A stretch of DNA of 64,000 nt from Malacoraja senta (taxonomy: Eukaryota). The position numbers and the translations under genes were made by a program. This document shows, piece by piece, positions 1 through 64,000 of the stretch. Each line of letters begins with the position of its first letter. Position 1 is the first letter of the stretch. The stretch is from assembly GCA_038087875.1 (NCBI GenBank), contig CM075990.1, positions 15,874,001 through 15,938,000 of the forward strand. Reading direction: 5' to 3'. The notes beneath the pieces are model-generated. The model made no database searches. It was not told the origin of the DNA and was given only the letters and a program-made list of their open reading frames with translations.

Positions 1-644
1 CCTAATAACCTCCATGGGGTCAGATTTCGTTCTCGGATCAGACAGCAAACGAGCCTTCCGCACAGATCCCGAGGGTGAGGTTTCAGTGCACGGATCAATG
101 CGGGCTGCCAGTTTCCCATTTTACAACTCAGATTACTGAATGCTTACACCAACACATGAAAAGTCAGGGTAAACAGAATGGGTTTGTGTTGTCCCACTTC
201 ATTATAAGATTACCGCAGAACGTTAGGAACACAACATGGTCAAAAATACAGCAAAGACCGGATAAACCGCCACATAAATTATGCAGATCTTTGGTACCAG
301 GATAGGTAACAGATGAATCACATGAATTATTTAATGTCTATCTCAGGTGTTATAGGTTTGATAAGTTTAACTGTTTAACTATCCCCGTGCTGTGTTCAGT
401 AACAGGACGGGTTTTCTCAATGGAAGAACTGGAAAAGAGTTCTCAACTTTGCACAACTTTAATCTGTGCCACCGATTATTTAATTCAAATTGTCCATATT
501 ATTGTATCCTGAGAAAATGTATGAAATGTCGCAGGACTCAAGAGGCAAATTGAAATCTTCCTTAAGCTGATCTTCCAATTAAAGTTTAAAAGATTGACAC
601 CAATAGCAATACTTAACCATGAAGAACGTTTCATTACTTTTAAG

Positions 645-980
645 GTAGACAAAAAATGCTGGAGAAACCCAGCGGGTGAGGCAGCATTTATGGAGTGAAG
701 GAATAGGTGACGTTTCGGTTCAAGACCCTTCTTCAGACTGATGTGGGGGTAGGGGGGGGGGGGGCGGGAAGAAGAAAGGAAAAGGCGGAGACAGTGGGCT
801 GTGGGAGAGCTGGGAAGGGGAGGGGAAGGAGGGAGAAAGCAAGGACTACCTGAAATTGGAGAAGTCAATGTTCATACCGCTGGGGTGTAAACTACCCAAG
901 CGAAATATGAGATGCTGCTCCTCCAATTTGCAGCGGGACTCACTCTGGCCATGGAGGAGGCCCAGGACAGAAAGGTCGGA
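645..980 (-). mobile_element. Penelope-like element 3' fragment (end of GIY-YIG ORF plus terminal repeat)
   Basis: Reverse strand encodes …KLEEQHLIFRLGSLHPSGMNIDF, followed by the CTGAAGAAGGGTC…GAAACGTC terminal repeat. Confidence 0.75.
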
Positions 981-994
981 CATTTTTCAGACCT

Positions 995-1460
995 TGGGTA
1001 TTATTGGCAAGGCCAGCATTTACTGCCTATCTCTAAATTGCCCTTGTGGAGGTTGGAGTGAGCTGCTTCCTGGAACCCTTTAGGTCCTTCAGGTGACAGT
1101 GCTTCCATTGTGCAGTTGGATACGGAGGTCCAAGATTTAGACCTAATGACAATGAAGGAACAACAATTTATTTTGGGTCAGAATGGTTACAGCGGCAGGC
1201 AATGGTGTTCACATGCATCTGCTGTTCTTCCCCTTCGTGGTGATGGAGATATTGATTGGGGAGGGGATGTTAGCAAACTTAGGTGAGTAACTGCAGTGTA
1301 TTTTGAAGCTGGTATGTCCTGCAGCCACAGTGTACCAGAGGTGGTGGTAATAAACATCATGGATGGTGTATCGGGTACCAGTCAAGTGAGCTGTTTTGTC
1401 CTGGATGGAGTTGAGTTTTTTGAACACTGGACACACACTCATCAAGACCTGTGGAAAGAA
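995..1460 (-). mobile_element. Old, decayed LINE 3' fragment
   Basis: Tail GGCCAGCATTTACTGCCTATCTCTAAATTGCCC resembles a shark LINE 3' end as I recall it; a related tail lies at ~16442 on +. Confidence 0.4.
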
Positions 1461-2551
1461 TTGCCTCATGCTCGCGTGGGAAAGAAGTGCAGATGCTGGT
1501 TTACACCGAAGATAGAAACAAAATGCTGGAGTTACTCAGCAGGACAGGCAGCATCTCTGGGGAGAAGGAATGGGTGACATTTCGGGTCGAGACTGAAGAA
1601 GGATCTCGACCCGAAACGTCACCCATTCCTTCTCTCCAGAGATGCTGCCTGTCCCGCCGAGTTTCACCAGCATTTTGTGCCTCGTGCTCTTGCCTTGTGC
1701 TTTCTAGATGAGGGGAAGGCTCTGGAGAATTAGGAGTAATTAATTCTCCAGAAGTTATACAGTCTCTGACCTGTCCTTGTATCCATGTCATTGACATGAG
1801 CACACGATGCTGGGCAATGATGACGCTAAGGATGTTAATGCTGGGCGACTCAGCAAAGAGAACCCCATGGAAGATGAACAGAAAGTAGTTAGACTCTCTC
1901 AATGGGGATAGTCATTGCCTGACACTTCTGCACCACAAAGGTACTGCCTGCTTCTGCCTGAATGTTGGCTAGGTCCTGATGTCTGCTTGCCACACCATAA
2001 TGATAAATGAGATCTTTCAACATTGCCATTCCTTAAGATAGCTCAATGAACTTTCATTCTAACACAGATAACAGTAATGGGCCTGTCCCACTTGGCCGTC
2101 ATTTGCGCGTAATTTACGCGACATCATTTACGCGTCACGACGCACGCGTCGTGACACACACATGGTGCGTGATGACAAAGGTAGTGACGCGCGACCGCTC
2201 ATCACACAAGGGCTTGTAATCATTTCTAGTCATCTTCACACAGTTTTTCTCGGCACCAGAGAAGGTTGGATGATGCAGAGCAGGACATCTGGCTGTGTAG
2301 CCACACCTGCTCCCTTGGCTAGCAACATTGTTCAACCTCAGAATTCCACAACAGCAAGGATGAAAATCAAAGGACAACTCGCACCTTCCTCTGGATTCCG
2401 TCTTGGTAATGTTTCACCCGTTAAATGTCCTCAATGTCAACACTCGTTTAGAGATATAGCGCGGAAACACAGCCCCATTCGTGGGGCCCACCAGCCCCAT
2501 CCGTGCCGACCAGCAATCACCCATAAATTAGGTCTATCATTGAAATCCTTA

Positions 2552-2882
2552 AAGCCCATGTCCCATGGTACGAGTTCATTCCAAGAGCTATCCCGAGTTT
2601 GCCCTGATTCGATCTCGGAGATTTACGGTAATGGCCACTCGTCGGTACTCAGGGCTCTCGTGGACATTTTTCAACATATTGAAAAATCTTCACGAGTCTT
2701 CCCGTGCTTACCTGCCGTTAGCGAGTCTTCCCGAGTACCTGCCGTTAGCGTTACGAGCCGCTAAGAGACGTCCCCGAGCTCCATCATACCCGCTACGTTC
2801 ATTCTACGTGCTTACCACGAGTTTGATTTTTTTTAAACTCAGGAGAGCTCTTGGAATGAACTTGTACCGTGGGACAGGGCTA
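2552..2882. mobile_element. MITE, PIF/Harbinger-like (TTA TSD)
   Basis: ~38-bp imperfect TIRs (AAGCCCATGTCCCATGGTACGAGTTCATTCCAAGAGCT). TTA at 2549-2551 and 2883-2885. Confidence 0.85.
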
Positions 2883-3085
2883 TTAGTATCTTATTTTGTG
2901 ATCCCCTTATTCCTCATTCCTGTGCTTTCCAAAAAATTATTAGTCATAGCCTTGATTTTAAGTTACTGTCCCAGAGAATTTCTAAGATTTAAACTAGTCT
3001 TATAAAGAATAGTTCACAGTATGTTTGATGCTCCAGTTCACATGATTCAAAGTTTGATGGATTCTGGTATCAGATATGTGTTTTG

Positions 3086-3380
3086 TTTAGTTCAGAGATA
3101 CAGCATGGAAACAGGCCCTTCAGCCCACTGAGTCCGCGCCGACCAGCGATCACCCGTACATTAGTTCAATCCTACACACTAGGGACAATATACAGAAGCC
3201 AATTAACCTACAAATCTGCACATCTTTTGAGTGTGGGAGGAAACCAGAACACCGGAGAAAACCCACGCAGTCACAGAGAGAAGGTACAAACTCCGTACAG
3301 ACAGCATCGGCAGCCGGGATTGAATCCAGGTCCCTAGCGCTGTAAGGCAGCAATTCTATCTCTGCGCCACCGTGCTGCCC
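3086..3380 (-). mobile_element. tRNA-derived V-SINE (HE1-like)
   Basis: Head with A/B boxes, V-domain and GGGCCTGTTTCC…TAAAC tail, as in the 42925 copy. Confidence 0.85.
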
Positions 3381-3413
3381 TTGTCTTGCAAAGTTTTCTC
3401 TCTGGATCCCTTA

Positions 3414-3647
3414 AGGGCCTGTCCCACTTGCCGATTTTTTTCGGCGACTGTTGGCGTCATACCAGGGTCGCCAAAAGATTTTGAACATTTCAAAATCCAG
3501 CGGCGACAAAAAAAGTTGCGACACTTGCGGAAACACGTCATCACGCCACGTCACTGCCGCATTACGCTGCGAATTTTTCGGTGACCTGGTACGTCAGTCA
3601 ATGAAGCCGGCAGTCGCTGCTAAAAATCACCAAGTGGGACAGGCCGT
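3414..3647. mobile_element. MITE, PIF/Harbinger-like (TTA TSD)
   Basis: TIRs AGGGCCTGTCCCACTTG…CAAGTGGGACAGGCCGT; TTA on both sides. Confidence 0.85.
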
Positions 3648-4772
3648 TTAGATCGAATCCCAAGAGTGCAGAGATCTGGATTGAGTGATCCAAATCACAT
3701 CAGAAAGCCAATCATTAACTTTTATACTTTCCAACAAGGGTAATTGATTATTAAATATGAAATAATGTTAGGTAATGAAATAATATGTTAGGTTATGAAA
3801 ACAAATAAAATTGCTACTGGAGGTATCTAGTTTTAAAGCCACTGTGTGGTTGCCTGGTAATTTGTGGTCCAATAAATATTACTTAATTCTTTCTTGTAAC
3901 TGACAGCACTCTGCAGGAGTGAATGCAATGCTTAGCTGAAAACAAATCAATCTTCTGTCCAGTTGGAATCCGAATCAATCAACCAAATTGAATGGATTAA
4001 TTAACACAAATTTACCTTCAACTGCAGTGGTGTTTATATCCAAGACATCCAACCCCAAGCAATATCAAACGCCCTGAATACAGAAACTAGTTTTAGTTCA
4101 GAGTCACAGCATGGAAATATGCCAACCATTTATCACCCATTCTCACCAGTTCTAGGCTATCCCACTTTCTCATCCACTCCTAGCATGTTAGGGGCAATTT
4201 ACAGAGGAAAATAACCCTACAAACTTGCATGTCTTTGTGATGTGAGAGGACACCAAAGGAACCTATGTGTTGGTCGCAGGAAGAATGTGCAAACTCCACA
4301 CGGACAGCACCTGAAGTTAGTATTGAACCCGGGTCTCTGGTGCTGTGAGCCAAGCCGCATCACTGTGTCACTCTAAAATTTAGTTCCATTGAATCTGAGG
4401 CAAAGAGCGACACACCTTTGGCTCACCAAGTCCACACCAGCCAACAACCACCCACATATCCGACCTAAACCATTCTTGTTTCAAAATTCCCCCAATTCTC
4501 ATCAACCTCCCCTCTATTCTACCACTCAGCTACGCACTTGGGGCAAATTTACAGCAGCTAGTTAATCTATCAACCCGTACGTCGTTCAGAAGTGGGAGGA
4601 AATCTGGAAGAAGCCCGTGCGGCCAATGGGAGCACATGCAAACTCCACACAGACACAGCAGGCCAGGATTGAAGTCGGGTTGCTGGCACTCTCCACCCAT
4701 GAACAGTGCAGTGTCGAGGAGGACAGGCACAAAAAGCTGGATCAGACAGAGTCTCTGGAAAAAAGAATAGGT

Positions 4773-4803
4773 GACGTTTCGGGTCGAGACCCTTCATCAG
4801 ACT
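4773..4803 (-). ncRNA. Minimal hammerhead-ribozyme-like core in a Penelope terminal repeat
   Basis: Minus strand reads AGU CUGAUGA A GGGU-CUCG-ACCC GAAAC GUC: conserved core boxes, helix II and a GUC triplet. Helix I is weak. Confidence 0.6.
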
Positions 4804-6239
4804 GAGAGTCAGGCGGGGAGGGGGGGGGATACTAGAGGCGTAGAAATGTACAGAGCAAAGCAGAGCCTGCATCGTTGACTCAAAAAAGGTGGAGCCCACA
4901 ATGGTCCATTGTTGGCTGAGGACGGGGTGATAACAAAGGAATACAAATGGTGAAATTAGCAAGATGGCTCGGGTGGGGGAGGGACACAGAGAGCGAGAAT
5001 GCAAGGGTTACATGAAGTTAGAGAAATCAATATTCATGCCGCTGGTTTGTACTGAAGAAATCACATTTTTCTTTCTGTCCAACCATTAATTAACCATTCC
5101 TCTATTGGAGACTTTGCAGAAATTGAAGCTTACACCAGCTATACGATGAGATGTGACTGTGCGGAGAACCGCACTGGCTTTAATATTTCATTGCTGTTGG
5201 TCTCCAGAGAAGGAGTGATCACTGCCTGGAAGATTGCTGCGTTAGAATCCAACTAATCCCCAAATCAAACAAATGCCAATCAGTAGGTGTCTCAGGCACA
5301 GAATTAGTGTAGAGACAGCACCAACTGCAGCGACAAATTCTGGCAAAGGAACAAATGATTTCAAACTTGGTCCCACACCTTTGCAATCGCGATGAAATCA
5401 ACAAAACATCGTCAGCTGCAGTTTTTGCACATAAACTAAACATGAAGAAAGATAGATAGACACACTGACGCAGACCACATTCCCATGCTTGTACTGAGTC
5501 GCATTATATCATCGTTCTGCTTTTTATATTCTGGGTAGAATGTGGTTTGGAAGGAAGAAACCACGTAACGTGGTGAAGCATAAAGTCCTCGTGATGTGGG
5601 TTCGACATCTGATTTACCGAGTTTTTTTTGTGTATGATAATGGAAGTCCCCTTACCTCACCCTCCACCAATGTTCCCCGTTGATGGCTTCAGAAGCTCAT
5701 GGTTCCATCACATGAAGCCTCGTCAAAGTGAGATACATCCCAAACTCTGCATCCTGTCCCCGCCCATGGTGGGTGCCGGAGGACAGTTGACCTCACGCCT
5801 CTGAGAGGGCAAAGGGGGACCCGTCATGGGGGGGTCAAGAGATCAAAGAGGGACCTGGCTGTGGGGTGGGGCACGCCGAGAGAACAAACGGGACCATTGG
5901 GGACTACATTGAGCACTTTGTAACTTTGTCACCATCCTGTACGTGGTGATTCATTGCATACTCTATGTATGGTAAGCAAAACAAAGAATTTCAATGTGAA
6001 ATGTCCCATAATAAAGTATCAATCACTCATAGCCACATATCCCACTCATGTGTCCTTGCCCAAACTCCACTGGCCTATCCTCCTTCCTACCAACTCCAAA
6101 CCCAACCTCGATTATAAAATCATTCACCGATCCACTCTGGAGTTGATCTCACCCGATCTCTGCAACTTCTTTCCTGCTCTCTGGCAAAGTTTCCTGACAA
6201 ACGTCAGCAGTCCGATAGAGAAATGCCAGCATTTAGGGA

Positions 6240-6520
6240 CGGCACGGTGGTAGACCTGCCGCTTCCTAGCCCAAAAAAACCCAGGTTCGGTTCGGCCCTG
6301 ACCTTGGGTGCTGTCTGTGCAGAGTTTGTACGTATGACCGCGTGGGTTTTCTCCAGTTGCACCAGTTTACTCCCACACTCCAAAGACATGTAGGTTTGGA
6401 GTTTAATTGGCTTCTGTAAAATCCCCCGAGTGCACAGAATACAAAGTGGGATAAAATAAAACTAGCATGGGCTCGATGGGCCGAATGGCCTGTTTGCACG
6501 CTGTATCTCTAAACTAAACT
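6240..6520 (+). mobile_element. V-SINE (HE1-like)
   Basis: GGCACGGTGG head, V-domain, CTAAACTAAAC tail. Confidence 0.8.
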
Positions 6521-7039
6521 ATACTCCATAACCGTCAGGAAGCCAGGGCACCTGGAGAAAACCCACGCGGCCACAGGGAGAATGTACAAACTCCGTACAG
6601 ATAGCACCTGTGGTCAGGATCGAAACCAGGTCTCTGGCGCTGTACGGCTGCTACACCACTCTGCCTCCCCTAAACATATGAGATACGCCTAAACACAGTC
6701 GGACGTCCATCCAGCATTCCCTGCATTGCTGCCTCAAAAAAGTCTCTCCGATTTTAAAAGTCCATTGTACATTTACTTTGCACAACTCTTTCAGGTAGTG
6801 TACAGACATCCTAGAATCCCAGCCTCGTTCCCTTGACCTGCTCGCTATTGCTGACAGATCAGAGGGCACTGCGCTCCTGGATGTGTCAACAGGGTAGAGG
6901 AAAGGCACAGCATCCCAAACACTTGGCATTATCCAACAGTCAATCCCACTTCAGGGAGGTGACCACTGATTAAGATATTGGCTGGTATGTGACTATAAGA
7001 CATAAAAGGGAGTTTAATTACCCACAATCTCAACTCCAT

Positions 7040-7348
7040 TAGTTTAGTTTAAAGATACAGCGTGGAAATAAGCCCTTTGGCCCACTGAGTCTGCACCGAC
7101 CAGCAATCTCCGCACATTAACACCATCCTACACACACTAGGAACAATTCACATTTACACCAAGTCAATTAACCTACAAACTTGGACGTCTTTGGAGTGTG
7201 GGAGGAAACCGAAGATCTCGGAGAAAACCCACGCAGGTCACGGGGAGAACGTACAAACTCCGTACAGGCCAGCACCTGTAGTCAGGATCGAACCCGGGTC
7301 TCTGGCGTTGCAAAACAGCGACTCTACCACTGCGCCACCGTGCTGCCT
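7040..7348 (-). mobile_element. V-SINE (HE1-like), full length
   Basis: A box TGGCGCAGTGG, B box GGTTCGATCC, V-domain and tail on the minus strand. Confidence 0.85.
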
Positions 7349-9124
7349 TGCCGTCCATCTTAAACTTAAGGGGCACCAAGTCTCGTTTCTTCCTTTTACA
7401 CCTCTCCCACGGGGCTAAAAATTGCTGATGACTTTCTGAAAATGATTCCCAAATGTACCATCAAAATTTATGTTTCCATTTGTGGTCTTGGGATGCCAGT
7501 TTTACAACGATGGCATTGGTAGATGGGTTGTCATTTTGAGGCAAGCTTTCAAAAGGTATATCATTCATGCCCTGTGGTTACGCAGGCTTCACAATACTGT
7601 CAAAATACAGGTTAATTTGAGAAAAGCTTTCAAAGGTTCACAACTGATGCCCTACGCAAAGGCACTTTCAGTTGATCCATCAAATTTTTCCGGCTGAAGT
7701 GTTGATAGACTTTAAATGCTTTTTCAATGCCATTTCTCTCTTGACAAATCATAAGCAATTTGAGGAGATATGGTTCAGCCGGGAATTTGTTCACAATAAA
7801 CATCATAGAAATATTAAATTAGAGACATATGAGCGGCTTTAATTTACAAAGTAAACGTGCCCTCAAGATGTAGACCGGAGATTGAAGGGGAAGGTGTATC
7901 TTACGAGTGTGCTTTTTCTGCCCATATCAAATCTTACCGAAGATTTAAATATTCCCAGTCCCACCGGCCATGCTGAATAGTTTGAATTTTCCTTCATAAG
8001 AAACCCTTTCAGTGATATGAAAGAAAGGATACTGTTAAATTGGTTGACAGTCCTATGCGCAGGTTATAGAACAGAAGAATGATTTTCAAACAACTAAATG
8101 TGTTCAGATTTGAAAAACAAATCTGCCAAGGACATACAAATACTGTCAAATGTATTTCCTCAGAGACTTTGTACGCGCAGAAGGTTGTCCACCCCAATGT
8201 AGTGGCAATGTGTTCTTTACAGAGTAGTCATAGATTTATACAGCATAGGAACAGGCTCTTTGGCCAAGTGTCTTTCTGAGCTGCTCCCATTCATCGGCGT
8301 TTGGCCCATGTTCCTCTGAGCCTTTCCTATCTACGTACATGTCCAAATGTGTTTCAAACATTATAATTGTATTCACTTCCAACATTATCTGTGGCAGCTC
8401 GTTCCTTATACCCACCACCCATAGAAGTCAATAAGTCTATAATTATAGATTAATAGCACATCATGACATATTCAGAATAAATATTTTCACTGGTCTGAAG
8501 AAGGGTCTTGACCCAAACATCACCCATTCCTTCTCTCCAGTGATGCTGCCTGTCCCGCTGAGTTACTCCAGCATTTTGTGTCTAAACCAGCATCTGCAGT
8601 TCTTTCCTGCATACTATTTTACTACAAGAGAGACCGAGTACAAAGGATGTGGGAAGTATCGTTATAATTGTTCAAATATCTGATGGAACCATTCCTGGAG
8701 GACTAAGTAGAGATTAGAGATTAGAGATTCCTTTATTTGTCATTCAGACCTTTCAGTCTGAACGAAATTTGGGGTCTTGACATTCCTTCTCTCCAGTGAT
8801 GCTGCCTGACCCGCTGGGTTACTCCAGCCTTTGTGTCTATCCTTGGTTTAAACCAGCATCTGTAGTTCCTTCCTACATGGACTATGTAAGGACCTGCCTG
8901 CCATGAAGATAGTGTAAAGGAGTATCCCTGGATTGATTTCTAGGGTGAAGGAATTGGCTTGAGATAGGATTGCACAGTAGGATGAAAACTCTTTGGTTTT
9001 AGAAGAATGGGAATTGATATAATTGGAACATAATAGAATCTTATGTGCCGAAGATGATAATAATAATAATAATAGATTATATATATACCCGATGCTCCAA
9101 AATTAAGGATTTATACTGGGGGAT

Positions 9125-9370
9125 TAGTTCAGTTTTTTAGTTCAGTTTATTGTCACGTGTACCGAGGTACAGTGAAAAGCTTTTATTGCGTGCTAACCAG
9201 TCAGTGGAAAGACAATACATGATTACAATCGAGCCATTTACAGTGTACAGATACATGATGAGGGAATAACGTTTAGTGCAAGGTAAAGCCAGTGAAGTTC
9301 GACCAATGATAGTCCGAGGGTCGCCAATGAGGTAGATAGCAGTCCAGGGTTGCTCTCTAGTTGTGGTATG
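9125..9370 (-). mobile_element. Rex/Babar-like LINE 3' UTR
   Basis: Same 3' UTR (…CACTGTACCTCGGTACACGTGACAATAAACT) as the ORF-bearing copy at 53617-54048. Confidence 0.65.
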
Positions 9371-9771
9371 ATGATTAGATTCAGGAGAAAGACACAAAGT
9401 GCTGGAGTCACTCAACGGGACGGGCAGCATCTATGTAGGGAAGGAATGGGTGACGAAGACCCTTCTTCAGACAATGCAGGATTTGGTTGATGAAATGATC
9501 AGTCTGTCACTATTGCCACTCAAGAAATGTTGCTCATGAACAAGAGACCCAGCTCCAATTGAAGCCTTGATATCTTTGAGTTGTGAGTGTTTCCTTTCAC
9601 TGGCATGCACATAAAGGTTGTGTGGGATTTAACACAGGGCTGATGCTGTCTGACCATTGGTAAACCAGCATCGGACTACTGGTGACAGTCTTGGGCACAC
9701 AAAGTGTGCATGTTTAGTTTAGTATCGTTTATTAATGTCACGTATAGCGACGTACAGTGAAGAGTTTTTAG

Positions 9772-10280
9772 TTTTCGAAATGTAGCGCAGGAACAGGCCC
9801 TTTGGCCCACCGAGTCCGCGCCAACCAGTGACCCCCATACACGAACAATATCCTACTGTTCAAGGACAATTTTTACAATTTTACCAAAACCAATTAACCT
9901 ACAAACATGTACACCTCAGAAGTTTGGGAGCACCTGGAGAAAACCGACACAGGTCACAGGGAGAACATACAAACTCCGTACAGATGGCAACCGCAGTCAG
10001 GATCTAACCCAGGTCTCTGGCGCTGTAAAGGGCCTGTCCCACTTTCACAACCTCTGCTGAGTTTGCCCTTGACTCATACTCGCAGCATGGTCGTCATGAG
10101 GTCGTAGGAGGTCGTAGGTAGGTCGTGATGCTAGTCGTAGGCACTTGTGGCATCAAGTAGGTCGGGGCGTTTATTCTAGCCTGATGAAAAATGTCCACGA
10201 GTAAAAAAGGTCGTGAATTAGGTCGTGAAAGTGGGACAGGCCTTTAAGGCAGCAACTCTGCAGCTGCGCCACCGTGCCGC
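9772..10280 (-). mobile_element. V-SINE interrupted by a MITE
   Basis: SINE head GGCGCTGTAA|GGCAGCAACTC is split at the TAA. Confidence 0.8.
10029..10244. mobile_element. MITE, PIF/Harbinger-like (TAA TSD)
   Basis: TIRs AGGGCCTGTCCCACTTTCAC. TAA at 10026-10028 and 10245-10247; uninterrupted SINE copies have one TAA here. Confidence 0.9.
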
Positions 10281-12443
10281 CATTTTGTCTGCGTGCTATC
10301 CAGTCAAAGAGAAGACTGTACACGAGTACAACCCAGCCATCCACAGTGCATAGTTAAAGTGTACAACATGTAATGCAAGATATAACATTGAATTACGATC
10401 AAAGGTCTCCAATGAGGTAGATGGGAGATCAGGACCACACTCTGGGATAATTCCCTTATTGGCAATATTCTGGAAAACATTGGTATCGTCTTTCCAGATT
10501 CCATATTTACTGTACAATGAGCCCAAATTTCTCCTTCGTTGTCTTTTAATGCTTGCAAGCATCACGGTACAACTTTGCTACACAGATGCTATATTAGAGC
10601 CACAAGGAACAGCTGGAATCTGGAGCAGAACGCAAAGTGCTGGGGAACACAACGGGTCAGGCAGCATCTGTGGGGGAAATGGACAGATAACGTTTTGGAT
10701 CAGGACCCTTCCTCAGTCTCAAGATAGTACATTACTTCAAAGATAGACACAAAAAGGCTGGATTAATTCAGCGGGTCAGGCAGCATCTCCGGGGAGAAGG
10801 AAAGGGTGACGTTTCTTCAGTCTGAAGACGGGTCTCGACCCGAAACGTCATCTATTCCTTTTCTCCAGAGATGTTGCCTAACCCGTTGAGTTACTCCAGC
10901 TCTTTGCGTCCATCTTCTGTGCAACCCCGCACCTGTAGTTCCTTCCTACCTATTACAATACTTCCCTACCTTCCACAATGTGTGTATAAGCACATAAGGC
11001 CAGCTTCAATGACGTGTGGTTTAACTACACTGCTTAAAGTTCACCATATAGTGCAGCTTTCAACAAGAACGTCTCCACGGCAACCAAAACATTGTCCAAT
11101 GGCTCCATTATGAAAACGCTGCCGGCTGCATTGGAAATAAATTGGTGTTGAACATTTGCTTCGTTTAAAGAAATGTTCGCACAAGCTGGTCAATGTTGCA
11201 TTGAGAAAGATAACAATAGTTTTCATTGCTCCGGGTTCCTTCACAGGGCATTGAATTCTTTCCAAAGCAACACTAAATATTACTATTGCAGCTGATATTA
11301 CAAAATATTAATTCTTCCAATTCATCAGTGTCATCAAGAGATATTGCACAGAAACAGGCCCTTCGGCCCATAGAGCCTACACTGACCATCAATCCCACAT
11401 TTATATTTGTGAAGTGTGAAAGCGCACACCTCCAGATTCAGGGACTGTTTCTCCCCAGCTGTTATCAGGCAACTGAACCATCCTATTAACAACCAGAGAG
11501 TGATCCTGAGCTACCATCTACCTCATTGGAGACCATCGGACTCTCTTTGATCGGACTATACTAGACTTATTCCCTTTATCATGTATATGTACACTGTGGA
11601 TGGCTTGATTGCAAACATGTAAGTCTGCTCCATATATTCCACAGAGATGCAAGCATAGCTTGGGTCCATGTGAAGTCCCCCTAGCAACATGTGTGTCAGA
11701 CATGCCATCCTATGTCCTGCTCCTCTAACTCTGTTGGACATTGTTTTATGGAAAGAGAAAGTGCTTCACTTAAGAATTCTGACAGACAAATATCAGACAA
11801 TGGAGCTTAACAGGTGTGAACAAATTGTTTGTGATAGATGGTCCATCCGCAAGGTACCCGCAGTGCAGGTAGCCAATATTCCAGATTGCCGGAGCGTCAC
11901 GAGAATGTTTGTTTTATTTTGGGAAGAGTCAAACGGCCGCTTAACAAGTCTCTGAACCTGATTTGATCGACAGTTGTATCCTCAGTTTTACAACACTAAC
12001 TGCACAGCCTTTGGCAACTGGTTAGAATCTGCTATCTGGACCCAATGTACTCCAAAAGGCAAACAGTGTCAAACATCATTTAAAATCATGCAGAAACAAA
12101 CAAAAGATTTTTTAATATTGAAGAGGAAAACAGCAGATTGCACCCCTTAAATCCAAATAACGTCAAGGAACCTAATGTGGGGACTGCTTCTATATAACTT
12201 TGCTTTTAACTGTAAAAGTGATGTGGTCATTTAGCCTGAATTGCACAGTCAACTTCTTGTTTCTCTCCTGCTTCCCAGAGATCAAGAAATCATCAGTTCT
12301 AGTGAGCGCCCTGATGACTTAAGTATTAATTGTTCACCGTTCGCACTTCATCTCAGAGATTTCATATTTTAAGTGAGGCTTTGGCTTCCATGCCAATGAA
12401 AGCTTCCATGCCATCTGATCTCTTCAAGGGTGGAGTCCTGCGA

Positions 12444-12992
12444 GACCAAGCACAGATCATTTCGCTGAACACCTCCGCTCAGTCAGCCTAAACCTACCTG
12501 ATCTCCCAGTTGCTAAACACTTTAACTCCCCTTCCAATTCTCACACTGACCTTTCTGTCCTGGGCCTCCTCCATTGTCAGAGTGAGGCCCAGCGCAAATT
12601 GGAGGAACAGCATTGGGCTTGGGCAGCTTACACCTCAGCGGTATGAACTTTGACTTCTCTAATTTCAAGTAACCCTTGCTTTCCCTCTCTATCCACCCCC
12701 CTCCCCCCTCCCAGTTCTTCAACCTGTCTTACTGTCTCAGACTACATTATATCTCTGTTTGCTTTGTTGTTACCTTCTCCCAAAAATGATCTAGTCTACA
12801 TTTTTCTTGATTTCCATTCCCTTTGTCGTGTTTTCACACCTTACTCATCCTTGTCTATACATTTCCTTATCTACATACCTTCCACTCCCCTGACATCAGT
12901 CTGAAGAAGGGTCTCGAGCCGAAACCTCACCCATTCCTTCTGTCCAGAGATGCTGCCTGTCCCGCTGAGTACTCCAGCATTTTGTGTCTATC
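12444..12992 (+). mobile_element. Penelope-like element 3' fragment
   Basis: Decayed GIY-YIG C-terminus (FAEHLRSV…PVAKHFNS…KLEEQH), then 3' UTR and terminal repeat. Confidence 0.8.
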
Positions 12993-13061
12993 TTTGACCT
13001 CTTTTATATAGAGTGATATCTTATTAGTCTCCATCAGCTTTCTGGGATTTACATGCTTCAA

Positions 13062-13390
13062 TCAATAGACAATAGACAATAGACAATAGGTGCAGGAGTA
13101 GGCCATTTGGCCCTTCGAGCCAGCACCGCCATTCAATGTGATCATGGCTGATCATCCCCAATCAGTACCCCGTTCCTGCCTTCTCCCCATATCCCCTGAC
13201 TCCGCTATTTTTAAGAGCCCTATCTAGCTCTCTCTTGAAAGCATCCAGAGAACCGGCCTCCACCGCCCTCTGAGGCAGAGAATTCCACAGACTCACCACT
13301 CTCTGTGAGAAAAAGTGTTTCCTCGTCTCCGTTTTAAATGGCTTATTCCTTATTCTTAAACTGTGGCCCCTGGTTCTGGACTCCCCCAAC
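13062..13390 (-). mobile_element. CR1 LINE 3' end with (CTATTGT)n tail
   Basis: ORF …TRGHSLRIR…FFSQRVVSLWNSLPQRAVEA…FKRELD is a typical CR1 ORF2 C-terminus. Confidence 0.9.
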
Positions 13391-13694
13391 AACATTGGAT
13401 ATTGTCACATAGTCATCTGCTGGAGCTCACTGTATACAAATTGCCTTCTATATTTTGTGCTTTCCTGATCTGAAATGTCGCCTGTTCATTCCCATCACAG
13501 AATTCAAACAGACTTGGACTGGTACAAGGATAGGACAGGCTTTGAGGGATATGCCCATTATATTGAAATTTGGAAGCAGCATATCAAAATGAATAGGAAA
13601 GAACTGCAGATGCTGGTTTAAACTGAAGATAGACACAAAATGCTGGTGTAACTCTGCGGGACAGGCAGAATCTCTGGAGAGAAGGAATGGGTGA

Positions 13695-14352
13695 TAGAAA
13701 CATAGAAACATAGAAATTAGGTGCAGGAGTAGGCCATTCGGCCCTTCGAGCCTGCACCGCCATTCAATATGATCATGGCTGATCATCCAACTCAGTATCC
13801 CGTACCTGCCTCCTCTCCATACCCTCTGATCCCTTTAGCCACAAGGGCCACATCTAACTCCCTCTTAAATATAGCCAATGAACTGGCCTCGACTACCCTC
13901 TGTGGCAGAGAGTTCCAGAGATTCACCACTCCCTGTGTGAAAAAAGTTCTTCTCATCTCGGTTTTAAAGGATTTCCCCCTTATCCTTAAGCTGTGACCCC
14001 TTGTCCTGGACTTCCCCAACATCGGGAGCAATCTTCCTGCATCTAGCCTGTCCAACCCCTTAAGAATTTTGTACGTTTCTATAAGATCCCCTCTCAATCT
14101 CCTAAATTCTAGAGAGTATAAACCAAGTCTATCCAGTCTTTCTTCATAAGACAGTCCTGACATCCCAGGAATCAGTCTGGTGAACCTTCTCTGCACTCCC
14201 TCTATGGCTATAATGTCCTTCCTCAGATTTGGAGACCAAAACTGTATGCAATACTCCAGGTGTGGTCTCACCAAGACCCTGTACAACTGCAGTAGAACCT
14301 CCCTGCTCCTATACTCAAATCCTTTTGCTATGAAAGCTAACATACCATTCGC
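13695..14352 (-). mobile_element. CR1 LINE 3' fragment, young, (CTATGTTT)n tail
   Basis: Uninterrupted ORF2 peptide LYRVLVRPHLEYCIQFWSP…LEFRRLRGDLIETYKI…WNSLP. Confidence 0.92.
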
Positions 14353-14647
14353 TTTCGGGTCAAGAGCTTGTCCCTTTAATAAAGCCCTCCTCATTATTAA
14401 AGTTTCAAGATCAAATGTATTGTCACATCCACAAGTACATTGAGGTACAGGTGCAATGAAAATCTGCTTGCAGCAGCTTCTCAAACACATGGAGTCAGAT
14501 AATTATACATAAAAAACGCATACAATTCTTGAAGAAAGAGGACTGTGCAAAAGACAATTCATTGCTGCATAAACATAATTAGAAAAAACAAGTCCATAGT
14601 AGTGCAAGAGGTGGAGGACGGTGGTCTGTGGTCGAGACAGTATTAGG

Positions 14648-15051
14648 CAAAGATCCTATAGCGAGCAAGATAGATCACTCGATGAAAAAGACGTAGTACG
14701 GTCACGGACAGATTCACGGGTCATTTTCGGCCCCACTTCCGTAACCGGCTTCCGTCTCCGCACCAAAGATCCCATAGCGGAGCAAAGATACTAGTGCGGA
14801 GACGGAAGCCGGTTACGGAAACATCCTCGTAAAAATAAAAGTTCTTTGGTAAAAATGTTCTCCTCATTTTCAGAATTATAATTTATTAACACAAACTGTT
14901 CCCCCGCAACGTTGATTCCACTGCGAGTCGGGTCGGGTCGGGCTACTGAAATGGATGAAAAAAAGGCCCACGTTCCGCTCCGTTGCGTACTACATGTCAG
15001 CCCATTGCATTTAGCAGGAGTGGTCTATCTTGCTCCGCTATAGGATCTTTG
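14648..15051. mobile_element. Non-autonomous hAT-like DNA transposon
   Basis: TIRs CAAAGATCCTATAGCG(G)AGCAAGATAGA. 8-bp TSD GTATTAGG at 14640-14647 and 15052-15059. Confidence 0.9.
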
Positions 15052-15335
15052 GTATTAGGGTGGTTCAAGAACCTGTTTGTTGTGGGTAAATTGCTGTTCC
15101 TGAACCTGCTGGTGTGGGTGTTCAGGCTTCTGTACCTTAAAAGTGCTTTGTAAACCTTATGGGCATGTAGATAATGATTAAAGGTAATCATGCATACATT
15201 TCCTCATTGCAATTCACATAAAATGAAGCGTGACGTACGATGGGTTCAAGTTTCCTAAATACTTCAAACACTTCGACTTCTTCAGCGAGTAACATGAATA
15301 TAGGAAAATATGCCATCAAAGCACCATAGCTGCAT

Positions 15336-15610
15336 CACAGCTCCAGAGACCCGGGTTCGATCCTGACTACGGGTGCTGTCTGTACGGAGTTTGTACATTC
15401 TCCCTGTGACCGCGTGGGTTTTCTCCGGGTGCCCTGGTTTTCTCCCACACTCCAAAGACGTACAGGTTTGTAGGTTAATTGGCTGTGGCAAAATTGAAAA
15501 TTGTCCCTAATGTGTAGGATTAGGTTAGTCTATGGTGTGATCGTTGGTCGGCATGGAGTCAGTGGGCCGAAGGGCCTGTTTCCACGCTGTATCGCTGGAG
15601 TCTAAAGTCT
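15336..15610 (+). mobile_element. V-SINE, 5'-clipped
   Basis: B box, V-domain and tail. Confidence 0.8.
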
Positions 15611-17106
15611 GAAGGTGGAACAACTAGATTTTACAAGAAGACAGAACCTACAGACAGATATCCCTGGACATATATGTGCAAGTTTTATGTCAAGTTTCAA
15701 TGCGATGCATGGTCCAATTTAGAGTTTTATCCTCTCTTGGACATTATATCCTTTGACAGAACAAAATCTTCAGAGAGATATGGCCCCAACATTTTGAGCA
15801 TAAGTGAAGCAAACCCTCACAATGCTATGGTCAGAAATAACTTTAAATGCAATTTACACAAGTATCGGGGACACTTTCAACATTTCATTCTGCCTACATT
15901 ACATGGTTACATACGCATTCTGTTGAATGGCAATAGCCTGGAGACCTCATCACGATGAGTGGATTACAAACATAAAGGACATGTTCATATAAGCAGAACA
16001 AAGGAACTGCAGGTGCTGGTTTACACAAAAAAGGACACAAAGTGCTGGAGTAACTCAACAGGACGGGCAGCATTCCTGGAGAACATGGATAGGGTCTATG
16101 ACTGGAGAAAGGTCCCAACCAGAAATGTCACCTATCCATATTCTCCAGGTATGTCGGCTGACCTGCTGAGTTACTACAGTATTTGGTGTCTGTTTCTATT
16201 TGTACCTTCAACATAATAAAACTGAGAGAACACTCAGTAACCGCAGGATATTGCAGTGGAGCTTGAGGTAAGATTTATGGAGCGAAGGAATAGGTCAAGA
16301 CCCTTCTTCAGACTGATGTAGGGGGGGGGGGTGGGGGCGGGAAGAAGAAGGATGAGACAAAGCCTGCTACCACATTGTATCTCTAAACTAAACTAATATA
16401 CACGACTGCAAAACCACCAATGCAGTTTACTCTTGACTGTCGGGGCAACTAGGAATGGGCAACAAATTGTAGTATTGCCGTTGACATCCCCAAATAGATG
16501 TAACAAATCTGAGCAGTCTACTTAAACAACTGGAGCGCAATTTCCACAAATGAAACCTTTATGCACATAGGTCGTGCTTCAATGCATTTATTGTATCTGA
16601 TGTCCTTGCGAGATTATGCTAATGAGAATTCCAAGGACTTGTAGATTCTCTTGGATCTAACACCCTGGAGACTCTGAGGACTCTCAGGTTAATTGCTTTC
16701 CCTAAGCACATATTGATCATGGTTAAATAAATCCTTGCCCACGGCCTCCTCCCGATAGCAAGAAATTCGATCTTCACAGAAACAGAAGAGCTCATATTTT
16801 CATGAAAAAGAATTGTAGAATTGTTACAGCGTGAAAGGAGCCTATTTGGCCCATTGAGTCTATGCCAGCCCGTTGCAAGACTAATCCAGTTCCTCTTTTG
16901 CTCCCTTGAGCACCTGTCTAAACGAGGGCAATGAGAGACTGTGAATTTCATGATGACAGGGTGAAACTGTCCAGTTCGGCTACTTCCATGGTCTGGCATG
17001 TTTTGAATCTATACTACAGATTGATACTAATTAACTAATTCTAATTAAGGTCCAGCTAAGATCTAAAATGAACTAAGAATTGTACCGACCTGTAGCCAAT
17101 TAACCT

Positions 17107-17368
17107 TTAGAGATACAGTGCAGAAATTGGCCCTTTGGCCCACCAAGTCCACGCCGACCAGCGATCACCCCATACAGTAGCACTATCCTACACACTAGGG
17201 ACAATTTACAATCTTACAGAGTGTGGGAGGAAACTGGAGCACCAGTTAAAAACACCATGCGGTCACAGGGAGAACGTACAAACTCCGTACAGACAGCACC
17301 CGTAGTCAGGATCGAACCAGGGTCTCTGGCACTGTAGGCCGCAACTCTACCACTGCACCACCATGCCG
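17107..17368 (-). mobile_element. V-SINE
   Basis: Matches the other copies, with an internal deletion. Confidence 0.8.
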
Positions 17369-20300
17369 CAGTACACCTAACATTTTTCCTATTGTGGATC
17401 CATTTGCTAGGTCACATATCTTTACATCAGCTGTTCCGAAAGAGCATTATCCATCTCCAGGAAAATCCCACTTGCCATTTTTGTGTGCATCTGTTTTAAG
17501 CATCCAGAACACTTGTTACTCTATAAATCTCCGGTTTACTACCCCCTGGGGCATGCAGCTTGGTCTCATCCAATGTCCCATTAAGGCAGCATTCTCCTCC
17601 ACATTGTTCAGCAATATGTAAACACCAGGAGGCACATAAGGTACAACCACTGAACTCCGTTTATCACTGACCTCCTGATAAAGCTTCATTTATCATCTCC
17701 TGTTCCCTACCGATAAGCCAGTTCTTTTATGAAACCAGCTAATTATCTAACAGCATTAGCATGCTGCAAATATTGAAATATAAAAAGCAACTATTCCGAT
17801 CTACAGCTTGGAATACGTTCTCCATGTTCTAAAAGGCCCATGTTCATAAATTCCAGCAGTGTGACAGTAGGTAGAAATATATATATTTTTAAATTTAAGC
17901 TACAGCACACATAGACTTTCCTATTTTTAGCCTTCCAATAAAATTAACAGTGGATGACGAATGACTCGCTGAGGTTTATCTGAATGATTCATCTGAAAGG
18001 CCACGCCTTTAGTCAATATGGCATAGTCTACAACCCTTATACAAGGGTGGTGAATCTGTGGAATTCATTGCCACAGATGGCTGTGGAGGCCGTCAATGGA
18101 TATTTTTAAGGACAGGCAGCATCTCTGGAGAGAAGGAATGGGTGTCATTTCAGGTCGAGACGTCGCCCATTCCTTCTCTCCAGAGATGCTGCCTGTCCCG
18201 CTGAGCAACTCCAGCATTGTGTGTCCATCTTCGGTTTAAACCAGCATCTGCAGTCCCTTATGGGAAGAAGGAAGGAGAATAAGGTTAGGAGGGAGAGATA
18301 GATCAGCCATGATTGAATGGCGGAGTAGACTTGATGGGCCGAATGGCCTAATTCTGCTCCTATCATTTCTGACCTTATGAACAAACCTCATCTCATCATC
18401 AGTCGGCATTATTTTGGCATCATGTTGGAAGCAACACCATTTACCTTTGGAGGAGGTCAAGGAGTTGAGGAGATTCAACAGCTGTGAAATATGGACAATC
18501 AGAAGGGAAGCTACTCTTTAGAAGATTTTCTTGCGATGTTTACTCACCTATTTGATGATATTAGTTATGATGCTCAATTTCATTGGCTTGGGCTGCTGTA
18601 AACTATCATCTTCCAACCTCACACAGCTAAGCCTGACTGGGTGGATAGCCAGACGTTCAGCCCCAACTAAACGGTTTCCTCTGCAGGGAAAAATTGTCCC
18701 TGTTCTTCATTCCCTGTTCCATCACACGAAGGTTTGTTAACCTCAGTAACATGTAAGGGATGATTCCACGGATGTGGCTTGAAATTGTTATCATCCCGAC
18801 TGATTAAATGTTGCATCAATGGCATTTAAACCAGTGGCGTGAAAATATCCCTCTGCACATCCACACAGCTGGGCACCATTTGTGAATGCAGTCCGTCACT
18901 GCCTCAGGTAACCTTGCTCAACCCTCCCTGCAGTGCTGAAGATCGCAAAGCTGTGACAGCCTCATTATAGACAGCAAATGGAAAAATAAATAAAGATACA
19001 TGTTTAAACACATGAAAGGCTTCCAGCACACTTGAAGATCATGAAAGCACTGAGCTTTGAAGTTGATTTCGTGATGGAGTGAGAGGGGGCGGAAGAGATG
19101 GGTGGGGGGGGGGGGGGGGGGGTGTTTACAAATCACCAGGACTAGACCCTAGTCCTAGATAACTGGAACCATTCATGCATGGAGAAGTAATTGAAAAATC
19201 AAATATTAAAAACACACCCAGCCTCAACATCAAATACAGCATGAATGCAACAAGAACAGTGAAAAAAGATAGACAATAGGTGCAGGAGTAGGCCTTTCGG
19301 CCCTTCGAGCCAGCACTGCCATTCAATGTGATCATGGCTGATCATCCCCAATCAGTACCCCGTTCCTGCCTTCTCCCCATATCCCCTGACTCCGCTATCT
19401 TTATGAGCCCTATCTAGCTCTCTCTTGCAATGGCTGCATTTTTTTTTAAACACCTTCAGAAAAATCACCATGAGATGGGATTAGTTGGGGTCAAGGAATA
19501 CTTAATCTGCATCAGAAACATTAATTGTGCACCTTGAAAGTGGGCGAAATTGAAGTATCTTTTCAACATAATTAAGTGATCTAATTCATTTTAAATAAAT
19601 GGAAAATTTGTATTATCTGACTTCTTCAGATTATGGAACTTGAAATTAATTTAACTCAGTGAGCGTTTTTGCAAAGCTTGTCCCCGTCTCCGAGACATTC
19701 TCTAGTCTCTAGTTACAGTTTCAGGTCCCTGACTAATGGCCATCTGTTAGGATCCAGTTAGAATTCGATCGACACCTGTTTCTCTCAGTCAACCAGTGCA
19801 GTCAGAAACATCCCAATCACTCAGAACCCAATAACATCGATGGGAACACCATCCATTTCACATCCCACCATGATCTGGGTACCCTGTCCCTGAAGTCACA
19901 CCAACCTGCCATGTCACAATGCAATGAAGATACACATGCCTAGAGTTGTGACAAAGCGCTGGAGTAACTCTGCAAGTCAAGGCGGCATCTCTGGAGAACG
20001 AGGATAGGAGTCGCAAAGTGCTGGAGTAACCCAGCGGACCAGGGGGGTCTCTCACTCTGGTCAGACAGCATCTCTGGAGAAAAAGAATAGGTGACGTTTC
20101 GGGTCAGGACCTTTCTTCAGACTGAGCCCACAGAGTCACCGTCAACCATCGGTCCCCCTGTCCACATTTGTGACAATGTACAGAAGCCAATCAACCTACA
20201 AACCTACGTGTCTTTGGAATGTGTGGGGGGAAACCTGAGGAAACCCACGTGGTCACAGGGAGAACGTACAGGCAGACAGCACCCGTGGTCAGGATCGAAC

Positions 20301-20462
20301 CTGTGTCTCTGGCGGTATGAGGCAGCAACTGCACCACTTTGCCGTCCCAAACTTAGATCTAATTTCTTTTGAAAAATTCAAGTATTTAAAAATACTAGGA
20401 AAACAAGACAATGCTGAGTCATGGAGGTATTTTACAAATAAGATACCACAAAGACATCCAGA

Positions 20463-20740
20463 GTTTAGTTTAGAGATACAGCGTGGAAACAGGCCCTTTG
20501 ACCCACCAAGTCTGCGCTGATCCCCACAAACCAGCACTATCCTACACGCACTAGGGACAGTTGACAATTTCACCAAAGCCAATTAACCTACAAACTTGGA
20601 TGTCTTTCGAGTATGGGAGAAAAAACTATGCAGGTCACGGGGAGAACGTACGAACTCCATACAGACATCACCCGCGGTCAAGGTCGAACCCGGGTCTCTG
20701 GCACTGTAGGACAGCAGCTCCACCACAGCGCCACACTGCC
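20463..20740 (-). mobile_element. V-SINE
   Basis: Matches the other copies. Confidence 0.75.
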
Positions 20741-21424
20741 ATCCCATCGGAGATCCCAATCAAATGAATAGGCATGTAGTTCCTACACCGGGCTTCCATG
20801 GTATAAATCTGAGGCCAGATGTGAATGGCACCTTGACCTTTCTCCAGCGCTTCACTGCCAATGGGCCAATGGTGAATCTAACAGTGGAGTGGATGATCAG
20901 TCACATAGGCATATACATCACTGTGATTTGAAATATTTTCAGCAGGATTTTTTCATTCTCAAAATGAGGTGCAACCTGTTCAGGAACCAAATGATGTTTT
21001 CGCCCAGTCAACATGTGATGAACTTTTTTTTTTTTTAAATCAGCGGCTGGCTCGTTAAACTCACAAAAACCCATTTAAACAAGCTGTTTGCACAGATGTT
21101 CTGTCCGTGTCTCCATTCTGTATCAAGCGCAAATTCATTAGTCACTCTGAGTGGCATGTTTTACTGAGGAACAGCTGCAAATTTGGAAAGGAACCAAATC
21201 ATTGCAACGTTGAGGAGAAATTCCTGTCAATGATATTGTGCCGATTATGCCAGGGAATGAAAGATCAGGCCTCGGGTAAAGTGAAATCTCAAAATCCCTC
21301 TCTTGCTCTTCAACCTCTGTAGATAGACCCAAAATGCTGGAGTAACTCGGCAGGACAGACTGTATCTCTGGAGAGAAACAATGGGTCTGGTACCTGTGCT
21401 AGAGAAAATACTTCATTGCGTGAT

Positions 21425-21852
21425 ACATGATGAGCGCTTGATGCCACTGGGCCTCTACTCGCGGGAGTTTAGAAGAATGAGGGGGTACCTCATTGAAACG
21501 TGCAGAATAGTGAAAGGCTTGGATGGTGTGGATGTGGGGAAGATGGTTCCACTAGTGGGAGAGTCTAGGATTAGAGGTCATAGCCCCAGAATTAAAGGAC
21601 GTTCCTTTAGGAAGGAGATGGGAAGGAATTTCTTTAGTTAGGGGGCGATGAATCTGTGGAATTCTTTGCCACAGAAGAGTGTGGAGGCCAATTCAATGGA
21701 TATTTTTAAAACAGAGAGAGATAGATTCTTGATTTGTACAGTGTCAGGGGTTATGTGGAAAAGGCAAGAAAATGGGGTTAGGAGGGAGAGATAGATCAGC
21801 CATGATTGAATGGCATAATAGGATGGGCCAAATGGCCTAATTCTGCTCCCAT
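21425..21852 (+). mobile_element. CR1 LINE 3' fragment
   Basis: LGLYSREFRRMRGYLIET…ESRIRGHS. Its tail GATGGGCCAAATGGCCTAATTCTGCTCC recurs at ~18350, 29490, 32800, 44220, 45650, 46280, 58250 and 62480. Confidence 0.85.
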
Positions 21853-24464
21853 CACTAATGACCACATGATTACTCACTCTCTTCCTTCCCGCTCTACAAC
21901 TTCTGGAGGTAGACACAAAATGCTAGAGTAACTCAGCGGGACAGGCTGTATCTCTGGAGAGAAGGAATGGGTCTGTTACCTGTGCTAGAGAAATTACTTC
22001 AATGTGTGATATTTTGTGTGCTTGTATATCTTGATATCTCTGCACAGCGCCAGAGGTCCTGGTTTGATACTGACTATGGGTGCTGTCTGTACATTCTCCA
22101 CGTGGATCTCCAAACAAAACTCCATCTCATGGGCTTTTAAAACAGTCTGAATAAGAGCCAAGAGACAGAATTTATTTTCCTACAAATGCAGCCTGACCTG
22201 CTGAGTATTTCAAACATTTTCTGGTTTTATTTTAGATTTCCAGCATCTGCAGTTTTATTTTTGATTCATTAACACTATGTTTGATTTTCATTTATTGATT
22301 GATCGGACATTCTTAGTAGCAATTCCTGCCTCTGAGGAAAGTGTGTACTCACACCATTAAATGTAAAATTAAGAGTTCATAGATAATCATATTAATTCAA
22401 TTTAGGAGGAAGCCTAGCAGGCTAGTTTTGCAGGTTTAGGTAACGATTTATCTATCTATCTACCTCATTGGACTATCCTTGATCGGACTTTGCTGGCTTT
22501 ACATTGCATTAAACCCTATTCCCTTATCATGTATCTATACACTGTAACAGGCTCAATTGTAATCATGTATTGTCTTTCTGCTGACTGGATAGCATGCAAC
22601 AAAAGATTTTCATTGTACCTCGGTGCACGTGACAATAAACTAGACAGGCCTCCCAATTTCAGGTGTATACCCTTAGCTGGAACAATCTGCAAAAATGTCA
22701 CGGCCACTTTAGATTCCAATCAGCAAAGGTGGAGAGGGTATTAGCTTGAGTGAATTTATTCAGCTGAATGAATACATACACAACGTGGTAAAAGTGAATT
22801 TGATCAGAGCTCTTCATGTAGTGAAAGGTACTAATGAAATCATGGAGTCAGTGTGACACTTCATTTGGAACCATAAGTCCTGGATCTCAGCTCCATCTCC
22901 CATTCCCAAGAGCTTTTTCACAAAGCATTTCAATTCACACCTCCTCCCCACAGAGAAAAAATTATCTTCTGGAAAGATAATACAACTTCTAACGTTGCAA
23001 TGACGCAATGTGACAGGTGCACCTGTAAAGCACCTTGGGGCATCATGAGACATGTTTCATCCCAATTTTCATTCACAATGTTTTCCACATATAACATATC
23101 ACAGAGTCCTGACTTGTGCTGTTGACTCAATAGACATTAGACAATAGACAATAGACAATAGACAATAGGTGTAGGAGTAGGCCAGTCGGCCCTTCGAGCC
23201 AGCACCGCCATTCAATGTGACTCTTTTTTTAATGTTTTTTAATGTTATTCGAACTATATATCTGAATCTTCAGCAACAGATCTTTCTCTTCCTTTGATTG
23301 TTACTTTCCTTGGCAGCTCCACCTCTAGGTAAAGGTTGGAGTTATTCACGGAATTCAGCCTGTAACCTCCCTGTTGATAATTTGGGTGGAGCCCAGCGTC
23401 ATTCCAAGAGGAAATACAACCGTCCATTCTGCCGCTCCCCGTTAAAAACTACCCACTCCTGGATTTGCAGGAATTTCCAGGGATTTCTTGCAAGTTATGT
23501 CAGGTACAAATGTCAATTGTTCCGTTGTCAACACATATGACAATGAAACACGAAGATAGACACAAATGCTAGAGTATCTCATCAGGTCAGGCAGCATCCA
23601 AAGAGAAAAAGAATAGGTGACATTTCAGGTCATAACTCTTCTTCAGGCCGGAACACCGCCTATTCCTTTTCTCCAGAGATGCTGCCTGACCCGCTGAGTT
23701 ACTCCAACATTTTTGGTCTATCTTCGGTATAAGCCAGCATCCACAGTTCCTTCTCCCACTGACAATTAAACACTTTTGAGGTTGCTGTGAGAGAGACTGG
23801 CACAGAACTGCCAGATACTTAATGACCTCAGCCTAATCCAATATAAACAAAACTAGTTACAGATACTCAATGGACCCACCCCTATCCAACGAGTTTTATT
23901 TAATAACTGTAAACATATAATCGTTTTGAGTAATGGAGCCAAACAGAATGGATACAAGCCCTTCAACCCAACTCACCTCAGGCAATCATGATTAAATGGA
24001 TTCAACAGGCTTTCATATAGGCACATGGATATGCAGGGAATAGGAGGATATGGACCACATGCCGGCATAGGAGTTGTTTAACTTAGCATCATATTTGGCA
24101 TTGACATTGTGAGCCAATGAGCCTGTTCCTGTGCTATTAAGCTGACTCTCCGATAGGCAATCCTTCAACAGATACATGGCATTCCACTTTAGGGAGAGTT
24201 ACATTTCTGGATTTATCATTCTTAAGGGCTACATAATCCTTCGCCACCACCACGGAAGACAGTGAAAGGCAGCTCAGTCATTCCAAAGCATTCTAACACT
24301 AAAACACAGAGAGACAGGAAGGCCCAGAGCCACTTTTGTCACACAGATCACACAACAATGTATTGAAACATACACAGTGCTGCTGTTCTAATTTGTTTAA
24401 TTTCTAGCCTTTGATTGTTTCGTCTAGTTTAGAGATACAGCACGGTATCAGGCCCTTCAGCCCA

Positions 24465-25235
24465 CGAAGATGGACACAAAAAGCTGGATTAACTCAGCGG
24501 GACAGGCAGCATCTGTGGAGAGAAGGAATGGGTGACATTTCGGGTTGAGACCTTTTTCGGACTAGTTAGGGATAAGGGAAAGGAGAGATATAGACGGTGA
24601 TGTGGAGAGATAAAGAACAATGAATGAAAGATATGCAAAAAAGTAACGATGATAAAGGAAACAGGCCATTGTTAGCTGTTTGTCCGGTGAAAATTAGAAG
24701 CTGATGCGACTTGGTTGGTGGAGGAGGGACAGAGAGAGAGGGAATGCCGGGGCTAGCTGAAGCGAGAGAAATCAATAATCATACCACCGGTCTGTAAGCT
24801 GCCCAAGTGAAATATGAGATGCTGTTCCTCCAATTTGCATTTAGCCTCACTCTGATAATGGAGGAGACCCAAGACAGAAAGGTCAGTGTGGGAATGGGAA
24901 GGAGAATGAAAATGTCCAGCAACCGGGAGATCAGGTTGGTTCAGGTGGGCTGAGCGAAGGTTTTTCCGCGATACGATCGCCCAGTCTGCGTTTGGTCTCG
25001 CCGATGTATAAGAGTTCACATCTTGAACAACGATACAGTAGATGAGGTTGGAGGAGGTGCAAGTAAACCTCTCCCTAACCTGAAAAGACTGTCGGGGCCC
25101 CTGGACAGAGTCGAGGGAGGAGGTATAGCGACAGGTGTTGCACCTTCTGCGGTTGGAGGGGAAGGAACGTGGGTAGAGGGTGGTTTGGGTGGGTAGGGAT
25201 GAATTAACCAAGGAGTTGTGGAGGGAACGGTCTCT
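24465..25235 (-). mobile_element. Penelope-like element, longest GIY-YIG remnant (frameshifted)
   Basis: RCNTCRY…FTCTSSNLIYCI, then (frame change) YIGETKRRLGDR, then PVAGHF…EEQHLIFHLGSLQTGGM, then 3' UTR and terminal repeat. Confidence 0.85.
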
Positions 25236-25500
25236 GCCGACACCCTTCGGCACACGAGGTCGCGCCGACCAACGATCACCCCGTACACTAGCACTACCCT
25301 ACACACAAGGGACAGTTTACAATTGTTACCGAAACCATCAACCGTCAAACCAGCATGTCTTTGGAGTGTGGGAGGAAACCTGAGCCCCTGTGGAAAACCC
25401 ACGCGGGCACAGGGAGAAGGTACAAATTCCGTACAGACAGCACCCGTGGTCAGGATCAAACCCAGATATCTGGCACAACTCTACCGCTGCACCACCCGCC
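25236..25500 (-). mobile_element. V-SINE abutting the Penelope remnant
   Basis: V-domain and degenerate head. Confidence 0.75.
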
Positions 25501-26009
25501 CCTGTGTGGTGATCCCAAGTGGGACGTCATCTTCTTCACCATACGGTAACCTGTCTCAGACCGTGCAAAGTATGGAGCTGGGTTTCTGACTCATCCATTT
25601 GGTTCAACCCAAAAAGCCACCCATTACGAGAATGGGACTGAAATTAATCATAGCACTCAACGTAATTAGTTTCTATTTATAAAACTTTACTGTGCAGCTG
25701 TGGTAGGTGGAAAATCTTGACTGGTTACTCTTCAAATGTTTGAGATTTTTCACTTATATGGTTAAATAATTAAGGTATGTTGAGAATCAAAGTCATTAGT
25801 TAAACTGATCCAACTGGAATGACACCTCATTATATCCCCTCTACGGTTTACTTGCGGCTTTCTAAACTTCTGACTGATTTCATTCTCCTCCATAAACAGT
25901 AGTGCATCGTCCTGGCTCCAATCATACATGTTCCACTGTGGCAAATCCATTATACCCTGGGTACCCAGCCCGTGGCAGATGAGGGACCCAACTATGTATT
26001 GGCTCAGGT

Positions 26010-26452
26010 CAAGAAAACCTATTGTATTGGGAAGGGTGATTATAGGGAGATGGGTTGTTTATATAATAATAATAATAGATTTTATTTATATAGCGCCTTT
26101 CAGGACAAAGTATCAAGAGATACTGTATAGTATATGAGGGTTTTTTCTTTTTTCTTTTTTTCTCTCTTTTTTTGTATAAATGTAAATAATTTGGTGTACA
26201 TATGGTGTACATATAGCTGCTAAATTTGTATAAGTTAATTATAAGCAGTTGAATAAGGGGTGGGAATTAATAAGCTTTGGCTTCTTCCTGCTCCTTTTCG
26301 GACACATACGATTTCATTTATTTATAAATATTGTTTATAACACTTTATAAATATTGTTTTGTTTTTTGTATGCTGTTTCACACTTGCTTTTTATTCTTTT
26401 ATTCTGTTCGAAATAAAGAATTAAAAAAATAAAAAAATAAAAAAAAATAAAG
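26010..26452 (+). mobile_element. Poly(A)-tailed retroposon 3' end, family unassigned
   Basis: AT-rich UTR ending AATAAAGAATT(AAAAAAAT)n. No clean TSD seen. Confidence 0.5.
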
Positions 26453-29400
26453 AAATATCCAGATATGGGGCCAGCAATACCAGGCAGGTCCGGTTAAGTA
26501 CACATTAATCAGGAGCTGGAAGAGACCACTTGGACTTCAGTCAGATCTCCCCTCAGGCTCTGGTGCTCGAGAGAAGAAAAACTCAGTAACATTTCTGGAA
26601 TATTATATTGCCATTATGTTCAGCACAGTCGTTGTGGGCCGACAGGCCTCTTCCTGTGCTGCACTTTTCTATGTAGGAGGAACTGCAGATGCTGTTTTAA
26701 ACTGAAGATAGACACAAAAAGCTGGAGTAACTCAGCGGGACAGGCAGCATCTCTGGAGAGAAGTAACGGGTGACGTTTCGGGTCGAGACCCTTTTCCAGA
26801 GATGCTGCCTGTCCCACTGAGTTACTCCAGCTTTTGGTGTCTATCTGCACTTTTCAATGGTCCATGATCTAAAGATGGAATGAGGGCAAGAGAGAACAGG
26901 GGAGAGAAATAGGATGAGTGACAGAAGAAACTGGTGATGCTGGAATCTTGATCAGAATACAAAATGCTGGGGGAACTCAGCAGGTCAGGCAGCATCGTTC
27001 GAGGGAATCGACGGGCAACATTTCAGTTCAGGACCAATCTAAAGAAGGGTCCTGACCTGAAGTATTGTCTGTCCATTCACCTCCACAGTTGCTGCATGAC
27101 CAGCTGAGTTACTCCAGTACTCTGTGTTTAGTAAGAGAAGGAACGATGAACGAGAGAAATGGAAAGAAAGAGATAGACTGAGAAAAGGCAACGTAAAAGA
27201 GAGAGACATTTTGTTTGCAGACAGCTGGCATATTCATGTGCTGGTATATGAAGGAACTGCAAATGCTGGTTTAAACCAAAGATAGACACAAGATGCTGGA
27301 GTAACTCAGTGGGACAGGCAGCATTTCTGGAGCGAAGGAATGGGGGAATTTCCGGGTCAAAAACCTTCTTCAGACTAACGTCAGGGGGGAGGGAGATAGA
27401 TAGATAAGGATCAACGAAAATGTAGAATATATCCTTGTTAGCTAGGAGAAGATAACAACAAAGCAAAGAGAGATAAAATGTAGAGATAAAAACTACACAT
27501 TTTTTTAAGAGATAAAATTGCTACATGTTTCTTGATCTCCATTCCCTTTGCCCCGGTTTCACACCTTACACTTCCTTTTCTATCCATCTCCCTCTCCCCC
27601 TGACGTCAGTCTGAAGAAGGGTCTCGACCTGAAAAGTCACCCATTCCTTCTCTCCAGAGATGCTGCCTGTCCCGCATTTGGTATCTACCAATGTGCCAGC
27701 ACTGACAGAGACGATCAAAGGGTGCAACTAATAAAGGCTATGACTCACCAAACCTCTGCTTCACTCAGATATTGAAAATATAAGAATTCACTTCTAATAT
27801 ATTTAATCCTCGAGGAATATGAACAATAAAAAAGAAACATCTCTGAGAATTGAAATGTCTCCTTGAAGCACAATGGATTCATCAGATATCACACATTTAT
27901 CACTGAGATTTGTGTAAAATGACAAAAACAAGTTTTATTTAACTTTTTTTATGAGCTCAGCAGGTAATTTCATGTGCAGAAATTAGAAATGCATTGCAAA
28001 AGTGGAACATCTGATTTACTGTCTTTGTGGGGGCTTGAGAGAATATTTGCTCCATTCTCTCACACATTGCAACGGAGAGGGATCCAAACAATGAGTCATA
28101 TTCATGGTGACTCAAAGCCAAATGCATTGGGAACGACAGAATAGTGAGGAAGCCAGGCACCAGCATTGCCTGTAAAACTGTGCTCTGCACACACCTCACC
28201 CCACTGAGCTTATTATCAACCATTTATATTTAATGGAATTCTTCCTCTTTGTGGGGAAGATCGCAAGTATGGTTAATATAATAATAGACTCAATAAAGGA
28301 TGCACAGCACACATGTATTACACATTATATGGAGATCGGAATGGTTACAATGTCATTAACAGAACGTTGCATAATTAGATTAAGCCTTTCGTGCAAAGTT
28401 TATAATCCACACGCACGAGAAATACCAGTTTTGATCTCAGTCCTCCACTTACAATAGATATGGAAGACACAAGCAAAAGTCCATCACGTGGTCCATTGAG
28501 CCTACTCCACCATTCAATAAACATCAAGGCTGGCCTCAACTTCTCTGTACAATCACCATAACTCTGGACTCCCCGTTGACCAACAATCTGTTATGTTTGG
28601 TGACCCGGCCTCCACGCCTTCTGAAAATAGAAGCCCAAAAGATTCACAAGCCTCAGAGAAGACTCCACAACTTACATGAGCAAATCATTGTTCTGAATTC
28701 AAGGCCAATAGTCTAGATTCCTCCATAAGGAAAAAAACATCTTCTCGGTATCCTATTAAGCCTCTTCAGAACGTTAAATATTTCATTGATCACATATTCT
28801 TCAAAACATTACAAGCTCAATTTTGCTCAATCTTTCCTCAAAAGACAATATCTTACATCGATAGGAAAGGTTTAGAGGGACATAGACCAAATGCGGGGGA
28901 AATGGGACTAGCTTTGATGCGGCACTTTGGTCAGCATGGAGGAGTTGGGCCAAAGGGCCTGTTTCCATGCTGTATGGCTCTATGACCTTCATTCCAGGAA
29001 TCAATTAATCCATTTTCTCCAAGGCACTTCCAAATCCTGGAAGTATCCTTCTATCCTGGTCAAATGTGTGCATCAGCATGCTCCAAAGGGTGAAAAGTGT
29101 CAGTGAGATCCCAGCAAGGTACGGACACCATTGAGAATTGATTCTGTTCTGCTCTCTCCTGCTTTGTCCTCAGCTTCCATACCACCAGCTTCTTCCCATC
29201 AATTATCAGGCTTCTGAACGCTCCTTCCACAAGCCAATCTCCAGTTGTGAACATTGGACTTTGTCGTTGGACCTGATGCACTACAATGCTGAGAACTATA
29301 TTCTGCATTCTGTATCTCCCCCTTCACCCTACCTGTTGTACTGGAGTTTGGCTTGATTGTATTTGTGTATTGTATTGTACGATTTGACTGGAGAGGTACT

Positions 29401-30989
29401 GGTGTCAGCGGTTATGGGGAGAAGGCAGAAGAATGGGGTTAGGAGGGAGAGATAGATCAGCCATGATTGAATGATGGAGTAGACTTGATGGGCCGAATGG
29501 CCTAATTCCAATTCTACTCCTATTCCTTATGACCTTATGAGAGCATGCAAAACAAAGCGTTTCACTGTAGCTCGGTGCACGGGACAATAATAAACACAAA
29601 TCTGAACTTAATTGTATCATTTGGCTTCTCCTCGTCATCCTATCACACACATTCCTTTTGTCCACATCCTTCACCCTTCTGTCCAACCTTAAAAAGGTTT
29701 TGATTTCTTCTCCTAGTTCTGATGAAAGGTCGACATGAAATGTTTCTCTCTTCACAAACGCTTCACAAACTATTGTTGCTGACACAAACGGGCAGAGTGG
29801 TTTGGGATGTGCTGAGGTGTGAAAGATGCTGTTATAATGCACTTCCCTTTTATTACATCACCTCTGACACTAACCAAAAGCATGAAATGACAGTATCTCC
29901 AAACTAAACTAAAAAGTTAGTTCGTTATTTTATTGTATTTTATCTTATTTCAGTTTATTGGCACATGTGGCGAGGTAGAGTGAAAAGGCTGTTTGGTGCA
30001 TGCTATCCAGTCAGTGGAAAGACTACACATGACTACAATCAATACTGCGGCACTGTATCTCCAAAGTCTACAGTAAAGTTTAAAGTAGTTCCCCAAAAAT
30101 ATTTAAAGAAACAGTTGCATGCATAGGACGAGTTTGGAGGGATATGGGCGAAACGCAGGCAGGTGGGGCGAGTGTAGCTGGGACATTTTGGCCAGTGTGG
30201 GCAAGTTGGGCCTGTTTCCACGCTGTATGACTCTACTGCAAAAAAACATAATGAATTCCTTGCAAATGATTGCTCATAGAAAGAATAATCGGTGTTTGTG
30301 ACAAACAACAAGAGATGACATACAAAATTTGCAATTCAGATTAACCTGAAGGGAATTAACCCGACTGATTCAAATGCAGCTCTCATGAGATTGTGCAAAC
30401 GAATGAATGTTCATCGCTTTAGTGGTTATCAGTAAGACTCAGTGAGGCAAAGGGGATTCCATTCCTGCCAACATGCAAATCACTTCAATGGTTTGCACAA
30501 TATGGGTGCATGGTTCTACTGAATAAACAGAACTGACAAACGGTTATAGATTTTTTTTTTTAAATCAATGGCAGATGTTAACACCCAGGTAAGCTACCAA
30601 TACTTGACTCATAAAGTCAACAATATTATTGAATCAAAAAAAATCAATATGAAAAACAAAAATGATGGGGGAGCCTCAAACCCATCACTCGCCTTGAACA
30701 ATACAAGCCTTGCAGCATACAATAGATGATCTGGTTGATGAAATGATGTCTCAAACTGATGATTCATCTGGAGCTCTGGAACCGGAGATTCATTGACCCC
30801 AGAAGAGAAAACTAGATGGCAAAGAACATTACATTACAAGGAAAGATTCATGGACACAGTTGAGGACATTCCAGGCAAAGTGGTTTTGGATTATCTGCGA
30901 TTTGATCTTCCTCTTTGGAAGCTTGGAGACAGGTGAAGAGATCAGAAGCTATCACAATATCAATTATGTTTTTTGGGATTTTCCACACG

Positions 30990-31670
30990 TCATAAACACT
31001 ACGATGGACATGTGCCCACTTCCCATTCATATTCGCCACCATGAACACATGCTGAACAGCCCATTCATAAACATCACTGTGGACATTTGCCGAACAACCC
31101 ATTCATATTCACCACAATGGGAATGTGCCAAATAACCCAATTATTTGTTTCGTTTTAGCGCGGAAACAGGCCCTTAGGCCCACGGAGTGCGTGCCGACCA
31201 GCGATCCCCGCACACAAACTCGGGACAATTTACAATTTTACCAAGCCAATTAGCCTACAATCTGTATGGGGAGGTCACGGGGAGAACCTACAAACTCTGT
31301 ACAGAGAGCACCCATGGTCAATATTGAACCCGGGTCCCTGGCCCTAAGGCAGTAATTCTACCGCTGCGACACTGTGCCGTCCATATGTTCACCAAAATAT
31401 ACGTGTCAAACAGTCCATTCATAAACACTGCCATTATATGTGACGCAGACCCAGTGAGGGGAACCACTGGGATGGAGGGGGTGGAGGGGTGTGGGGACAA
31501 CAAAGGTGGGCCTGGCGTGGGATACTTTGCAATTTTCTCCGTGCCCTTGGTGTGGTGACTATTGTATACCTTGGGTACGCAAGCAAAGAATTTCACTGTG
31601 ACTAGTCACATGTGACAATAAAGTATTCTTTCATTCATACCCATTCGCCACTTTGGACATATGCTGACAG
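30990..31670. repeat. Degenerate ~38-bp minisatellite interrupted by two insertions
   Basis: Units begin CATAAAC or CATATTC and end CCCATT; four are adjacent at 30990-31142 and more follow the insertions. Confidence 0.6.
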
Positions 31671-32190
31671 TCTCTTTCCACAAGAAACACTCTGTAGATC
31701 TCTACATGATTTGCAAAGCAGAAAATTGTGATGAACTTGATCGGTTGACCATTGACTTCTATTCCACAAAGTTCTTAAGCCCCGTGTTACAGAGGAGAGA
31801 CCACTCATTGAAAGCAAAACCATTTAATCTTCAATCCCCCAAGCGCAACTTAACTGACCACAAAATAGATGTTTTCAAAAAAACAGGACATGGCTTCAAT
31901 TAATTAATTTCAGAGGCTGTAACACAAAATATTTCAAATAGCAAAATTAAGTCAATTTCCTCCCTTCCCCCCCCCACCCCCCACCCCCAGTAACATTTCA
32001 TTTAGTCCTGAGTCCCTTATCTATGAGGATAAACCACCAATCCTCAGAATAAAAGGACCCTTTGAAAGGAGACAAGAAGGAATTTCTTTAGTCAGAGGGT
32101 GGTGAATCTGTGGAACTCATTGCCACAGACGGCTGAGGAGCCAAGTCAATGGATTTTTAAGGTGGAGATTGATAGATTCTTGATTAGTTA

Positions 32191-32710
32191 AGGGACTGTT
32201 CCACTTGGGTGACCTAATTGGCGAGTTTAGAAGAATTTGTAAAAATGACATGTTGAAGACCTCCTTCGACCTCCTTCGACTATGTTGAAGATCAGCTTCG
32301 ACTAGCTACGACTAACTTCGGGAAAATTGGACACTGAATAGTGGAGAGTGAAGACGACCTCCTTCGACCTCCCTTCGACTATGATGAAGACTATCTACGA
32401 CTACCTTCGACCACCCTCGATTACCTACGACTAACATGCCGACCTACTACGACCTACTACTAAACCTACGAGTAAAAAAAGTATTGATTTTTTTCCATTG
32501 CGACCTTTTTTACTCACGGGCATTTTTTAACATATTGAAAAAAACGCCGCAAGGTGAGGGCCTCGAGTACGTAGAGACCACTCTCGGCACGATGGAGAGT
32601 TCGAAGATCTCACCTCCACTATTCAGTGTCCATGCTGCGAGTAGTCGTAGAGGTCGAAGGTCCAACTCGCCAGAACTCGCGGATTATGTCGCCCAAGTGG
32701 GACAGGCCCT
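32191..32710. mobile_element. MITE, PIF/Harbinger-like, inside a CR1 3' end
   Basis: TIRs AGGGACTGTTCCACTTGGG / CCCAAGTGGGACAGGCCCT. Flanks TTA/TAA at the CR1 site GATTAGTAAGGGTGTC. Many internal CGAC motifs. Confidence 0.85.
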
Positions 32711-33854
32711 TAAGGGTGTCAGGGGTTATGGGGAGAAGGCAGGAGAATGGGGTTGAGATGGAGAGATAGATCAGCCGTGATTGAATGGCGGAGTAGACCT
32801 GATAGGCCGAATAGCCTAATTCTGATCCTGGAACTTATGAACAATCCACTTTAGCAAAGTTATTTTGTTATTTAACGAGATAGGCAGTTTATTGTCTTGA
32901 CCCGAAACGTCACCGATTCCTTCTTTCCAGAGATGCTGCCAGTCCCTCTGAGTTACATAAGCCTTTAGGATCTATCTTCGATGTAAACCAGCATCTGCAG
33001 TTCATTTCCCACACATACGTATTTTGTTATTTGCCAGTCTTTAAGTGTTGCAAATAAGAAATGTTTGAAGCAGTTTGTTCCACCACAGGGAAAGATCTGC
33101 AGTGAATTACCAATATGGAGGTTCAGTTCGGTGAGTCACTTTGTACAAAGCAAGATCCCACTGACTACAGAGATGAATTAATTCAACCTGTTCAAGCTGC
33201 TGATTAGAAAAGGAATGTTCCAGAGGCTGTTTTTCTTCATGCATATCTAAAGGCAGTTTATTCATCCAACTTGCTGCTCCCCTTAAGATGGGCACAATGG
33301 TAAAATGTCTTTGTAAACCCAACAAATCTGTCATATTTGAGTTTAGTTTATTGTCACGTATACCAAGGTACAATGAAAATCTCAATAAGACTTAAATACA
33401 AATACCATCAAAATCCACCATATTAATTGCATTGTATATGGGAGACTTCAAATTTATAAAAACATCCTTTGTGTTAAAACATTTGTTTTTTTTTTACTGA
33501 TAAGCTTTAGGGGATGGAAGAAAATCTATGTTTTCAGCCCTATTATTTTGTTAATAATATAAAGATATAAACAAAGATGAAAATAAAAAGTGAAATCAAA
33601 AGTAGTGCTTTGAACATACATGTTGGATTCGAACAAGATTTATTTTAAAAGACGAACACATTTGCATGCATCCCAGAGCTCCCTGTCAGTTGCTGCTAAA
33701 AATACACAGAATCTTGACATAAACACCAGGTTTTACAGCTCTGGAATTATCAGCAGGATTGGTTTAATCTTCCTCGACACATCTCTAAAAGAAACAATTA
33801 AAGATTCAATCAACTAAATAGATTTCTATTTGCTCCATTTGCAAAGAGTGAATA

Positions 33855-34342
33855 CAACGTAGAAAGATAGACTTGCGTTTGTATAGCACCTCACACTTCC
33901 CTTGTAGGATGCTGAACAAATACAGTACTTGGTGAAATGAAATGCTGCTGTAATGCCGGAAATACAGAGGTTTATGATGATAACCAAATAATCTGCTTTT
34001 GTTGTGTTGAGTTAGAGGTAAATATTGGTTAGGATACATGTGATAACTGCATTGCTCGTAACTGAAATAGTGGTAGGATATTTTTCCCAGTGCTGGAGAG
34101 TTTGAAGAAAGGTCTCAGCCCGATACGTCACCGATCCATGTTCTCCAGAGATGCTGCCTGACCTCAGCACTGAGGTATCTTTCTAGAGCAGACTAAGCTT
34201 CAGCCTAAACTACAGTTCAGCAGTCTCTCAGAAACATATTGGTGTGCCAGTCGAGATGTTTGCTCATGTGCCTGCGTTGAGATTTGAACCTGCAACCTTA
34301 TGTTTCAAAGGTGATGGTGCTATCACCTCAACCATAGCTGAC
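33855..34342 (-). mobile_element. Old Deu-domain SINE (SacSINE1-like), interrupted by a Penelope scrap
   Basis: GATAACCAAATAATCTGCTTTTG…TAAATATTGG…GAAATAGTG and a tRNA-like head TTGAACC…ATAGCTGAC resemble DeuSINE consensus. Recognised from memory; highly diverged. Confidence 0.5.
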
Positions 34343-34530
34343 ATCAACTGATACAGAGAAACTGTGAAATGTTGGCATTCACAATAATTTGGATGTGCTT
34401 GAACACCAATCATGGAGAGATGGTTGACGGTACAGCAAGCGACAGGGAAGTCAAGTCGCTCCTTGGTATTTTATGGAAAGAATCTGACACGCAAGCAAGA
34501 GTAAATCTTGCATCATTGCAAGATGGGTGG

Positions 34531-35543
34531 CATAGAAACATAGAAACATAGAAACATAGAAATTAGGTGCTGGAGTAGGCCATTCGGCCCTTCGAGCCTG
34601 CACCGCCATTCAATATGATCATGGCTGATCATCCAACTCAGTATCCCGTACCTACCTTCTCTCCATACCCTCTGATCCCCTTAGCCACAAGGGCCACATC
34701 TAACTCCCTCTTAAATATAGCCAATGAACTGGCCTCAACTACCCTCTGTGGCAGAGAGTTCCAGAGATTCACCACTCCCTGTGTGAAAAAAGTTCTTCTC
34801 ATCTCGGTTTTAAAGGATTTCCCCCTTATCCTTAAGCTGTGACCCCTTATCCTTAAGCTGTGACCCCTTGTCCCCAACATCGGGAGCAATCTTCCTGCAT
34901 CTAGCCTGTCCAACCCCTTAAGAATTTTGTAAGTTTCTATAAGATCCCCTCTCAATCTCCTAAATTCTAGAGAGTATAAACCAAGTCTATCCAGTCTTTC
35001 TTCATAAGACAGTCCTGACATCCCAGGAATCAGTCTGGTGAACCTTCTCTGCACTCCCTCTATGGCAATAATGTCCTTCCTCAGATTTGGAGACCAAAAC
35101 TGTACGCAATACTCCAGGTGTGGTCTCACCAAGACCCTGTACAACTGCAGTAAAACCTCCCTGCTCTTATACTCAAATCCTTTTGCTATGAAAGCTAACA
35201 TACCATTTGCTTTCTTCACTGCCTGCTGCACCTGCATGCCTACTTTCAATGACTGGTGTACCATGACACCCAGGTCTCGCTGCATCTCCCCTTTTCCTAG
35301 TCGGCCACCATTTAGATAATAGTCTGCTTTCCTGTTTTTGCCACCAAAATGGATAACCTCACATTTATCCACATTATACTGCATCTGCCAAACATTTGCC
35401 CACTCACCCAGCCTATCCAAGTCACCTTGCAGTCTCCTAGTATCCTCCTCACAGCTAACACTGCCCCCCAGCTTAGTGTCATCCGCAAACTTGGAGATAT
35501 TGCCTTCAATTCCCTCATCCAGATCATTAATATATATTGTAAA
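34531..35543 (-). mobile_element. CR1 LINE 3' ~1 kb (RT C-terminus), young
   Basis: Open frame with KFADDTKL upstream of WQMQYNVDKCEVIHFG…RPHLEYCVQFWSP…WNSLP; (CTATGTTT)n tail; near-identical to the 13695 copy. Confidence 0.93.
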
Positions 35544-35557
35544 TGGAATGGTCAGCG

Positions 35558-35833
35558 ATGGTGGCGCAGCGGTAAAGTTGGTGCCTTACAGCACCAGAGA
35601 CCCGGGTTCTGTCTGTATGGAGTTTGTACGTTCTCCCCGTGACCGTGTGGATTTTCTCAGCGATCTTCGGTTTCCTCCCACATTCCAAAGACGTACAGAT
35701 TTGTAGGTTAATTGGCTTGGTAAATGTAAAAATTGCCTTTAGTGTGTGTAGGATAGTGTTAATTGCGGATATCGCTAGTTGGCACGGACTCAGCGGGCCT
35801 GTTTCTGCGCTGTATCTTTAAACTAAACTAAAC
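35558..35833 (+). mobile_element. V-SINE
   Basis: A box, V-domain and tail; B-box region partly deleted. Confidence 0.8.
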
Positions 35834-36823
35834 TTGGTACAGTTCGGTTGGTGGAACCCCTAAAGTGAAGTCGAGTCATGTCAAGTTTATTGTCATATGC
35901 ACAAGCAGGGTGAGGGACAGGTGCAATGAGAATGTCACTTGCAGCAGCATCATAGACTCAGATGGAAACATATACTCCACAAGCAAGTGAGAACACAAAG
36001 ACTAACATTAAGACAATAGTGTAAAACGTAGGTGGAAAATAAGATGGCGATGGATCAAAAGGTGGTCCACTGTGTTCTGTTGCTGTGGCAGGGCTGGGGT
36101 TGTGTAAGATGAACCACTCCAGTGCCACTGTATTCAGTTTTTGTGGAGACAAAAGAAACTCCAGGTATTGGACTCTAGACCAGTGGACCAGGCAGCATCT
36201 TTGGAAGGAATGAAACTGAAGAAGGGTCCTGACCCGACACATCGCTGACCATTCCATCCACGGATGCTGCCTGACCCACTGAGTACGTCCAGCACCTTGT
36301 GTTTTGAGTCCTTACTTAAGGAAGTATATATCTTCTCTGAAGACAGTGCAAAAAAAGGTAACCTGGTTTAATTTCTGAGATGAATAGTCAATCCTATAAA
36401 TAAAAATAAAGTTAAAATGTGACAAATGTAACAGAAGTGAGAAGTGATTTCACTGAAACTGCGCAGAATGGGAACTGCAGATGCTGGTTTATACTGAAGA
36501 TAGACACAGTGGTGGAGTAACTCAGCAGGTCAGGCAGCATCTCTGAAGACAAATGATGTGTGACATTTCGGGTCAGGACTTTTCCAGGGTCTTGACAAGA
36601 TAGTTACTACGAGGCCATTTCCCATGGCTTAAGAAACTAGAAATAGGTGACAAAGTCCCATAGATTGGAAGTCATGAGGAATGTTCCAATTCGGCCAAAG
36701 TGTCGTGGAGAGATAGAGTGCAGAAACAAACCTTTGTTGTCTTTGCACTCCATACAACACACATTTCAAAGGGACTATAAAACTCCATCCCAGAGAGTGG
36801 ATGAGCCCTCATTAAGTAAATTC

Positions 36824-37376
36824 TTTTTTTTTTTTAATTTTTATTTATTAGAAGTACATTACATCACAGCCACCACATACATTAATACTCGTCATTTATA
36901 TCTTCTTACAATTAATGTACTCCCTTTATTTATTTTTTTACACTAAAGAAAGAAAAGATTGAAAGAGAGAAGAAAGTGAAGGAAAAAGTGCAAGTGTAGA
37001 AAAGTGTAGAAAATGTAACAACAAAAAAGGACGAAGACCCTATAAGAGCGAAATTAAAAACAAAAAGAAAAAGAGTTAAGAAATAGGCCCTAAGAAAAGA
37101 AAGAGAAAGAGAAAAAAAGAAAAACAAATGTTTTTTTTTGAGCATCACGTAAATAGGACATACCAACTCTTCAACTATCATCCCCCTTACCCGACCTCAA
37201 TTTTTTATTTTTTTAAGTACTTTTGCACCCTATGTTTGTAATAATTCTATAAATGCAGACCACGTCAGGTGGAAGTGATCTGGTTTACCTGCTAGGAGGA
37301 GTCTTATCTCTTCAAGGTGTAGTGTTTCAAACATATTTGAAATCCACATATTTATAGTTGGTATTGGAGCCTTCTT
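36824..37376 (-). mobile_element. 5'-truncated L1-like LINE with poly(A) and 17-bp TSD
   Basis: TSD CCTCATTAAGTAAATTC at 36807-36823 and 37377-37393. Minus strand encodes KKAPIPTINMWISNMFETLHLEEIRLSLAGKPDHFHLTWSAFIELLQT*, then AATAAA and poly(A). Confidence 0.88.
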
Positions 37377-37599
37377 CCTCATTAAGTAAATTCAAGGATG
37401 ATTTCAAAACATCATCTGAATCAAAGGATGATTAGAATCCAGTTGAATCAGGAAATAACAGGAAGGGGTGGGAAAGTGGAGATGAAATGGAAGATCATCC
37501 TAGATTATGTTAATGGAGCCTCTGGCCAACCACTACTTCTTGTGTTCATAAAGGAACTGAGTTCTCAGAAAATACACGTTGACTATAAATACATTATGG

Positions 37600-37910
37600 G
37601 TGGCAGCGTGGTGTAGTGGTAGAGCTACAGCCTCACAGCGCCAGAGATCTGGGTTCGATCCAGACTACGGGTGCTGTCTGTACGGAGTTTGTACGTTCTC
37701 CGTGACCTGCGTGGGTTTTCTCCGAGATCTTCGGTTTCATCCCACACTCCAAAGACGTACAGGTTTGCAGATTGATTGGCTTGGTACAAATCTAACTAGT
37801 CCCCGGTGCGTGTGTAGGATAGTGTTCAAGTGTGGCGATCGCTGGTCTGCATGGACTCGATGGGCCGAAGGGCCTGTTTCCGCTCCGTATTTCTGAACTA
37901 AACTACACTA
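37600..37910 (+). mobile_element. V-SINE, full length
   Basis: A/B boxes, V-domain and tail. Confidence 0.85.
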
Positions 37911-38574
37911 AAATAATCTTGCTTAGTTATAATTGTGCATTATCCGCTTGTCTTTTCCCATCTTAAATTTATACCATACAATATTCAAAGCAGATTGCAG
38001 TCCAGAAGGTGTTACTAAGCAATTTCTTTTTTGGTAATATGTCAATATCTGAGTCACTGAGCAACTCTGATAAGAAACCAGATTTTGAATAAATTAAACA
38101 CTTGCTAATCGGTTACTGAATCAGGCTCACCACTTTGATGGAATATTAGATATTTTTCTTCTGACATTTCCAAGTACCAGAGCACCTTTGATTAGTCCCG
38201 CAGTTATAGTTATTATTTTTTGCGCATTGAATGCCCACCCCTCATCTCCCAGAAATGATTCATCATGAATCAGACTTTACCATTGCAATAAACATGGCAT
38301 TCGTTCAAATGTCACTCTCTAACAATTCAAGATGGATTTTTAGAGGGAAATAGAGATGCTGAGTTTAAGTATGCATCTCCCCATCAATTATACACAATGC
38401 CGCATTAGTCATGTTTAGCCAATCTTCAGATACATCAGCCCTAAATAATGGTCACTGGGTCAACGGCTTGGTAAACTAACTCAGTTTCTCAACGGTATAA
38501 CCTGATGATGATTTCAGAATTTTCTGCAGGAAATAATCCAGATTCTTCTTCTCAGGATCAGCGTGGACACTGGA

Positions 38575-38950
38575 ACGTCGGAGATCCAAGGAAGACTTGA
38601 TATTAGTATATAAAATTAGGAGAGGTGTGGATAGGGTAGACAGCCAAAACCTTTTTCTCAGGGCGGGGGTATCCAACACTAGAGGACATAGCTGTACGGT
38701 GAAGGTGGGGGGGGGGGGGCAATATAATGGAGAAGTGCGGCAACATTTTATTTAACACACAGGATAGTGGGGGCCTGGAACGCATTGCCAGGGGCGGTGG
38801 TGGAGGCAGATACAATGGTGCCATTTGAGGTTTTTAGATCGGCACATGGAAGCATATGGAATACAGGGATATGGAGCATGTACAGACAGATGAGATCTGT
38901 TTAACGGCATCATGTTCGGCCCATTCCTGTGCTGTACTGTTCTATGGTTT
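38575..38950 (+). mobile_element. Decayed CR1 3' fragment
   Basis: Remnants …YKIRRGVDRVDSQNLF…TRGHS…WNALP; a related fragment lies at ~49625-49970. Confidence 0.7.
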
Positions 38951-40731
38951 ATGTTCCCTTCAGAACCATTGACCCTTGGACAATAATTTCTGGTCCAACA
39001 TAGTTCCTTCTGCCGCGTGCCCAGAACTATATCCAACAAGACCAGAGTGGAAGTATAATTCTCTCCCATGGACTAGCAGCCTCGTGAGATAAAGACTTGG
39101 TCTTTCCTTGTCCTCTTGCGATTGAACTTTGGACCATTCATCACAACTTCTCATCTCCGACACGTGAAAAGCCTCAAGGACATTTACAGCAGAAGAGATC
39201 ATCAACAACAACCAGGAGGAGAGGAGAGATCAAATTATTTCCTTGCGCCTCTTATGCTGAACCTACATGGACACCCATGGTTATAAGTGTACACCACTTC
39301 CAAATTCCAAACCCCTCAACTTCAAAGGAACCAAATGCGTGACTTCAATGGAAGAGAACACAGCAGAACCAATATCATGTCAGACACATTCAGTGTAAGC
39401 AAACAAGAACAGATTTCTACCCCATCAAACACACCGCCCAAGAGAGTTGTCACTAAACATTAAGCTCGTCGTGGGATGGATTTCATTAACAGCCCGATGC
39501 CTCATTATTGTTTAGAGTTACTGCACTGTCAGATCTAACGTCAGAGATGTGGATGCATTAATATAGAATTACCAAATATATTATACACATCCAGAGCCCA
39601 AATAACTCATGCATAAATAATAAACATAAATTTGCATCTCACTCACGTCTCCTGACTTTAAATCAACATGAAGCAAGAAACCTTGAGAGTGTTTGACCCC
39701 CTAAACTAAACCCATACAACTAAAGAGGTTAGGAACAAGGAACTGCAGGTGCTGGTTACAAAAAAAGACACAAATTGCTGGAGTAACACAGCAGGTAAGG
39801 CAGCATCTCTTGAGTATATATTTAGGCAACGTTTTGGGTCAGTACCCTTCTTCAGACTTCCCCAGTCTGAAGAAGGGTCTTGAGCAGAAACGTCACCTAT
39901 CCATGTTCTCCAGTGATGTTGCCTCGCCCATAGAATTACTCCAGCACTTTATGTCTGGTTTCCAAGTAACCGAGTCATTTATTTCTTAAAAGGACACAAA
40001 GTGCTGGAGTAACTCAGCGGATCTGGCAGCATCTCTGGAGAACATGGATGGGTGATGTTTTGGGTCAGGACCCTTCTTCAGACCCACCATCTGCCAGATC
40101 TAACCAGCTTCTGCAGTTCTTTGTTTCTACATTTTATTTCTCGATTTTGAAAATAAAATCAGGTCGAAAGCCTTTCCCTTACTCACTCGGGTATCAACTT
40201 CAACTAGATCTTTCTCTCTGGTTAAATTGATAAAGTTCGCTACTTAAAACAGACAACAACACAAAGGGCTAATAGAAAACCAAGCCAAGCTTTACTCAAT
40301 TGGTCATGACGGAGGTGGCGGGGACCAGTACAGAGAGTTTACCAATACACTCAGTGCTCCCCGAGTAGCCACCCAAAGATACAGAGTTTCACAATTTCTT
40401 ATATATGCTTTTAGTTAATAGACATTATAATTTATCATTTTGAAAGAGTTAAAGTCACCAAAATTGTTTCAAATAGTGTTTGTTATTTAGATAAGCACCA
40501 TTAATGGCAGATATTGGGGGAATAATGTGTGAAAAACAAAGACAGGAGGAACTCTGGTTCAGGCTGTATTTGTGGAAGGAAGACCTGGGCATCTTCAGAC
40601 AGGCAGCTTCCAGCCAGCAACCTTGGTGAACTAGAGTCGACAAACAATCTTCAAAGATAGACACAAAATGCTGCAGTAACTCAGTAGGACAGGCAGCATC
40701 TCTGCAGAGAATGAATGTGTGTCGTTTCGGG

Positions 40732-41121
40732 CAAAGATCCTATAGCGGAGCAAGATAGACCACTCCTTCTAAATGCAATGGGCTGACGTGTAGTACGCAA
40801 CAGAGCGGAACGTGGGCCTTTTTTTCATCCATTTCCATAACCGGAACCGACCCGCAGTGTAATCAACGTTGCGGGGGAACAGTTTGTGTTAATAAATTAA
40901 AATTCTGAAAATGAGGAGAAGATTTTTACCAAATAACTTTTATTTTTTCGAGGATGTTTCCGTAACCGGCTTCCGTCTCCGCACTAGTATCCTATGGGAT
41001 CTTTGGTGTGGAGACGGAAGCCGGTTACGGAAATGGGGCCTTAAATTACCCATGAATCTGCCCATGACCGTACTACATCTTTTTCGTCGAGTGGACTATC
41101 TTGCTCGCTATAGGATCTTTG
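40732..41121. mobile_element. Second hAT-like copy (opposite orientation)
   Basis: Same TIRs and interior as 14648-15051. 8-bp TSD GTTTCGGG at 40724-40731 and 41122-41129. Confidence 0.9.
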
Positions 41122-42924
41122 GTTTCGGGTCGAGACCTTTCCTCAGACTGCGAGTCAGGGGAAATGGAGGCTAGAGATATGGAGGGGTAAGGTGTGAAAA
41201 CGACAGATCAAAGCAGTCGGTGATCAAGGAAATGTAGAATGGTTCATTATTAGCTGAGGGGAAGGTGACTATGAGGCATACAATCAGTAAAATAATCAGA
41301 AGGACAGTGAAACTAGTCGTAGAACTAGTGGGGGAGGGATGGAGAGAGAGGGATAGCAAGGATTTCTTGAAGTTAGAGAAATCAATATTCATACCGCTGG
41401 GTTGTAAGCTGCACTAGTGAAATATGAGGTGTTGTTTTTCAAGAAGGGTCTCGACCTGAAATGTCATCCATTCCTTCTCGCCAGGGATGCTGCCTGTCCC
41501 GCTGAGTTACTCCAGCATTTTGTGTCCATCTTCGGTGTAAACCAGCATCTGCAGTTCTTTCCTACACATTTTGTTGGGGAGGGAGCGTAACTGATCCCAA
41601 GCTGGCAGCAGGGATTTACACAGGCAAGACACACAGCGGGCTGGAGCAGCAACCAGAAATAGCACACCATGTCAGAGGCTGCAGACTAACCATATGGGCT
41701 AGTGAGAGCTTTCTCCTCCCCCAGACCCAAGCTTAATTCACCCTGACAGTTCTCGCTGGTAGTAAATGTGGCTAAACTGGAAATATTCCTTTCTCTTTGG
41801 CAACGTGCAACTTTTTCAAGCTGTGCTTCATTAACCCACTGATCAAGGGCTATGTCAGCCATGGGTCCACCTTAACAGACTTGCCTATTCTGCACCAAAA
41901 TTAACCACAAGTGTTAGGTTTAGGAAATTTAAAGAACAGAAAAAGCTGGAGCTACTCAGCAGGTCAGGCAGCATCTCTGGAGAAGGAACAAAGTCAATGA
42001 TTCAGGTCAATGACTTTCATTTGAATGTATGATCTAAAATGTTAATCCTTTTCTCACTGCTTAATGTAGCCTGACCTGGCAGGTATTTGCTGCATTTTAA
42101 TTTTTTACAGATTTAGTTGAGAGGATACATTTATTGTTACTTTCCTTTTATAAGATCAAGAGGACCATAAGACATAGGAGCAAAATTAGGCCATTCAGCC
42201 ATTCAATTATGGACTATCCTGGTTCTGACTTTGCTGGCTTTACCTTGCACTAAACGTTATTCCGTTATCATGTATCGATACAATGTAAATGGCTTGATTG
42301 TCATCATGTATTCTCTTTCCACTGACTGGATAGCACCCAACAAAAGCTTTTCACTGTACCTCGGTACACGTGACAATAAACTAAAGTGAACTGATGATAC
42401 CAGAGTGCAGAATATAGTGTTATTGCATTGGAGCATTAAAGTTACAGTGTAAAATCTTTTTTTCCCTCTTGACCCCCTACTCCTGCCTTGGCCACAATGA
42501 CGCTCTTCCTCATCAAGAACCTATCAATCTCTGCTTTAAAAATACCCAATGTCTTGGCCTCCACATCCATCTATGGCAATGAATGCAACAGTCTCCCCAC
42601 CCTCAGACTAAACAAATTCCTCATCTTCTCCATTTTGAAAATACATCCTTTCATTCGGAGGATGTGCCCTCTGGTTCTAGACTCTCCCATTACTGAAAAC
42701 ATCCTTTCCACATCCTTATTGTTGAATGGAAGCCATGAAAGACAGACCTGCACATGTGCAATTGTCCAGCAGAATCTCAGAAACACCTCTGTGCTTTACA
42801 TTGCTGAATGCAATCCTTGCGCGAACACAGAAGCAGCAGCCAATTGAGCACACAATGTCCCACAAATTGCTGAGAGGAGTTAATCTGATCTAGATGGTAG
42901 CACCAGAAAGATGATGCCAGAACA

Positions 42925-43217
42925 GGCGGCACGGTGGCGCAGCGGTAGAGTTGCTGCCTTACAGCGCCAGAGACCCGGGTTCAATCCTGACTACGGGTGC
43001 TGTCTGTACATCCTCCCCGTGACCTGTGTGGGTTTTCTCCAGGGTCTCCGGTTTCCTCCCACGCTCCAAAGACGTGCAGGTTTGTAGGTTAAGTTGCTTG
43101 GTATAACTGTCAATTGTCCCGAGTGTGTGTAGGATAGCGTTAGTGTGCGGGGATCGCTGGTTGGCGCAGATTCGGTGGGCTGAAGGGCCTGTTTCCACGC
43201 TGTATCTCTAAACTAAA
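42925..43217 (+). mobile_element. V-SINE (HE1-like), reference copy
   Basis: GGCGGCACGGTGGCGCAGCGGTAGAG (A box), GGTTCAATCC (B box), GTGGGTTTTCTCC…CCGGTTTCCTCCCAC…CCAAAGAC V-domain, CR1-like tail. Confidence 0.9.
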
Positions 43218-45877
43218 GAACACTTTTTATCTTGCAACATTTCATATTACCCAAACCCTATTGGACCGGGCAGCTGTAATACCTCAGTACTGGAGTTTAT
43301 CATTTATTGGTTTATTATTGTCATGTGTACAGAGGTATAATGAAAAGATTTGTTTGCATGCAATACAGTTAAATCATTTTATACATCAAGCCACAAAGTA
43401 CAACAGGTATTGCAAAGAGAACAATACCCGAGTTCAAGATATAGTGTGAGAGCATTGTACCGTTACAGTGAACAGGTGTAAGGTGCACAATAATATAGGC
43501 TGCAATCTGCACTGGGAAACAGGATTAGTGTAGATGGGCAATTGATGGTAAGCGTAGACATGGTGGGTACGAGAGCTTCTCTCCATGCTACGTGACACCA
43601 GATCGGTATCATTAATGTGCAACACTGCCGGAATACTGAATGTACAGTCTCACATTCTGGGAGAAATGAAAGCCTAGAGTTTCCAAGCAAGAGTACGACC
43701 TCACAGCTGAGCTGACACCAATTAACTCTGCTCACTAATCTTGTGTGTTAACTCCGCAATCCATTCTCTGTGCCTTTTTCCCCCCCAAATGTAATTAGAG
43801 AGACGAGAAGAAATGTTCCAAACTTAAAACAGCACCAAGATCCATATTCCAGTGTTCAAGCTCTCTCGGCTAAATGTGCTTAGAATACAAGCAATATTGA
43901 TGTTGCTCTCATTTCACCTCTTGGACTGTTTACTGTTCACAGAAAAAAAAAACCTGCCATTCTGTCTAAATGTATTTTTCACTAATCTACTTGTAATGAG
44001 TTGTGGTGTGGCTGACAGGGAAGGTGCCTCTCTCTGTCCAGCTCAGTGCCTTGTTTACTGGCACAAGGGTAGACAATTCAATGGAGATTTTTAAGGCAGA
44101 GATAGATAGATTCTTGATTAGTAAGGGTGTCAGGGGTTATGGGAAGAAGACAGGAGAATGGAGTTAGGAGGGAGAGATAGATCAGCCATGATTGAATGTC
44201 GGAGTAGACTCGATGGGCCAAATGGCCTAATTCTGCTCCTATCACTTCTGACATGACAGAGCTGGGGGTGAGCCTGACGACTGTGCCTCCCCCTTTACCT
44301 GTCACGATAAAAAGCAATACTTTTACAAAATGTACTTAATTAAATATGAATCAAAATTGGACCTGTCGAACGCATGTTGCATAATTTGCATTGTATTTAA
44401 ATGCATGTATTTAATTTTCATAAAACCATTGACATTATGTGATCCAATACATCGGAGGTGGGTGGGTTGTATAATTTATGACAAAGTTTCATGTCCTTCA
44501 AACAAAGTGAAGTTACCCAGTAAACAAACTCTGTTTAAGGAGAGGAGAAAGCTACAAGATTTCTCCCAATAATAGCATGATAATTACACTAGAACAAAAT
44601 GCAGTTAGTGGAGGATATTTAGATATTAATCATGACATTATATCATTATGGACATCTAATTTAATTGACGGGGGAAATCACCCCATTATCTCAACTTTTC
44701 TTGGCTAAAGCATTGCCAACACACAGCCTTAATGATACCAGCATAGTCCTTGTCCACAGCACCAGACCAGAAATGTCAACTACCCCTTTGTCTGCACAGA
44801 TGCTGCTTAACCCACTGAGTTTCTCAAACAGTTTGTTTTCTTTGAACACAAAATACTGGAGTAACTCATCCGATCAGTCAGGCATCTTTGGAGGACATGG
44901 ATAGGTGGCGTTTCAGGTTGGGACTCAACAGATTCCCCTTGAATATTACAAAGGGTCCCCACACAAAACATCACCTATCCATGTCCTCCAAAGATGCCTG
45001 ACTGACCCACTGAATTACTCCAGCACTTTGCGTTCTACACAATATTCCAGCATCTGCAATCTTTGGCATCCCCCTAGTTTACGGGCAATTTTGAAATGCA
45101 ACACATATGGAAACGACTGCAACTTTCCTTTTCTCTAAGAGTCGAAAACCAGAGCAAAGCAGTGAAAAAACTGGGACCTGACCCTCTTTCCCCCCTTTGT
45201 CACTCTGACCCAATGAGGATTATAAAAGAATGTCGCCTGTGCTTTATAATACTCAGCGAATGATGTTCTCCAGAGACAGAAGGTTCAAGCTGTGCTCCAG
45301 AGACTTGAATACAATGATATGGGGCAGTACAGTGCCTCTACCTCATTATGACAGTGATGCCGGTTCAATTCTGACCTCGGGTGCCGCTCGTGTGGAGTTT
45401 GCACATTCCCGGTGTGACTACATGGGTTTACTTCGGATACCCCGGTTTCCACCCACATCCCAAAGACGTGTAAATTGGTAACTGACCACAGTGAATTGCC
45501 CGAGTATGTGGGTAAGTGATAGAATCTGAGAGGGGTGGTTGTGACAGAATTTGTTGAGAATATGGAGAGAATGTGGGGAGAAGGCAGGAGAATGGGGTTG
45601 AGAGGGAAAGATAGATCTGCCTTGATTGAATGGCGGAGTTGACTTGATGGGCCGAATGGCCGAATTCTGTTCCTCTGACATGAAGAATAAAAATGGGGCT
45701 TATGTAGGACTGGTTGGCATAGACCCGGTGGATTGGTTCTCTCTGTGACAATGTCTAGGCAGACCGTCCAGTGAAATCGTGAGGGAGATCTGTGTCCTAC
45801 ACACCAGATGTGGAACAGAAGCCCCACAAGGTGCGGCAGTGAATGTGAAAGACCCCTCTAGCACAGCACTGTGAAGT

Positions 45878-46145
45878 ATCTTCCCAGCTGTTATCAGGCA
45901 ACTGAACCATCCTACCGCCACCAGAGAGCAGTCCTGAACTAGTATCTACCTCACTGGTGACCCTTGGACTATCTTTGATCGGACCTTACTGGCCTAACCT
46001 TGCTCTAAACGTTATTCCCTTATCATGTATCTGTACACTGCAAATGGCTCATTTGTGATCACGCCTTGTCTTTCGGCTGGCTGGATAGCACGCAATTAAG
46101 ATTTTGACTGTTCCTCGGTGCATATGACACTAAACTAAACTGAAC
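45878..46145 (+). mobile_element. Rex/Babar-like LINE 3' end
   Basis: FPAVIRQLN end of ORF plus the shared 3' UTR. Confidence 0.7.
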
Positions 46146-46547
46146 AGAAAATGAACGCAGGTATCCTCAGAGTTCTTGATTGGTAAGGGTGTCAGGGGTT
46201 ATGGGGGGGGGGGGCAGGAATGGGATGTAGAGGAAAAGGTAGATCAGCCATGATTGAGTGGTGGGGTAGGTTGGTTGGATGGACCGAATGGCCTACTTCT
46301 GCTCCTCTGACTCATGAACTCAGGAGTTCTGACCAGCAGTTATCCCTCAGTACAGAAGTCTAAGCAGTCTACCTGGACATTATTATCTCATTGCAACTTG
46401 TGTCATCTTGCTGTGCCAAAACGGGCTGCCTTGTTAATTGAATTAGTCACAAAATCTAGACCGCTTTGAGGCGACCTGCGAATGGGACGTGACAGGCGCT
46501 ACAGAAATGCAAGCGTTTCTTCTTCCAGCGCTCCAATTGAACTGTGT

Positions 46548-46748
46548 AGGAAGGAACTGCAGAGGCTGGTTTAAACCGAAGATGGACACAAAATGCTGGA
46601 GTAACTCAGCGGGACAGGGAGCATCTCTGTTTGGAAGGGATTGGGATTGAAGTCTGAAGAAGGGTCTCGACCCGAAACGTCGCCCGTTCCTTGTCTCCAG
46701 AGACGCTGCCTGTCCCGCTGAGTTGCTCCAGCAATTTGTGTCTATCTC
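46548..46748. mobile_element. Fold-back pair of Penelope terminal repeats with an intact hammerhead-like core (46651-46684, +)
   Basis: Inverted arms; AGTCTGAAGAAGGGTCTCGACCCGAAACGTC. Confidence 0.75.
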
Positions 46749-47808
46749 CAACTGAACTGTGTTGTGCCGCTCGCCTGTTTGAAGAGGCTGGAGGAGGAAA
46801 CACACACACACACTGCGCGCTCGCCATGGAGGGAGCGCATCAGAGATCTCTCCACATACAGGCTGGGCTCACCTGCAATGAGCGTTTGGTTTCTCAGCGG
46901 GTGACGATCTGGGTCAAGGTCTCCAACCCAAAGAGCCTAGAGCAGCGCTGGGGGGTGTGGAAGCGTTGGAGATACCACCTTCGCAATGTTTATTTCTACC
47001 ACAGGGCACATTCCCCCCCCCCCCCCCCCCACCCCTCAGATCTGCCCGACACATAGAACAAGACAGGGAAATACACCCCGGGAGCTGTCCCACACCGGCG
47101 CACACATTCAATGGGTCCCGACCTGACCTGATCCACAGGTTCGCCCCCACCAGAGTGTGCAGGCTCTGTGGCCGCCGGTCACCCAGCCCATCCCCTCCCT
47201 CACAAACCCCTCTCCCACCACATTCACCCCTCTCGGCAAGCAGCTATCACAATTCCGTTTATTGACACCAGCACAAAGAAAAACTATTTTTATAACAAGC
47301 AACCTGCTGCATATTGTACAGGCGACGAGGAGACACAGCAACACCTCAAGTTGATGGGGTCAGCCGGAGAATGTTCATAGTGTACAGCCTTGTGGGGCCG
47401 AGTGGAGCCTATACCTAGAGCCCATCCTTATAGACACATCGCAAAGGAGCAGGAGCGGGCCACTCGGTCCCTCGATCCTACCCCATCCATCGACATGAAC
47501 ATGGCTTGTTTACACCAGGCCTCTTATGTTCCCGGTTCCCACAGCCATAGAGATGCAGAGCATGGAAGCAGGCCACTCGGCCCATTCCCGTCCACTAGTC
47601 TAGTTCAATTTGGCCCCATTGCCCTCGACACACCCTCCCACTCCGTATCTGTGCCCAGAGCCTCTGGAACTTTTCAATCCAGGAATCATCTCACCCCAAT
47701 GTAGAAGGTGGGAGAGAGGGGTGGACGGGGAGGGGGCGAGGGGGAAGGGTTGGGGGAGAGTGGGGAGGGGGGGGGGAAGGGGATTCCAGGGGGGGGGAGG
47801 GGGGTTAC

Positions 47809-48048
47809 CTTGCTCTTGAAGCCGCAGTGGCAACAGACGGCCCACAAGTACTGAACGGTTCTCCACACCAAGATGATGAAGAGTCCTCCGAAGAAGGTGA
47901 CCATCGAGGAGGCGAGGAAAGCCCACCACATGCGCTGGTCGCTGCTGTCACAGATCATCTCGGCGTCGATGGGGATGATGACGGGTTCCATGTTGAACAC
48001 GGTGTTGTCTCTTCTGGAGGACGCGTTGGCCCGGGCCATGGTTAGCAT
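47809..48048 (-). CDS. KCNMA1: First coding exon of a BK/Slo1 calcium-activated potassium channel alpha subunit (N-terminus, S0 helix, CCHC cluster)
   Basis: Translates to ...[61 protein letters not shown], matching vertebrate Slo1 MDALIIPV...[38 protein letters not shown]. Ends at a phase-0 donor AAG|GTAA (GT at 47808-47807), the expected exon-1 boundary. Family is secure; orthology versus a paralog is less certain. Confidence 0.9.
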
Positions 48049-48720
48049 GGGGACAGACAGGGCGAGAGGCAGTCGCGCCTCTCCGCCCGGCTCACGGCCA
48101 TGCTAGCCGTACCTAGAGGGGCCGAAGAGCCGGGGGAGGAGGAGGGAGAGCGGGGAGGAGGAAAGGAAGAGGGGGGAGGGGAAGGGAAGAGGGGTTGCAA
48201 ACAAACAGCCTCCCCTCCTCGCCGTGTAAAATCCTTCCCTCCAACAGAAAGGAATCTCGCCTCAGCCTCAGCCTCTGCCTCTGCCTGTCACTGACGCAAG
48301 AATCGATTAATAATCTCCAGCGCAAATTCCCCTTCAAATCAGGTTTATAATCCAGGGAAAGAGAGTCAACCAAACTGCTTCCTTCCTTCTGGCTGCTCGG
48401 GGAAGGAGTATTTGTGGAGGCGGCGCTCTGCCCGTCTCCTCCGCTGAGCGATGGGTGGCGGTGAGTCTTGCCCAGCCGTGTCTCAGTCACACACACACGC
48501 ACGGGCGGCGATCCCAGGTGAAGCCGTGTTATTTGGCCGGGACAGAGGCGGGGCTGGACGGGTGCACAGATAGTCAGCGACCTGCTCTTCTTCCTCCCCC
48601 TCTCTCACACTCCCTCTCCCCCTCTTTCTCTTTCTCTGCCAACCAGCGACTGCTTCAGCTCGTATTCGTGACGCAGCGCAAGATAGGTGGCATCATTTTA
48701 AGCCTCTCGTCCCAATTCCA
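47820..48720. promoter_or_regulatory. CpG/GC-rich 5' region (probable promoter/5'UTR)
   Basis: Visibly high CpG and GC content against a CpG-poor background. Minus-strand TATAAA at 48349-48344. TGACGCA CRE-like half sites at 48292 and 48669. Individual motifs are unverified. Confidence 0.6.
48042..48101 (-). other. Upstream ORF, 19 codons ([19 protein letters not shown])
   Basis: ATG at 48101 in AGCATGG context, out of frame with the CDS; TAA stop at 48044-48042. Confidence 0.6.
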
Positions 48721-48734
48721 TCCTCTGGCGGATA

Positions 48735-48776
48735 AACACACACACACACACACAGACACAGACACACACAGACACA

Positions 48777-48830
<54 letters not shown>

Positions 48831-48833
48831 CAC
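48735..48833. repeat. (CA)n/(CAGACA)n microsatellite
   Basis: Seen directly. Confidence 0.95.
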
Positions 48834-49138
48834 AAGACCCTGCTCCCCTCTATAAACCGAGCCCTCATTTTTTTCTACATTTCATCCTCAGGTTTAAAAA
48901 ATGACACAATCTCCTCCTATTCAGGCGATCTGTTGCGTTTGATTCTGCTACTGCTCCCCCACCCCCCCCCCCTCTCCCCTCCCCTCCTCTCCCCTCCCCT
49001 CCTCAACAGCGCCGACTCCAACGCCGAGCACAGATGGTGTGGGTTTGAATTAGAGGTGGCTGTGTTAATACCATGTAGTACCATGTTACATGTAGCCGGG
49101 CGGAGAGGGAGACACAGAGAGAGGAGCGGGGTGGGTGG

Positions 49139-49203
49139 TGTAATACAGTGTAATACAGTGTATTACAGTGTAATACAGTGTAATACAGTGTAATACAGTG
49201 TAA
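49139..49203. repeat. (TGTAATACAG)n decamer tandem repeat, ~6 units
   Basis: Seen directly; one unit is TGTATTACAG. Confidence 0.9.
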
Positions 49204-50870
49204 CCCCCCCCCCCTAAATACTCTAATCGGATGAGTTGCAGGGCATGTATCTCCTCTCAATACCCAGGGAGGGAGGGGGATCAGCATTTAATTTACGTTT
49301 AATAGACTAACAATCGTGAAGTGCGGACACCAGCCATTGCTCACGCTGAACCAATGGGTTGACTGTGCCGTGAGATGCGATGTTTACCAAACGGATGGAG
49401 ACACAGTCGATGCTGGAATCTGGAGCGAAGATACACCCACAAAGTCAGGCAGCATCTGTGGAGGGAAATGGACCGGAGGAGATTCTCATCGTGATGGGGC
49501 AGAGGGGAGATGGTTGGTGAGGGGAGGAGGAGAGGAGGGGGAGAGGAGGTGAGGGGAGGAGAGCCTATTCTCGGGGAGTGCCAGCTGGTTCTTGCCCCCC
49601 GTCCCTCGGGGAGACCCGATGGAAAATGTAACATTATGAGAGGTGAAGACAGGGTAAACAGTCGGAACCCTTTTCACCAAGATGGAAATGTCAAAGACTA
49701 GTGGGCATGTCTTTAAGCTGAGAGGGGCAAGGTTTAATGATGAGCGTGGCAAGTTTTGTTTCACCCACTGGGCGCCTGGAGCTCGCTGCCAGAGGTGGTG
49801 CTGGAAGCAGATAAGATAGTGGTGGTGTTCAAGAGACTTTTTAACTAAGTATGTGGATATGCAGGGAATTGGGGATATGCATCGCATGCAGGCAGAGGAG
49901 GCAATGGCATAATGTTCAGCTCAAACACCAAGTACCGAAGCGCCTGTTCCTGCTCCGTGTTGTTCTATGTATCAGCTTTCTCCCCTCTACTTCATTAGTC
50001 TGAAGAAGGGATCCATTCCCTCCTCAGATGCTGCCCGACCTCCTGAGTTCCTCCAGCACTTTGTATTCAATATCCCAAGGGGTTATTAGGCGGCTTGGAT
50101 ACAAGTTGCTGTACAACTAGGATTCCATGTTGCAATCAATGGCCTCTCCTCAGAAGACTAACATGCTTGGTTCCCATTAGTAACAAGGTCCCAATTCTCC
50201 CGTCAGGAACTGGCGACGGAGCCGGGCTTTAAAGGGAAGGAGATTTAAATCTCACATGGTATTGAAAGGTTGTAACGGCGACCGACTTCATCTTTCCAAT
50301 CCGCTTTGTGAGTTAACACGGGTTTAAGTTTTTAACAAAAAATATTCACCCATCACGTTACGCATCTAGAAATATATATATATTTTTAAAACGATGGGTT
50401 TTACTCTTTTTAAAGTATTGTAGTTCCACGACAACATTGACAGAAACAAGGCTCTGAACTAAAAGTTCAGCTGTAAAATGAAAATGACAGACTGTTGATG
50501 CACGATTATAAACGGTGACTCCAATGTCCTTCAGCAAAGAAAAATGGCCCATGCATTGGTAGTTTCTGGAAGCAATATGATTTTGTAACTCATGCTTGGA
50601 ATATTCAGTTCCATGTCAGTAATGAATTGGAAGGTGGAGACTGGGAGCGCGTCTTGTGTACAAGACATCACCAACTGGTACAGTGTCATTACCACCCTCT
50701 GGTGGCGGCGATGGGGTTTACAAAGTGTGTTCCACGTCTACATGGAGTGTGTGAGGTTGCAGCCCCTGTTCCAATAACTAAAGGGGCTGCTCCTTGCCTT
50801 CTGGCTGCACTTCACACCCACCATCCTCGTCTTTGGACACCCTGTGCGGAGGGGAACGGGTGGAGCTGAG

Positions 50871-51440
50871 AAAGCTGGAGTAACTCAGCGAGACAGGCAG
50901 CATCTCTGGAGAGAAGGAATGGGTGACATCTCGGGTCAAGACCCAGCTTCAGACTGAGTCATGGGAGAGGAAACTAGAGATATGGAAGGATAAGGTGTGA
51001 AAACGACAGATAAAAGCAGACGATGTTCAAGGAAATGTAGAATGGTTCATTGTTAGCTGGGTGGGGGGGGGAGAGAGGTGACATGGAGGCATACAATCAG
51101 TAAAATTAATCGGGAGGACAGTGAAACTAAGTGGAGAACTAGGATGGGGAGGGACAGAGAGAGGGGAAAAGCAAGGGTTACAATGTTAGAGAAATCAACA
51201 CTCATACTGCTGGGGTGTAAGCTGCCCAAGCAAAATATGAGGTGCTGTTCCTCCAATTTGCATTGGGTCACACTCTGACAATGGAGGAGGCTCAGGACAG
51301 AAAGTTCAGTGTGGGAAGGGGAGATAAAGTGTTTGGCAACCGGGAGATTGGATAGGCCTAGGCAGACTGAGTGGAGGTGTCCAGCGAAACGATCGCCGAG
51401 TCTGCGCTTGGTTTCGCCGATATATAGAAGTCCACATTTA
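50871..51440 (-). mobile_element. Penelope-like element 3' fragment
   Basis: KCGLLYIGETKRRLGDRFAGHL…PVAKHF…EEQHLIFCLGSLHP (YIG motif of GIY-YIG) plus terminal repeat. Confidence 0.85.
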
Positions 51441-52735
51441 AATAAATAAATATATACACATATAATATATATATATATACACATAGTGTGTGTGTGTGTG
51501 TGTTTTTTTTAATGAGTTTTGGAGGTTTTGCCTTTGTGGCTGGAGGACATTGAGTTTTCCCACTGTATTAAAGCATGTAGCAGGGTGAGAGCAAGCTGGA
51601 ATTGTCAGGAGCTATTGAAGCCGGCAGCTGTGACAACATTCCCAATGATGCACACTTGCCTATTCAAACAATGCAGGGAACCACAGACCCACATCAATCA
51701 CTATGTGGGCACGACTGAAGCCATCACCCAGTACCTGGCCTTGCAGGGTTGGATGCTCTGAGCCGACCCTCTCAGCCCCTCGAGCTTGTGCCTGCCCCAA
51801 TTTCGATCTTAATTAACGCATTTGGTCCCCTTCTCCCAGTTGTAACAGAATCACCTGATGGGATAAAAACACGTAATGCTGGAAAAAAACTGCCTGCAGA
51901 ACGCTGTGCAGAGGGGTTCCAACCCAAAACATCACCTATTCCTTTTATCCAGAGATGCTGCCTGACCCGCTGAGTTACTCCAGCATTGTGTGTCTATCTT
52001 CACTGGTAAATTCAGCAGGCCTGCCAGCATCCGTGGGGAGTGAAAAAAAATGGAGTACGTATTTCAGGGCATTGATGAAAGCTCATCAACCTGAAACGCT
52101 GTCAGATCTGCTGAGTTTACAAGCACTTTGTGTGTTTTTTTCAGTTTCCCAGCAACTGCATCTCTCTGATGCACACACCGTTCCTTCAGGCCAATTTCCA
52201 AAGGTTCTCACAAGAACGTGCCAGCCTTCTTACCCCAGCAGTTTGAGCGACGAAGCATGAAACGACTACTCATTTTAACTTGATGGTGGAGAAGTCTTTT
52301 GCCTCCCAGGGAAAACATCAGGAGCCATACATCATCGTGTCACAAAGTACACACCTAACAATATAATTTGTACTGGGCCTTGGTGCCATGGTGCATCCAA
52401 ACATCAAGCACCTTTTTACACTAACCCTTACACTAGTTATCTTTTATTTTTCCCACCTCTCCCCTCTGGCAAAAGGTACAGGTGTGAAAACCACCAGATT
52501 CGGGCACACCTCCAGATTCGGGAACAGTTTCTTCCCAGCTGTTATCAGGGAACTGAATCATCCTACCACAACCAGAGAGCAGTGCTGAACTACTATAGAT
52601 ACCTCTTTGATGTCCCTTGGACTATCCTTGACCAGATTTTACTGGCTTTACCTTGCACTGAACATTTTTCCCTTAACATGTATATGTACACTGTAAATTA
52701 ATTGATTGTAATCATGTCTTTCTGTTGACTAGTTA

Positions 52736-52970
52736 AGGGCTGTCCCACTTTCACGACCTAATTCACAACCTTTTTTACTCGTGGACAATTTTAATCAAGC
52801 TAGAAAAAACGCCCCGACCTACTTGATGCCACGAGTACGTACGACTAGCATCACGGCCTGCTACGGCCAACCCACGCCCTCCTACGACCTTGTCGACCAT
52901 GCTGCGAGTATGAGTCGAGGGCAAACTCGGCAGAGGTCGTGAATTAGGTCGTGAAAGTGGGACAGGCCCT
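52736..52970. mobile_element. MITE, same subfamily as 10029-10244 but inverted (TTA TSD)
   Basis: TTA at 52733-52735 and 52971-52973. Splits the Rex-like UTR at GTTA|GCA (host element ~52455-53035). Confidence 0.9.
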
Positions 52971-53616
52971 TTAGCAGGCAACAAGAAGCATGTCACTGTA
53001 CCTCGATACACATGACTATAAACTAAACTGAACTTAACCGATTCCACCAAGACACCTCGACTCCAACGGCAATTTACACTACACAATTAACCTACCAATC
53101 TGCACATCTTTGGGATGAGGGAGGACACCGGAGCACTTTGAACAAACCCAAGTGGTCAAGGGAGAACATGCAAACTCCACACAGACAGGGCCGGAGGTCA
53201 GAATCCTACCCGACTTGCTGGAGCTAATGAGGCAGAGTCACTCCAGCACCCAGCTTCTGTTGGTACAACCAGTAAAAAAAAATAATTGCAGGCACAAAAC
53301 ACTGCAGATGCTGGAGTCGTGATCAAAACACCAAGTGCTCAAGGAACTCAGCGGGTCAGGCAGCAGGGACCCTCCTTCAGACTTTCCAGCCCGTTACTGG
53401 TCCCAAGCGTACCCGAATCCCAACCCGAAACATCATCTGTCCATTTCCCTCAGCAGATGTGGCCTGACCCGTTGAGTTCCTCCAGTACTTTGTGCTTGTA
53501 AAAATAAATTGCACTTGGCTGGAGCAGTATCTCACTCTTTGCATCTCTTGGTACAATAAACACATATGACAAGCAATAGTATTTTAAATCAACATCCCTC
53601 TTCGTGTGGAGTTGTG

Positions 53617-54048
53617 GTTCAGTTTATTGTCACGTGTACCGTGGGACAGTGAAAATCCTTTGTTGCGTGCTAATGTCAGCAGAAAGATTATACATGATTA
53701 CAATCGAGTCATTCAAAGTGTACAGATACATGATAAAGGGAATAATGGTTAGTGCAAGATAAAATCCAGTAAAGTCCGATTAAAGATAGTCCGAGGGTCT
53801 CCAGTGAGGTAGACAGTAGCTCAGGACTGCTCTCGGGCTGTTGATAGGTTCAGTTGCCCAGAAGCAGCTGGGAAGAAACTGTCCGTGAATCTGGAGGTGT
53901 GCGTTGTCACACTTCTGTACCGCTTGCCCGATGGGAGGGGGGAGAAGAGGGAGTGACCGGGGTGCGACTGGTCCTTGATTATGTTGCTGGCCTTGTGAGG
54001 CAGCGTGAAGCATAAACGGAGTCAATGGAATGGAGGTCGGTTTTTGTG
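53617..54048 (-). mobile_element. Rex1/Babar-like LINE 3' fragment
   Basis: Minus strand encodes IIKDQSHPGHSLFSPLPSGKRYRSV…TSRFTDSFFPA, the C-terminal motif typical of Rex1/Babar ORFs. Confidence 0.75.
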
Positions 54049-56937
54049 CAGTTTATGGTAACAAAATGGGGTGGGAGATTGCAACCTTCACATGGTCCAC
54101 CTTATTTCGACTAATGCAGTGAACCTGACGTGCACAAACAAATAGATGTAGTGTTTTGGGGCCTACAACTTGCACGCCATAGGCAAGAAGAAGAGGGTAA
54201 CAAAATGTGATGTGGAATGCAGAGCCCTCTTCTCAGTGTGCCAACAGGTATTTTCATCCTTTTTTCCTCAAATCTCTCTGTGGGCTCCCTTGTCCCTACC
54301 TCTAATTCCCTCCTGCCCTACGCGCAAACTATTTAGAACACTTGACCATCCTCGAATTTCATCGTGCGTCCATCAGCATTTGGCTCCTCTCCCTTGGCCA
54401 AAGGGTTGCAGTTCAAAGCTGGAATCTTCTCTACACAGGACCACGCAGCCCATCTGGAGATTTGCTATCTCGGCCACACAGCTCAAGGTCAGCACAAACA
54501 AAGGTGGGCTGAAGGGCCTGTTTCCGTGCTGTCTGACTTCGTGGCTCTAAATGCAATGGATGCAAAACAGGTACAACTACATCAATGTGGCAAACCGATG
54601 GATCTGTAAACAGTACGAAATGGGCTTTGTTGCTGGGCACACCCTAATAATCAATTGGTACATACAGGACACATGTAGGGGCACACAATACGTCTGGGTA
54701 AAGAGACTCTCCTACAGCAGATACATTTACTTCTCGATTCACACAGAGTATAAGTTTAGTGCAGGGCCTGAGGGAGACTAGTGCACTGTTATGTTTAGGC
54801 ATAAAATTAACCTACATTTTAAAAGGTATTGACTCGAGCACTATTTCCAGCTGTCATTATTCAAGAGGACATGTTCAACAGTTGCCCAGCAATGATGCAC
54901 GGAACATTGTGGTGCAGAACACATTTAATAGATAGACTCCCATGTTCCAACAAGGGAACATTAACTTTATAAGTTAAGATAATGGTCATGGCTGCAATTT
55001 CATAAGAAGCTTCTCCACAAAACAGCAGGCAGTGGACGAGAGTTATTTATTGCACTCAAGATGCTTGGATAATGGAATCATATTTGTATAAATGCAATTG
55101 TTTACTGCACTTTCAATGCAAGAGATGTTACAAGCAATGCTGTGACCTTAACCATTAATCAAATGTAATTTTAGTTCCAATTCTCTATTGCTCTTGACGG
55201 CTCAGTTTCTGAATTTGTCCCACATGAAAGGCAAGGGCAGTGGCTTTGTAACTTTGGCATATTAAACGTGGTCAGCACACCCGTGTTTAAAAGAGTTTGT
55301 TCCCCTCAGAGGGCATGCCATTGAATTGTAAAGCAGCTCTTTAAATGCACGCTCGGAGATTGCTATCTTAAAGAAATGAGAACATTAATCTGTGGCTCCA
55401 TCACAGAGTTCCTCAGGATCACGATGGCTGTGAATTACAGTAAAGACATGTTCTCCTATTCACTGTTTGTCCCCTTGTATAGTTATCTTGCAATAGCATG
55501 AAGTCCATGAGCTGGTTACTAGAAGTGGACAAATTTATGATAATTATGACATTGGATATGCTTAGTGTTTAGAAGCTAAGCAATAATGACTAAGAGAAGG
55601 ACACGTCAAGATTTACCCAATGATGCTTACAGCTGAAAATGTATTTCCACGAAGCTTTGCCTTTTAGACTGACATAGAAACATAGAAAATAGGTGCAGGA
55701 GTAGGCCATTCGGCCCTTCACCGCCATTCAATATGATCATGGCTGATCACCCAACTCAGTATCCTGTACCTGCCTTCTCTCCATACCCCATGACAATTCT
55801 CAAAGTTTACAAAATCCTGTTACATCCAGAAAAACATTGCGCATCTGCACCAGGAAGCATACAGGACATCTTTATTAAGTTACTGAAGATGGACACAAAA
55901 TGCTGGAGTAACTCAGCGGGACAGGCAGCATCTCAGGAGAGAAGGAATGAGTGATGTTTCATGATGAGACACTTCTTCAGGCACTGAAACGTCAGTCTGA
56001 AGAAGCGTCTCGACCCAAAATATCACCCATTCCTTCTCTCCAGAGATGCTGCTTGTCCCACTGAGTTACTCCAGCATTTTGTGTCTTCCTTCGATTTAAA
56101 CCAGCATCTGTAGTTCTTTCCCACACATCCCTAATGCCCCTTGGAAAGGAATATCTCCTGTTCTTTTTTCTTGCATTTTCTCAACAAATGTACATTTTCC
56201 TTCGTCTTTAGACAATTTTCTTTTGAAAGTTACATTTGATTCTGCTTCCTTCATCTTTATAGGCAGTAATTTCTCATTCTTAAATCTGAAATGTATAAAT
56301 GCTCCAGCTCATTCTTTCAAAGCCATTTAAGGCACTGGCTTTGATTCTCTCTCTCTCCTGGAGAGCTCAGAGCGATGGAACTTTGTACTTACAGCAAGCC
56401 TCCCATCTATAATAGGGACAGATTAGAGCTTTGTTGACATGGAAAACAATCTGACTTACAACACTTACAGCGCCAGAGACCCGGGTTCGATCCCGACTAC
56501 AGGTGCTGTCTGTACGGAGTTTGCACGTTCTTCCCGTGATGGGGATCGCTGGTCGATGCGGATTCGGAGGGCCGAAGGGCCTGTTTCTGTGCTGTATCTC
56601 TCAACCAAACTAAACTATGCAGAAATACTTTGAGAGGGAATGCAAGAGCAAACTCATCCATCATGGAGTCAAGAGTGTTTTGTCATATGTCGCAGATGGA
56701 ACAATTATATTCTTACTTGCTGCAGCACAACAGAATATGTAAACATAGTACACTGTAAACAATATAATGGCGCACCAATGTACCAGAGTACTTGTGCATT
56801 CAAACTGATGTGCCAACACACATTTCTTCAGTCAAAAGTAACACTGGAAGTGATAATTGGTATAATTAAGAACCCTATACAGTGAAAGAATTGTGTTAGC
56901 ACGGATTGAAGACTAGGCTGTCACATAGAAAGTGTTA

Positions 56938-57288
56938 AGGGCCTGCCCCACTTTCCCGAGTTATTCACGAATTCTCCCGAGTTTTCAAACTCGCAGAATG
57001 TTCGTAACAAGTCCGTAGGAGTCCGTGGATATATCGTAGCGGCTCGTTATGCCAGCCGTAGGCATCAGGTGAGCTGGGACGTTTTTTCAGCATGTTGAAA
57101 AATGTCCACGAGTAAAAAAATAGCCCCGAGTACCTACGGCTGGCATAACGAGCCGCTACGATATATCCACAGATTCCTACAGCCTCCTACGGACTTGTTA
57201 CAAACATTCGGCGAGTTTGAAAACTCGGGAGAATTCGTGAATAACTCAGGAGAATTCGTGAATAACTCGGGAAAGTGGAACAGGCCCT
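56938..57288. mobile_element. Fold-back MITE, PIF/Harbinger-like (TTA TSD)
   Basis: ~125-bp inverted arms. TTA at 56935-56937 and 57289-57291. Confidence 0.9.
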
Positions 57289-57504
57289 TTAGAATATATT
57301 AGGCCTTTTCAGGCTAGAGGGCTGTCACTCGTGGAGTAACCCCCCAGATCATGTCTTGGAACTAAATTGTTTACTAATTACATTAATAACCTGGAGTAAG
57401 AAATAAAATACAGGGTATCCAAGTTTGTCGATGATAGAAAAATAGGTGGAAGGGCACGTTATGATGAGAACATGTTGGTTCTGCAACAGGTTTCAGTTTT
57501 ACTT

Positions 57505-57798
57505 TTAGTTTTAGAGATATCGCATGGAAACAGGCCCTTTGGCCCACTGAGTCCATGCTGACCATTGATCACTCGTACACTAGATCGATGTTATTCCACT
57601 TTCGCATCCTACACACTAAGTGAAATTTACAGAAGCCAATTAGCCTATGAACCTGCAGGTCTTTGGAATACGAGAGGAAACCGGAGCACACGGAGAAAAC
57701 CCACGTGGTCACAGGGAGAACGTGCAAACTCTGCATGAACAGCACCTGTAGTCAGGATCGAACTGGAGTCTCAGGCGCTGTAAGGCAGCAAATTTACC
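57505..57798 (-). mobile_element. V-SINE
   Basis: V-domain, B box and tail. Confidence 0.75.
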
Positions 57799-57799
57799 G

Positions 57800-58760
57800 G
57801 ATATGGATCATTTGAGAGAATGGACAAAACCTGGCAAATGGAGTTTAATGTGAGGTTGTAGCGTGAGGTTGGGCACTTCTGTAAAGGGAATCAAAAGGGA
57901 CATTATTATCTAAATGGAGAGAGACTAATCAATGAAGTTCAGAAGGATTGAGATGTTCTTTTCTATGAATCACAAAAAGTCCAGACATAAAGTGCTGGAG
58001 TAACTCAGCAAGTCAGGCAGCATCTCTGGAGAACAGAGATAAGTGACGTTTCTAGTCAAATCATCACCTATCCATTTTCTCCAGAGTTGCTGCCTGACCT
58101 AATGAGTTACTCCAGCACTTTGTGTCTTTTTTTTGTGAACCAGCATCTGCAGTACAGGTGCCAAACGTTATGGGGAGAAGGCGGGAGAATGGGGTTAAAA
58201 GAGATAGATCAGCCATGATTGAATGGCGGAGTAGACTTGATGGGCTGAATGGCCTAATTCTGCACCTATGACCTTATGACCAGTTCCTTGTATCTACAAA
58301 AAAATAGTAGGCAGATCAAACAAATAATTAAGATGGCAAAGTGCACATTGGCATTTTTTGGAGCTTTAGAATAGGGAGGTTTGTTATGTTGTAGGGTGTT
58401 GGTGAGGCCACACCTGGAGAACTATGCACACCTTTGTTCCACTGACCTAACTCAGAATACAGTAGTATTGGAGCCAGTCCAAAGGAGATTAACTAGGATA
58501 ATCCCTGGGATGAGAGAGCTGTCCTATCAATGCAAGGAGTATTGTGGAGAAACCTGATGAACTTAGTGCCTGGATCAGTGTTTGGGACTATGCTGTTGTG
58601 GCCATTGCAGAAACATGGTTGAGAGAGGGACACGGCTGGCAACTCAATGTTCTGGGGTTTCGATGGTTCAGCCGTGATAGAGAGGGAGGCAAAAGAGGTG
58701 GAAGAGTTGTGCTACTAATCAGGAAGACTATCACGGCAGCACTCAGATAGAACATTCTGG
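57800..58760 (+). mobile_element. Decayed CR1 RT remnant followed by a CR1 APE-endonuclease N-terminal fragment
   Basis: WQMEFNV and VRPHLE remnants; from ~58528 NARSIVEKPDEL…VAIAETWL…RDREGGKRGG. Confidence 0.75.
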
Positions 58761-58771
58761 AGAGACTGTGC

Positions 58772-59345
58772 AGGAAGAAACTGCAGATGCTGGTTTACAC
58801 CGAAGATGGACACAAAATGATGGAGTCACTCAGCGGGGCAGGCTGCATCTCTGGATAGAAGGGATGGGTGACGTTTCAGGTCGAGACTATTCTTTAGACT
58901 GAGAGTCAGGGGAGTGGGAAAGGAGATATGGAAGTGTACAAAGAACATGCAAGGTGTGAAAAGAACAGATCAAAGCAGACGATAAAGGAAATCGTTCATT
59001 GTTGGATGAGGGAAAGGTGGCAATGAGGCACACAAACAGTAAAATTAATCAGGACAGTGAAACTAGTAGACCTAGGATGGGGGAGGGATGGGGAGAGAGG
59101 GAAAGCAAGGGTTACTCGAAGTTAGAGAATTCAATATTCATACCGTTGGGGTGTAAGCTGCCCAAGCGAAATATGAGGTGCTGTTCCTCCAATTTGTGCC
59201 GGGCTTCACTCTGACAGTGGAGGAGGCCCAGGACTGAAATGTCAGTGTGGGAATGGGAGGGGGAATTCAAGGGTTTAGAGATTGCGTAGGCCTAGCGGAC
59301 TGGGCGAAGTCGTTCAGCGAAACGATCGCTCAGTCTACGCGTACA
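58772..59345 (-). mobile_element. Penelope-like element 3' fragment
   Basis: Same GIY-YIG tail, UTR and terminal repeat as the other copies. Confidence 0.8.
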
Positions 59346-60638
59346 GGAGGCCAAACAAGATGTACAGGCTTGTCGGTTAATTAACTTGTCTACAGGATTT
59401 AACTAGTGTATGGATGATCATTGGCCTGTGCAGACCCGGTGGGCTGAAGGGCCTGTTTCCATGCTGCATCTCCAAACCAAACTAAACATCAAAACATACT
59501 TGTTGGCTGCAAAGCACTCCGTGAACAGCCAGAGTTCGATAAGACCAAGTGTTCTCTTCATTCGCAGTTATAATCAGCTGATAAAATAATCAGGTTAATT
59601 TTCAAATCCAGGCCAAGCTGAGAATATCAACGCAAGTGTCAAACTATTCAAGAGAGGAATCTGTCGATAAGGTAGGAGATGAGCCATGGCCTTGATGGAT
59701 TGCAGGGCATGGCAGGCAAACAGGAATGGCAGAACAGGATACATGTATCTTACTCCTCCTTACATCGTAATAAAACGTTTCCTAACAATAGGATTGTCAG
59801 ACAGTGAGGAAAGTTGAAGAGCCTTGTTGACTCAGCCAGAAACACCTCGTAGTGCAAGGCGGATAGACAATATTATCACTGCAGTCTTTGTCCACACGTG
59901 TATACAATTGAAGGGAAAGGCAGGTGACACACGAGAATCGAGGAGGTTGCTTTCAAAATAAAATTCAAGACTTGACTTCGGCCATAAGATATCTGACCGC
60001 AATATAGCAGGGAGATTTCAGCCGAGGCAAATGAGGTATATAACACCATTGAGGAATCTGCAGTTGAATCTTTATTCATGTCTTGCTCTAAACAGGTGTT
60101 TGTCACAGTCCACAGTGGGAGAATGGAACTAAAATTGTTCAGAATGGAAACAGGAATCACCTTGGCATTCTGTGTTCTGGACTTCATCCATATGCCATGC
60201 CTCTGTTCATTTAACTTGACAACAGAGAAATGGGGATTTAAAAGCACCAAGAGAGAAACATATTATACTATAACTTCAGTTCCAGAGGCGGCACTCTGAT
60301 GAAAGTTTTTTCCAAAAAGTTTTAGTTGTTCACAGGTCCTGGCGTAAAAAATATTTATCTTCCCACAGACGCGGCCTGGCCTGCTGAGTATTTTCTCCAT
60401 TTTCTGTTTATTGTTCGGGTGTGGTGTTAAGGTGCTGAAACTGAACCCCAAATAGTCAGAGATATGCACAAAAAGCTGGAGTAACTCAGCGGGTCAGACA
60501 GCATCTCTGGAGAAAAGGAATAGGTGACGTTTCGGATCGGGTCCCTTCTTTAGACGGAGAGCCAGGGGAGAGGGAGTCTAGAGATATGGAAGGATGAGGT
60601 GTGAAAACAACAGATCAAAACAGATAAGGAAATGTAGA

Positions 60639-60845
60639 TGGCACGGTGTCGTAGCAGATCTACTGCCTCGCAGCGCTAGAGACCCGGGTACAAACCTGAC
60701 TACGGGCGCTTGTCTGTACGGAGTTTGTGCGTTCTCCCCGTGACCTGCGTGGGTTTTCTCCGGGATCTTTGGTTTCCTTTCACATTCCAAAGACGTACAG
60801 GTTTGTAGGTTAATTAGCTTGGTGTAAATGTAAAAAAATTGTTGC

Positions 60846-60903
<58 letters not shown>

Positions 60904-60987
60904 GGTAGTGTTAATGTGCGAGGATCGCTGGTTGGTGCGGATCTGTTGGGCTGAAGGGATGTATCTGTGATGTATCTCTAAACTAAA
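60639..60987 (+). mobile_element. V-SINE with internal (TG)n expansion, nested in a Penelope fragment
   Basis: SINE body with (TG)n at ~60847-60900. The Penelope UTR resumes as ATGGTTCATTG after the tail. Confidence 0.8.
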
Positions 60988-63900
60988 ATGGTTCATTGTT
61001 AGCCAAGTCGAAGGTGAAAAGAAATAATCAGAGTCCCGCCCTGAAACATTACCTAACCATGCCTTCCAGAGATGCCATCTGACTCACTGAATTCCAGCAT
61101 CTGCAGTTTCTTGTGTCTACAATTGGACAGAAGCAGGAACACAAGACAAATGCCAGCCCTTGAACTAAATGATTGGCATTTAGTTCCAGAAAATGCAAGG
61201 CTGTGAACGTTCAAGTTCAAGTTCACATTTATCTGCCACATGCACAAATTGAGGTTCAGTGAAATGAGTTACCATGCAGCCATACAATCAAATAGAGCAC
61301 AACACACAACAACATTTAACATAAACATCCACCACAGTGGAATCAACATTCTTCACTGTGATGGAAGGCAATAACGTTCAGTCAGTCTTCCTCCTTGGTT
61401 CACCCGTGGTCGGGGCCATGAACCCTCCCGTAGTCGTCGCTACGGACGGCCCGATGTACAAGCCCTCTAGTCGGGATAATCCAAACCCCGACGTCGGGAC
61501 GGATCGGAACACACACACTCTGCAGCTTGGAGTTATTGATGCAATACCATCTTCAATACACGGTCTGGCACAGATTACAGTACTGGCGTAGAGAAGATAT
61601 AACCTTAAACTAGAAAGCAGAATTTGAGTCAACAAAGAAATTCCTTTGATTCAAATCCTAGTTGTACTCTAATTCCCAATAGGAATGACACATTCCATTC
61701 ATTCTTTGAAACAAATATCCATCATTTCATCAGGTGATACCTCTCTGGAATGAAAAAGAAATCCAGATCTCCAGTACATCTAATGAAGAAATTCTTTAAT
61801 TTCAAATGAGCCATAATACTGTATTCTGCTCACAAACTTGTATTCTGTGTTTTGCAACCAGAAGTCCTCTTCCAATTAGTGCTGTTCTATCCTTAATATC
61901 CAATATCATTGTTGATCCCGAACTCAACATCTCTAAACTGAAGACTCTGATAAAAAGCTTTGACCTGAAACATCATCTCTCCATTCCCTCCAGAGATGCT
62001 GCCTGACTCATTAGCATGACAAAGCACATCCATAATCTTCAGAAGAGCCTTGCGTCCAACCAAAGAATATAACATTTATTCATTTCGTGTTCTGTGTATA
62101 TTCAGTATCATTTAAATTGTACACAGGCTAAATCAGTGCCTTGACACCGAAATTATCTATTCATGCATAATTATCTGCAAAACAATCGAGGTGTAAAGAA
62201 GGAAAAGTTTGCATGAATACAGCACCTATTACGACCTTTCCGTTGCCAGAGTGTGGTGGCTCTTTGCATGTTCTTCCCAGAGGAGGATCTACGATCTTCC
62301 CATACAATGCCACAGAAGGCTGTGGAGGCCAAGTCAGTGGATATGTTTAAGGCAGAGATAGAAAGATTCTTGATTAGTACAGGTGTCAGGGGTTATGGGG
62401 AGAAGGCAGGAGAATGGGGTTAAGAGGGAAGGATAGCTCAGCCATGATTGGATGGTGGAGTAGACTTGATGGGCCGAATGGCCTAATTCTGCTCCTGGAT
62501 TTTATGGACATCTGAACATTTGCTCCACCCTCCTAAATCTATTGTCTGCCCATAAATCTACAGGTGGATAGACCTGTTGGACTTGATTTGGACTTGATTG
62601 TCGTTACGTATAATATTATCTGATCTGATAGGATAGCATGCGAAATAAAGGCTTTCACTGTACCTCCGTACACGTAACAATAAACCAAAACCTGGCCCAG
62701 ATTACGTTACAATTAATGAGGCACAATTTAAGTGGAGCAACTGCTGCAAAGCAAGGTACACGGCGACGTGGATTTACCAACAGCAACAAGGTGGCAAAGA
62801 CCATGTGGGTTTGGAAAGAGTATTTATTGAGAACACTTCATCTGCCTACGAGTGGAGATAGGACTTGTGCAAGACTCCCAATAATCTATTGTTCACCAGA
62901 TATCTGTTTTATCTGTACACTGTGGACAGCTCGAGTGTAATCATGTATTGTCTTTCTATGGTTGCACGCAAGGTTCTTCTGAAGATTAGATGTATGGGAA
63001 GGAACTGCAGATGCTGGTTTACTCCGAAGGTAGACACAAAATGCTGGAGTAACTCAGCGGGACAGACAGCATCTCTGGATGGAAGGAATGGGTGACATTT
63101 CGGGACAAAATCCTTCTTCAGACTGAGCTTCTGAAAATTATTTATGTGCTTCTCATGAAAGAAAAGTCCCCAACACAAGGAGCTTTCAATGTCTTCTGGT
63201 TGCAGAACAGAGAATGCAATGTTATGAGCAAGGTATTGATTGGGGATGATCAGCCATGATCACATTGAATGGCGGTGCTGGCTCGAAGGGCCGAATGGCC
63301 TACCCCTGCACCTATTGTCTATTGAAACAGTATATTGGCTCATTTGAAATGGAAGAATTTATTCATTACGTGTATTGGAGATCTGGATTTCTTTTTTACT
63401 CCAGTGAGTTATCACCGGATTTCATGATAGACATTTGTCTCGCTGACTGGTTAGCATGCAACGAAAGCTTGTCACTGTACCTTGGTACAGGTGACAATAA
63501 ACTAAACTCAAACTCAACATAATGTCAATTTTCTCAGATGAGATCAGAGGTATTTCTTTTGAAACACCTGCCTCTCCTGTGGGTGTGTCCGGTTCCTTGG
63601 CCCTGAATTGACGAGCAGGCACATTCACCCTGAAATATCCTGTTTATATCCTGTATCATTGTTGATCCCTCAATCACCATCTCTAAACCTCAGACTCTGA
63701 CAAAAGGTCTCAACCCAAAACGGCACCTCTTCATTTCCTCCACGGATGCTGCCCGACCCGCTGAGGTGCCCCCAGCGCTTTGTGCTTGGCTTCAGATTGA
63801 GCGGCACATCAATGGTTCAGCTGCTGTACTGGTGCCAGTTCTCTTTCTGCAGATTCCGCTGGAAGAAACCAGTTTCGCAAAGCAACTATTGTAGAAGTGC

Positions 63901-64000
63901 TCGCTGCTGGTATTGTCATCCAAATGCACTGACTGCAATTTGACAGAATGATTGCCAAAGGCTTATTTACAAAAGCAGATTGATAAACATCAACAGGTGG

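Follow-up and report, generated by a model that had tools for sequence, protein, structure and literature searches.

Minimal hammerhead ribozymes (min-HHR) have been described in the pseudo-LTRs (pLTRs) of metazoan Penelope elements, including Xena, Poseidon and Neptune of fishes (Cervera & De la Pena 2014, PMC4209133; our comparisons refer to its results, discussion and part of its methods). A copy lying inside a host gene raises the question whether it cuts the pre-mRNA of that gene. We addressed this question for a copy in the skate Malacoraja senta, on the minus strand of a stretch of 64,000 nucleotides (GCA_038087875.1, contig CM075990.1, positions 15,874,001 to 15,938,000; hereafter the window). 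The original prediction, made from the letters of the window, had placed a hammerhead core at 4773..4803, in sense with a channel gene, and had suggested that paired copies might cleave the pre-mRNA or release small RNAs.

The core was found on the minus strand as predicted. At 4800-4773 (-) the string reads CUGAUGA, an extra A, GGGU(CUCG)ACCC, GAAAC and GUC, preceded by GU and followed by AC, and string reading together with a pattern search gave a complete minimal type-I hammerhead pattern at 4802-4771 (-). The window contains 16 matches to the predicted pattern at up to three mismatches, against 0 in 100 shuffles. In the numbering of PMC4209133, TCAGT (4801..4805, -) supplies G2.2 (4802) and U2.1 (4801) of helix I; C3-U4-G5-A6-U7-G8-A9 and the extra A between A9 and G10.1 occupy 4793..4800 (-); a helix II of 4 bp, with a CUCG loop and a G10.1-C11.1 pair, is read from the letters at 4781..4792 (-); and G12-A13-A14, the palindromic ACGU (A15.1-U16.1, loop III absent) and C17 lie at 4773..4780 (-). 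The scissile bond is predicted between 4773 and 4772 (-), followed by the 3' strand of helix I (A1.1 and C1.2, 4771..4772, -). Helix I of the focal copy has only two base pairs, as originally estimated, and the following two positions are mismatched. No partner of its 3' strand within 250 nt upstream beat shuffles (best -5.8 kcal/mol, shuffles -4.7 +-1.8), and a longer helix I was discarded for this copy. A 10-bp match found about 195 nt upstream in the young family described below (-12.3, best of 30 shuffles -10.2) was also rejected as a feature of the family, being weaker in older copies and without clean covariation in 86 copies.

The min-HHR core consensus (CUGANGA / GAAA / UH) is present in the focal motif, as are the extra nucleotide 9/10.1, the G10.1-C11.1 pair and the palindromic 15.2-16.2. 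The trait of canonical type-I hammerheads, a helix I of ~6 bp with a contact between loop I and loop II, is absent (2 bp, no match in Rfam). An Rfam scan of the whole window at E<=1, the kind of search that had been proposed as a check, reported no hammerhead among 12 hits, all of which are microRNA-type or hairpin models matching inverted repeat pairs. Judged from its letters, and by every feature testable here, the motif is a Penelope minimal hammerhead and not a canonical type-I one. The predicted class (a minimal type-I hammerhead of a Penelope terminal repeat, with a palindromic ACGU helix III and an extra A after A9) agrees feature by feature with PMC4209133, whose min-HHR share with the skate motif the type-I topology, the full core, the extra nucleotide, the G10.1-C11.1 pair, the palindrome without loop III, the presence in both pLTRs and the thousands of solo copies. 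Helix II is shorter here (4 bp) than in Schistosoma (7-8 bp), and so is helix I (2 bp vs 4-5 bp), a length of 2 bp being found also in a D. virilis variant (PMC4209133). The motif was correctly spotted, and its kind is already known (PMC4209133, published in 2014). The results, discussion and part of the methods of that paper name no skate; its supplements (alignments, table S1) may already list a chondrichthyan motif. A short palindromic stem III is shared as well with the small Penelope hammerheads for which dimer cleavage was reported (Lunse, Weinberg & Breaker, RNA Biol 14:1499, as summarized in passages of PMC6765202 and PMC6466107). Unlike those dimers, the focal copy has no tandem partner.

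Across the genome we counted 43,687 exact intact patterns (0 in a reversed control), exceeding the ~9,000 given for Xenopus (PMC4209133). The CUGAUGA that had been called canonical is present in the focal copy, but it is a sporadic change at a free position and not the family state, with U at position 7 in 481 of the 43,687 patterns. The endonuclease gave 87,291 first-look candidates in the genome. A young subfamily, with ORFs of up to 1247 aa, comprises at least 150 copies that match each other exactly over 118 aa, and a 45-mer of the young family has 26,637 exact genomic copies; this identity suggests recent or ongoing activity. A full-length copy (L133:3372-7776, in G000:C1:278050000-278059999) consists of a pLTR, a 1247-aa ORF and a second pLTR. 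The two pLTRs are 418-bp direct repeats, 99.8% alike, and both carry the motif, as do those of another locus, L140. The single ORF contains RT, a C-x4-C-x2-C linker and, at its C-terminus, a GIY-YIG endonuclease with CCHH, the arrangement of EN+ Penelope-like elements (the matches to RVT_1, E=6.6e-6, and to GIY-YIG, E=0.0016, fall below Pfam cut-offs; CxxC and two His are seen), and in the young family its first ATG lies ~135 nt past the cleavage site. The structure also corresponds to EN+ Penelope elements in its pLTRs, its inverted 5'-truncated neighbours, and its 3' ends, which cluster ~36 nt apart at two places, ~65 and 100 nt beyond the cleavage site. A zinc-finger-like CX2-5CxxC linker between RT and endonuclease marks the Neptune clade and is shared with Nematis, according to part of PMC8557442. 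The element thus appears Neptune-like, a placement based on the cysteine linker and the vertebrate host and not on an RT tree. Our literature search found no paper on Neptune Penelope repeats in skates.

Animal non-LTR retrozymes are pLTR-derived hammerhead repeats, reported also from one chondrichthyan (bioRxiv 10.64898/2026.07.22.740005, in part). They form tandem arrays, whereas the skate copies are dispersed, single or head-to-head inverted. An array at G000:C1:3870341-4030235, with a spacing of ~2.45 kb, contains the young pLTR 45-mer and is possibly a Penelope-derived satellite or a retrozyme-like array.

The focal copy is a 5'-truncated insertion at 4728..5051 (-), made up of an endonuclease tail, the 3' UTR and a pLTR head. 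BLAST matches to other copies begin at 5051 and stop near 4730-4739, the 3' edge being approximate, with a short internal deletion near it; the best match among the compared DNA is 80.5% over 267 nt. The motif had been described as directly downstream of the GIY-YIG ORF. This is correct for the family; in the focal copy, only the last ~13 codons and the stop of the RT/GIY-YIG ORF survive (5008..5051, -), a remnant without a domain, recognized by translation from the C-terminus shared with full ORFs. It lies 207 nt upstream of C3, with UTR between, and the tail after the motif is shortened. The insertion is old, since a contig of another organism (X23) bridges the 5051 junction with a flank ~5% diverged; the orthologous motif was not readable in other organisms, where contigs break inside the repeat.

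The host gene is KCNMA1 (BK channel alpha). Its coding exon 1 is at 47809..48048 (-), 95% identical to Amblyraja radiata KCNMA1 and matching solved BK channels, and a protein search placed exon 2 at C14:15791566-15791381 (-), followed by further exons. Intron 1 spans ~130 kb, of which 1..47808 (-) is in the window, with no other exon before C14:15791566. Since exons 1 and 2 flank it on the minus strand, the motif is in sense with the channel pre-mRNA in intron 1, exactly as had been proposed. Most KCNMA1 exons are on C14 and the 3' exons on the small contigs C1052 and C5845, which rules out that exon 1 is an orphan. The Pfam model PF03493 (BK_channel_a) matched only at G000:C11:18347699-18350119, probably a related channel gene, and not at KCNMA1 on C14.

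The motif-bearing repeat is indeed the most abundant of the window: self-BLAST yields 48 segments for it, and 26, 15 and 15 for the families that follow. With a profile built from 23 natural copies, nhmmer located 61 copies within the window, and 322 over a span of 464 kb. Five further near-intact cores had been listed. All five sites exist, but only two of them, at 10820..10851 and 46652..46683 (both +), have the intact pattern (10822 and 46654); both are antisense to KCNMA1 and belong to head-to-head inverted pairs. The other three are damaged: the nearest sense copy (709..736, -), 4 kb downstream in the transcript, has intact core letters and one broken helix II pair; the copy at ~1593 (+) also has a broken helix II pair; and the sense copy at 20093..20120 (-) has lost G10.1. 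Longer GIY-YIG remnants of the same element family were seen at 24753-25298 (-) and 51053-51508 (-), each followed by a pLTR (24463-24566 and 50868-50958). Another young repeat of the window is represented by two near-identical C-terminal fragments of a LINE RT, at 13792-14502 (-) and 34638-35585 (-), the longer with RVT_1 at E=0.0005.

Head-to-head inverted pLTR pairs occur in the window at 1500-1683, 10732-10923, 18110-18240, 23550-23733, 26695-26854, 39758-39971, 46570-46758, 55880-56100 and 57982-58136. Such pairs give long hairpins in transcripts of either strand, and are the source of the false microRNA matches in Rfam. An inverted arm lies directly upstream in 128 of the 273 classified regional copies. 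In the KCNMA1 region and at C1 loci, inversion junctions often coincide with palindromes of the motif itself, namely TCAG-N-CTGA and the helix II/GAAAC region, a placement that snap-back cDNA priming would predict. An effect on the host is more likely to come from the double-stranded RNA of inverted pairs (editing, small RNAs) than from cleavage.

Among the rival explanations, the one deserving most attention is that the motif no longer cleaves even in active elements and is kept by overlap with an internal promoter or a protein-binding signal, which we consider unlikely but not negligible. Predicted folding speaks for it. In nearest-neighbour computations, which ignore tertiary core contacts and proteins, an open core together with helix II has a low probability in all 27 distinct intact natural variants (group medians 0.000-0.156), and helix II has a probability of 0.00 in five contexts of the young family. 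In the focal copy the pair probability of helix I is at most 0.003 and that of helix II 0.09-0.48, and three of four contexts have an MFE structure in which UGAUG and CGUCA form a U7-dependent helix spanning the cleavage site. The computed probability of an open core with helix II is 0.001 for the focal copy and 0.017 for a near-identical A7 copy; since all 27 variants fold poorly, poor folding appears to be a trait of the family and the effect of U7 modest. In the young family a 6-bp hairpin taking in GAAAC (L133:3701-3716) can compete with helix II, and could be an off state.

The ends of inserted copies point in the same direction, as they neither start nor end at the cleavage site. These boundary figures rest on samples and not on a genome-wide count: the sole basis for choosing the 59 young copies from C1 was the 45-mer lying downstream of the cleavage site (the first 100 matches listed gave 70 loci, one member of a tandem array being kept; the anchor was offset by one base, and some matches were dropped). 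Their 5' ends fell at TCAGT/C3 in 19 cases, in the core in 19, within +-2 of the cleavage site in 4, beyond it in 1 and further upstream in 16, so 43 of the 59 are short pieces starting at or just past TCAGT. No pile-up was found at the cleavage site in this sample (4/59 vs 5 expected under an even spread, p=0.81), nor among regional copies, of which 13/273 begin within +-2 of it. Per base, TCAGT/C3 has ~100 times as many starts as the 309 nt upstream, and of the 322 copies in the KCNMA1 region, 273 were classifiable and only 39-40 have the UTR upstream. All 41 endonuclease-anchored young loci run through the cleavage site. Since copies span that site, the inserted RNAs were uncut at the motif, or cut and re-ligated; the end-mapping is a genomic hint that they were not cut there.

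The wall at TCAGT, where the 5' ends of short young-family copies and loose ends coincide, is most simply an RNA 5' end, and TCAGT at 4801..4805 (-) is likely that of the element. TCAGT presumably resembles an initiator. A start at this place would explain the 2-bp helix I, only AGU standing before C3. Alternatively, the wall may have arisen because reverse transcriptase stalled at a C-rich tract, or because the CAG served as a splice acceptor. A pyrimidine tract ending in CAG right before U2.1 (L133:3640-3689; window 4801-4835, -) resembles such an acceptor, and the intron of D. virilis Penelope ends at the same place, as described in PMC4209133. Among the 15 joints listed, of 15+91 in contigs, none was a GT..AG joint leading into the CAG that precedes the core. 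Three loci (L165, L184 and L191) carry short duplications of the first core bases immediately upstream of the 5' end, as if priming had been repeated at the end of an RNA. The loss of ribozyme function agrees also with the position of the motif right behind the likely start, where part of PMC2377424 places the internal promoter of Drosophila Penelope, and PMC4209133 allows for non-cleaving functions.

Against a mere signal stands the way in which the motif has changed between subfamilies. We clustered 284 distinct spanning copies on flank columns only, and obtained four subfamilies of 89, 76, 17 and 9 copies, the remaining small clusters being left out. The commonest motif letters differ between subfamilies at two loop positions, position 17 (C/U), and 11.4 and 1.1 (A/G). 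Both A/G changes are opposite U, and all five non-CpG changes are tolerated by the fold, at hammerhead-free positions or with wobble pairs kept; the chance of five of five tolerated transitions is ~0.012. G12 and G16.2 differ too, in the smallest and oldest cluster, which we read as CpG decay. A test by columns gave 0/19 vs 14/53 (p=0.015) with the two wobble columns and the CpG columns set aside post hoc, and 2/23 vs 15/55 (p=0.08) unadjusted. In the covariation analysis that had been proposed as a check, loop and one-sided wobble changes are seen, but no double-sided compensatory change in 6 pairs of 14 sequences. These subfamily changes give modest support to selection on the motif in the transposing lineage.

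The second argument against a lost ribozyme is PAc, a Poseidon element of Anolis carolinensis, whose motif does cleave, provided that the element's protein is present (Frangieh et al. 2024, PMC11167929). C3 and G8 mutants are dead and the double mutant is partly rescued; cleavage is not needed for insertion, and no RNA-seq ends lie at the site (PMC11167929). The skate element resembles PAc in that its pLTR hammerhead lies upstream of a pair of 3' end sites separated by 30-40 nt (the "tail") and in that inserted copies span the uncleaved site. It differs from PAc in its Neptune/Nematis-type cysteine linker, and in its ATG ~135 nt past the cleavage site, whereas the PAc ORF starts inside stem II (PMC11167929). 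Our preferred model for the element is that selection acting on the transposing lineage maintains the motif, whose cleavage would occur only in tandem dimers, probably together with the element's own protein, and would serve to process the element RNA. This RNA would start at TCAGT, three bases before C3, reverse transcription would start internally ~95 or 130 nt downstream, and run-off at the RNA 5' end on uncleaved RNA, with internal initiation as in the anole element (PMC11167929), would give the many short copies. We found no paper with such a run-off model, most subscription literature being outside the search. The loss of ribozyme function concerns the biology of the element, and is compatible with a focal copy that does nothing to its host.

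It is very improbable that the focal copy cuts KCNMA1 pre-mRNA, with a sense partner or the element's protein, thereby lowering or reshaping BK transcripts or releasing small RNAs. The copy is old, in sense and fully intact (19 of 322 copies are fully intact, 7 sense and 12 antisense); addition of the element's protein makes a related Penelope hammerhead cleave (PMC11167929), and the same genome has a young family whose ORFs are intact. But across KCNMA1 neither sense enrichment nor sense preservation was seen in copy counts or core decay. The 448 kb of the gene that were scanned hold 147 copies in sense and 160 in antisense (p=0.49). In intron 1 a single intact sense copy, the focal one, was seen among 54, against ~3 expected from the regional rate. 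Core decay was compared in 106 of 109 spanning copies, three having been dropped for a divergence >25%. Non-CpG core changes were 35/580 in sense and 28/580 in antisense copies (p=0.44), and the general base G12, which lies in a CpG, was lost in 14/53 and 14/52, respectively. Excess conservation of the core over the flanking repeat had been proposed as a check, and the non-CpG core is indeed better conserved (63/1160, 5.4%, vs 483/5583, 8.7%, p=0.0002), but the comparison retains an ascertainment bias; since the excess is equally strong in antisense copies, we put it down to ascertainment and unresolved subfamilies. A first, gap-counting pass gave a deficit of core changes in sense copies only (p=0.004 vs 0.53), with p=0.41 in the direct sense-antisense comparison.

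Cleavage by paired copies, as originally suggested, finds no better ground in the RNA itself. The nearest sense partner, 4 kb away, has a broken helix II, and a dimer would depend on 4+2+2 intermolecular pairs over at least 4 kb, with competing folds far more stable: the computed double hammerhead has -6.1 kcal/mol, against -27.5 for the MFE dimer and -8.7 for each monomer. For published min-HHR, cleavage was absent in monomers and weak in dimers (PMC4209133), and of nine Xenopus retrozyme dimers eight were without cleavage and one was active (bioRxiv 10.64898/2026.07.22.740005, in part). As for help from the element's protein, the region it binds in the anole element is the ORF start (PMC11167929), which is absent from the focal copy. 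From the orientation-blind copy number and core decay, the poor predicted folding and the published weak or absent cleavage, we conclude that the focal copy is very probably an old, 5'-truncated Neptune-like Penelope insertion and a silent passenger that does not cut KCNMA1 pre-mRNA. A role in BK-channel RNA processing is very unlikely.

In a wider form of the idea, the tens of thousands of intact motifs would be protein-switched cut sites: wherever the young, intact Penelope family is expressed, its protein would fold sense intronic copies into active hammerheads, and so cleave host pre-mRNAs transcriptome-wide, that of KCNMA1 included. We regard this as a long shot. Least probable is a chance or purely descriptive match unrelated to hammerheads, which would accord with the missing Rfam match and the missing double-sided covariation but is already largely refuted by position and anatomy, the motif lying at the published place in both pLTRs, with all the features present that PMC4209133 gives in addition to its descriptor (the extra base after A9, the G10.1-C11.1 pair and the palindromic 15.2-16.2), and with 0 matches in shuffled or reversed controls.

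As a switch of its host gene the motif is probably without importance, and its value is as study material. The role of hammerheads in endonuclease-bearing Penelope elements has been called unclear (PMC8557442), and the young skate family lends itself to the assay that was applied to the anole element. Also testable is the model derived from end-mapping, in which the short copies would arise by run-off on an RNA whose start lies three bases before the core.
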